Numbered from the whole stretch's first letter, positions 1 to 63,095 are shown. The stretch is DNA of 63,095 nucleotides, filler included, from Sphacelaria rigidula (GCA_964200075.2; 5 parts of 5 records of this genome joined end to end with filler, not necessarily neighbours in it); one strand, 5' to 3'. The notes: generated from the sequence alone by a model not told the origin. Made by a program: numbers and translations.

Positions 1-553
1 TGGGTCGGTATCGGTAGGGTATGATATGTCCCAAATACCGGTACCGGGTACCTACCTTACCTACGGTGCCTGTGCAAGTTTGCGCCAGGTGGTCAAGTTG
101 ATCCAAGATCATCAAGTTCGGATGGATTGTTGGATTAAACTCTCGGTAGTAATGGTGTATTTTGTTACCTTCCCGTCGTAACTCCAACTCTCAGAATGCG
201 CACGGACATGAAATGACAAAATAGAAACGAACCTCGACGGATTACCAGGGTACTGATCTGATACACGGTAAAAAAATGTCAGAGAGGTAACGAGGAAGGA
301 ATGCAGCGATCCCTCAAGACACTGGACTTGTCCGGCAGACGGGGAATGGAAGGTGACCGAGTATGATGGGGCGTACTCATTCGTTGCTTACCTCATTCGT
401 TTGACCAATGATCACGCATCCCTTTTGAGACGGAGCATCGTATAGGAGGGGGGTGGGGGGGGGGGGGCAGCCGACTTGAAGCAGAAGTACAGGCACACCA
501 GGAAGTACTACACTGACTGTGTGGCCTTCGATAGAGCATGCTACTGTACTCAC

Positions 554-3500
554 CGTCGGGGTCATGCAGGACAAGGAACGGGAAGTCGATCTCGCTCAGT
601 CGCGACCCAAGGTGCGCCAACAAGCCTGACAAAAGCATGGTAGAGAGAGCGAACAATTCGTGAAATACACCGTGGACCCGCGATGATTTCGAGTTGCTTG
701 CAGCTTCTGTATGAAACGGCATCGGCATTTTGAGGAGATGCCCTCCTTCACGGTCCATGGTAATCATGTTCCACCACTATGTGGGACAATCAAGCAATCG
801 AAACAGTCGGATCAACCAGCACACCTGAACTAATATCAGCCTCACTCCCTACCGGCGTTCGACTTCACGAGCGCCGAGAGAATTCAGCAAAACAAGGTCG
901 ACTGCGAGCCGAGCTTGTTATCGGTACTGTAACCTTTGGATCCAACGCGACAATGGTACGACATGATCAACAGTGCTCCAACAGGATTCAGTCGCCAAAC
1001 GATGCAACTCACCAAGCAACTGGGAGCCCGTGCTGAGTCGCATATTCCCTGGCCATCCGAGTCCGCCGGGCTTGTTTATTTTGTCCAAAGCGGCTAGTTG
1101 GGCGTGACATGGGTTTGTCCACACCTTCTCGGGGATGGACACTGCCGACAACAACATTTCCACCAGGCACACCGACAACGCAATACTTCATGTCGGGCGC
1201 ATGGCAGGGACATACATCGAGATGATGTTGATGGCAACCCCGTTGGCCTTGAAGCGAAAGTGCACCCTCGTGCACCCGCATGCTTGCAGAATAGATACTG
1301 CTAACTATTGACGCGGACTTGCCGGAAGCAATAATTATATAATATTCCAAACGTGCCACTCGGCTACCGTGTTCATACTCAAGGCTCCACGGTCATACCC
1401 CACACATACGGGCAACCATGCACAGTATCCTGGCCGCTACAGTGAGTGACAACAACGCCTGCGAGGGTAGACTGAAGCTATCAAGCACACCATCGCGATG
1501 CTTTGCTCTAAAACAATCCGATACAACACGACAAGCAAGGGTTGAACTCGCGACTCCCTCGAAGAAGGAAACTGAGACCAAAAACTTTCAACGCCATCTG
1601 AGATCCACGTCCTCACGCTGGCGAGCATTTAATCAGCGTGTCGCTGAAGAGCCAGGATATCTGACTTCATGTCCGGCAATATCGGGAAAATAACTTACCA
1701 CGGAGTCTTCACTACGAACGATTACTGCGACTCAGCATCCAAACTTCAACCCACCGCTGATACAGTCCGACGCCACAAATATTCCAACAGGAATCAGGTG
1801 CAGTATAGGCGGACGGTCTCAGCACACTCCAAAACCAACCCCCCTTCACCACCTATAACGATCAATATTAGTCTGCGCCACACCAGATTAACTCAACCTC
1901 GCCTATACCAAGGTTTCGCCGCCAGGCAATGCAGCTAATACAAGCCAATTCATCCCGGCACGAAATCAAGGACAATCGCGCTTGGGATTGTAATATATAT
2001 GTATATGTGTATATATATATATCACAGCAGCACGTATAATTGCTGCCTCTCACCTTTTTCTAGGAAGGATGGTATCTGCGACGAGGGAAACAGCGGCGCC
2101 ACGATGTACTCCAAGAAAATCACCACAGGCTTGGGAGGGGGGTTGCCTGTCACACAGTAACACGAATTAGAGAAAAGTACGAGCGCGCGAGTTTTCAGAA
2201 CAGAAAAGGGTATCTTGAGAATATCCTGCATCTTGGTACTTTGAAAAATCGTATCTCGAGTACCCAAAACTCATAGAGTATCAAGATCGTCCTCAACAAC
2301 ACCCAGACATTGAGTAGAGTAACGCGATCGTACCCGACCCCTACCCAATATTTGAGTAAAGGTTGGAGACCGGACCATATCAACACAAAATTCTGGGGGA
2401 GTAAAAACCAGGGTTTTACCCGACCCAATACACCCTTGGAAACCACATGGGTGCCTAGATGGGCACTGCCGACAAAATGTCTCCAAAGGTCAAGACAGTA
2501 CTCGTATAGCATACCGTGCCAAAGACACTTTCTACGATAGCCCCCCCCCTCAAAGCAGTCCCATTTCGATATACGTGAAGATTTTGCCTCCCAAAACCAT
2601 GCACTTTTGGGAGGGGGCTATCGTAGAAAGTGTCCAAAGAGTAAGCTAGGTGTCAAAATAACCACTGAGCCAGCGCTGATCGGGTGGGTCAGTGGTTTTT
2701 GTGACTGGTTCACAGAGGGTGTCTGGCGTATCGACAGAACAGAAAATACGAAACGCTTTCTAGAGTACCTTAATTAACTTAGTCATACGAGTGCAAGTAC
2801 TCTACCCTCACCAACCGTGGAGGGTATTGCGAACAAAATTGCTGCTTCATCTGCCGCTGCCGACTATGCTCGCTCCAGCTTCAATTCAAAATGCTGACGC
2901 TGGCACGTGCTCCTTGACATACATATGCCAGATTCGTTACTAGAGGCTTGGCCTACTCCTCCGAAAAAGACCACGTCCCGCACAAATCCGACATGGGCAT
3001 AGACTAACGCGGAACACGAGCCAAACCACCAAAAGCGTCGTCGATACGGCACTGAGAAAAAAGAGTGTCAGGGGCGAAACTTACCTGAAATTTGCATAAT
3101 ACGTCCAAGACCCACCGAACAGCTCTGACTGGGGAATCTTGATACGTACACATTGATTGATTACATTGATTGATTATCGCACATCAAGTGATAGCTGATA
3201 GCTGAGATTGAGGGACCCAGTCGTGGTCACGCGATGAACGTATTGTACCCGAGGCGAACAAAACGGAAGCGCTCACTCAAGAACAAGACTGGAAAAAGAC
3301 TCAGGTGTAGACAAAAAACACGGAGTGAAGTGGAGCGGGGCAAAGAGAAAAAAAAGGGAAAGAAAATAGAAGAAAACAAAAGAAAAGGAACGCTGAAGAG
3401 CCAGGGATTTTTTATGTTGTCACACTGTAAACCTCTCCCATACCTGGGGACGAGTCCGCGGTCTACTAGTCTCAATTGAACAGCCCATCTCATCTCTCCC

Positions 3501-6500
3501 CGGTACACGCCTTGCATTTTGGTCTCGCGGTTTGGGTCAGCACTACTTACGCACCGCGCCAACGCTCGATAACCAAACTCAGTAAACTACTTTTTGTTCA
3601 CTCATGTCTTCATACTTTCGATGGGGGGAATCAGATACTGTGCTTCCAACAAAACTCAATGAATCTAGCGGGAACCGAACCCACGCTCTCTTCACCATAA
3701 CGGTGACAGTCAGACTAGTATACCACCGGGTACGGCTATATACATGTGTGCAGCATGACTTCAAGGGGACACAGTCTCGGGGCAAAAAATGAATATTCGC
3801 TCACTTTCAAAATAGAACAAAAGGCCTCGGAAACAGATGGAAGGTCAGCTATTTCGGCCATACTGTTCGAGTATGAGCTCTTACCCATTAGCCCTACGGC
3901 ACCAAACTGTCACGTGTACAACTGCACTGGGAGGAAAGAAACAGCGAGAAATACAGATGTAAAGACAGAAAGAACAGAGAAGGAGGAAAACTAAGGAAGC
4001 AAAAGAAAAAAAACAGAGGAGCATGTACAACAAATAATAACCATAATCAGAAAACAACGCAAGACCACAGGACAAGGGAAAAGTCTACAATACAACCGGA
4101 AATGTAGACAACTACGCTGCTCAGCCGTCGCACTCCAGTGGTGAAAGTAAAATATCAGCCCTTGTTTCTGCTTCTTGTCTACCTTGCGAAGTGAGAAAGA
4201 GGGTTGGCGAAATAAATAAATAAAATTCGTTGGCCTGAGGGAGTGGTAATCCATCGCTTGTTGAACACTTGTCACACGGGGTCATAGCGCTATGGTCTCA
4301 CCCAAGTGTGTTCTCCATCATGTATAAATGTACATATCCAATTCACTAAGTAGCTTTCAAGCGCTGCTTACCTTTGATCGCAGGACAGTTCGTCATCACT
4401 CCCAAGAACCGTTGTCTTTTCGCCTCATCGCTTCTCAACCTCAACCCCACCAACAAAGCCAAACTTCCCCCCAAAGACTGGCCTGCAACGAAAAAAGGCA
4501 GTTTCGTCAATGCCACTCGAAGCGACGGCTCCAACCCAAGACAGCTTGTCTCTACAGCGGTGTGGAGCGAAGGGTGGACGATGCAGGGCGGGGGGGGGCG
4601 GAAGGACGGCGTGTTTTCGAAATGGTGACATGCATAGTGCACAATACCGACTCGAAATCATAGTTGAGGAGTGTCTGAAAAACAACTGTTCCGATATAAA
4701 CAACTGGAGATGCCGTAAAAAACTTGGGGACAAATGACGAATTGTTGGGAGACAGCGCGCAGCAATGGCACCTGCACTCGCGAGTAACACAGAAAGGCGA
4801 CGTCAGCGGTCCATGTTGCACAAGAGCTTCGGGCTTTCTAGAGCTAGGGGTAGACGTAAATGTAGAAGGACGCGAACAAAAATGGACCACACCCCGAGTC
4901 ACAGTCAGCAAATGGAAGCAATCCCCCTCTAACGGGGTCTGCCATGTTGTCCACAAAGTTTACGAAAAAAACACGCTACAAGTACCACGAGGGGTGTGCA
5001 GGGATGGCGAGTTCGAACTACATATGTCCTCAAAGAAGCTGCGTAGGCATGGCAAACTGATCTTGACAAATTTTGTAGCAGGGTTGTACACAATACACAA
5101 CTTACTTTGATCTAACTATAGTAGTCAGGCGGTGGCACACCGCACAGAGATTTGGGTGTTGGACATGAAAACTGGCGTCGGTACTCCTTGCTCGAAGAAA
5201 TACTACAACACTACAACAACACCAGGTCCATCACCCCGACACAGTCTCGTGGCATGACTGCTCCACTGATGGAATGGCCTCCACACTGCGGCCAAGTAGT
5301 CCTCGCATTTCCCCCCGACATGATCGCCAACGGAACCAACCTACACCCTCGGCGCCGCGGCGATCAGTGCAGTAGGCAGTCACGTCATCTCACCGCTGTC
5401 TTCCCGGTTTTCGGCAACGATGTCGATCACTTGCATGCAATCTTCTAGCTGCAGTGCCGTCACGGAACCATGTCGGCGTCGAGGGTTTATGGGAGGGGCA
5501 ACAGACAAAGTGAAAATATAGTACTGTCAGATGGTAGAAAATAGGACGTTCGAGGCTTGAGGTCACCTTTTCTTCATCAAGATATGTTCTACTACAGCTA
5601 TTGGCTACTATTGTTTCAAAGGTGGGTAATGTATACCTCGTTTCCGGCTAATATATATATATATATATATATACCCACCACACTGCAGTCGAGTAATGAG
5701 TAGTACCGATCACATTCAATCTAAGTGATTTGATGTCCCATACTTACTTCAAGTCAACCAAGCTGGGGTACTCCAAACTCAGGTAAATAACGTCTTGCAG
5801 GTGATGTCTGCACTCACCAAGTGCCTATAGTTCGTGATTAGCACACGCTCCCCATCGCTATAGCCGTTGTCCATTGTCCATTTCACGGGATACGGAAGCA
5901 CGGAAATATGGACGGGCAAGAAAACAACGAGAACACACGGCAGAAGACAAGACGAGACAAAACAAGAATTCAAGAACAGAAACGGCGCTCGATTGTGACG
6001 GGTTTAAGAACGCTGCGAATGACTTCCAGCAGGAGCCACCTGTCGTGATACGTTGGTAGTCTGCGTGTAGACTGTGTGAGCTAACCCATAACTCCACTCG
6101 ACAGCAGGGTCAAGTGGCCGGCAGTTTTCCGATTTGGTTCAACGTTTCGTCGGGGGATATAGAGCAGTCAGCATTGGTCGCGAGCAGGCTTGGATCAGGC
6201 CGCAATAGACGTGCTTAACATATGCGTAGTTACCGCCGGCATGATCACGTCACGCCCATGTGTCTATAACTGTTGACTTTCCAGCCGTTTCTCAGTGATG
6301 AAATCAAAAACCAATCGGCCGCTGGTATAATCAAACTATCTGAAGACACCGACTTCAAGTCGAACGAAGGGTGCCTTCCACGTTACGAGATACCTCCTTG
6401 CTTACTTCGTGGGGACCCAACCGAGAAGTAATTTACACCAAGTACAGTAAGTACAGTAATTGCAGGACAAGATGAATACATGACAGTAGTACAGTACAGT

Positions 6501-7750
6501 ACGGCTAGGGTTTTCGGGTTAAACCCTACCCTAGCGGAGGAAACGACACCATTGGCATGAGAAGTGTCGTCTGATATTCCACGCTTACGACAGAGCACAA
6601 CAGATGGAAAATGGCGAAGGAAGTTTGACTGCCGCCGCGCCCCTGTGGTGTAAATAAAATTAGATCGAGATGACGTGGGCTCGGGTCCCGCCAGATGCGT
6701 CTACCCTGGATTTCTCCTGAAACGTGCATGATTTTCGTCGTTGATATCGTTGATATCGTTCAAACCGTGGGGACGTGAGTAGCAATGATACTTTGCTTGG
6801 CTGAGTTTCCAGTACGACAGTCGACGCGGTGCGGGACTCTTGTGGTGGTCATGATCCAATCGGCGATACCAAAATGTGACGTGTGTACCGGGGGAGAGAG
6901 ATGGGTGGATTTCTTGGCACCATTAGACCACAGGCTCGTCCCGAGAAAGGGCATAGCGAGGGTTGGACGTGTGACGAGGAAAAATACAAAAGTGCTTCAC
7001 TCTATTAATAGCATACATCCGAGGACGATCGACGATCGGTGCTGATTGTGTACACCTTCTCGGGATGAGGAGAAAAGCTTGCTGACTGTTTGCTTAATTT
7101 TAGCCATGAACGCCGCACGTGTTCGCCAGGGAGTTTGTTGTACAGCGATGAGATGGAACATTATTCGTGGCGGAAGTGAAACGCCAAAACCTCACTGTCT
7201 CACAAAACTGATACGTCGGGAGTGTGTGGTATGCTGTCAGATTTCTCAAGGATGGTGATTGTGCCCATCTTTTCTGTGGTAAGGGGTTTCAGATTGGCTG
7301 TTTGTCTGACGCCTCCGCCGTCAAATCACTGGGAGTTCGGCAGCGATATGTCAGGCAGGGAAAGACAACTCCCCACTGTTGTACTCCACCCTACCCTAAC
7401 CATTGTCACGAACCACAGCACACGATATGGTCTCACCTGTAGCCATGTCCGTGAGCGTCGTTCATGACCATCAGAAACCCGTTGGCCGCCAGCGACGTGG
7501 ACAAGTCGAGAAGCGTTGGACCGTTGATGTGCGCTGCATAGCCGTGAAAAAAGAACACAATCACCGTGGTCGCTACGGATTCAGGTGGAACGGTGACCCG
7601 TAGGTGCAGTCGCTGACCTCGACTGTTGATGCAGAATTGATCGCTCTTGAGGGTGTTGAAATCCAGCGCTGTCAGCGATTCGGATCCTTCCGCGAATCGC
7701 TCCTCGGCCTCCCGTAATGTCATGCCCCTTGCCCTTGCATTCGGTTCCAT
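554..7750 (-). CDS. Multi-exon alpha/beta hydrolase (Hydrolase_4; monoglyceride lipase/lysophospholipase-like), 3' end not located
   Basis: Phase-consistent GT-AG exon chain: 7437-7750, 5818-5857, 5394-5448, 4372-4551, 2054-2146, 1013-1141, 554-625. The joined protein has FFFHGYAAH, DAHGHGYSDGER, the nucleophile elbow GQSLGG and FPFLVLHDPD. I did not find the catalytic-His exon; it probably lies beyond the window start. The start codon at 7750 is inferred. Confidence 0.9.
2524..2634. mobile_element. 111-bp MITE with 22-bp TIRs and 4-bp TSD (CAAA)
   Basis: GACACTTTCTACGATAGCCCCC ... GGGGGCTATCGTAGAAAGTGTC, with CAAA on both sides (2520-2523, 2635-2638). Confidence 0.85.
3420..3732 (-). mobile_element. 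tRNA-derived SINE-like repeat
   Basis: Minus strand has a box-B-like GGGTTCGGTTCCC near 3668-3682. The body resembles 6820-6960 (opposite strand) and shares the core GACCAC..CTCGTCCCGAG seen at 44585. Boundaries approximate. Confidence 0.55.
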
Positions 7751-10700
7751 GGTTGGTGGCAATGTCCGTGTTGCCGGTTGGCGTGTCACCGTTTTCGCCC
7801 GACAGTGGGAACGCTTTCCCTGAATCTTTTCTGTTGCCGCGATGTCGAGAGAGGAGGGTGCGGAAGGGCGAGGGTTCCCGGTTCAAATCAATTGATGACG
7901 GGAGTTGAAGAGCAGTTATTGGGTACACTAGATTTTCCGACCAGGTGCCCATTTTGATCTATTAGTTATTATATCTTTTCTACTCGCACCAAATCATCCG
8001 CGCTGTGAGCCGTGTAAGTTGCCGAAAGGAGTACGGATCAATTCCCCTGTCTTGTCCACTGCTGCCCTTTAAAATTGGTTCATAGGCTGGCCCAGCTCGT
8101 ACTGACATCGCTTCGCTTCGCTACCCGTCCGTCCTTTGATCTCAAAGGGTGCTATCGAGTGGGGATCCGCGATCGCCCTTTCAGCTGGTGACGTATGTGC
8201 GGATGTTGAGTGAAGGGACGACTCTGATATTTGGGATGTGACCGTATTGCTACATGTGCTCAGGTTACGCTTGGCGGAGTATAACCGGTGTAAGCTGCAA
8301 GCTGCTGACGCTTGACAACATTGTTCGTTCATTCACCGCCGGACCCTGTTGACATACTCGTAGGACGATCACGATCACTGACTGCTTGGGCTGGCAAGAG
8401 CACATGCGCGTGTCGAGTAAACACGTGCAAGGAGACGAAGGAGCTGTCGCTGACATCCCAAACCCAAAAGTCATCAGTGATAACGTCACCGCCCCGTGAT
8501 TCAAGGCGCTTGAGCACATCTCGAGCGCACAATTGTCATGACCCTGTCGGCGACAGCTGAAACCTACACCATCATCTATTTTTCGTAACCGGCAATCCAT
8601 CGGGTTGTACACTCGCTACTACACTCGCTACTACATCTATGGTTCTTCCGAAAGCTGTGGTGATTGTCAATGAGGGTGCCTAGGGTTGTTTTTGGATTGA
8701 CCCTTGCTCGGTGGCCACGCCTATCCCCGCATATCATCTGTCTTTGCTTGTCTTTTATGTTTTTCTCTCTTTACCTTTCTTTCTGTGTGCTTTCCTTAGT
8801 AGATCTGAAGATTGTTTTGTTTGCTTTCCGTTTCGTCCCGTTGAACTGGGGGAAGCTACCTCCCATGTTTTCTTGGCGTCTCTTTTCTTATTTTCATCTT
8901 GGTAACATTTTCATTGATTACGTTTGTTCTTGTAATTAGGCTGGAGTCTCAGAAAAAATGACGAGGACTCTACGTCTTGTGAGGAATAGGAGGGACGGTA
9001 TTGGAAACACGAGCCTACGTCTGCAACCACGGGTGCAAGAGATCGGACTAATGTGCGGAAATAATAATAATAATACTTTCGAGTCGCTGGAGCACGTCTT
9101 GACCGTACATTCGCAAATTTCTTGCGAACGTAAGCTTGAGCCGTGCTCCAGCGACTGGAGGGAGAGGTGGTGGTGGTGGTATTGCACTGGTAGGTTCCAG
9201 CTGTCACCGACAAGTCATGACAAGTGTGCGCTCAAGACAAGCAAGCGACTTGAGCACATCGTGGTGATGGTGTTATTGTACTCGTGTCTTCTGGATTTGG
9301 GATGTCAGTGATGACTCGTCCTCCTTGTACATGTTGGCTTGACATGCGACATGCGACATGTACGTGCCCTCTTCAGTGGAAGCAGTGATCGCAATGCTGT
9401 CATGCCCATGGGGGTTCGGCGGTTAATTAATGGGCACCGCTGTCAAGCACCGACTTCAGATCCTTGCGAGTGAAAATAAGTACAGAGGCGTGTTGTCGAG
9501 ACTCGAAGGACTGCAGTACTCAACACGCAATCGGGGGCACCCTCTCAGCTTCTGGAAGGGTATAACTCGAGACAGTGGAGCGGTGGTTTGCCAGCTTTGT
9601 GACCGGCGCATCATGATTATTTGTTTGTGCTCAGTTACCTACATGCGTGGTATGAGGATGAAGCGAGGCCTGGAGGGAGGAATATGGCTAGGGGTGGCTC
9701 TGGCCGATACAACCCCATGGTGCTGCTGCAATTGATGATGCCAATTCTCGTGAGCAATTACATTGGGGGGGGGGGGGAGTACTCGCGATCTCGCATGCCA
9801 TGGTCATATTGTTGGAATAAATCACGGTCGACGCTCTTGCAGAACGGACCGACCACCGTAATCGATTATACTTACGCTCCAGGATCTGCCTGGATACGAA
9901 GGAAATAGATATGGAGATTGGATCATGACGTGCAGGGGAAATACGAATAAGAGATCATTCTGTTATTTAAGGTATACCCTATGTAGTGGTTGCAGTGCAT
10001 ATCTGCTGGGGCGGCACACGCCTTTTCGCGTGCCGAAAATCTGGGATTATGACATGTCATTTTGTATGAGCGTTTTTCCCAGGTATTAGTACCCCACTTC
10101 ATTCAGTGGTTTCGGTATGTGTTCGTGAGTTGGTGTGCGGCATTATGTGTCGGATCTAATTCGGTGGTGGTTTCAGCATATGTGTGATATATGAGAGTAG
10201 GCAAATATGGGTACACTAATTATATAAAAGATATCTGGTCTCAACTGGCCACGACAGGCCTACAACTTCCCCCGACAACGCACCCGGTGCATGAGGCTTT
10301 CTATTAACGACATGCGCAGGCAAAAGCACACTGGTGCTGTTGCAAGATGGCACCATGCTCGTCATAAGCTCCATAATGAGGAGGGAACCTCCGAGCCAAA
10401 TGTCGTATATCACCGCACGAGGGAGAAGTACTGCTGGAAACTGCGCTATACCCCCCCCCCCCCCCCCCCAAAAGCAAGGGGGTTATCAAAATACCGAGAC
10501 CCTTTGCAACCCAGAGGTACGAGAGATTATGCACGGTTAGTTTGCACAAAAAACGTTTTGATCGTGTCGGGATTCGAAGTCGTGACCTGTGTAATTTTAA
10601 GCTGTTGTATCAGTTGGACCACCGGGGTCACACAACAAGTGCGACGCGAAGCCCAATTTCACGTATTTTTGGCTGAAACTTTACAAGGATGTGGTTGACG

Positions 10701-10949
10701 CGAGTGCCGGTATGCGCCGGATCGTTGTCATCGTTTTGATCATTTTCTGAGGAAGTTATGGCATTTCCCCTGTTTTGCTGAAACTTCAACTCGCTCTAAC
10801 TCCCTGTTTTTTTTGTTTCCCGTGACACCCCTGAAAGGGTTGCGCGGATTGACGTTGAAATATCGTGTCGAAATTTTAGCCCCTAACTCTTCGAATCACC
10901 AATAGCATCTCCACTCTTGGTGTAAAATTCACTGATGGCCGGCCCAGCT

Positions 10950-11590
10950 CGTTCAGTGCAGAACATTTAGCATTACAGTTCATGATGATGCCATGCGGTC
11001 GTCCATGATGGCACATTCGGTATCGCGGAAGCAGTGAACCGTGTGCCCAGAGAGCTTGGTACTGCAGCGCCATATATCACCCCACACGTGCATCGACAAC
11101 AGCGAGTGGGATAGTACAGTACCGTTTATCACGGTGATACATACGGCGGCGCACTGCGACACAAAATTTTACCATCGCCGCAGAGTACGGCGTCATTACT
11201 CATTATCCGCTTGTCAGAACCCACCCCGTGCGAAGCTGCTTGAGCAGCTGGCGCTGGGGGGCACGCCGTACGCTGTCACGAGACTTATCTTCTGCTGCGG
11301 TTGCTAAAATATAAAACGCCTCTTACCCTACCATCTAACGTGAAAGTACGTGCATCACTTCCCTCAACATGGGGGCGACCTCAGCCTTCCCTCGAGTTTT
11401 CGGGGACCCTCGTTCTGAAATTGTGACACCCAGATTTTTGCTTCCTCGGTTTGGCCCAGATCAGGTCGATAAAATGCGTTGCCCAATTTTTGGTTATCCG
11501 ACCTAATTGAAAATCGAGATTGATGACTGCCATAAACGTCGGTCTGAAAGGCGATCCTGAAAACTGGGAACGTTGAACAAGTATATACCA
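10950..11590. repeat. Dispersed repeat, diverged inverted homolog of 21230-21895
   Basis: Shared blocks such as TACCATCGCCGCAG..ACGGCGTCA..TTATCCGCT and CGTTCTGA..TGTGACACC on opposite strands; probably the terminal region of a DNA transposon. Confidence 0.7.
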
Positions 11591-12540
11591 TGGTGCAGGT
11601 GTAGTCGTGGGCCGCTCACTAGCCGCGAGCCGGTACTCATGATGCTGCAGCGAAGCAAACATCTGTGGTGCCGATATTCTTGTAAATAACCCCGTTTGGT
11701 CTTGTGCCGTGCTGTGTTTTGTCCTGCTCTGATCTGCTGTTTTGAGCTGTGCGGTCCTGTGCGGTGCTTCTACTGTTGGACGTGGATCACTGTCCATTGT
11801 TTGATCTTGTGACCAAGCACATTGTCACTAAACTTCGGGACTGTCGGCTGACGGCACCTCCATCTGTTTTTTTGTCGGACGTGACTCTGCTGCCTGCCGC
11901 GGTTTTCATTTCAAGGCGCGACTATGGCATCCCAGGCCATCGTGGGCACTCAGGTCCAGGTGAGGAACGACAATCAGATACGAAGTATGTTGAGAACTAT
12001 TGCAGTGGGTGCGACGTGGACCCAGAAACCTACGGGGTGTGCGAATATCACCATGAGGCCGAGAAGTTCTCTCCTAGACAAGCCGGCGCAGGAGGGTGAA
12101 ATTGGTCATAATTGCACTCTTGAAAAGCCTGAAATCCACGAGAAAAACCGAATTAGAGATGAATGGCAATAACCAAGGCCTCCACAAAAATGCACAAGCG
12201 GGGGAAAATGGTGTGAACTCAGTCATTTGCGCCCATGCATTCCACGGTTGAACTGCCGTGACCAAAACGAGAAATGAATACGAGCTGGGCCAGCTGACAA
12301 TTATTTGCGAATGTATCCGGGCCGGGCGTCTCCTCTAGGCTGCTCTTGGTGTGTTCTCTAGGCTGGAGCCTTCTGCATGAGTCTAGTGCTTCGCTACGGA
12401 TTGTCATCATCGAAACAGAGAGAAACGTTCTGTACCTGCTGCCCCGTCCACCGCATGGCACATGCTGTTCATCCCGTCCTGCAGGCACTAGAGCGAACGT
12501 CGAGGGCCATCGAAGACAATAGGCCATGGTACGAAGCTGT

Positions 12541-12640
12541 NNNNNNNNNNNNNNNNNNNNNNNNNNNNNNNNNNNNNNNNNNNNTTAATTAATTAANNNN
12601 NNNNNNNNNNNNNNNNNNNNNNNNNNNNNNNNNNNNNNNN
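12541..12640. other. Artificial contig spacer
   Basis: N44-TTAATTAATTAA-N44 (stop codons in all six frames). Confidence 0.98.
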
Positions 12641-12855
12641 CTCTAGTGTTGTGGCTTTCACCCTATCCTCGAGTTACTCGTCTCCCCCACTCATTCCAAG
12701 CGTGTGTGCACTGGGGTCCTTAGCAGTACACTCCAAAGATAGTCACCAGGCTATACCTCACCCTTCTTCCTTTGGGCCAATTTTTTACAGAGGTTTTCTC
12801 TCCTCTTTTTTCTTCAAAGAAAGTGCGTCCGACGGGAATCGAACCAGCGACTAAC
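12641..12855 (-). mobile_element. SINE-like repeat fragment
   Basis: Box-B-like GGTTCGATTCCCGTC on the minus strand at ~12831-12846. Confidence 0.45.
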
Positions 12856-13609
12856 GTTTCTTGATATCTTCGCAGTGACGGCAAACGTGGGGTGGTAGCT
12901 CGGGGACGTATGCTTCCGAGTGGTGACGACAAAAGCAGGACACTAGCTAGTGCAAGAAGATTGCCCATTTACCAATGTGGAGCGAGCTTTCCGGAGAAAT
13001 AATATCACCTCAACACCTGGCTTCAATAAATGTACTATAAATATCGTTTATTTCATATGAGCCAGATCGTTGTGTGTAGGTGACGCGCGCATTCTCTATT
13101 GATATGATTCGTTGGATTACGAGCCACTTCTGACGAATATAGCGGTCAGCTTGCACTTTCCATGAATAGTGTACCCGATATCGGCCCCCATTCCTACCCA
13201 TAACAGTACCAAGCTGTTCTATGCTGATTGTACTATTCGCTGACTGCAGTGAGCGCTGCCGGGGTGTTTCCAGAAGCTCATGCTAACATGCGGGAACGCC
13301 TCTTGCAGTACTGTTGCTGTGTGAAGTTGTCTTCGCATTGGTTGACAGTATGGTCAGCTGTGCCGCGAAATGAAACATGAAACCGCAGCAAGACCTTCAC
13401 TGGCATAGCTCGGGAAACGAAATAGCTCCAAGACCCGCTTTGGGCACGCAGACGCGTGTGTTGTACTGTATTTGATGTGTCGTGTTACGTGTGAGTACAA
13501 TATTCACAATTGGCTTTATTGCGGATTTGGATCTGAACGCGCTTGCGACCTGCACACTCCATTTGTCTACCCTACCTGCAAACAAACCGCGCAACCGAAG
13601 AGTTACCAC

Positions 13610-14040
13610 ATGAAATCAAAAGTGGGATATGCGCACTCCATCCGTCTCGTATAGAAACAAGGTGGGAAGTATGTACGTACGATTCATGCTTCATAAATGA
13701 AAAGTGAGAAACATGTGCAATGATTCATATCGTATGAATGGAAGGTGGGGAAGATGTACGTAGAGTCCATGCTGCATGAGTGGAAATTGGGAGACACGTG
13801 CGCTTGATTCACCTCGTATGAATGGAAGGTGGGTAACGTGTGCCCATGATTGATGCTGCATGGATGGAAAAGAAGAAACGTGTTCCTGTTATTCATGGCA
13901 CATGAATGGAAGGCCGGGGACATGTGCCAATGATTCATGCTGCACAGATGGAAATAGGGAAACATGCACCTTTAATTCACACCATATATATTGAAGGTGA
14001 GAAGCATGTACCCATGATCCACACCATACGAATGGGTAGC
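13610..14040. repeat. Degenerate 42-bp tandem array (~10 units)
   Basis: Approximate consensus TGAATGGAAGGTGGGAAACATGTGCCCATGATTCATGCTGCA; ORFs 13684-13965 and 13906-14118 show a 14-aa period. Confidence 0.85.
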
Positions 14041-15775
14041 GTGTACCTTCGACGGTGTGCCGCACGAATCACGAACACAAAACATGTACGAATCATAACC
14101 CCTGTCAGAACTGAATAGTTGATTCGTACAAATATTGAAAAAGAGCAGACGCACAAGTGATTCATCCGAGCCGTGCTCCGTTCGTCTATCCTGCCGTTTT
14201 GTTTTTCTTCATTTCTCTTCGGCGAGTATTTCCGTTTCAAGTCATTTTGGGCACGTATATCATATGACCACGATTGTATCCCTGGGGGGATCAGTCGATG
14301 TGCGACAATCAATCAGTCCATACATCACGGCATCATGAAAGTGATTGCGGTGATAGGAAGGTGCAGCCATACAATAACGCAAATCCGAGGCACTTGCGAA
14401 GGGATGCAGCTTAATTTGGCAATGAAGCAAGCGACGCGTCTCTCTAGTGAGTAAGCAGAATGCGAACCAGAGGCCCTACGAGGAACACTAACTTGTTTAG
14501 TACAGCGCGAGCTCCGAACATCGCATGCCCCTCATCGACCTTCATCAGGGATACTCATGTGCTCGGGAATGGGGTTATGTGTTCCATCTATATTTTGTAG
14601 AAAGGCTGGACGCATAACTGCTTTAAACCGCGATTTTTCGTTCCGTCGTGTGCCCCGGAAATACGATCCATGTGGTTACTCTGAACAAATCGATTGCTCT
14701 GCTTTGCATCGTGCCTCCATTTTATTTATTTATTTCCCTTTGTTGTGATGGAAAAGGAGCATAATGAGAAGTCATGCGCCGTTCTAATTTAGCAAGCTAG
14801 GGTGAGAAACAAGTGATACCGAGACGGTAAAACAGCACGCGAACAGACCAGCGACTTGAAGGAGGGCGGCCGTCACGCGTAAGGGGGTATGAGTATTGTC
14901 GCAGGTCGAAACGCGGACCGCCTTCCGCACGAGAAGGGGAAGAAGCAATACAGGTTGTACTCATGACCATGCATGCCATATTCATAAGACCATTGACCTC
15001 GAGAAGCAATACAGGGGGAAACAATTGTTAAGTACTGTTGTAGTCGTACTGATCTCGGTTGCTGAGAACTGCCCAAAACGTGCAAGGGAGTATGCAGCGG
15101 CAGTTGCTGCTGCAGTCGGAGAGGCGTACTGTACTGTTGTACTGTACTGTACTGTACTGTACTGTGTGTATGCGCGCCGCAACGCTGATACCTCGAAGAT
15201 GATTTGCCACTTGCAAACAAAGAGGAAAATCGCGGCCCACCCCGACCACGAAGGGCTGTGTGGCAAGGTGATGGGTACAATGATATCATCCAAAGCCACA
15301 AGTGGCGGGCGGCCCGCCGGTCGCCGCATCCTGTTGAAAGCTCTGCAAGGCGTCCAATATCGCTTGCTACATCAGATGTACATCATCTAATGCGCACCCT
15401 GCACCCGAGTCTAGATTGGATGAAACTTTCGGTCTTCGTCATAACCCTGCGGTCCGTGCGCGGCAAAAAGTATATCCACCTATGTGGAGGGAAATAAGAA
15501 TCCACCCACACCTTTTATTATGACCAATCTTGCGGCAGTGTTTTCTAATTCGAGAGCCCACGACGTTCGATCCGAGAGCCCACGACTTTCGAATTTGAGA
15601 GCGTTATGGGTGTTTGCATAAGAACAGCCTCTACGTGTGAGGTGGTGGACAGCACAGTCGTACTATTGTGTAAGCGCTGCTTGATGCTCTGCTGCACCGC
15701 CTTGGCGGTGTACTGTACTGTTACACTGACCACCATTCGAGCCGTCAATCTGCATCTTACTAACCAGTTGCACTG

Positions 15776-16612
15776 TGCACTAGCTACCGCAAATTTTTCT
15801 GGGGCCTGTCCCTTCAGTCTGCGCGCCATGTCCCATGCATCTGCATGTACCATATACGAAGTCTCGTTGAACCCTGCACGGTGTAGAATTACAGATAGAA
15901 CCGACAACACCACCGCGAAACGCGAGGCTGCCTTCTGACCCGCCTACAAATGACGGTATGCCTCGTACTGCGTTCCCAAAGTACAGCCTGTACTTATACC
16001 GTAGTACAGTAGCTGCTTTATAAATACTACCACTGTATCCTGCAGCACACTGGTGGTGCACTGTGACTGTCAGTTGTTGTGGTGACCACCATTCCTGTCG
16101 AAGTCCAGCCAGCTACCAGTACACAACGGGAAAAACTCGCTACAGTATCCCACCATACGGTAGTACCGTACGACACGGGAGCATTTCTTTCTTCCGAGAT
16201 GACGGATAAAATACGAATAGAACATTAGTACAGCACCAACGCAGTGCAGCAGAGTATTAAGTAGGGTGTACGAATTAGTACAATTGTACTGTCTGTGGTC
16301 ATCACAACAATAGTCACAGTGCACCACCAGTGTGCTGCAGGATGCAGTGGTGGTATTAGTATTTATAAAGCAGCTACTGTCCTACGGTACAAGTACAGCC
16401 TGTACTTTGCAAACGCAGTACGAGGCATATACCGTCACTTGTAGGCGGGTCAGAAGGCAGCCTCGGGTTTCGCGGCGGTGTTGTCGGTTCCGTCTGCAAT
16501 TCTACACCGTGTAGGGTTCAACGAGACTTTGTATATGGTACACGCAAAGGCATGGGACATGGCAGACAGACTGAAGAGACAAGCTCCAGAAAAATTTGCG
16601 GTAGCTGGTGCA
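15776..16612. repeat. Long inverted repeat (foldback): arms 15776-16090 and 16295-16612
   Basis: For example GGCTGCCTTCTGACCCGCCTACAA / TTGTAGGCGGGTCAGAAGGCAGCC. ORFs 15545-15913(-) and 16478-16666(+) encode near-identical peptides. Confidence 0.92.
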
Positions 16613-19399
16613 GTATCAGCGGCATCTTTCCTGCCAGTAGATGTACGCGGCTGGGGATGGGTCTGAATCAGCCGGTGCCGATACTGCTGTTGCTGCACCT
16701 GGTGTTTTTCCTCGTGGGAGAGACGGTCCGCGTTTCGATCGTGATACAACGCCCACGCACCTTGCACGTGATACCCACCATGCTGGAAGGCGCGGATGAT
16801 CAGCGGTACGGTTGCTCCCTCGCGGGATTGGGTGATACACCATTATTGTACTACAAATCTAAATCCACTTGGGAGAATAATGCAACCTACATACGTACAC
16901 TAGATTGAAGTATGTGCGAGGGGTCACGTTTTGAGCAGGTTCTTGAAAAAATCTGATGGATTCTTGAAAAGTTATGATTGGTTCTGAAAATGTATTCTGA
17001 AAAAAACGACAGACGTTCTTGTCATGGAAATTCGATGCCGAATTCGAAATGGCCCGAGACAACAACCAGTTGAAAATTGGAACCTACGCCACGGACGAGG
17101 CGACTGCGTGCAGGTGCAGCGCCTGCTCAGATTTGCTTGTTTTGTAACCACTCTGACGGCCGGTGTACAGGGCCGAATCTTACGCGCACGATTCGTTTTG
17201 ATACAAATACAGAGAAAATACAGAAATCTGTGCGATATCATGCACGTGAGAAACGCAATGATACGTGGCATTCATGAAACTCTCGAACGAAATGCGTACG
17301 GTTTAGGCGCCTTCTAGCACATGAGTACCTTGCGCTCTTGAACCAACTCCCGCACACCGTCACGGGTAAGGCTCCGGACTTACACACATGCGTCCTCATG
17401 TGACGAACTCGGGGATATGAAAGCGATTCCACGTCTCCACTCAACGACGTAACCCTACGGGCACTATTTCAGACTTGAGATTAGTTTCACACCTGGAGAG
17501 TCAACTCCTGGTAGATCTATGATGTACCCGCAGATATACAGGGTACTTGTAAAATCGGGAGAAATACCTGTATATTTTACCAACATTCTGTACATTTGGA
17601 GCAGATCCACTGGCACGGTGTGCGTACATGGCCACACTGCATTTAGGTATTCCATGATGGCTGTATTGCATCTCATTGGGTCACCGGTACCAACTCAAAT
17701 CCGGGAGTAATACTCGACCCGACACACTATGCTGGGGTACACGTGGGTCCGGCCCGTTGGCTCTATGACAGGTATCAATTGAGCCAGGTACGGGGCAAAG
17801 AGAGCATGGTGGTAAGGCTCGGTTTCATATAATATAAAATATATGCCAGGTTGGTTACGACGCCTAGCTCGACGCTTACGGCCATTTAGAGTGGTTGGGT
17901 TCAGTCGATGGCCTTGACTGGAGCATCATTTCTCGAAGGCCACTGATGAAACATTCTCAGTACCGGAAGGCGATATGCATTCGTCCAGCCTGCAGAAGAT
18001 ACAGAGTGGTCCCACGACGTGAGACGTGAGGCAAACGAATGTGATGCAAGATTTTGGCTCGAAGATTCAGAGTAAGAACCTCGACGCTTGAGAAGAGATG
18101 GGCATCAATAATGTAAAGGCCATCATTGCAGTGATTTCTTCCTCTTTTCTCGGATTCAGGTCTATTGGACTCAATTTCCGAAAACGAAACAGAAGCCATG
18201 GTTTTCGGAAAAGCAAAAGAGAGGAAAGAGTTTTTTTAATGATTGACATGCATTTTCTCCTAGATTTTTAAGGTCGAACATCCTGACCTTCGAGCCACAA
18301 AACCAAGACAGAGTGTAGATTCTCAAAAGCATGGAATCCCTTTCATGGTTGTAGATAATTTCCCCACTGTTTGCTTCGGCAGTAGCTTTCGACGGACGAC
18401 CTGTTGGTGGGCCGAAACAGACATATTTCCCCTTCGTCTTGATATCAGCTTCACGCTCACCAGTTTTCGATCAAATCGGCAAAATAGGAGTATCACGATT
18501 TCTGTACCAGACCGCCACTAACCCGTACCGCGACTAGGAAGTATTTGGTATCCCAGGATGTCGTGAAATGATGAAAAACCTTGATGACGGATCAGGGCGC
18601 GGGGTGCAACTCCAGGTCGGCAGTGAGCATGCGGGGAGCCCACTTGTTGTGTTGTTTTCTGCCGCTACATGCCGTGTTCCAACTGGCGACACGTTTTTGG
18701 GTCAAGCAGTGGAACCACCCTGTAGATGTGGGCCATCGCAAGCTTAGGCTACCCATGTCAGTGCCATCGTGTGAAAAGGTACCAGCATGGCCATTGTTCA
18801 AAGTGGCATAGCCCCGTCATCGCGATCGTCTGCACTACCGGAACCGGTTCTATGTAAAGCCCTACTGCCGGGCACCATTTACTCCTGGACAATCTTGGAC
18901 TCTTCATGCTGGCGGCGCTCAACATTGCCAACATCATTGAGTCGAGCCGCCGCTGATCGGGCGATTCGAAATTCGAGTTATGAATATTGTTCAGCTCGTC
19001 GGACGACAAAACAAAACGATTTCAGCGTGAGAAGCAGAAACCATCGCACACGAAATGTACACACACGGACAGGCACAGCAAGAAGCAGAGTACCTTCTAC
19101 AAAAGTTGTACGGCACTAGAAAGCAAGCTAGTAGAGGAGTTGCGTCCGTTCGGCACTTTCCGTTTGGCTGTGCTGCTGCTGCAGCACCAGTACCCCCGGC
19201 TGCTTCTGCGAACTAGGCAGCCATTGAGGACCGGACACAGGTATCACCCTCACCGCGCGTATGTCTCTGGACGCGGCTGATCGTCTGGGGTGGAGCGTGG
19301 GCACAACGCGGTAGTGTCGTACTGTGTGTGCACCACATCATACGGACCAAACAATGGTTGAGGTAGGTACCGCCAGAAAAACTGTAAGAAACTGCCGAC

Positions 19400-20830
19400 A
19401 GTTCATGACTACTCATAGCTACATACGCGGGGACAATGTGATGAAAGTACGCAAAAACCATGATTCTTTGAGGATGTTATTGCCAAAGAGCGTCAGTGTT
19501 TCCGTCAGCCATTCAATTCTTCCTCCACCACTTTTAGACGTCACCGCATTTTTGTAGGTGATGACGGATACCGCGGGGTTTTGGGCCCTACGCTGCGCAC
19601 ATGACTGCCATTTCTTCACAGCAAACTCACAACGCAGCAAGTGTGAACGATTGCAGAAGCGGTTAAAAGGTGCTCATATACCTCGGGCGCAAAGCGTAAT
19701 CGATACTTTACAGCATATTCAGGCGGCTGGCGACGAGGGAGGGCAGGCTTTGTCTCTTCTTCGGTGTTCAACACCCCCTATCGCGGACCACCCTCCGTCG
19801 TGTTTTGAGAGGCTGATGCTGTCATGCTGCACTGATTCTCACCTTACTAAGACATCGAATATAATCTTGGAGTGATCAGCGTTATATCGCAAAAGGTTCG
19901 GCGGACTTAAACGTATCTCGTCACTCAAGTGTCTTGATTGCAGCTGGATAACGTGTCTCGGAAAATGGCTCAATATACTCAATGACCCGAAAAATGCCTA
20001 GGCACAGCTACATTCGGAATACCGCTGTGTTGACATCAAAAGCAGGAAGCGCCTGGGCTACGGAGTTTCCTGAAATGAGGAAGATATAGACATGAAGCAC
20101 AGAGCATGATGAACCCACCGCAAAAGGTTTGGCTGGAATACATCCATATCGCAAGTGAAACACTGCGGCGGGAGTTGCGCTACTTTGCCAACACCGGGAC
20201 AACGAAGCGTACCTCGCTCAGCTTTAATACACAACCCGCATCGGACACTAACGCAACAGTGTTAGGCCGGCTTCCGAACAAAGAAAAAGCGCTGATTATT
20301 ATAAAAGAATCTCCAGGTGAAGACACAAATGACGGTGATATGCCACACACAGCAAAGATGTACGGTACACCGAAAGGTGAACGATGAAGCCCAGAGAGCT
20401 TGGATTAGCTGGTGAGAGCTTTGTGAAGCGAAACCGCTGGGGTAGTTCATCACGCTGCACTTCCGCGGACGTTTCATCCACATCTCTATATTCTAACGCC
20501 CGGCACAGACTTCATGATACCCCTTCGTCACAAAGCACCAACTCAGACCAATCGACTTGGGCTGAACAGTTCGAAGCCGCATACGCACTAGTGCATCAAG
20601 TTTCAATGTGACGGACCATTCCCGGGAGAGAAAAGGCTAGCGTGAAGACCAAACTACGAGCAGCAAAGATCACAGCGTTCTGTGAGGCTAAGGGCACAAT
20701 CGTGGCCTTAAAAGATAGCTGCCAGCATGTCCTACTTGTGCGTGAAGTGACATCATGAGTTACACAGCGCGTGTTTTGTGCAATCGCGTCTTGGATTTGC
20801 ACAATCGAAGATTACCATTGCGTTTGTGCA
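19400..20830 (+). pseudogene. Possible heavily decayed DNA-transposon transposase (Sola-like)
   Basis: Scattered motifs in broken frames: SKCERL (~19636), LQLDNVSRK (19938) and EEDID (~20077), resembling the LQLDN..ENKN and HEDID motifs of Sola1-type transposases; many stops. Confidence 0.3.
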
Positions 20831-21229
20831 ACAGTAGTATCTGTTTCCAGCGGTTGGGGACTACCGATCGTCAGTTGGTACGCTGCGATGAGTAGAATCG
20901 AACCGGCTTCTTGCAGGAAGTAGCCGTGGACATGATATATTATTGAGGGCCAATATGTTCGCGTTTTGTCCCCGGTGCCGCGCGATGTATCAAGTCTCAG
21001 CACCTACCAACCGCTGTACGGCGCAAGAACATATTCCCACTAACCGTGCAGACACTACAGCGAATTTGTGGTGCCACACCGTACATCGTACCGTACAACA
21101 TCAGTACCGCACCCCGACAACACACAGCACACCACCCAAAATACTCAAATGGCCATGGTAATGTGGCTCACATGTGAGAATAGCGCTACATCGTTCAACA
21201 TGTAGAAGATGAACTTCACACCCACCCAC

Positions 21230-21895
21230 TCATGTGTTTTTCCTCGGGGGAGGGTCCTTCCACACCCGTACGCATGTGTGAGGCCGTATTTTATAGCAGT
21301 GACCAATCTTGATATTGTCTACCATCGGGCGAAGAAAAATCGGGGAATGCATCTATGGGTCCCGATTTGGACCAAACCGGGGAGAAGAGAGAGAAATGGG
21401 GTGTCACGATCTCAGAACGATTTCATCCCCATTGGTTTTGAAAAATCGAGGAATCGTTCCGGAATCGTGACTGCCCTCGATTTTTATGAGCTGGTGTATG
21501 TGCATCGATGTACTATGGTGGAATGCGAGACGTTTAAAACTTTTGCACACCGCAGTAGAAGACAGTCTCGTGACAGCGCAGGGCTTGCCTGCCCGTGCAA
21601 GGTGCTGAACCAGCTTTGCATGGGGTTTGACGAGCGGATAATAAGTCTTGACGCCGTGCCCTGCGGCGATGGTAATATGTTATGCTGTGCTGTGCTGTCA
21701 TCTGTATCACTATAACGAACGGTACTGTAGTCTCCTAGTCTGTTGTCGCTGCTCTTGCACGGTGATGTATGGCAGGCACTGCACTACTGAACTCTGCTTG
21801 CTTTTTGTTTGTTCACTGTTCTCGCAATACGGACTGTGCCATCATGTACCACCACACGGGATCATATACTGTACTGATGAAGTGTTCTGCACTGT
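21230..21895. repeat. Dispersed repeat, inverted homolog of 10950-11590
   Basis: See the 10950-11590 entry. Confidence 0.7.
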
Positions 21896-24659
21896 ATTTC
21901 CCTAGAGTATCCAGGTACGACACTGTACTCGAATGATTCTTCACCGCCTGCCTGCTCTTCGGCTATATGCAAGACTACTGCACGCAGTACCAGACTCATG
22001 CAGAAAATGATCGTCTGTGTACAGAACTGTTTCATAAATCTGTGATACTGTCTGGACCATAAAACAGTCCCCCCGATTTGGAGTTCGCGAATTTAAGCCT
22101 CCCTGGTTTTGAAGAAATCGGGGTCCCAGAAGAATCGAGATTCGTTGCCGTAAAAAATTGTCTAATTGTGTCATTCTTCCCCACAGCATGGACTGCGGGT
22201 TCGAGGACGAAGTATAGTGGCAGTAAAAGCAAAATATGACATGCAAAAACAATTTTTTTCAGTCACAGGCGACAACTTACGACGAGCTTCGATAAAAAGC
22301 AAGGTCGTACGGTACGTGGCCTCTGTGTTTGGTGTGTTATGATCGTGCTCGAGCTGTGTTGCGTCGGATGCCGACAGCTCAGCCAGAAATGAAATACGTC
22401 ACACGTTGTCAGTGAAATCTGTCCATGTTTTGCATGTTTTCCCTTCCAAATATGCTTCCTCTGCCGTCGGTTCCTCGTCTTGCACGTGAGTTATCGGTCG
22501 TTGGTTCTCCATTTTTGCACGTTCCAACCTTTCAAATGATCGCTCATGATTGATGCTTGAGTTTTACAAAATGATGCTATCGTACTTCAGTACTTCCGTA
22601 CGATCAAATCTGCCATATTTTCATACTTTCGTGGTTTCGTCTGCGGGATGACCGCTGGAGGCACCTGCGTCTACTCCTGTCCCGTAATTATGAGTGAACA
22701 GTGCACACGAGTATTCAGTATTTCGATTCTCCTTTCTCGTCTGCAGCGAGTGCAGTGCCTTTTTCGGGTAGCTTGAACTTCAACAGGAAATGCTTCAACT
22801 CTTGATGGCTTTTGTGTGGCAATTTCAATGTCCCCCCTCCATGACTTCACTCGAACGCAGCCATATATTGAAGAGAAATGCAGGACCAACGATGAACATC
22901 TACAACCGTTCAGCAGGGAGGTTGGGTAAATGCTTTGAGCTATAAGGCTGAGCCAGTCCATAATGGCAGCACAGCACAGCAGCCCTTGTGCCGTTACTGC
23001 CATCTCTACCGTTTAGACTTCGATTTTTCTCGTGGTTCCTGAATGCCTTTGCCTTCTCACTCGGTGATTTACAGCAATGAGTACATTCGTGTATTCAAGT
23101 ATTGCAGTAGCGTAGTTGTACCGACAGCATACCGATAATCGCGATTACCTCCGTAGGGTACCCAGGTTTCCTGCAGCCGTGGTGAGCGCAACAGCCAAGA
23201 CCTTAGTCATGCGACCACCAACGTCCACGGCATAGCTATTTCGGAGGAGCGCACGCCGTCTTCACGAGCGAAACCAATGCAAGCCAACACCACCTCGTAC
23301 CTTACCGTACTTTACGGGTGCTACACATCGTGTACCACGGTGACAGTATGAAACATGAGCGCTGTACCGTGTCATCCTTTCCGGGAAACCGCAACCGAGG
23401 ACAGCCAAAGTAAACTCAAGAAGCGGCGCACTGTATATGCGCGGAAATGTCTGCGCCCCACACCCGTACCTGTGCCTGCATACTAGCTCTATGTGAGAGA
23501 TGGCAGGGATACGCCCGGAGTGTTGGCTGCAGGAAGCCACCCCGATAGCCACGACGTCAAACATGTGCGCGGTACATCGCATTTCTTTCTCTACACTCGA
23601 CGCAACGCCACCAAACCGGCGGCGGTCAGTGCCTGACTTCAGTAGCTTCCTGAGGTACTCCGATGTCTTGTAGCCACCGGGTATGCTCAGCATTTGCGAC
23701 GAGACTGATCACGGCAAGAGCCCGGTCATGGCCATGAAACAAAGGACGAACACGTTTGAGCGGATGTACGTGACATACCCAGAAACCACTGGACTGCCAT
23801 TCGGTAGGGTACAATGTAGTGGAGAATATTCAGTCGTACAGACACGACGGGTTTCTCCGGCGTTGTTAATCTCAAATTGTTCATGTTTGCTGTTTCGGTG
23901 CAAAGAGGAATGAGAGTGGCTCTCATGGGACCCGTTCAAGATCAAAATCGGAAATGTGAAAAACTTCATCTTGAAAAGCGAAATTAGTGACGGTTGCGGA
24001 CAAAAGTGACTCGAACATTTGAATTTTGGTCAGCGGGCGGGTTCCTGATGAGAACGGGTACCCCACTCTTATGAGGAACCCACCGGCTGACCAAGATTGA
24101 GGAGCTGATCAAAATGGGGGAAAAACGAAACTGGGATAAGCCATGCTTTAGCACAACAACAACCACGTCCTCTCTCAGATTCCGTAGCGCTCACTGCACT
24201 GTGAGATCTTTACACCTTGTAGACACAATTTAGTCTACGCTGGGGTTGCCTCCGCTGATATACGGTTGGGTTCCGCTTTGCATAAAATAACGAGCAATGG
24301 ACTAGAAAGGGTATACCTTCTCGTTTTTTGCCCAAGAAAGGTACGAAAAAAGGCCAGAAACGCGAAAACAGCCAAACACGCCATTTCGACCGTTTTCGCT
24401 ACAAACGTTTCACGCACATGTTTCGATGCCTTACCCTAACCCAAATCCCAAGCATACCGAGAATTCTCGGGCAAGGGCGGTACACAGTACTCTCTTGGCA
24501 AAATGCGGCCTTGGTGGACCCCAAATCGGCGCCTATGGCATCGGTTTTAACGAAAATGCGTTTTGCGCATGCGAGGAGCACACGGGACTGTCAGCCCTGC
24601 TAAAGATCCGATTCTCGGTGTTCACACTCATATCAAGTGATACCAACCATGAACATTTG

Positions 24660-24770
24660 AAGCTCAACGGTTAACCTTTAGATGACGAGAAAGGGCCATC
24701 TGTTGAATCGGCATCAACTTCACTTGAAAAAATTATGCATGATCCAGATGAACTACCCTCGCGGTCTAAG
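24660..24770. repeat. Dispersed repeat shared, inverted, with 42845-42960
   Basis: CATCTGTTGAATCGGC.TCAA..TCACTTGAAAAAAT.ATGCATGATC occurs in both. Confidence 0.75.
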
Positions 24771-25180
24771 GGTCAACACACCCATCACGTCTATCGACAC
24801 AATATGTGGACTCACAATTTACAGCACGTCGGTCCCTTGTGATCCAGTGGGTTGTGGAATACTGTTGTACTATTGCGATCTCGGGGCGGGTGTCAGGGTC
24901 AAGCTAGGCTCTTCCGCCACAAACGGGCGATATTCGCATCATCGATGGTTGGTTCAAGCAACGGATACAGTACTGGTCGTCACGCAAAGAGAGCTAGAGA
25001 CAGAACAGTAATAGCGGAGAGACTTGAGAATTTCCGGGAAGAAGGGGGCGTGGTCGTTGTGCCGTGCGTGAACGGCAAATGAGCGGGAAAAGAGCCGAAG
25101 GTGTGGGTGCCATGGTTGGAGTTGGCGCGTAGACTCCCTTGCGCGATATGTGCCGCATCAGGTACAGTTTAGAGAGCGAT

Positions 25181-25280
25181 NNNNNNNNNNNNNNNNNNNN
25201 NNNNNNNNNNNNNNNNNNNNNNNNTTAATTAATTAANNNNNNNNNNNNNNNNNNNNNNNNNNNNNNNNNNNNNNNNNNNN
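25181..25280. other. Artificial contig spacer
   Basis: N44-TTAATTAATTAA-N44. Confidence 0.98.
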
Positions 25281-25314
25281 ACCACTGTAGGGAAACCCTG
25301 TGGAGCGTCCTGTG

Positions 25315-25910
25315 CTACGCTGGAAAACACTGTGCAGTAAAATTCCCGCCAGAAACACTGCGCAGGATACGTAAACCCTGTAGACCCCCTCCACAGGGTG
25401 CTATCTGTCCACGTGTGTTACCGTTCGGGTGAAAGGCGCTCGTGGCAATTTTGCGGATGCCCAGGAGCTTATAAAGCTCATCAGAGTGATCTGAGCAAAA
25501 TTGCTGACCATTGTCTGAAAGGAGTCGCTTTGGGCAACCGTAGTGGTTAATATACTCGTGGACCGACATGTCAGCCGTTCCGGCGGCAGGGAAATCTGCG
25601 GTGGTTACCGCGTGGCGGCTCAAGCGGTCAGTGAAGAGTAAGATGTAGGTGTTGCCGCGACCTGTGGTCGGTAGAGGACCAAAGTAGTCAGAGGACACAA
25701 GGTGGCCGGACTCGTCGGAGAGTGCCATCGAAATGATGGGTCAGCGTACTGTCCGTCGTGAAGTCTTTCGGGCTTGGCATTTGAAGCATCACCGAATCCA
25801 GAAGCGGGTTGAAATTTCCATGCCAACCCACCAGTAGAATCGCTCCAAGAGTGCGAGGGTGCGGGTGACACCAAGGTGACATGACAAGACTGTGTGGCAG
25901 CCTTTCATGA
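25315..25910 (-). pseudogene. Gypsy integrase (HHCC zinc finger plus partial DDE core), truncated
   Basis: CH....CHLGVTRTL...FYWW...KCQARK in shifted frames; DYFGPLP, YILLFTDRLSR, LLSDNGQQF, TSAFHPNGN. Confidence 0.9.
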
Positions 25911-26803
25911 CCCAGGGGCGCATTAATTATGGCACATATATGCGCGTTGGTTCGTCATCAAGTAGTCGTGCGTGGCGTTTCGTGGTTGAGGCGGAAATTG
26001 CGCCTGTCAAAGGCGTGGGCCGACGCACGAGTAGTTGCACACCTTAATCCGTAGTCAAAAGGGTGCCTTTACGCACGAGCTCGTATACGTCAGAAATAAC
26101 TGGTGGTGGCAGTGTGCCAACCGGGACCAGAAGTGTGGATGGAAAAGGGACTGGACAGTCGAGTTGCAAGTACCGGATGGCTACGAGACATAGCGGTTCT
26201 GCGTTTTGTTCGCGAGCACAATCGCGGTGAGAGTAACTGGCGAGAAACTCGCGTAGTTGACCTTCCGCTGGCGAGCCGACCAAGCATGGTGCGGCAGGCG
26301 GCGGGGGAATAGGCGACGGGGCAGAAATGCTGACGTCAATATCTGTGTGGGAAGCAGGAGCTAAGTCGTCAGCTCCGTGCTCGGGAGCGGTAGATGTTGG
26401 CGGCGCCGTTATGGGCGGCGGGGCTGTAACAGTGCGCGGCGAAGACTGTCCGCGGCGCGTGGTGTACGTTGCAAAAGGTTTCGCGGAGCTCTGCGTGTTG
26501 GTCTATGGAACTTGCGCTGGGTGGCTCGAAGAAATTGAAGGTGTTATTGGTGGCGGCGGGGCACTCGGGGTAGTGCGGGCGGCAGACCGGGAGCGCGTGT
26601 TGTCGCAGATAAGGTGAGTGACTGGAGGTGTCTACGCCAAGAGTTTCGCGCGAGTACCAAATGTGCGGAAATCGACAAAATCGGAGGTAGTGGGCGTTAA
26701 CCCGCCCCGGACGGCGCCATATGGTAGAGGGCGGGGTCCTCCCATATGCATACCGGTTTCCGGGCACTGGAGGTCGAGGGCGTAAACGGGCGTTGAAAAA
26801 CGT

Positions 26804-27496
26804 CTAATCGCGTATCGCGTAAATTTCGGGTTCATCGGGTTCCGTCAGACGGCAAGCCGTGCTGGAATCTGCGGCCGTAGGCGGCAGGGGTAGGCGAGAA
26901 AGAAGATCAGCGTTACCGTTGGTTTTGCCTGGACGGTGCTTAATGGTATACTGGTATGCTATTAGAACCTCCAACCATCGTTGTACACGCGGGCTGTGTT
27001 CGCCAACCTTGGCGAGTTGTTCGAGTGCTCCGTGATCCGTATATATCTCAAAGGGCACGTGAAACAGACATTGTCGAAGGCGCTTAATGGCACAAGTAAT
27101 TACTCCGCCTTCCAGTTCTAGTGGGCTCGAATTAGCCTCGTTGGGCAGGGTAGCGCGGCTGATATAGAGGATGGGTCGGACGGAGCCATCAACTTGAGGT
27201 TGATTCAAAACTCATCCAAATCCGTTTGTGCTTGCGTCAGTGTGGAGTTGGAAAAGGCGGGAGCAATCTTGTACTGCCTCCCAATCAGAAAAGCAGAGTG
27301 CCGGCTTGTCGGTGAGCGTCTTGAGTAATTCGCGGGTGATATTCTCCATTTCGATTGTGAAGGAGGACGTGGCTCCTTTCTTGAGTAACTCAGTAAGGGG
27401 GCGAATCCGTTTCGATAAATTCGGCGAAAAATTGCGGTAGTAGGACAGTCCGCCCAACAAGGAGCGAAGTTGAGAAATGTTAGTTGGCATCGGCAA
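26804..27496 (-). pseudogene. Gypsy RT connection and RNase H (in-frame stop at ~27212)
   Basis: LRSLLGGLSYYR, FQLHTDAS, LELEGG, FEIYTDH, RVQRW, HRPGKTNGNADLLSR. Confidence 0.92.
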
Positions 27497-27501
27497 GTCA
27501 G

Positions 27502-28089
27502 TTATCGCTTTAACTTTGTATCCGGATGCAGGTCGGCTGGCGAAATGGAATTTCCCAAGGAATCCAAGTCAGCCGCACCAAGGCGAGGTTTGGATGGAGA
27601 CAGTTTCAAATCGTGCGTGCGTAGGCGAGAGAGAAATTCTCGTAGAGTGCGTATATGTGCAATAGGTGAGGCATCGAAAGCGATAGCGTCATCCAGGGAC
27701 ATGATAATATGCTCGAGGCCCTCAGTGACGCGTTGCATTAAGCGTTGAAAGCATCCCGGGGCAGTGGCGGCGCCTTGTGGCATTCGAAGCCACTCATAGA
27801 GTCCGAACGAGTTACAAAAAGCCGTAAGTGGGACTGTGTCAGGGTGTATAGCATTCTGAAAAACTCCAGAAGCGAGGTCGAAGGTGCTGAATATTTCGCC
27901 TTCGCCTAAGGAGTCGAAGACTTCATCAATGCGGGGAATTTGAAGTTTACCGACCACAGTGACGCGGTTCAACCGTTGATAATTCACGGTTATGCGTATG
28001 TTTCCATTCTTTTTGGGGACGACCACAAGGGGCGAGGCCCAAGGAAAGGAGGAATTTTGTATCAATCCCGCTGCCAAATGCGCATCCAA
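27502..28089 (-). pseudogene. Gypsy reverse transcriptase (frameshifted; YxDD reads SLDD)
   Basis: WASPLVVVPKKNGNIRITVNYQRLN, IPRIDEVFD, FSTFDLASG, YEWLRMPQG, IMSLDD. Confidence 0.93.
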
Positions 28090-31000
28090 GATGGCGTTAA
28101 CCTTCTTGGTAATGATCGGGTTTGTGCGGTATGGCCGAGAAGAAATCGGCGAGACACCGGGTTGGAGGGTAACCTCAAAGTGCAGTGTTTTGCAATCCCC
28201 AAGATCCGTCTTGGATCGGGAAAATCGGTCAAGGTACTATAGCAGGGCATCACTGAGTTCTCGGATGACTGGCGGTTCCCAGCCGGGCCCATGAAGGTCA
28301 TAGTTGATGTCGCGCGTGTGTGGCGGCAGTTGGTGCCACATGTGCAAGAAACTATTCCGAGAATCTGGTGATAATCGTTGAAGCACTTCAGCAGGAGAAT
28401 CGGAATTTGAATGGCCAGGATCCACGGTGTGGACCTGGGGTGGAGTCGCGGAGGCGAGGTCGAAATACGGTTTATCGACACAATGGACTGACTCCGCCGG
28501 AGATGTGACGTTTGGCGCGGCAGGCTCTGTCACGCACGTCTCGAGTGGGATGTGCATCAGGGGAGCAGCGGCGATTCCTAATACATCGGCGGGTTCCAAG
28601 TTAGCATGACCCGTAAGAGGTAGGAGTTGTTGTCCCGCCGACACAAAATGTTCTATGTCGGCTGGTGCGCCAAGACGGGGTAACATTTCGGCGAAATAAT
28701 GACCTGTAAGTGCTGGCATGCCATTTCGGCGAAGTAGTGCAACTTCTAGAAGTTGGGGATCGTCGGAGAGTGTAATACCAACGCTACCGTTGTGTCATAG
28801 GTGGTAAGCAGCTCCGGTTGCTTGAGGATTCTTCTGGTAAGCCAGGGCGCCGTGGAGAGTACCAAAGTGTTCGAGGTTGAATTCTCCACGAGGCGGGGAA
28901 TGTGGGGCTAGTGGTGGAAGCGTGCGGTAGGTGCGTTTATTAAACCACATATAGCTATATCTGCCCAATAGTATGGCGTGGTGCATTGTGCTGTCGGGGA
29001 CAATGTATCCCCAGACTGCGAGGCTAGCAGATCGAGTGGTGTTGTGAAATAATTATACACTGAGACGTACGAATTTACGTGTCGTCAGTGGTGCGGCAGA
29101 ATCACCGAAACCGCCCCACACTCGAGGTTTGGTGGTGGTTTCGCAAGCTGCAGTAGCAGCGTCAATTTGTTTCATGCGTTTCCGTGTTGATTCTCGAATA
29201 AATGTTTGCGGGCTGCCGCTGTCCAACAAGGATACGCATTTCGTAGGCGTGATAGCGTTTGGACCGGAATGGATCGCAACGCGTGTAGTGAAAGTGGTCG
29301 GTTCTACAGACACCATACCGAAGACAAGATCCGGATCGTGTTCCGGCAAGGTAAATTGGTCATGATCAGCGGGGCTGACAGTAAACACGCATGGCGGATG
29401 ATCTGCCGGTGGGTCAGGTGCCTCACCAGAGAACGGGGTGGACGGTATACTACTTCCAGGTGTGGCACGGTCAGAGTCATCATTGGCGATTTCGTAAATG
29501 ATCGTCTTTGGTTGACAGGGATCACCGTCCAAGGGGGATCCAGAATGTGCGGGGCTGGAATCGTCGATTGAGAAAGTAGAGCCGTCAGGATTATTTGATT
29601 TTGTTTCTTCCGGGATACTTGATAGAGCTGTCGAACTCAAAGTCGTCGCATTTTTGAGAGATAGAGGTTGAAAATTTCCGCTCGAAAGAGGTGTACGTGA
29701 TTATGCTCGCGCGACCTTGGGGGCATGCTTACGGGGCTTTCTCTTTCGCCGTGACAAAGGTCGGGGGACTTTCAAAACATGCTGGGATGAAACCACAATT
29801 GCGTCCAGTTGCGTGGATGGGGTCAGCATCAGGGCATGACGGAGCGAAACTTGTGGGCTGCTTTCCGTAGGCAAGCTTGGCTGTTGGGTCATTGCCGAAG
29901 ATATGTTGGGGCGGTTGTTATTAAAACCGGTCGAAGGTAGGTCCGGGCGTGTTGAAAATCGCGGGGAAGGAGCTCGATCCAACTGATTGGGAATTACATG
30001 ATCCGATGTGATCAAGTTCAAATCAGCAACACTTGGGTCAGCTGAAAAAGGCTTGCTACTACCTGTGCGTGCGGTCGCTGAGGGAAGCCTTTACCTCAGG
30101 GACTGGCGGTTGATCCTTCCACACCCCAGACTTGTACTCGGCAGTGAAGGACCAAGTTCAAAGCCGGGTGTAGGTCTGAGTCGCGGGGTGACACAACTGT
30201 TACGCGGTGTGTGGAGGGGTGAAGACGGGGGTCGATATGAACGGCCGTCAGTTGCGCTCCTGCATAGTGCCGGGGGAGCCAGGCCAACAATCTGAGTCGT
30301 AGGCTCTGCGGGCTGAGTTGAAATGTGTGTGGAGGTTGGAGACGGGGGTCCATTTGAACGGCCGTCAGTTACGCTCCTGGATAGTGCCGGGGGAGTCGGG
30401 CTAGCAATCTTAGTCACAGACTCCTTGGGCTATGTTGAGAAAGTCTTCGCCCATGCTGTCGGCGGCGTGGAAGACCGAAGAACGCCGGCGTCGGCACGTC
30501 ATGGATCTGGGCGATCCATAGTGAAGGTACCAGGGTTTCTGGTGTTGGGATTCGAGCTTTGTGTCGGTCCCGTCCGCTGGTGTCTATCAGCGGGACATTT
30601 GTTGTCGCGAGGATTTTGAACGTTCTGGCGAGGGCTTGGGTGATTGTTGTTTTGTCGGCAACCGCGATTAGAGCTTTTGTTGCCACATTGTTTTAATTAT
30701 TACGGTAATTTCGATTAGGTGGGCGATAGTCGCGCATGCGTTTTTGCCATCGGTGCCACGCGTGTTCATTGTCCTGCAATTCAGGGTTCATGAGATCAAA
30801 GGCATTGACGTATAGACTGTCGCAGTCGCGCATACTGTGGCCTTGAACACTACAGTTGACGTAACTGTTGGCATGACTGCTGAAGGCATTGCGTCTAGCG
30901 GAAGAAGAAAGAAGCGGGTTCCACAAATGGGGATCATCTGTAATGAATACCGTTGTTGAAGTCAAATGAACATCATCCCAAGTTTCCTCGGAAAACGGCC

Positions 31001-31900
31001 AACCATCAAAACTTACGCTGAATGCATCTCTGGTACTCTGAACATGCATAACTGAACCGGCGATCGAATCGGGGGTCCATGAAGCGCGAGACGAGCTCGA
31101 ATTCCTGCCGCGAGCCCCTTAGGCATGAGCGGAGGGCACAACCGTAGGTGGTGAACGCACAGACGTAGAAAGGTTTCCACGTATGGAGGGCGTTAGATTA
31201 CCCTCTTAGTGAAAGCAGACCACATAGTATCAACAGAGGCGTGAGGCACCTCGCGATGCGCCGAGACACCCGGAAACAACGACGGCACCAGAGCCGGATA
31301 TTATTGAGCGACGCTATTGCGAAGTAAGTTTGACACATTGCATCGCTCGGTCCGTTTTGGCGTCCGACACCCTTAGTACCAGAAACCAAAAGCTTATTTT
31401 CGCGGAGATAACCCGCGAAGGGGACATCCGATGCGACAGCAAAAGAACTCAGCCTCTGGATGGCGCTGGCTCGGTCGCTGTTGTCAAAATAGCCAATCAA
31501 ACGCCTCTCCAAATCAGAGAGCAATACCGGGCCTGTCTTCCCCTTGGCACGGTCCGGATCAATTTCGGCGAGGAAGCCGTCGAGGATCTGTGTTGATGAA
31601 GTAGCGATGTCGGGCGAGCGGCGGCTGATGGATCGATGCAATACTTTGTGCAGGGGAGTCTGCCAGCCCTCTACCCAATCGGAATCTTCGAAACGTTGTG
31701 TGCCAGTGGCATCCGCCAAGTGAAGGATGCTACAAACAGTGCAGCGAATGGACGTGATGAGGGCAGAAGTAAACTGGCCCGAATCTTCGTTATCCGCAGC
31801 AGGCATGGGTTTAATGTGCCAGAGCTATTTCACATCCATCTGAATGTAGTGTCTCTGTATTGCAGCTGCTCGGGCAGACTCGGCTCTATCGGATGCTATC

Positions 31901-34900
31901 CTTGGTGGCAGTAAGATATCACGACGTGCAGGTCTGCTCGTAGACCCTGGATTCCGTAACGCGTTGTTATTGCGTTTGCTACTGTCATTAGTCAGGATTG
32001 TTTGGTCGCGGCCAGGACCCACCTCGATCAGTCACCGGCTTGCCTTGGTCTACTCTGAGCCATCACTACGCTCTGCCCCTATGGCTGCGCTGCGGCTGGA
32101 CTGAGTAAGAGAGCTGCTTGTAGATATAACATGTTGCTATGAAGCACATGAGTTCCTAACCACCAGTCTGCACATGGATGAACCTTTGTTCATGATGGAT
32201 AGCTATATAGGTCGCACGGTGTGCCCACGTGAGAGCTTGGTTAGCTGGAACCAATGGTATCCCGACTAATGCCGAGATAGCCCCCCCACAAAAAGTGCAC
32301 CGGAGACCGGTCGACAAACCGGCTGCGATCCCACTACTGGGATCGTTTGCAGCAATTTCGCCCACGCGGGAGGCGTGTAGCAATCCACAATCAGCTATAA
32401 TGCCCAAATGAGTCGCGTCGTGCAGCACCAAAACAGCTCTAACGGCATTTATGACCATCGCCTTCGTGCACGTTTTTGGCCGGTTCGGGGGGGCTATCTC
32501 GGCAGCAGTCTCTCCTGGTACTCGTACTGAGAGACCTCAGCCAGTGCATTAGCTACACCATCATTATGACAATTGGCGTCGATAAACGGACCCTGTTCTG
32601 CTTGGTTAGGAGGCCTTTGTGTTGCTTGGCGTTGTGTTTTTCTGCTCAAGCTGTAGTCAGTAACTCGCCCTAATTTTCTGCGTTTTTTTACTTGTATTCA
32701 GTGAGGCGCCCCTGTGCTATTCTGATTGTCATGGGCGTCAGCTTACTCTGGGTTCGGTTGCATTGAACAACAGTGGTAAAGACTGCTGTACGTTGCCCCA
32801 CTTCGCGTACTAATGATACGTATCTGCCCGCCGTTGGTACACTGCTTGTAGCTGCTAAGCGATTTGCGGTAGCTGCCCTAGGTCCTGTTCCCGCTTGTTT
32901 ACATCCGCGTAAGTGCCATGGTGACGCACTTGGTTAGTTCCCTGACTACGCGTCGATCTAGCCGGAACTGCGTTCTCGGTCCGCCTTGTGCATGTAGCTA
33001 ACCGTCACTCTGTCTCACCACAGTGTGTTCACTCTGCTGTCGAACAGTGTATCGCACGCGCCACTGTGCCTCGTGCAAACTGTGTGCTCGCCGACCACTA
33101 CTACATCGATGGTGGTTGATAGTTGGTTTCGACGGCTCATGCTGTAGTAGCATATGGTTGATTTGCCTTGTACCGAATTAAAACGCCCCTCCTCTCCATG
33201 TACCTCGGCGAGCACCCCAGATATTAGCAGATGCGCAACCCCCCCCTTCCCCCCCTTCCCCCCCGGGCGCCCTTTTGTGTGTTGCGGTACCCCATCGCGC
33301 TGCATGGCTTTAAGGTGTGGGAAGCTGAACCGTCAGTCGCGGAAACAACAACTTCCCCCTGTGACAGCACACGAATGTAATACCGGACGTTGCGTTGTTG
33401 ACGTCGGCCCAATTGATTCGAGTCTACCGCAGTTAATTTCCGCCATTCTGGGACAACGCCGCCTGAGTGATTTCGTTGCCATGGTGTATGTTTTTGTTTC
33501 CCGTCAATGGTGCTACAAGTCGAGCCTCTTTTCAGGACTCGCCTGATAATTGACGAATTGTGGTTTCAGCGACAAAATTTGCCTTCGGATGTAAGCCCAC
33601 TAGGTTTTTGTGACCACCCTCTCGATGTTTACTCACACCACTTCAGGCAGGCCTGATTGACCTTTTCCTATATTTACAGATGACTCCCGTCGGGAGTGCT
33701 GTGGTTTTAGCGGCAAAATTTACCCTCGGATGTAAGCCCATACGTTTTGCGTGACCACCCCACGATGTTAGATATCACTTCAGTCTGGCCCAATGGAGCT
33801 TTTCTTTGTCGTATCGGATGGTCCCCGCCCCTTGTCGAGGAGAGAGTAGTGGCCCCGTAACCGCGCAGGGTTTTCAAGCGCACCGTGTCCCCCTTCATCA
33901 GTGCAAAGTATAATATTTTGCTGTACTATGGAAATAATACTCGAGCTCGAACATTTTGCATTGTAGAAGAGACGCCTTCGGACACAGCCCCCGTGCCCGT
34001 TCCATATGCCGCTGCCCGGGCTGCTTCCCAGCACCCTCCCCCCCCCCCCCCCCCCCCACACCCCAACCGACCCCACCCCCCCCCGCCCCCCCGACCGCCC
34101 ACCACCCACGCACTCCGACCAACCGCCACANNNNNNNNNNCCCGGGCTGCTTCCCAGCCCCCGCCCCCCCCCGATCTGATCAGATATCAGATCGTAGCCC
34201 CCCAACATCGGTTGTATCGTAGGCGTATACTTGAGGTACTACGACACACCGTCTGCATCCCTCGGCGATGCGGCGAGCGATGAGCTCACCTTGGCGGATT
34301 TCAGAACCCCTCAATCCGATTTGGTCAGATTTCAGATCGTAGCCCCCCTCACCTTGGCGGAGTTGGATCCTCCAATCTGATCTGGTCAGATATCAGACCA
34401 TAGCTCCCCCCCCTCCTTTTCCCTTTGCTGCGTTGTAGCCCCCCACTGGTTTTGGTGCCGTGTCCCTTTGTGCTGAGTTCGCGCCTTCTTGGTGACTGCG
34501 TTTATAGTAGCCGTGGTCACATTTCTTGTCGCTGTCGTATTTCTGTCCGTGTCTCCTGAGCATCCAGTGCTTTTTGTTTTGTTTGTCTTCGAGGTTTTTT
34601 ACGCGATGAGAGGACTGTCGATGTAGCCCAGCCTCCCGCATGTTGAGAATTTTGATGACTTGATTTCCGGATGTATTTGTTGTTGTCACTGCTCAGCCCC
34701 CTGCCGCCAGCCAAGAGAGCTCGCCGCACGGGTTCTACCTCACATCGTCTTGTTGCACGGGTCCTTGGTTACACTGTGTGCTGCTAATTATACCGCCCTT
34801 GTAGGCCGTATTTATGCCCGACGACCGTTTTAGGTCGAGGTGAGTTACTGCATTTCGACAATTTATCTGGACGTGTTCGTTTGTTTGTTCTACCCCTATC

Positions 34901-36309
34901 CCGTGGCGCAGCCTGGTCAGGTGGCGACACGGGTGTGTTTTCTTGTGTCGTTCCGTTGCTCACGGTCCAGTGTTCCCCCGGGCATGACCAATTATACCGC
35001 CCTTGTTGTAAGCCGTATTTCCGCCGGGCGATTGCTTTGAGTTGGGTATTGCGTCCTGACGAATTGTTTATTTCATTTGACATCAAGTTCTGCTCATAAC
35101 ACGCGATAGTTGATCCGCTGCGCTGAACGAAAAGTTCTCACCAACGACCTTTGGTTCTTACCCTGAGTGTCGTCTTGGATGGGCTGGTGCCCATCCACGG
35201 AGAAGTGTTGAATTCGCACTTCGGGCACACCAAACCTGAACATCGGCCGCATCCCGACTTTTATCTCCCTGTTGCTGCGTAGTCCCCCTCATCGTATTGT
35301 ACTTCACGCTGCACGCCTTTTCAAGGCAGGTTTGATACCTCAAACGCCCTGCCACGGAAATCAGCGGGGTGCCACTCTCGCTATACGCGACGGATGTGTC
35401 GGGGCGGAGTTGGACAAAGACGTGGAGCTCACTTGGATCTGCATCCGACCAGAGCAGTTGCCGCGATGGTATGCCGCATTGCGTTTTCCCTTCCCTCTTC
35501 CCGGACTGTCTGGAATTCCCTTCTTGTTCCGTTGGTGAACGAAGTCTACGCGCGCGTACCATTTAGTGCTTTACTTTGTGGATGGACTTGCGTGTGTGTT
35601 GTCTTGTTCAACATAGGTCGTGAGTGTCACGTACAGTAGATATAACGTTTTCCTTCTTGTGGATTGAACGTTTGATGTGTCGGGTCGCAGCGATGCTTGC
35701 CTATGAGAGGTGTGGGAGAGTATCTTATCATTTTCTATTTGCTTCATGCTTTTGTACGGGTGTAGTGTAGAAGAGCCCTTTCTCGTTGACTTTTCAAGCT
35801 CCTCGGCGCAATTATATATTTGCCAAGGTGATGATTATTCAACTTCATAAGGACTCGTCTAGGATGGGCTAGTGTGATAAAGCTTGGTGCTAGCAAGATA
35901 TCACGAAGTGCGGGTCTGCTCGTAGACCCTGGATTCCGTAACGCGTTGTTACTGCGTTTGCTACTGTCATTAGTCAGGATTGTTCGGTCGTGACCAGGAC
36001 CCACCTCGATCAGGCACCGGCTTGCCTTGGTCTACTCTGGTCCATCACTACGCTCTGCTCCCATGGCTGCGCTGCGGCTGGACTGAGTAAAAGAGCTGCT
36101 TATAGATATAACATGTTGCTATGAAGCACATGAGTTCCTAATCACCAGTCTGCACATGGATGAACCTACTCTGTGCTTGTTCATGATGGATAGCTATAGG
36201 TCGCACGGTGTGCCCACGTGAGAGCTTGGTTAGCTGGAACCAATGGTATCTCCTGGTACTCGTACTGAGAGACCTCAGCCAGTGCATTAGCTACACCATC
36301 ATTATGACA
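31901..36309 (+). mobile_element. Non-autonomous LTR-bounded element (LARD-like); LTR copies 31901-32571 and 35883-36309
   Basis: Highly similar direct repeats of ~420 bp, both ending TGACA. A PBS-like TGGCGTCGATAAACGG follows the first copy; a purine-rich tract (35704-35720) lies upstream of the second. No gag/pol ORF recognised inside. Confidence 0.7.
32264..32510. mobile_element. 247-bp MITE inserted in the left LTR copy
   Basis: TIRs GACTAATGCCGAGATAGCCCCCC / GGGGGGCTATCTCGGCAGCAGTC. The right LTR shows the empty site GGTA-TCTC-CTGG; flanks are TCCC/TCTC. Confidence 0.92.
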
Positions 36310-37819
36310 ACATCTGCTCAAAATTCTGGGCCCATATTTTCTTCTTGATTAAACCCCATATATAGTAATATCTATACCTAACGGAGATAGCATCCATACT
36401 CAAATCTCTATGAAATCCCCGATCGATGTATTCAGCGGATGACGACGAATTTTGGTGTGGACATTCCCTGGAGCACGGGGAGAAGATAGAGACCCTCGCC
36501 TTTACCTAATTCGGAATCTGTCTCGAGATATGGCACACATAAGTTTTGATACCAAAATCAGTATAATACGAGCAGATGCAGTAGATTAACCCTTTTGGAA
36601 CTCTCAATGAAAAATTGATCATTGGCAATTGACGCTTTTCGAGCAAGATATGGTTGATGATTCACAGCTTAGACGCGCAACAATATTCGCCCAATGCGTA
36701 TTTTTCAGACCCGTGCGAGTGACAAGTGAAACAAGACAAGGTTTTCTTTTTTCTCATTGCGGCGAGGTCCCGGACCCGTCGACGTTTTTTTCTGCACTCG
36801 TGAGCTCCTTCCCTGGCCACAGTGCGCGGCGAGCCTCTGTGAAGCATGCTTCCCGCCTGACCTGCACGCCCTTCCTGCTGCAGTTTATACTCTTTGCTGC
36901 ATCATAGCAACAAGGGCAACGCCGATGATACATCCGCCATCTTTATGAAGTGGCGGTGTGATACAATTTCACGCAATCACCTTTGCGTGCCGCCGAGGGC
37001 GCTGCGATACTGCGCTGTACAGTACTGGTTGTGTTTACAGCAGTTTGGGGTAACCTCGACTGAAGACTCACGTCATGCACAACACCGTGCTCATGCACGT
37101 TCCGACAGCACCATCCCGCCGTTTGAAACATTCCGTAAAGGCGACGCAGACGCCATGTGCCCTGCAGTTATGCACCGTCACTGTGGTGTAGGGGGGGTCT
37201 GCCAAGTGCCGTCGCCCCAGGGGTGATGTCTCACTGCTTCGTGTTATGTCTGTATCATATTTTGAAAATATCTCTGTAAAAGCGAGGCATGCAGAAACCT
37301 GCGCTCTGCCAAGCACGTGCCGAAAACATCATACTGCGGGTTGGCTATTACACAATGCCGCAGCGAAAGGCATAGTTGCCCAACCAAATCTATACCGCGG
37401 GTTGATCGTTCCCGACCGTTGCACAGACATCTGATGAAGCCGGACTACACTGTTTGGCAACAGGGAAAGTAGAAGGGGAGGGAGAAAACTTCAGAGCCAC
37501 ACGGAAACAGAGAGCGAGCTAGGAGTGGGGAAGGATAGAAACAAGTCAGGTATCGGCATGGGTTAGAAGGGTAGGATGGAGAGTATGCATTGCTAACGGG
37601 AAAACAACCTTAAAACGTAGTGCACGGGCGAACGGAGTGAAAGAGAGGCAGGAACAGTTAAATACCCGGAAAGAAAGGAGAGGGGACACAGCGCCCCGAA
37701 CCAAGTAAACCAAGTCCGAACCGGCAAGGGGCAGAACAATCAAGCACGGGAAAGTAAAAGTGGCAACCTCTTTCTTTGCATGTTCTTTACGCTATACTGC
37801 CATCGCAATTTCCTCATGT

Positions 37820-37919
37820 NNNNNNNNNNNNNNNNNNNNNNNNNNNNNNNNNNNNNNNNNNNNTTAATTAATTAANNNNNNNNNNNNNNNNNNNNNNNNN
37901 NNNNNNNNNNNNNNNNNNN
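37820..37919. other. Artificial contig spacer
   Basis: N44-TTAATTAATTAA-N44. Confidence 0.98.
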
Positions 37920-38288
37920 GACTCGAAATTTCGAGCAACAAATGGCCCAAAATACCCCCCCCCTATCGTAGAATGACTCTAAGACTGAGCGAGAGTCTAC
38001 CCGTCGCGGAAGTGCTGGTCCATGTCGCGATATCAAATTATCAGGCATGTCCTGGGGAAAGATGATTGGAGTGTGACGAGAACAGAAGAAAACAAGGATA
38101 GAGTACCTCGCAGATGCCCAGGGTATTGTAGAACCCACGACAACCGCGGTCATTTGTGTTGCCCCCCAACACGTTCGTCAGCGAACGGACAGACGGGAAT
38201 CAAACTCTGTTCCTTTATACTTCCTTTTATCCCTCCTGTTCACTTCACCCGGTCTCCGACGTGCCAATATGCGTTTGATTCCGCACAG

Positions 38289-41200
38289 GAGCGGGCGCTG
38301 ACAGCTGCCGACTACGCGCTGTTTGCGGCGTGCGGCGCTTTCGGGTGCACTACCACGCACATGGGGGTCGTACCTCTGGACGTTGTCAAAACCCGGCTCC
38401 AGACGGAGCCGGGAAAGTACGAGGGTCTGGCGCAAGGGGTCACCACAATCGCTAGAGATGTGAGCTAGCAACAATGACGATATAGTTACGCCGTCTTGTA
38501 TCGAGCAGGGCCTTTTATTTCTTGTTTCGTGCTGGAGAATGATCAATGGCTTTGGATTTCGAGGGTTGCGCCCGCGTTTCTCTTGCCCGTGGATCGTCGT
38601 AGCGGTGGTAAGACTGCAGTAGATCGTGCCCGGACTTGCATTGGAAGAACGCGGGTATCATAACCTCACATCCAACAAATTGCTTGGCTTTAGCAAGGCC
38701 AGATGTGTCTTATTGAGAACTGATGGCATTGGGGCAACGCGAGATTCACGCTTGACTTACGACATGCCGGAGTGGAATGCAACGCACTCTGCTCTTGCTG
38801 TGCATCCACACATTTGTTTCTACCACACAAGTGATCAAAGTTGCATATCTTCGTCTTTCAAGGGAAGCTCAATATGGTTCAAATCCAGTGAGCTTTGACG
38901 GTAAATAAGAAGGTGTGACCACCGTTCTCCCTGCCCGTCCCCTTCCCGTCCCGTTTCCGCCCCCCCCCCCCTCCCAAAAATAATGTACAGGAGGGTTGGC
39001 AGATGCTGATGCAGGGGATGGGCCCAACCCTTGTTGGGTACAGTTGGTACGGAGTCACTGTCTACCCTGGTTACGAACTTTTCAAGCGTCTTTATATCGG
39101 GCTCGCGGGACCCTTGAACGCCGCGCTTTTTCGCGTGCCGCTTGTGTTGGCGGCGGGGGCAACGGCCACTGTCTTTGCGTGCATCGGGGTCTGTCCAGCC
39201 GAGGTACAGTGTGTAAGATCACGAGGAATGTAGCTACGCTTCTTGTGTATTATCGATGGGTAGGTGGCGTGTACGATCTTCTTGGCCGTGATGGGTGCCA
39301 GCTGTCATCTCCCACAGCGTCAGCGTTTCATGGTGCGCTTGGCCGAGGGGAGGGGGGCGATTTGCAGCTTTAGTCGTTGTTATGAAGTTGCATCTCTTCC
39401 GTTCCTGGTAGTGTACTGGGTAGGTGTTGGACACTGGTAATATTCGTCGATTTAGCAGCGGCTCTTGATTCGCTCCCGGGCGCCCGAAGGCGTTCGCTGA
39501 GCGTGACGCACACGTGTACGAATATGCCCACAAGGTGGTGGCGAGCACGTTTCCTCGAGTGACGCAGTAGCTGTCTGACGGGTATCTGGATGCAAATTCA
39601 TCTCGGAACCACTATGCAGCTGACAGCGTGGCCTGAATGGTGAGCAAGAAAAAGAAATGTTGCTGACAAACAGATGGCCCGCTGAGCGCTTTAGACGGTT
39701 TCAATTGCCACGTGCGCGCAGTGGCTGTTGTAGTTGCTCTAGCGCGTACTTTTATTTACACTAAACCTAACAGCACCTTCTTGTACGCCCCGTCTGTCCG
39801 ATGCACATTGTACAGGCTGTCCGCATTCGGCAGGTGGCCGATCCGACGGTTGGGAACTTACCTAGTGCGGTGAAGCAAATTGTCCGCGAGAGCGGCTGGG
39901 GGAAGCTGTACGAAGGATTGCCGTCCATTTTGTTCCGGCAGATAAGCTTCGGCATGATGAAGTTCCTCGTCTTTGATTTCTTCACGGGTACGTCGTCATG
40001 TGTGTGTGTTTTCCTTTTTTTTTGGGGGGGGGGGGGGGGCGGGGGGGGAAGGCTACGCGATTTATGTCCAAGTCGTGCGTTTCGATCGATTGGTTTTTGT
40101 CTCTTCTGGTTGCTTGGTTTGCCTGTTTGACTTTATGTGGTACGCGTCCAGCAGCTCGTGCCTTCGTATTTCCGTGCATGCACGTCTTGCCCCTCTCAAA
40201 TTAAAGTGCTTGACTTGCTCCGACGTTGTCGAGTGTGCGTTTGTGGAGTTTGATAGTGATGCCTTTCTACTGGATATTTGAATCACCCATCACTTACTAG
40301 AGGAGCGTCTCAATCCCATCCTACTAAGTCGACTGCCCCCAACACCGTGGGTCGGAAGGTCGAGAAATACTTCGACTTGAGGAAAAATTCTGACTTCGAG
40401 TTGTCCCGGGAGACACGGATCCCTCCTACGGAAAAAAAAACTCGGAGTTTTAGGAGCAACTCTGACCACAGCTGTCGAGCAAGCGCACTGATGGGTTTGG
40501 GCACTCGACGCAGTTGATTGATCTTGATTGATTCTCGCACTTGTCATTGATCCCCAAGTGATCCAGTCGTGGCCATTCTCCACAAGATAGACGTACCCAA
40601 AATGAAGAACGAAACAAAACTGGCGACACTCGCTGAAGATGGTTGTAAAAAAGCAGAAGGTAAAACAGACAGAAACATTCGGATAAAAGAATCAAGATTC
40701 ATTGTATAGTAAAGCGTTCCTGCCTAAATGGCCAAAATAGAGGCTTTCCCGACTCAAACTGGTGAGAACACGGTGTAATTCTTAGAATCTGAAAACTAAA
40801 GCTTGAAGAATTGGGCTTGGGTGCATTTTGACTATACGCACGACGTGCATTCGTCACATGTGGTGTTTGATGAGTGGGGGAGAAGGGGGAGCATTAGCTG
40901 ACTTACCCTTCTTGCGCACCGAATGGCTGCTCCATTATCTGACCTACCCAATAACAACCGATTCTCAAAAATGGGGTTGAACACTAAGATGAGGTTCAAA
41001 TGGCATATCTAACTTCCAGGAATGAATGGTGCGAAACAGTCACACCAAGGGAAAGCATCTTCCCTCGAAAAAAAACTGGAGCAGTTATTAAGCAGGTGTG
41101 GCTAGGTGCACCGAACGAATGCGGTGTACACGCGTGTCGATGGCGATATCACCAGAGAGGGGAGGAACGGCGGAGAGGAAGCTCTTCGACGGTGTCCTTT

Positions 41201-44200
41201 GTGTGTCCTCGTTCGGCGATTCCCAATCGCTCGAGAGATGGACATCATGTCGCCATCACATACCCAAGTTGCCATGTGTCGGCAGGCGGGTTATTGCAGC
41301 ACAGCCCCGGAGACAAGATCGGGGTGCCTACGGTTGTCTCCTGTCTGTGGCGCTGATCAATGCGAAGGTCGATCCTCTCTGCCTCTTTGCTTGGACAGGA
41401 CGCGCGTCTGTGCGCAGTAGAACACGTCGTCGGAAAGCAGGGCGATGTTCCCGTCGCCGCTACTGTTCGCACACACACAGACATGCGAGCAAGGACGGTT
41501 GCGCCGTTTCGCCAATATCTAATGATCGTAAGCGCGCGGGGGGGGAGGGGTGTTATTGTAATCGTAGATCCCATCCGGCGTCTGCAAAACAAGGATAATA
41601 GTCTGCCACATCGCAGTTGGGGAGATTGTACGAGAGATCAAACACTCGTATAGATCTTCGTGGCATGCGGAGTGAAAAAATGATAACTCTGGGAGTGACT
41701 CGGCTCTTGGCATCCCCTAATCTGATCTTTTCTGCGTACAAACCGCCGCGTGCTCAGCGGGGTGTGTTTTGTGTCGGTGTCCGTTGCAAAAAATTGTATT
41801 GTGAGGAGAGTCATCCTAAGCTGAGGCGAGAGATGGTTAGGAACAGAGGTGTTCTATGATTAACCACCTGTCACTGCATTCGTGACCCACGCCGTTGAGC
41901 GCTGACCAGAAGGTCTTGCCTGACAAGAGCTTTCGAGCGACGTCCAGACAGGAGTCGGCAGTACGTCAAGCCCGGATGACTACTGAAATTTTGTTGCTGC
42001 ATGTACTCACTACCTGTAGCAATTCGATTGTACAAGCTTTTTGACGAAGGAGGGCAATCATACTAGACTCTCAATCCGTTGAATCAAAACGGCTCTCGCA
42101 AGCTAGGGGAAAGTGCAAGATTTGGGTCCGGCCAGACCTTCGAGGACATGATCGAATGGTTCCACCAAACGTTTCTGAAATTTCCATAGAGCGAGTAGTA
42201 TAGAACCGAACTGAAGTGGACCCGTTAATGTTCGAAATTGAATTTTTCTCCTAGGAAATGCTCCAAGAGTTGAAAAGGGGGAGTTTCATTCGAAGAAACG
42301 TCTCGGGGCCCGGCAATGTTTCTTGAAGCTTGCAAAAACGGTAGCATCGTTTTTTTATACCTGACGGGAGCGGGGGGAATGCGCATTCTGGCAGCTCATG
42401 TAGCTCTCATGGCTCACTCAACGCATTCATGCGTAGCTCTCATAGCTCTCATAGCTCACCCAGCGAATGCATATGCGGATGAGCTACACTCGATAGCTCG
42501 CCAAAGGCAAACACGTGTAGCTCACGCAGCTCTTTTAGTAGCTCACCCGGGGAAACATGAGTGATGGATGAGCTACGCCCGATAGCTCACACCGGGAACA
42601 CACGCTCGTAGCTCACTCGCGTCATGTGCCTAGCTCGCCGCTGGTAAACCCGGTGTCGCTCATGATATTACATTCTTGTTCGAACGGATGGTGTAACATG
42701 TCATCAGGTTGTGGTGTTCTACTTCGCTACTCGCAATGGGAAGAAGAGAAGGTGACACAAATCCTCGTTCGCATGGTCGAATGGTTCATAACATGATCGA
42801 AATTCGGTGTCTTGAATGATCGACCAATTCATTTCTTTGATGGCTTGGCCGCGAGGGTACGAGTCCATCTGATCATGCATTATTTTTTCAAGTGATATTG
42901 AAGCCGATTCAACAGATGACCTGTGCTCGCCGTCAAACGGTTTATCCTTCGATCGCGAGGGTTGGCGATCTGATAATTCAGCATAATTTGTAAAATTTTT
43001 CGGGTGCGAAAAATGCCGAGTCAACAGATCGCCTACCCTCGCGGTCAAAGTGCTGAGCAGTTGAATATTGTACGTGTGTTCACTTATTCCTCCACATCGA
43101 TCGTCTGTTGCGGAAGATCCGGATCCACGGCATCATTTCCGAGTGAAGCGCCGCTAGAGCTGCTGTCCCCGGCGGTCGCCATGGAGGGCGGTTTGTGTGT
43201 GTCTGTGGTTATGTGTGGGTGTGGTGGCTACAGTGCGGACAACTCCTGATGCGGTCATGTTGATGTTTACAAGAAGCAAATCTATCGTTGCACAAAACAC
43301 AACACAGGTATGTACACATGTAACCGTTTTCACGTATCAATGTGCATGAGCATCGGAACAGAAACAACTCCAAAATCGGCGTAGCTCATGTGACTTTCAT
43401 AGCTCATCGAGGGCTAACATGCGTAGCTGACGTAGCTCTCATAGCTTACCCAAGGCAAACACGCGCGGATGAGCTACGTCCGGTAGCTCATCCAGGGCAA
43501 TTATGGGGAGTTCACCTAGCTCTCATAGCTGATCCAGGGCAAACATGCACGGATGAGCTACGTCCGGTAGCTCACGCAAAGCAATTCTGCGTAGCTCACC
43601 TAGCTCTCATAGCCGAGGGCAAACATGTGTAGCTGATGTAGCTGATATAGCTTACCCAGGACAAACATGCATAGCTCATCCAGCTCTCATCTTTCGCCCA
43701 GGGCGAATATAAGCTGATGAGCTTCGAGTTGGTAGTTCCCCCACGGCAAACATGCGTAGCTCATGCAGCTCTCATAGCTCACTCAGGGCGAATATGAGCT
43801 AATGAGCTACGGATTGGTTGCTCACTTAAGGCAAACATGCTTAGCTCATGTTGCTTTCACAGCTCACTCAGGGAGCTACGCTAAAAAAAAAGCTAGCTCG
43901 AGCTATAGGGATCTGATCTGTTCGACGTGTGAGTTTGTTCATGTAAGGATCCGTACGTGTGGGACCAGTGCAGCCGTTGTTTCATTGTCCTAGCACTACT
44001 GTGTGCGCCACAACGTGGCCGAGGTACGACTTGAAACATGGCGCTCGAAAGTTGGCAAACCTTGCCTCGAACAGACCGCTTTTTTTATTCGTAATGCAGA
44101 AATTCATACTGCACTTCACGTACGAGGACCGGCCAAGGCTCTGTCGCCACAGTGCGCAGGCTACGCGAGGCTCAAATTTTCGGATTCCGGGGTGAAATTC

Positions 44201-45341
44201 TGACATCAGAGAAACAATACGTAAGCCTACCGTGCCACTGTTGTTTAATTTTATATATATATATATATATACATTTATTGCCCGAACTTCGCGTTTATGG
44301 TCTTTTTTCAAATTCCTGAAAGTAAGCGAGAAATTTGATGAATAAAATTAGACAGCAGGGACACGGTAGGACTGAGTGCGGTTTCTCTGATGTCAGAGGT
44401 TTCAGTCCGAGATTCGAGAAATTGCGTGAAAAAAGTGCCCCGGTGTTCTGGTGGACAGACTGTCGCTGTCAGGATGGGGTGAATTTGGTTTAGATTCCCA
44501 CGAGATCCGCTGTTTTTTCTTCGAGATGTGTGATTTCCCCCGTCAAAAGTGTGAGGACGTCAGGAGAGACGGGTTGATCGCTTGAGACCACGTACTCGTC
44601 CCGAGAGAGGAGAAAGGTTTGGAGTGTGAAGGGAAAAAGCCGTGTGCCGATAGTATACTAGGTTAACTACAGGACATGTCCAACTATTCGGCAGGTGGAA
44701 GGTGCCGGCGATTCTGCCACGTATGATGGCTATGATGGCACAGTGGAGTATCTTGACATCTGCGCAGCGTGAGGGTACCCACTGGGTCGGCGATGTCCGC
44801 ATGGACGAGTCCCACATTCCCACCAGTTTGCGTTGTACTTTCTGTAGAGTACTACACGTGGCACTTCCCTTGGCTGCCACGCCTCCTTTCGGACCAATAA
44901 TATCCTGGGACCTCTCTGGTGCCGAACCCGGCGCAACATACTTGCGCAAGTTGCAAACAGAATGATACTCTGCAGAGGATAGTGGAGGCAGTTTTTCCAC
45001 ATACCACGACAGCTTTGATGAGACGATAAGGTTGCCACAGTCATTGTTCCGAAACGAGGCGTGGTACCCGAGGGGGGTGCTACGTGTAGTGAAGAAAGTA
45101 CAACGCACGTGGTGGGCGTGTGGGACTCGTGTATGCGGATGCCGCCTACCCAGCGGGTAACCTCACGCTGCGCAGACGTCAATATTTTTTCTCGTTCCAT
45201 CGTTGCTATCATAAGTGGCAGAATCGCCAGCACATTCCTCCTTCCGAACATTTGAGCACCTGCCGTACTTGACCGTGTATTATCGAGACCCAAACTTATT
45301 TTTCTTCACACTCCATCGGCATTTTTTTTTTCACACCCTAT

Positions 45342-45379
<38 letters not shown>

Positions 45380-48300
45380 ACGCGCTCTGTCTGTTCGACC
45401 CCAGCCCCCCGCCCCCCCCCCTCTNNNNNNNNNNCTTATTTCTCTTCCCCCTCCATCGGCATTTTTTTTTTCACACCCTATCCCCCCCCCCCCCCCCCCC
45501 CCCTCCTCGGAACGAGTCCGTGGTCTTGCGGGATCAACCAATCTCTCCTCACGTCCTCACGTTTTCGACGCCGGACATGACATATTTCGAAGGGGGGAAA
45601 AAATCCATGAGGCGGGAATCGAACCCACGTTCTTTGCACCCTGATGGTGACATGACAGTCTGACCACTAGACCGCGGTTCGCCCTGACTTGACCCATCAT
45701 ATTTTGGGCAAACGACTAATGCCGAGATAGCCCCCCCACGAAAAGTGCACCGGAGACCGTCTGACAAACCGGCTGCGATTACATCATTGGGCTCGTTTGC
45801 AGCAATTGTGCCCACATGAGAGGCGTGTAGCAGTCCGCAATCAGCTGTAACGCCCGAATGAGTCGCGTTTTGCAGCACGAAACCAGCTCTAACGGCAAGC
45901 ATAATCATTGCCCCCATGCACATTTTTGCCCGGCTCGGCGGGGCCTGTCTTGGCAGCAGTCAAACGACCTTTTCGTTTGTATGAACACAATGAAGTACAT
46001 CGAGAGCTGTCGGAGCTCACGCGTGGCGATCTCCCGACCGTGTGGATATGTTTACTTTGCGATACGTTGCCGCGGTTCTCGATATGTGTTCCTTGAGAGA
46101 AATTTCCATTTTAACGGCCGGCCCCACTCGTACAGTGAGGCACTGTTCTTGTTTCTACAGAGAAGAATGTCCATCGTTGAGACGAAGAAATTGTCTTGTG
46201 AGAGTTACGCAGCGAGGGAATATCGGCTTATATGAAGCGTCGTTCCATTCAAACATCCAAGACTTCAGTCAGTACGTGTATTTCCATTTTCAAAAAAAAA
46301 ATGCGCATCTATAATATACAATTATTTACGGTCAAAAGTCGAAATCATGGATGGAAACGAAATTATCTGAGCAACCACGTGGCTTTTCAAATGTATTTTT
46401 TTTCTCGAGAAATAAATGTAATCAGATATAGATACCGCCACATGAAATGCAAATTTTCCAACGAGTGTCTGTAGAAGACTCAGTTATCCTTACACAGGGG
46501 CGACGCCGGTAAATGACCCTGTCCGCTTCTTCAACGGGAGGTCCCAAGTTCGAGTCCCGGCCCCGATCACCACGACGAGTTGAAATTTCCCTGGAAGTTG
46601 AGCGAGCAGCAAGAGGTCGTGAAATTGGGGGTCCACGTGAAAATTGTTGACGGAGAAGTAGGCAGAGTTTCACAAGCTCACGGACAAGTCCTCAGCGGAG
46701 ATTTGTTGGCCTGGCAACCAACCCAACACAGCAAGGATATCTCAACGGTTGGCCCGTGAAAATCGTTACTGTTCATAAATCTATTCTAGTCAAAGGACGC
46801 ACGGAGGGGCTCATGGACAGCGGGTTGGTGTGGATACTGCTACTACGTAAGACGGGAAACATTAAGACGGGAAATATTCCAAGAGCGTGTCGGGCAGAGC
46901 ATACCCGATATTTTCGTATTTTGAAAATTCACACATCACCGGCCTTCGTCCGTCACGATGACTTGTATGGACTTAAGAGGGTGTACTCATGATCATGCAT
47001 GCCATAGTCATCGGGCCATTGACCTCGCATCCCTGCAAANNNNNNNNNNGCTGCACCCTGCTAAGATTGTTCGGCTCGAAGCCTACTGATTATCTTGCAT
47101 TTGGATGACAGCCCCCAATTGGTTGCTTTATTATCTGGTATCTCCACTTCCAGATACAGCACCGGCTTATACACGGTCTCATGGGTGTCTCACCAACTGA
47201 CTTTAGAGGGGGGAACAACAACCCTAGGCTGGCTGCTGCGCCGTGGCATGGGTGAGATCTCCACTTTCCAAAGCACCAAAATATTGGGTATACCGTACTC
47301 GACAGGCCCTTCAAAACATTTCTACGGGCATTTCCTGAGGATTCATTACCTTTTTACAAGGACCTATATTGAGGGAGTACAGGTGACCCACTATTCCACG
47401 CACACCGCACATGGTGTAGTGACGGAGCCTTCGCTTGTTGACACCTAGCGGGTGCGCTCGCGCGTCGTTCTGAAACCCTCAAGACTCAGCAATGCCTCCT
47501 GCTTAGCATGAGACTGCGGGTTGTTCAGCCGGGGCAAGATGTAGAGGAGGGGAACCAAAATAAGATAGCCGACATCGAAAGGCTGAAAACGGAGCTTACG
47601 GACGTATATCTCTCGCGTGTTTTCACTGACCGGAGCCAAAAATGCCTGCGGCGGTTTTATCGGAAATGATCACTCGCTTCCCACGTGCCGTAACCAAACG
47701 TCTTGTTTAGCCTGCCTTTTTTTTCCTACCCACATCGGTTGGTTGCAGAGTTCGCATACGGAGTGCTGCCTATGCTGGCGGAGCAGACATCCACGCAGTT
47801 GAGTGTTTCCCTGACGAGTGGGCTCGTGGCGGGAGTTTGCGCTGCTATCGTTTCTCAGCCAGGTGAGATTTTGCCGTCCTGTAGAAGTTGTCTACTTTGT
47901 TCGCTTAATTCCATAGGCGAAATATTTTCCCGCATCCGCAATATTCGATGCTATAGGGACCGCGGGAGCTATTTGAGGGTGTTTCTGTTTCTCGCTGGAA
48001 CGAGCTTTTTCTTAGTTGGTCGATTGCTTTGGAACCGGTGTGGTAATATGCCAGTCTCCTGTGACTCTTTGGCGCATTCGGAATGCTGTAGGGTACACAG
48101 CTATCAAACTCTAATTCCTGTTCGGAATATAACCTCATGTTCGTAAGTTCTGCACCATATGTTTTCCTTGTTTCCGCAAGAGTCTGCTGTGACCCGCCTC
48201 GGCGTATCAATTGAAAGAGATCCCCGTCAAATGTATTGCCATGCAAAAATGTATCTCACTGAACATGCAGTTTGCTGTGCAGAAAACGCCCCCTGTGGCT

Positions 48301-48824
48301 TTTTGCGGCTTGGCAAGACGTACTTCATGCATCCGTCTGACACGGTATAGGGTAAAGTAGTTTGGGTTTTATCTTGCTCCGCGAGTAGACCCTGCAATAT
48401 TCGACGTACTGGTTTGAATATGTCTTGTTTACGGCACCAACGATCTTCGTACACGCCTCAACGCGATACATCCTGACTCGCGCCCTTCCTCCCCCGTTTC
48501 CCTCTAATCACATTCTTTGCGTTTCCTGCATTGGATCTGGTTGTTCGTTCCGCTGTTCGCTGCCGAAAACAAAAAAAAGCTGACACGGTGTTGAGCGTCA
48601 TGAACAGGGATCCCGGACGCGCATCGATCCTGGGAACGCTCCGCAAGATCATAGAAGAGCAAGGCATTGGGGGACTGTTCTTGGGACTGCAGAGCCGAAT
48701 TGTTTGGTCTGGGGCGATTATATCCGGGCAGTTTTTGTTGTACGATGTTTGCAAGACGGCGTTGCACGTCTCCGCAGATGACTTGAAGGTTTTTCTTGAT
48801 GTTGTCGCTAGCGTAGAACTCTGA
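38289..48824 (+). CDS. Mitochondrial carrier family protein, phosphate carrier-like (SLC25A3/MIR1 type); 5' exon(s) missing
   Basis: Phase-consistent exons 38289-38459, 38991-39203, 39816-39987, 47749-47862, 48580-48824. Three carrier signatures: PLDVVKTRLQ, PAEAVRIRQ, PADTVLSVMN. Phosphate-carrier hallmarks: CTTTH, GPTLVGYS, RQISFGMMKF, AIVSQPAD. Confidence 0.95.
42390..42665. repeat. Degenerate TAGCTCA-rich tandem array (left block)
   Basis: Repeated TAGCTCA and GATGAGCTAC motifs; same unit family as 43380-43910. Confidence 0.8.
43380..43910. repeat. ~42-bp tandem array (~12 units, two alternating unit types)
   Basis: Constant half TAGCTCACCCAGGGCAAACATGC followed by either GTAGCTCA.GTAGCTCTC or GGATGAGCTACGTCCG; 14-aa period in ORF 43342-43632. 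Confidence 0.88.
44175..44421. mobile_element. Small foldback/MITE with ~75-bp inverted arms
   Basis: TCTGACATCAGAGAAAC..CCTACCGTG..CTGTTGTTTAATTTTA versus TAAAATTAGACAGCAG..CACGGTAGG..GTTTCTCTGATGTCAGA. Confidence 0.75.
44437..44900 (+). mobile_element. tRNA-derived SINE-like copy (left member of an inverted pair)
   Basis: Degenerate A/B boxes (TCTGGTGG..GGTTTAGATTCCC); colinear with the reverse complement of 45040-45684. Confidence 0.65.
45040..45684 (-). mobile_element. tRNA-derived SINE-like copy (right member of an inverted pair)
   Basis: Minus-strand head GGTCTAGTGG...GGGTTCGATTCCCG. Peptides 44702-44965(+) and 44730-45293(-) match each other. Confidence 0.7.
45714..45961. mobile_element. 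248-bp MITE, same family as 32264-32510, 4-bp TSD AAAC
   Basis: AAAC-GACTAATGCCGAGATAGCCCCCC...TGGCAGCAGTC-AAAC. Confidence 0.92.
46497..46600 (+). mobile_element. tRNA-like SINE head
   Basis: Box B GTTCGAGTCCC at ~46547; no complete cloverleaf. Confidence 0.4.
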
Positions 48825-50457
48825 GACGCGTAATTTTGGTGAAGGATGGCAAAACGGGTAGCAACCATGTTATTTGCTGTTGCTGTTGTGTATGTGTTGA
48901 GTATGCATGCTGCTGCAACCGCTGCTGCTCATGATTTCGATCGTCGCTCAATCAGTAGTTTGTATAGGAGCGGAGCGTCTCCCCTTCACTCGTGGGTACA
49001 TTGACAGTCAGTGCGTCAAACATTTTGCTTATATATGTGTGCTATTGTACATCGTGGGGAGCGCCGCAATTCTGTATTTGAGTTGAAGAAGCTGTCTTCA
49101 TTTCGATATGACCACGCTCTGACACTTTTGTTTTTATTTCATGGGCCTGCTTTGTCAGGCCTCTTTTGGAAATGGAAGCAAAGCGTGCAGCACACGATTT
49201 TGTCGGTTCCTCCCTCATTCCGTAGAGCGGTACCGTTGATGGATTGCGCAACTGACATTCATATGCAGAGACCATGGATGTAACATCGGGGAGGGTGAGA
49301 AATAGAGGCGAGAAGAGAAGCGAGTACACAAGCGGGTATATATTTTTCATTCTTGCACTGCTTCCCGCTTTTCCCTTCCGGCAAAAGTTTGGCATTGCTT
49401 TTTATCCTCGAGGGGATCATGATGTTGACAATCTCCAAACGCAAGGGACAGCGTGGTGCAGCGAAGACAGTGGCTAGTATACCATTTTAATAATTGTTGG
49501 AGTGGGAAAATCGCTTCGAGGCATCCCGCTATTACGAGCAGGACATACTTTCGATTCACCCGTCACTTCCTTGCTGTTACCATTTGTTTTTAGGGCGCAT
49601 TTCTTGTGTCGGCCAGACGAGGGTATTTTTCTTGACTGGGCGCGCCCCAAAAATCGTACAGCAGTAGTAGACTCTTGATCTTGAGGGTGCTCCGTTCCGT
49701 CGGGCGAGGTCAAATTAGAAAAAAATTTAACAGATCTGTCCGAATATGTTGGAGAAGTATCTTTCTACTTTCACGGCCAGCTATGTGCGGTGTTTTCGTC
49801 ATGAGCGGGGGAAGAGGTTTTACTTCGTTTCTCAGACTGTTGTGAGTGTGGTGAAACAACGAGCAAAAGGAAGGGCAACCAACCATGAATCATCCCTCAC
49901 TCGGGCCCGATGTTTAGTGTTGTATGTATTGTTGTAGATGGTGCAAACGAACCAACTCAAGTCACTGGGTATTGTCTGGAGACGAAACGACGTCGGGCGC
50001 AGTGAAGTTCGCGTGTTGGACTTGTTGTACGTGGCGGCAGTTATCATGCACCCCGAATTATACGCATAAAGTATCAATCAAATAAAACTGCCATGATGAA
50101 TGTATGGTGTCTCGGGGAGTGAGCTGAAGGCGGGTTTTATCAGCCTGTACGATCATAAATGCATCACACCTGAACTGAACTGCACAGCTCAGTTTGGTTG
50201 GTTTATCTCAACTTTTATTGTCGACCTTTTGTTTAGTAGGTTACGGTATATTTCCTGAAACGAGCTGCAGGCAGTTGTGTGTGGTTGGTTGATGCCGAAC
50301 TGACCTCATCGTGGCAGCTACTGTAAAAAAATGGAAGTAAATGCCCTTCCTCATTTATTCGTGTGTTTCTGGGGTCTGCCTCCGCCTTGAAACAGCCGAT
50401 CATCTATGTTGAGGATGGTGCTTTTCATTGAGGATGAGAACCCGGAGGATTAAAATC

Positions 50458-50557
50458 NNNNNNNNNNNNNNNNNNNNNNNNNNNNNNNNNNNNNNNNNNN
50501 NTTAATTAATTAANNNNNNNNNNNNNNNNNNNNNNNNNNNNNNNNNNNNNNNNNNNN
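50458..50557. other. Artificial contig spacer
   Basis: N44-TTAATTAATTAA-N44. Confidence 0.98.
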
Positions 50558-52221
50558 ATTCGTCTGGTATGATACTGCAATGACCCGAAAGATATCGTAC
50601 AATATCCCGAAGGATATCTGCTACTGTAGAAATGACCAAAACACGAACAGGCGCTTCGCGCTTGGTGACTGCAAGCCCGAAGCGGCGAAAACCCTGTGAT
50701 ACTACGATAGGGAAGGGAAGGTATTTGATGCCACGAAAAACAGGAGCTCACAGGTGTCACACTTCTCAAGTACTCGCGGTGCGTTTGTATTTGGGTGAAA
50801 ACGGTATAAACTGGCATGAATGTGTGTCATTGGTGACAAACGCGTTCGAACAGATGTAGCTGCTTTCGACGATGATTTGAGATGGAAACTACTGGAAAAA
50901 ATGACCGAATCCCTCCCCCTCCTCCCCATCGTCAGATGCGAAGCCAATGATCTCATGACTGCGGTATGCACGATCGTGAGTGCAAACCCTTCCCTCATTA
51001 GAGGATGAGGCTTGAGTCCGACAGTAGTGAAACGAACCAGGGCCCAAATCACAGTCTCGTGACGGAGGGGTTGAAGAAGTCGCAGCAGTGTTTGTGCCCC
51101 ACCCCTCGTACCGCCTGTGTAGTGCTATAACGTCGAGACGTTTTGCCTGGATGCTGTACATGTGAGTACATGTGAGTCGAGTCACTCGTGAAACGGGACA
51201 ACAGCACCATGATGGGACTTATTTTCGAGAAAAACATTGCATTGCTCGCAGTATACTTTCACCTCAGCTGCACCCCTCAGCGATAAGAATGCCTACTGAC
51301 GCAAGACGATCTCATCACGGGTAGCTTTGAAACCGCAGTAGCCCCTTTCACCGCACATCAACAACCTTGTAGTTCTAATATATCTGAAGGTTAAGACGAA
51401 AACAAGAAATAACGCTAGGCTACGTACGATCGAGCAGCAAGCAGTCTCGAGATGGAATCACTGGCAGTCTCCTGCCGCATGGCTAAGCTAGCTAAGCTAC
51501 GAATAGGAACACTGTACAGTACTGTACAACAACAACACAAAGTACGAGAAAGCTAACCGAAAAACAAAAACATGGACGATTTGAACGGACTATTCCGTAG
51601 TCATGGTGTGGATCCGACGCAACCCCAAAGCTTCTGCTATTATGAACACGATGAGAAGCATGTCAGGCGAACTCTCTTATAATATTGAAAATGTACAGTT
51701 TTTCTAGCGAAATCCCCCCAAAACGGACAAATTTAACCAGCTAAAAAAAGCCCACAATACCATCTGAACAACTCACTCGATAGTCATGGCCACGATTACA
51801 ACTGGAAATGTCCCGAAGAAGGAAGGGCCTATTAATACTGTGCCGCACTGTGCCGGGGCAACTGATTACCTTCCCCACCCCGTAGCAAGGTGTTCAGCAC
51901 GCCAATAGTGACCAGGGAGCTAATGCATCCTATACATTACGTCAAGCAATGTAATATCCCACAATATACTCAAGTGATCACCATGACCATAATAGCTCCT
52001 CAAGTGCTAAACAAACCATTAGTGGCGCAGTAGCAACACACTCCACACTGCCGCCAAGTGATGAACTCCCTTTCCCACTACATTCTCGGTATCTAAGGTG
52101 CCATCGAGCACATCACATATCCCAGGATTAAATGTACCTACCCCATGCATACATACCTGTGTACCCCACTTGCAACGCACGCTCAAAAACGCACTATTTT
52201 CAAGCATCTAGTCCGTGGTGG

Positions 52222-55200
52222 TTACAACGAGCCTAAGCTTCTCCTCGCCACATGCGCGAAACTAGGTGGGGTCTTCTTCGACGAAGACACCATGTTAGCC
52301 TCTACATCACCAGCATTACCAACACCCCTCTTGTGCTTGGCGGCCCCCGAACCGCCGCTTGCGTTGCTGGCGTGATTTTGACGCGTGTCAGATAGCAGTG
52401 CCGTCACTGAAGTGGCAGTTATTGTTTCGCCGTGACTGGCCAAGTCGAGAGCCGCCACAGCGAGAAGAGGTTTCGGATACTGACCCTCGCCCTCCCGGTG
52501 GGCTGCCTGTACAAGGTAAGGAACAGTTTATCGGGCCCCAAAACGCAAAAGCAGCGTTGAGGGGAGGGGGAGGGTGTATGTGCTCATTGAACCAACCATG
52601 TTTCAACAAACTTTGTCAAGGCTGGGATACTCAAAATCAAATGACAAATTCCACAGGTACACAAGTTGGGTACAACGGAACTTTCGCAAGTGCGGATTCT
52701 CGCTTCTCGATGAAATCAAAATAGAAGAGGAAAAAAAATAAAGGCCGAGAGGGGTGGTATTCCCCGTCACCAGTCAAGATACGGATATGTAGGCGCCGCA
52801 GCCCCGCTTACGGGACGAGCGATGAAACTTGATTTCGTCCGACACTCGTGAAAGAAGCTGACGGTGGTTAGCATCGACTACGCACGTGCTTGTTTTGCAA
52901 TCACGGACGATGCGTTTTCGGGAAAACGGACCTTGGGACGGCATGCGGAGAACGGGGGGGCTTTAGTGTCGCAGTTATCTCAATGTGCACATGTGGCGCC
53001 ACGTATCCCACAATGAGGACGCCCATGTATTCACGAAATCCTAGGGTAGTGTACGAGCGAACACTGTCTACCCTCGATAGGCGCCGCTTGATAGAACCTC
53101 ACATTTCGCCTTTGAGAAGCGGATGTTCAAGAATTAGTCGCGAAACAAGCTTTTGCCCTTCACCCAAATCGCCTGCTGACACAATCTCCTCTTCTTACCC
53201 CCTGATTCTCCGAAACTTTGCAGCAGCGCACCTCTATCTCGCGGGCAACACACGGAGCTCCCGCGGCACGGAACCATATCCTCGATCGGCCACGGTGAAT
53301 CCCAAGCCCCGATTCCTTGGGTTTGCCTGATCTTCCCGTGTCGGCGTATCCCTCGCTTAGGTGGTGGTACGACCAGCCGTGTTTATCTGTCGAACCTCCC
53401 TCACCATCCTTGACGAAATCCCAATCGTGCAGCCACACAAGACCCGGGGCTCTGCAACGTCACCATTTGACACCATGTGGTACGAAATGGATGGGGGGCA
53501 GGAGGGCGGGGGGCGAAATAGACGTGGGGTGTCAAGGTATATGGCCAAGGGGTTAACACAGGCGATTCTTGGATCATCTCACAAATCAAATTTACTTTAT
53601 TCAACAGAAAAGAGATAATAAGCGTGACTCTCGAAAGGCAGAATAGTCACGAGTAACAGTCCTACAAGCGACAGAAGGAACATGTCCAACGTGTATCCAT
53701 CGAAGTTTAAATCCGCCATCCATACTTGTGAGCCTTTCAACGCAAGTGTCAGGCAAACCTTGGCACCGCGAATACCGTAACACCACTTACGGTGGGGGTT
53801 TTGCGTTATTTGGCCGTCCTGCACCCAGCCCGGGAACCCTTGTCCATCTGGGAGGACCGCAGAAATGGGAGCAAAAGGACAAGAAATGCGCAGATGTAGG
53901 TTGCGTGAGAGCATTCATCATAACAGAGCCGCTCGTGGTCAATCCACTCGGATTTGGGTCAGACGCGTGCTCTGGTACTTGGGGTGTTTGCTTGAGTCGG
54001 CTCACTCACTTGTCTAGCACAGGAACGCGCTGCTCTTGTTGACGATGTCTCACTAACCAGATACCTGCATCTACGTGGCCGTGCAGCATCCGCCTCATGG
54101 CTCCCAGCCTTACCTACAGAAGCATCCAAGGGAACAGAGAGCGAAGGTCAAGGGATGAAGATCAAGGCCGAGTTCGGTTTCGAACACATACGACTGTCGC
54201 ACAGGAAGTGGGAGTGGTAGTGGTAGTGGTAGTGGTAGTGCTAGTGGTAGTGGTCATGAGATAGAAGCACCGCACGTAACCAAGCAGAAACACTTGCGCA
54301 GGGGCTCGAGAGCGTGAAAACATGAAATAGGAAAGAAAAAAACAAGGAAAGGAATACAAGCAAGTGTTTGACTCATTAGGCGTTTCGAGAGGGAGCGGTA
54401 GATCTGGGAAAACGCGAGTCACATGAAGCGAACATCCTGGTGTCGTCGGAGCGACATTCTCCACCTAAACATTTGCCCCCCCACCACCAGCGGGGTACTT
54501 GTAGAAATGAAGGAAACATGGTCGACATCGACATCGACATCAACTTCGCGAATCTTTGTGTGACCGACTACAACACACTTACAGGTTACACGTCTCGGAA
54601 GGAAGAAATTTTTCCATGAAAACGTTTTTGCAGAACCCAAACAGAATCTCAACTTGTCCATCATTTTTGCCACCCGGATAAATCTCCCCGAAAGTTTCCA
54701 CAGTTCCCCCACATTACTTTGAGAACTCGTTGCTACGCTCGGCTTAGACCTATGTTCGCATCTACCCAAATTGTCTCACCCCCCTGTCAGGCACCAGTCC
54801 CTCTTCAATCAGGCTGCGGTACTTGGGCTGAACATCTCCAAATGTAAGGAAGCCGCATTTTTTATTGCCGCAGGACGCGCCGTGTTGCCGTGTTGGATTC
54901 ACCAGTGGACCCGGCCGCGGAATATTCGCGGATAAAGCACGCGCAGGAGCATACACATATGCTAGTATCAGTTCAAAGTTCTGAATACAGATTAGCACAA
55001 CAAGGAACACCCGCTGCGTGGAGTGCGTTACCGTGGTTGACCAAACATTTGTTTCGAATTTCGAATGGGATCAACTCGGGGTGGGATGGGGGAACCCGAG
55101 GCTTACTGGTGGGTCGCTTGGCGGGTCGATTCACGAAACATCAGATGAGGACAACAATGATATCGGCAGTCAGTCCATTTGATGAGGCAATGTACGCCAC

Positions 55201-58200
55201 TGCAATACTTTGTGTATTGGTTATCGTACGTGGTTGCTCCTCCAGTAGAGATCCCAAATTCATTGCGGTCTCATTGGGAAAATGCATTACATGATCGATG
55301 CACTGCTTCTCCACCCGCCCACCTCCGCGCTGTTTCGGCGAAGTGGTTCCCCCTGAAATCTCCAAAACGCTTCCGAAGTGATGCAGCCAGGTGCCCCGTA
55401 CTTGCCACGAAACCGCAGCCATGCAGGCATGCTCCCCTTCGGATGATCGAGCACGACGGGCAACGGCTGCCAGACCTTCCCGTCTCCATTGCATATGTCG
55501 TCTCCCAGACCCCCAAAGCGACGCCATCTGAGCAACGACACAGAAATAGCACGCCGTTGTCGGGTTGCCATCATAACCGTCCCTTGCGGGGTTCCGATTA
55601 TGTCCAAGCCTCCAGAACGTGAGGTCGAGCTGCTCTACATACAACCAAGACAATACACAAAAGGGGGTCAGAACCATCACCATCATCATGCTGGAGGAGA
55701 TCGTGACGCTGTACGCCGCCCTTGACTCCTGGTTTTAAAATACCGCACACTCCATCGCGTCAAGGTAAAATGTTATCTGTACACGTGTTGATATTGCACG
55801 CCACCTCTCGTCCGAAGAAGTACATCCTGCACTGCATTCTCACCTCACCTTTTGGCCATATGGTAACTGGCATGCCCATCCCTGGCCGGGTAAACCACCG
55901 CTCGAGTACCAACACGGCTCGCGCCAGTGCCAATAACACCCGCCTCCCTGTCGTTTTGTCCGACAGATAGCTCACTATTCTTCTCTACCGAGCCGGCCCT
56001 AGCTAGCGGATCTTTAGTTTGTGGATCATTCTCCAGCTCCAGGAATTCGCGTTGGGAGGCAGGCACCTCGGGAGCCACACCGGGATGTATTTTCGCTTCT
56101 AATTCCAGCACCTGGTCAAGAGCGCGGTAAAAACAAGCTAGGGTCAATATCTAAACTGAAACGATCACATTAGACAAAGGATGTACATCATGGGTACACT
56201 GCATCAGCTATTGGTCGACTCACAGCGAGGGGAGTGACATATATAATGGGATCATTTTCAATGATCCATGGAAATCAAAAACGTCAGGAAGGATTCGCAC
56301 TGGCCCATGTATGAAGTATGCTTCATAGAGGACACCGCTGCTCCAAAATCCGTACTTTTGCCCCAGAACCGTCGCAGAGGGGCGGGAGGACGGAAGGGGG
56401 GAAGGGGCTACGTATGCTACGATGCTGATAGTGATCATGTCCATGTCCTACCTGTATTCCTACATAAATTCGGCTTTGCTTCTGGGCTCCATCTTCCTCT
56501 CTCTTCTAGCTTCTCTCTTGTTATCCGCTCTCCATCATTTTCTTTTTTTTTCTCTTTCCCTCTTTAGTTCAATACTGTAGAAGTGTTTGTGTCTAGCTCC
56601 TGTAGATTTCGTGGGTGACGACTACTGCTCAAACCGTGTAGAATGGTTTCCAAATAGCTTTCACGGCATTTTTCGGGGCAGGTTTTCGCACGGCCTTCTC
56701 AGCTGAGGTCATGCTACACGGGGTGACCATTTCTTGTTCCCTGTTTTTCCTTGTCATCACCTTCGTTATTTTCATGGGACCAGTTCTTCGAGTTCTTTTT
56801 TTCCTACTTTATGTCTGGCCTCTTGATGTTTCGCTTGTCTCTCGTTTTCGTTCAGTTTACTCCATTTGTCCTATATTCATTTTTTTTCCTTCAGGAAGTG
56901 CTTCGGTTTTGTTTACCTTGCGTACGTCTATTTTGTGGATGATGACCAATGGTAACCAGTTAGCTCGGTTAGATCCATGACTACCTCGAGGACCAGTCAA
57001 TGTGCAACAATCAATGTATCAAATCAGATCAAATCACATCACACATTAGTGCTCTATTGTCATAGTTCCTCTGTCCCACAAGTAAAGGTACCTAAATTTG
57101 TACGGGCCCTTCACGATGTCCGATCGTTTTTTTTTTTAATGAACTCTACGGTGTTTTTGGAGTTAAGAAAATGTGTTTAAAATTTGCAGCTCGTGCTTGA
57201 ACCATGCCGCCGAACGGCTGCGAAAAAAGTTGGTCTGTCCAAAAACGGCCATTTTTCGCTCGTTTTCTCAGGAAAGCATGATAGACCCGGGAGCACGAAA
57301 AATCGCTAAAAATGGGCCAGAAGATGTAAAAATCGCGAAACGACCATTGATTTTGGACATGTCCGTGATATTAACCTACGTACGCCCCATCCAACATTTT
57401 GTCAGCATGTAATTGATAGTGCTCGAGACGTGAAAACGTCCAAACATTGTCAATGATGGGGGGAAAATGGATCAAAAAGGGTCAAAATCGGGTATATTGT
57501 GATCAATTTTTAGTACAGAAATATAGCTTCGTTTTTTTTTTCCCCGACTAGCTTCGTCTGCGCTTTGCCTTTCTAACGAACCCAATCACAACATCGTCGC
57601 CACCACTGGCATACCTAAATAATATATCGCCGTTAGGTACCTTTACTTATGGGACAGAGGAAGTACAGAAAGGGCAGTTGCCACGCCGGCGGGGGGGTAA
57701 TTTGCTAGAACTGCTGCACGTACTCATGTACCATGGTGATCGCACTGTACATAGACAATACACGAGCTTGCCGAGCAGACATGGTGCGGAAGGCACTCAA
57801 CTAGAATGAGGATGCTTAGCTTCCCCATCAAAATATTGGGAGGCTGTGACTTGTGTTAGAACATCCACGAGTCCCCTTGGTACATAGTGCACTACACCTT
57901 GATCTTCTACGCGGGTGATCGTTGCCAAACCACATCCCTTCTCCCACGTGTATCATGACAAAAGTCAGTGTACTGTCGCTGGTTGGCTACTGCGAGCATT
58001 TACGTGGAACCTGGAACACATTCCGACGCCGTATCATGAAGAGTATGGTCAGGGTTAGGGGCGGCGAACCTCTTGCACCAATTTTCTTCCAAGATGTTTC
58101 CATCATTGCACGTGTCATCACATTATTCGACATGGGCTATTATTCCCAAGACCGCGTGCTTGCTCTCTGCATCTTGCTAGGGTTCGAGATGATGATTCGG

Positions 58201-61200
58201 CGAGATACTGCTACTTGTACATCGGACAACGTTTGTGTCAGCCTCGCCTGTCGATAGAAGGCCTCCGATGGGATCCATTTGCCCTCTCCCGTGCTGTGTG
58301 CGGCGAAGAATACCTCGAGGACCCTGTCACCACCAACGAACGGGCATTAAATCCAGACCCGACGTCTAGCAATCGTTTTCATCATGCCGTTTCTTGTGAA
58401 CGAAAAAAAGTCAAAATGACCACTGAAAGCCCTCGTTGGGTAAATCGTTCATCGAAAGGATTCTGCAGTGTCCACTCTCCGCCGCCGAGCAATGCGATGC
58501 TTTCTTCTGCATGACCACAAGAACCACACGGAGAGCATGGGCAACAGTCACCGATCTGTAACAAATGCCGATTCTCCGATTCGTTTTTTTTTTCCGAGAG
58601 TCATACTATAGTTTTGTTGCCAACACTCGACTGCGGTATACAACAAGATACCAAGTAGGGGTTTTTTCCAGCTCAACAAAACGACGGGGATATGAATAAA
58701 AAGCATCAGACAACATGCAGTCACTCATATAATCGGTGCATAATGTATAGTGTTTCACTTGAAAAAACCAACGCCCCAATACCCCTTAATTTCGAGTACA
58801 GTACTCACGTCATGCTTAGCGCATCCACTCGAACGGTCACGTGTTCCAGGTCCCCAGTGTGCGCTCCAACAGTGGTGCCGGGCACGGCGAAGGTTGTTCC
58901 GTTGTACGCATACAGAAAGGCGTACTTCAACTCGTACACGGAGCCCACACCTATTTCAATGATCGATTTGCACGTGCAATAATACTGGATTATTTTTTTT
59001 CAAATCAACCAACTCGCTTGGGTTCTGAAGCTCTCCCGAAATCATGTGCGAATAGTGTTTCTTCATCTTCATTTCTTCCCTTCTTCTCGGGTCATGCGCA
59101 AGCCCTCACATCGGTAGAGGGCGAGAGACCAAGCGCCGGCCGCAACCAAAGGCTTGCAGTTGTTTTGCTTTTGCTCATATCTCCTTCGCAGGCGTGCCCA
59201 GTATCTGATGCCACCGCTCTGAAAATGACATGTACGCGTTGTGTTGTGAAAAGCTCAGGCCCTCGGGGGTAGAAACAACTTGAGAAGTGTGTAATTAATC
59301 TATCCGCATTTTTAGAAACTTGTCAATTTGGTGGCGAAGTCGAAGAACAAAACTCCGGCCTCGCCCTGCTCAACATTTCGGCACTTGCCTTTGGCACAAC
59401 ATCCTACACGCCAACAACCAAACAACCAAGAAACGACGAGAAAGGCGACGACGACCACGACCACGCGAAGCCTGAGTTACACGGCAAAGGCAGCATCTAG
59501 CAGTGCTGCGAACCCCATCCAGCCACGGCTGACAGTATTGTCGGGGGCACGAGCCACGAGCAACCACCCTACGTACACAAACCGGTCATCGAGGATTCTG
59601 CTGCTACGATACATCTCTCCGCATATAGATTCACTCGTCGTTAACTTCAATCATGACCGCCCCGCAAAAACAAATAGCTGCTGCCCTGAAACCGTGCTGG
59701 AAGTCACGTCCATCGGTGACAAGTACAGACAGGCATACATGGGACTGTACTGTATGTGTTCAAGTGGTGTACTCCAACCGGTACGGGATACGGACCGCAC
59801 TGGCTGCACGCTCTTATTTGCATTCATGGTTGGTTTGACTCAAAGCGTCTTTCTCCACAACAACGACCAGTCAGCAACACGCGCTTTCCGTCGTTCGTGA
59901 GCCCCAGGTTCCAAAGGGTTACAGCTGCAATTTTCCGGACGGGTTTGTTTTCCCTGTCTGCCCATATCTCCGTCGCTTGTAGGATATGATGTAGGTGGGT
60001 TTCTGGAAAATGATCCGAGGGGGGATTCTAGGCTATTCAATACTACAGTGTGATTTGCATTGCACTACATGCTATACCGGTACAAAGACGGGGGCGTTGC
60101 GTTACCCACTCGAATGGAAAGCCTACAGTACGTTAAATCAAGACGCGTCCTAATGATACTGTAAACAACATTTTTCTGCGCAGTACGGAGTACTCGAACT
60201 GTTGACCTGCACTCACCCCCTCGTCTGAGAAAAGGAGCCATCATGGAGTCATCTAGACGCTGAGCAAATGCGTAGCACGGCACCGTCGATAGGTCCCCTT
60301 TCTCTCCATCCCACAAGCAATCGTGTGGCTCCAACCTGCACAGCAATCCGGGTTTACAAGATCATCTCCAATTCACCGACAGAAATCACCGACCATTGCG
60401 GCAATTTTGCCTGTTGTATTCATTTTGTCGATCGCACGAGCATGCCGATTATTGTTGTTGTTTGTTCATATCAAGAACCTTTCCGATATCTACGCAGTAC
60501 TTCTCACCTCCATGTTGGGCATACGATGCGGACGCCTTCCGTGGTCACAGGCTAACTACCAAAAATCAGGTATAAGAGAGTAAAAAAAATAGAATTAGAC
60601 CCAGAAAAGGACACAAACGCGATAGAAAAAATAAAAATGATGGTAGCCCCTTAAGATCCAGTGCCGCAAGCGACCATTCGGACTCAATGACACGGCCATT
60701 CTGTCAGTGATCGCCTTACTTTCTACGCCTTTCCCTCCTTGATAGTAGCCCGTCGTCTCAAGATCAACCCATCCTTTCCCCCCGCTCATGCCTGACAATT
60801 ACAACTACGTATCGCGTATTGAATCAGCTCTCCCGGACCGTGCCAAAGTTCCTCGGATTTTCCTTTGCTACTAACATCGTCACATTTTCAACGGCGGGAA
60901 TCGGATATTCCACAGAGAAAAAAACACTTCTACCCGGATTCGAACCCTCGCCCTTCCGACCTAACAGACGCAAGGTGCACCGATTACATCACGGGGCTTT
61001 GGTTTGTAAAATGAACACTGTGTCGACAGCGTCAAAGAGTGTATATATACGCACACATGCATACATCACGTCCGAGGCGGGACATGCAGAACACCTGGAA
61101 TAGAGCATATGCTACGCCCGATGTAAACTAGATGAAGGCCAAAACGATGCTCATCCTACCTAAACCGGAAAATATCGCCGGCTTTCTTTTGCTCATCCAA

Positions 61201-61593
61201 TAACACCCCCGTGGTCCAGCCTTGCGTTCCCGCAGGCGTCGGTACCACGCTCCAGCCTGGAGGGATCCGCCAGCCCTTCCTTTTGCCGCACAGTCCACAT
61301 ACGCTATCCCCGCTGATGGCGCTTACTTTTGTCTTGCCTTGCGGGAGGGTGCCGTCCGCGCCATGTCCTGTCGTGCATTGAGAGGGAAGCTATCGTGAGG
61401 GAACCGAATCGTGGAAGAGAACCAAATGTATGGAGAGGGAACCAACAGACCACTCTTGACTCACCGATATCACCGGGAAGGGTCGACTTACAAAGCACAA
61501 GCTCCAGGTGGAATGTGTCGGCAAAACTGAAAGGAGGTTACACGACAAGCTCCACGTTCGGTGCCGTAAATGGGGTGTGAACCAATAAGCAAT

Positions 61594-61625
<32 letters not shown>

Positions 61626-62095
61626 AAACACCCAACACCCAACAACGGAGCCCACCCCAAAATGTTCAACACGCTCCGTGCCTTCAATTTTCAAAATGCC
61701 GCAAAGATGACGGGACAAATTGACCTTTTGGAGGGCCACGAAAAATATTCTCAGCATCATACTTGACTCTCCATTGGCGAAAATCCACGAATTCACGCCC
61801 CCTGCTTCTTCACCTCCGACGGGAGCATCGTCATCCCCCACCCTTACACTGCCAGCGATTTCGTCGACTTGCTCTGGATCATCATCCACTGACGCAACGT
61901 CCACCTCCAAGGCAGGGGTACAAGGGTCATCGTCAAGTTCGCTGCCGGTTCCATTATGAAGGTTGCGGTTACGCCTGAGATTCCTCAGTCTTTCAAGCTC
62001 GTGTCGTGGGATTTCTTTTCTCAGCAGCAATGACGAAGATATGAAGCTCTCCGCCGACACTGGGAAGTGCCTTTCCGATGCGTCGAAGTGGAGCA
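52222..62095 (-). CDS. Multi-exon Vps62-domain protein with a C-terminal DysF-like domain; first exon not located
   Basis: Exons: 61725-62095, 61492-61526, 61160-61303, 60217-60335, 58809-58950, 58248-58323, 55849-56111, 55323-55527, (55032-55101 and 54780-54961 tentative), 54010-54113, 53791-53847, 53199-53451, 52222-52506. Vps62 motifs: VLHFDASERHFP, YAFLYAYNG, GAHTGDLEHVTVR, VFFAAH..GEGKW, VVYPARDGHASY, PAWLRFRGKYG. Confidence 0.85.
56600..57040 (+). mobile_element. 3' end of a LINE/SINE-like retroposon with an (AATCA)n tail
   Basis: Ends ..CAATGTGCAACAATCAATGTATCAAATCAGATCAAATCA. Related tails at 14265-14325(+), 3150-3230(-) and 40514-40575(-). Left boundary approximate. Confidence 0.55.
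57065..57663. mobile_element. 599-bp Stowaway/Tc1-mariner-type MITE with TA TSD
   Basis: TA-GTTCCTCTGTCCCACAAGTAAAGGTACCTAA ... TTAGGTACCTTTACTTATGGGACAGAGGAAG-TA. Confidence 0.9.
60820..60998 (-). mobile_element. tRNA-derived SINE-like repeat
   Basis: Minus strand GCCCCGTGATGTAATCGG...GAGGGTTCGAATCC (A and B boxes). Confidence 0.55.
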
Positions 62096-62518
62096 CTGGA
62101 CAAAATGAATGCACCAGACGTGTCTGCGGTTTTCAGGCCGGACGGGGAAAGGAGAAAATCAACCCTAGAATTAACCATGATAGCCGAATACACACCTGTA
62201 GCCTGTATTTGATTCAAAAAGGATGGAATAATCCACGACGTGATAGGTGCTACAGAACCATTCACCATACCACTCCACCCCACCCATCCTGGTAGTGCAT
62301 GTTCACGTCATCAGCTTCGCTTCGGACTACATCAAGATTCAGCGTGAAAAATAGCAGCAGGTGATGTAGAGAAGCATTCGAAGGTGCTTCGGATAGGACA
62401 CGTGCCTTAGAGTACCCGATTCGTGACTCCCCGATACTCTAGGGCACGCAAGGTATCGTCTGCAGAAATACTGTGAGAATCCTGGTATGCCCGAAATATC
62501 CTCAAGATGAAATAGCCA

Positions 62519-62896
62519 GTGTGTGTGTGTGTTGTTGTCTTGTGTTGTCGTCCCATCTATTCTGGACGCCGGTCTACACCTCTCGGTATATGTGGGCGCA
62601 TCAGCCGGGGTCACACAGGAGGAAGATCAACACAAGAGTTTTTATTTTATTTTTTGTTTGTTTTTGGGATTCTACCTTCCTTCCGCGGTGCTTGCCTTTA
62701 CTTTTTATCGCGAGAGGGGTTCAGCAGTCCCTTTCCCTCGTTGACCGTTGAGTCGACTTTTGTGTACCCACGACATGTCGCTCTCCACTGTTTGGCATGG
62801 TGTGAGAAAAAATCTCAGATCGCTCCGAGATTTGAACCCACAACCCAACCGTCAGGAGGTCTCGAGGTTACCAACTGAGCCACCGGGGCGACCGGC
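62519..62896 (-). mobile_element. tRNA-derived SINE with a (CA)n tail
   Basis: Head GCCGGTCGCCCCGGTGGCTCAGTTGG...GGGTTCAAATC (box A and box B), ending in a CA-rich tail. Confidence 0.75.
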
Positions 62897-63095
62897 ATCG
62901 ACACAGAGTACCCACGAGTATGTTGTACCTTGCTTTACCATAATCACTATTGAAAGAGTTCGCCCCCTTCAGCCTTCAGATCGCTACACGCACTTGGACA
63001 TCAGTAGGGCAGGTGTTGGGAGAGAGGGGGGGCGTACTCATTTGTTGCTTGCCTTAGTCATTTGACCATTGACCACGCATCCCTTTCGAGACGGA

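Follow-up and report, generated by a model that had tools for sequence, protein, structure and literature searches.

Gene structure and transcript

The window, i.e., the whole stretch of Sphacelaria rigidula DNA analyzed in this study (63,095 nucleotides), is composed of five unlinked contigs of approximately 12.5 kb each, which are joined by N-flanked spacers and are not neighbors. The gene described here is on the minus strand of the last contig (G000:C3654, window positions 50558 to 63095). Its DysF-like exon is 100% identical to the NCBI protein CAM9380550.1 of S. rigidula. All 10 matches of the Ectocarpus orthologue to the genome by tblastn are on this contig, and the gene therefore looks single-copy, to judge from the sequence of a fragmented assembly. 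The coding model has 12 exons, in which all acceptors are AG and the donor is GT at ten junctions and GC at one, and its 678 codons are open to the stop codon at 52224 to 52222. The features are as follows.

61814..62123, minus strand: first in-window coding exon, amino acids 1 to 103, with the core start and an acidic insertion; contig pieces 61813 to 62125 in 4/4 runs, AG/GT sites; matches residues 11 to 52 of Ectocarpus P0003 by tblastn; true 5' exon upstream
61160..61367, minus strand: core exon, amino acids 104 to 172; contig piece 61158 to 61366; matches P0003 residues 96 to 152
60217..60335, minus strand: core exon, amino acids 173 to 212; placed by the 337-nt gap and the frame; matches P0003 residues 146 to 187
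58809..58950, minus strand: exon for amino acids 213 to 259, with YNG and H-x-x-D-x-E-H; PF06101 profile 358 to 401, 3st1 alignment
58248..58323, minus strand: exon for amino acids 260 to 285, with the AAH motif and a GC donor, which the gap length fits
55849..56111, minus strand: exon for amino acids 286 to 372, a low-complexity insertion and then GHASY; contig pieces and joint in 4/4 runs
55323..55527, minus strand: exon for amino acids 373 to 441, core end (RRF, GDD, WLRFRGKYG); both joints in 4/4 runs
54780..54827, minus strand: 48-nt linker exon, amino acids 442 to 457; joint 54827/55323 in 4/4 runs
54010..54113, minus strand: exon for amino acids 458 to 491, first DysF-like strand; placed by the 209-nt gap and the frame; in P0001
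53791..53847, minus strand: exon for amino acids 492 to 510, DysF loop; placed by the 209-nt gap and the frame; in P0001
53232..53451, minus strand: exon for amino acids 511 to 584, with W..W..TD..GW.Y and the strand, rich in R, that closes the DysF-like domain; contig pieces 53231 to 53451 in 3/4 runs as listed; fold matches
52222..52506, minus strand: last coding stretch, amino acids 585 to 678, with a predicted helical bundle, low-complexity tail, and stop
50776..52221, minus strand: 3' UTR of at least 1446 nt; contigs extend to 50776 in 3/4 runs

The Vps62 and DysF-like motifs that the original prediction had placed in one spliced frame are all found on the minus strand in this model. Those of the core are at 58861 to 58841 (HTGDLEH), 55877 to 55863 (GHASY), and 55421 to 55395 (WLRFRGKYG), and those of the DysF-like part are at 54041 to 54027 (QQEQR), 53435 to 53421 (WLHDW), 53390 to 53367 (TDKHGWSY), and 53288 to 53268 (RSRIWFR).

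Eight runs contain the stretch, with word shares of 27 to 31% in four, 92 to 97% in three, and 42% in one; the first two ranges are as expected for spliced RNA and genomic DNA, respectively. Contigs from four of the eight runs (X1, X2, X3, and X8; two studies) were aligned. The runs are labeled "RNA?" or "?" and none is recorded as RNA, and their transcript status is taken from the exact skipping of GT-AG introns. The joints 55527/55849 and 54827/55323, which have CT..AC ends, are present in all four runs and both studies. The last core exon (55323 to 55527) and the DysF exon, whose linkage in RNA had been proposed as a check, are together on a single contig in two of the four runs (X2 record 5 and X3 record 10). 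The latter contig, of 3702 nt, spans 62125 to 50776, and its offsets for four exon starts, as well as its overall length, are reproduced by the 12-exon model. The boundaries of five exons (60335 to 60217, 58950 to 58809, 58323 to 58248, 54113 to 54010, and 53847 to 53791), which are not listed individually, were placed from the exact gaps of 337 and 209 nt, the open frame, the bin depth, and the Ectocarpus alignment.

Core and DysF-like domain are thus encoded by one expressed gene on one transcript, and the fusion is real, as originally proposed: contigs span both parts, and transcripts continue past 54961 to 50776. That there are two separate genes, or that the DysF pattern is a chance look-alike, is very improbable. 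Such a reading could draw on the DysF E-values, which are not significant, and on the low-depth contigs that run across the intron separating the core from DysF (55322 to 54828; depth 5 to 11 versus 34 to 44 for spliced contigs in X1 to X3), in which read-through would hit a stop at 55287 and yield a core without DysF. These contigs may be unspliced RNA, and against the reading stand the single contigs spanning both parts in two of four runs and the full-length fused proteins in at least five named genera.

Several boundaries differ from those given earlier. The first exon begins at 62123 (contig pieces 61813 to 62125) instead of 62095, and the two linker exons proposed within 54780 to 55101 give way to the single exon 54827 to 54780; the earlier linker keeps the frame but has 180 nt extra, which are absent from the contigs. 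The start of the DysF exon at 53451 is correct, whereas its end at 53199, which is also the donor of the NCBI model, is not the donor used, and the contigs end the exon at 53232. P0001, the model at NCBI, was not accepted as the precise product, since it begins within exon 3 and has two donors unused by contigs. NCBI's 27-nt longer donor for exon 58248..58323 was likewise rejected; it misfits the gap length, and the extra 9 residues are absent from Ectocarpus. The contigs hold at least 217 to 323 nt more on the 5' side of the model, sequence that is unplaced in the window, and several candidate in-frame donors lie upstream (e.g., after 62271).

The Vps62 core and its predicted fold

The Pfam Vps62 model PF06101 (cut-off 22.1) scores 30 bits for P0001 and 32.7 for Ectocarpus P0003. 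The Vps62 domain of the original prediction thus passes the cut-off, but only the second, NLP-like half of the model is matched (about 358 to 401 in the window's protein). The N-terminal beta-tripod half is unmatched, and the fused members align only at profile positions 238 to 419. Pfam searches with eight single ORFs gave weak matches only, including Vps62 at an E of 0.044; weak Pfam and PDB matches to beta-galactosidase, CHIP, U_exon, and DUF6618 were judged to be chance. Zaitseva et al. reportedly split the Vps62 Pfam model in 2019. The available portions of PMC8624791, PMC7613979, and PMC10683392 describe this model as having a beta-tripod mixed in. Two other loci of the same genome match PF06101 119 to 171, a stretch which, from what PMC8624791 and PMC7613979 give in the parts at hand, would be that of the tripod.

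The core is predicted to have the beta-sandwich fold of the NLP/Nep1-type cytolysins. Residues 8 to 314 of the modeled Chrysoparadoxa orthologue match eight NLP entries (Z = 12.6 to 13.2, rmsd = 3.3 to 3.6, 177 to 187 aligned residues, 12 to 17% identity), and the next row that is neither NLP nor DysF has a Z of 3.8. In a search of 48,161 chains that did not depend on Foldseek, two NLPs are likewise in the first places, and the window's own NCBI protein, which is without the first 200 residues, matches NLP at a Z of 4.8 to 5.9. The top PDB entry for the 103-row family profile is 3st1 (MpNEP2; E = 0.22), with the H-x-x-D-x-E of the heptapeptide strand, AH, and SH in register; on this alignment, the H-x-x-D-x-E-H motif of exon 58809..58950 corresponds to the heptapeptide strand of NLPs. 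NPP1 matches are found in 3 of the 103 rows and are weak (best E = 0.015), and one family member, P0166, is over both the Vps62 and the NPP1 cut-offs.

Compared with the NLP cytolysins (PF05630; NLPPya 5NNW, MpNEP2 3ST1, and HaNLP3 6QBE), the algal protein has the beta-sandwich fold in common, and the heptapeptide strand aligns at its H, D, and E, as do two other histidines. It differs in its low identity, in large insertions, in the added DysF, and in the exact GHRHDWE, which is replaced by H-T-G-D-L-E-H; NPP1 (PF05630) has no match in the fused members. A hydropathy scan found no hydrophobic N-terminus in seven of eight relatives, including those of Ectocarpus, Chrysoparadoxa, and Vaucheria; the Sphacelaria N-terminus is outside the model, in which the highest 19-residue hydropathy is 1.46, and in one member, P0016, a hydrophobic stretch is present at the N-terminus. 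NLP membership of the core was rejected on the heptapeptide, the NPP1 score, and the signal peptide. It is extremely improbable that the protein is a genuine NLP-type cytolysin, whether one that the alga secretes or one that came from an oomycete or fungus: fold and partial heptapeptide are shared, but the algal members have no signal peptide and low identity to NLPs, Pfam assigns Vps62 and not NPP1, and the single intron-rich gene is nested among Vps62 proteins in a tree that was built without NLPs. A viral origin was also considered and rejected; the viral fold library gave three strong matches (one of them a Megaviridae Vps protein), which by length cover the core only, and the gene is intron-rich.

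Polar residues at ten positions (N, four H, two D, E, Y, and R) are kept in 64 to 71 of 72 non-fused rows, a conservation inflated by the profile that found these rows, which contains the motifs, and all 11 fused rows have them as well. The near-invariant His/Asp/Glu cluster sits at the position of the NLP metal crevice. In NLPPya, four acidic residues bind Mg and the crevice binds the sugars of GIPC (PMC12513423, in the part available). Two of these four ligands have acidic counterparts in the algal protein, and the other two positions, one aligned and one inferred, are non-acidic across the family. The Chrysoparadoxa paralogue P0019 has lost both three of the conserved polar residues and the DysF, and other family members carry accessory modules, i.e., a ricin-B lectin, and PLAT and choline-binding repeats in 1 of 103 each.

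It is possible, if rather doubtful, that the core is a metal-dependent enzyme, phosphodiesterase- or lipase-like and acting on lipid head groups, which the DysF brings to its substrate. The conserved polar set is a typical active-site pattern, and the binding modules of the relatives and the joint loss in P0019 would fit. On the other hand, the conservation is inflated as stated above, no enzyme fold was matched in the structure searches, and the available text of PMC12513423 presents the structural relatives, the NLPs, as proteins that bind lipids and form pores and not as enzymes.

The trafficking adaptor that was first suggested rested on the Vps62 label, and it loses that footing in that the matched half is predicted to fold like NLP cytolysins and has an active-site-like cluster of residues. 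A related proposal, which follows the Vps62 name, is unlikely; it gives the DysF-like part a scaffold role, structural or protein-binding, and makes the whole protein an adaptor in sorting. In brown algae the closing strand of the DysF departs from the consensus, ferlin DysF domains are without the lipid site (PMC10476172, consulted in excerpt), and the helical tail resembles UBA-like bundles, all of which would suit a scaffold; however, helical-bundle Z-scores this low carry little weight, the literature searched holds no mechanism for yeast Vps62, and yeast Vps62 behaves as an ER-retrieved protein of the secretory pathway, as the accessible part of PMC4298680 has it, unlike the signal-less algal protein.

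The DysF-like domain and the helical tail

The AlphaFold2 model of the window's protein (NCBI protein, pLDDT 71) has DysF matches to TECPR1, dysferlin, and myoferlin at Z = 5.8 to 6.0, and that of the Chrysoparadoxa orthologue (pLDDT 81) matches the DysF of 8P5P, 4CAH, and ferlins at Z = 5.3 to 6.6. These Z-scores are below 8, the range in which the tool warns of a common arrangement, and the support is moderate. The alignments (8P5P, 4CAH, 2K2O, and ferlins) cover 80 to 95 residues, i.e., the whole domain, in which a loop wraps around two long antiparallel strands. An independent model from the Atlas gave TM values of 0.53 to 0.62 in 8 of 10 rows, seven of which are DysF/Pex24p clusters; the partners in these clusters include VASt, VPS13, and tectonin repeats, and Vps62 is not among them. 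The Atlas feature score for DysF, 0.76, is under the Atlas bar.

At the sequence level, phmmer with the window's protein found the TECPR1 DysF in the correct register (E = 3.2), and a six-sequence domain profile has DysF proteins (dysferlin and myoferlin) in places 1 to 4 of 5 in the PDB (best E = 0.052, 4CAH), neither E-value being significant. The full-length six-sequence profile gave no DysF match among PDB sequences. The Pfam DysF models matched none of the single ORFs, P0001, 30 proteins, or 6 domain stretches; PF06398 (Pex23/Pex24) matched none of the same 30 proteins and 6 stretches, nor anything across the alga's own genome, where the control likewise matched nowhere. Two tryptophans and two arginines, the Trp/Arg stacking residues, are invariant in six of six aligned members, and the alignments place the domain in register with dysferlin and TECPR1. 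The proteins of Chrysoparadoxa and Vaucheria have the full consensus TD..GW.YA...RR.W.R, the textbook DysF pattern, and the closing strand in brown algae has diverged from it. Three of the four stacking tryptophans of TECPR1 align and the fourth is Leu in Sphacelaria, in the register against the available part of PMC10476172. The pattern W..W..TD..GW.Y occurs once in the window versus 0 in 100 triplet shuffles, a weak control for a pattern written post hoc.

These separate lines are each moderate and mutually consistent, and the C-terminal domain is very probably homologous to DysF. The DysF-like C-terminus of the original prediction is accordingly borne out by fold (Z of about 6) and not by Pfam, which makes no DysF call in any member searched. 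On the predicted models, the pairing is a DysF architecture that Pfam cannot see.

The models of the window's protein and the orthologue have three modules only, predicted as an NLP-type beta-sandwich core, a DysF finger, and a small helical tail; Pfam reports PF06101 alone for full-length members. The linker exon (amino acids 442 to 457) forms a helix between core and DysF that is conserved in the orthologues. The tail of the window's protein resembles UBA-like bundles at a Z of up to 5.9, and a UBA identity was rejected, since helical-bundle Z-scores that low mean little.

Distribution of the domain pair and its possible function

The same domain pair was sought in other proteomes and found. 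Ectocarpus species have the full protein (659 and 661 amino acids), which aligns through core, linker, DysF, and tail and starts about 14 residues ahead of the first core motif. Accessions of the Ectocarpus and Chrysoparadoxa proteins are CAM9852321.1 and CAM9400717.1, respectively. A profile search of 1.84 billion representatives gave 548 matches at an E of 0.001, the best 150 of which are listed, and a later search gave 23; among the matches listed, fused proteins are those of Scytosiphon promiscuus, Chrysoparadoxa australica, Vaucheria litorea, and two further proteins rich in K, N, and I. The partial proteins of Choristocarpus and Phaeothamnion contain the core only. The range is that of the best 150 of 548 matches, and absence from diatoms or oomycetes cannot be read from the word-based searches, which are insensitive. 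The earlier label of lineage-specific holds only for brown algae taken together with their xanthophyte and chrysoparadoxophyte relatives, and the two unplaced proteins are also fused.

Among 181 proteins, 77 have both core motifs and a length of 240 amino acids or more, and 13 of the 77 match a DysF profile, a test that is circular for the six of them from which the profile was built. In a FastTree tree of 72 rows, from which near-copies and some partials were dropped and in which no NLP was included, eight fused rows, two partials, and the DysF-less Chrysoparadoxa paralogue form one branch (local support 95). This is compatible with a single fusion event, which may have taken place, and the architecture is conserved across brown algae and their relatives.

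Among known systems, PF06101/IPR009291 proteins have the cut-off and the core motifs in common with the Sphacelaria protein, which is without their beta-tripod half and has a C-terminal DysF (13 of 77 core proteins, on one branch). The N-terminal DysF of TECPR1 (8P5P) has the same fold (Z = 6.0) and three of the four stacking tryptophans, and TECPR1 is likewise soluble; the algal protein is without its beta-propellers, PH domain, and second DysF, and appears to have no tryptophan at the lipid-inserting tip positions in the register as read. The Pex23/Pex30 family and the ferlins share the DysF fold, whereas the algal protein is without transmembrane segments, C2 domains, and a PF06398 match. 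Green-plant VPS13M likewise combines a DysF with the "Vps62" Pfam label in a single chain; in that protein, a giant lipid bridge, the label refers to beta-tripods, and in the algae it refers to the NLP-fold half of a protein of approximately 480 to 690 amino acids (PMC7613979 and PMC10683392, both in part). The architecture described as unrecognised is therefore not new as a pair of labels; the Vps62-DysF pairing itself is not described in the full-text literature searched, which includes few subscription papers. Papers there that mention both names are yeast screens, to judge by their titles, and the DysF string is also part of "dysfunction." The available part of PMC13159263 names the resemblance between a Vps62 peptide and GHRHDWE as a cause of mis-called effectors and makes no claim on fold.

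Our preferred reading, which we hold tentatively, is that the product is a soluble cytosolic two-module protein of lipid surfaces, in which the DysF docks and the NLP-fold crevice reads a polar lipid head group. The DysF finger would dock on the membrane via basic and hydrophobic residues at its tip. In the available parts of the sources, the DysF tip of TECPR1 binds sphingomyelin (PMC10476172), and that of Pex30 binds phosphatidic acid (PMC12101078). Since tryptophan is absent at the sphingomyelin-binding position of TECPR1, the target of the algal DysF would most likely be an anionic lipid. The His/Asp/Glu crevice of the core would hold a divalent cation and grip the polar head group of a lipid, much as NLPs bind the sugars of inositol phosphoceramides, and the two contacts together would act as a coincidence detector. 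The protein could in this way be drawn to membrane damage or to contact sites, at which a lipid that is otherwise concealed becomes exposed to the cytosol. A candidate for the exposed lipid is ceramide phosphoinositol, which is present in the lipidome of a brown alga (PMC10532667, in the part available). Several points weigh against this sensor reading, i.e., the DysF Z below 8, the absence of a Pfam DysF match, the crevice differing in its acidic ligands, the N-terminus of P0016, and the lower NLP match (Z of 4.8 to 5.9) of the window's own protein, whose model is short of 200 N-terminal residues.

More speculative, and rather unlikely, is an extension in which the Vps62 core is the cell's own widespread NLP fold, a metal-centered reader or hydrolase of head groups of the inositol-phosphoceramide type, from which the secreted NLP toxins were derived or with which they are co-ancestral; the DysF fusion in brown algae and relatives would then have produced a cytosolic sensor that, like TECPR1, responds to sphingolipids exposed where membranes are damaged.

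Known parts are thus found in a new, transcribed, and conserved pairing, the NLP link of which was partly anticipated in print and the function of which we infer. That the pairing is kept in related algae suggests a role in recognizing or processing the cell's own membrane lipids. The long unexplained Vps62 family gains a testable biochemical lead, a predicted NLP-type fold with a near-invariant, metal-site-like crevice. The question can be put to a direct test, since the protein is probably soluble, the gene looks single-copy, and orthologues exist in the genetic model Ectocarpus. Lipid sensing, if true, would connect how algae sense membrane damage with how a major toxin fold of plant pathogens arose.

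Composition of the window and PF06101 matches elsewhere

Four spacers of the form N44-TTAATTAATTAA-N44 join five unlinked contigs, and features on different pieces are therefore not neighbors. The features lying outside the fusion gene, together with the spacers and the high-copy repeats, over which contig depth summed across the aligned runs is very high, are as follows.

12541-12640, 25181-25280, 37820-37919, 50458-50557: spacers
26000-32000 (-): fragmented LTR-retrotransposon remnant
27505-28236: RVT_1 reverse transcriptase match within this remnant (E 2.6e-16)
37989-38468 (+): exon from a gene for a mitochondrial carrier (PF00153), with a possible extension to 48146
60174-60591, 62541-62896, 63026-63095: high-copy repeats

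In the Sphacelaria rigidula genome (G000), the other half of the PF06101 model (positions 119-171) is matched at two further loci, L015 (G000:C3411:7978-8094) and L016 (G000:C453:15453-15614), one of which sits within a 640-aa open frame.

Splicing and C-terminal tail of the fusion gene

The intron between the core and the DysF domain (54828-55322) is covered by low-depth contigs in all four runs, which possibly represents either an isoform or unspliced RNA; its retention would introduce a stop at 55287, and the protein would end ahead of DysF. As judged from gap length, the donor used at 58247-58246 is GC, whereas the NCBI model places a GT donor 27 nt beyond it. C-terminal to DysF is a small three-helix tail (52300-52506 and 53232-53260), for which the UBA-like structural matches are weak (Z-score up to 5.9).

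Relatives of the fusion protein

The Chrysoparadoxa paralogue P0019 (CAM9652770.1) retains the core and the linker and has lost DysF and three of the invariant site residues. In the fused member P0016/P0161 the N-terminus has a hydrophobic stretch, possibly a membrane anchor, with basic residues after it.
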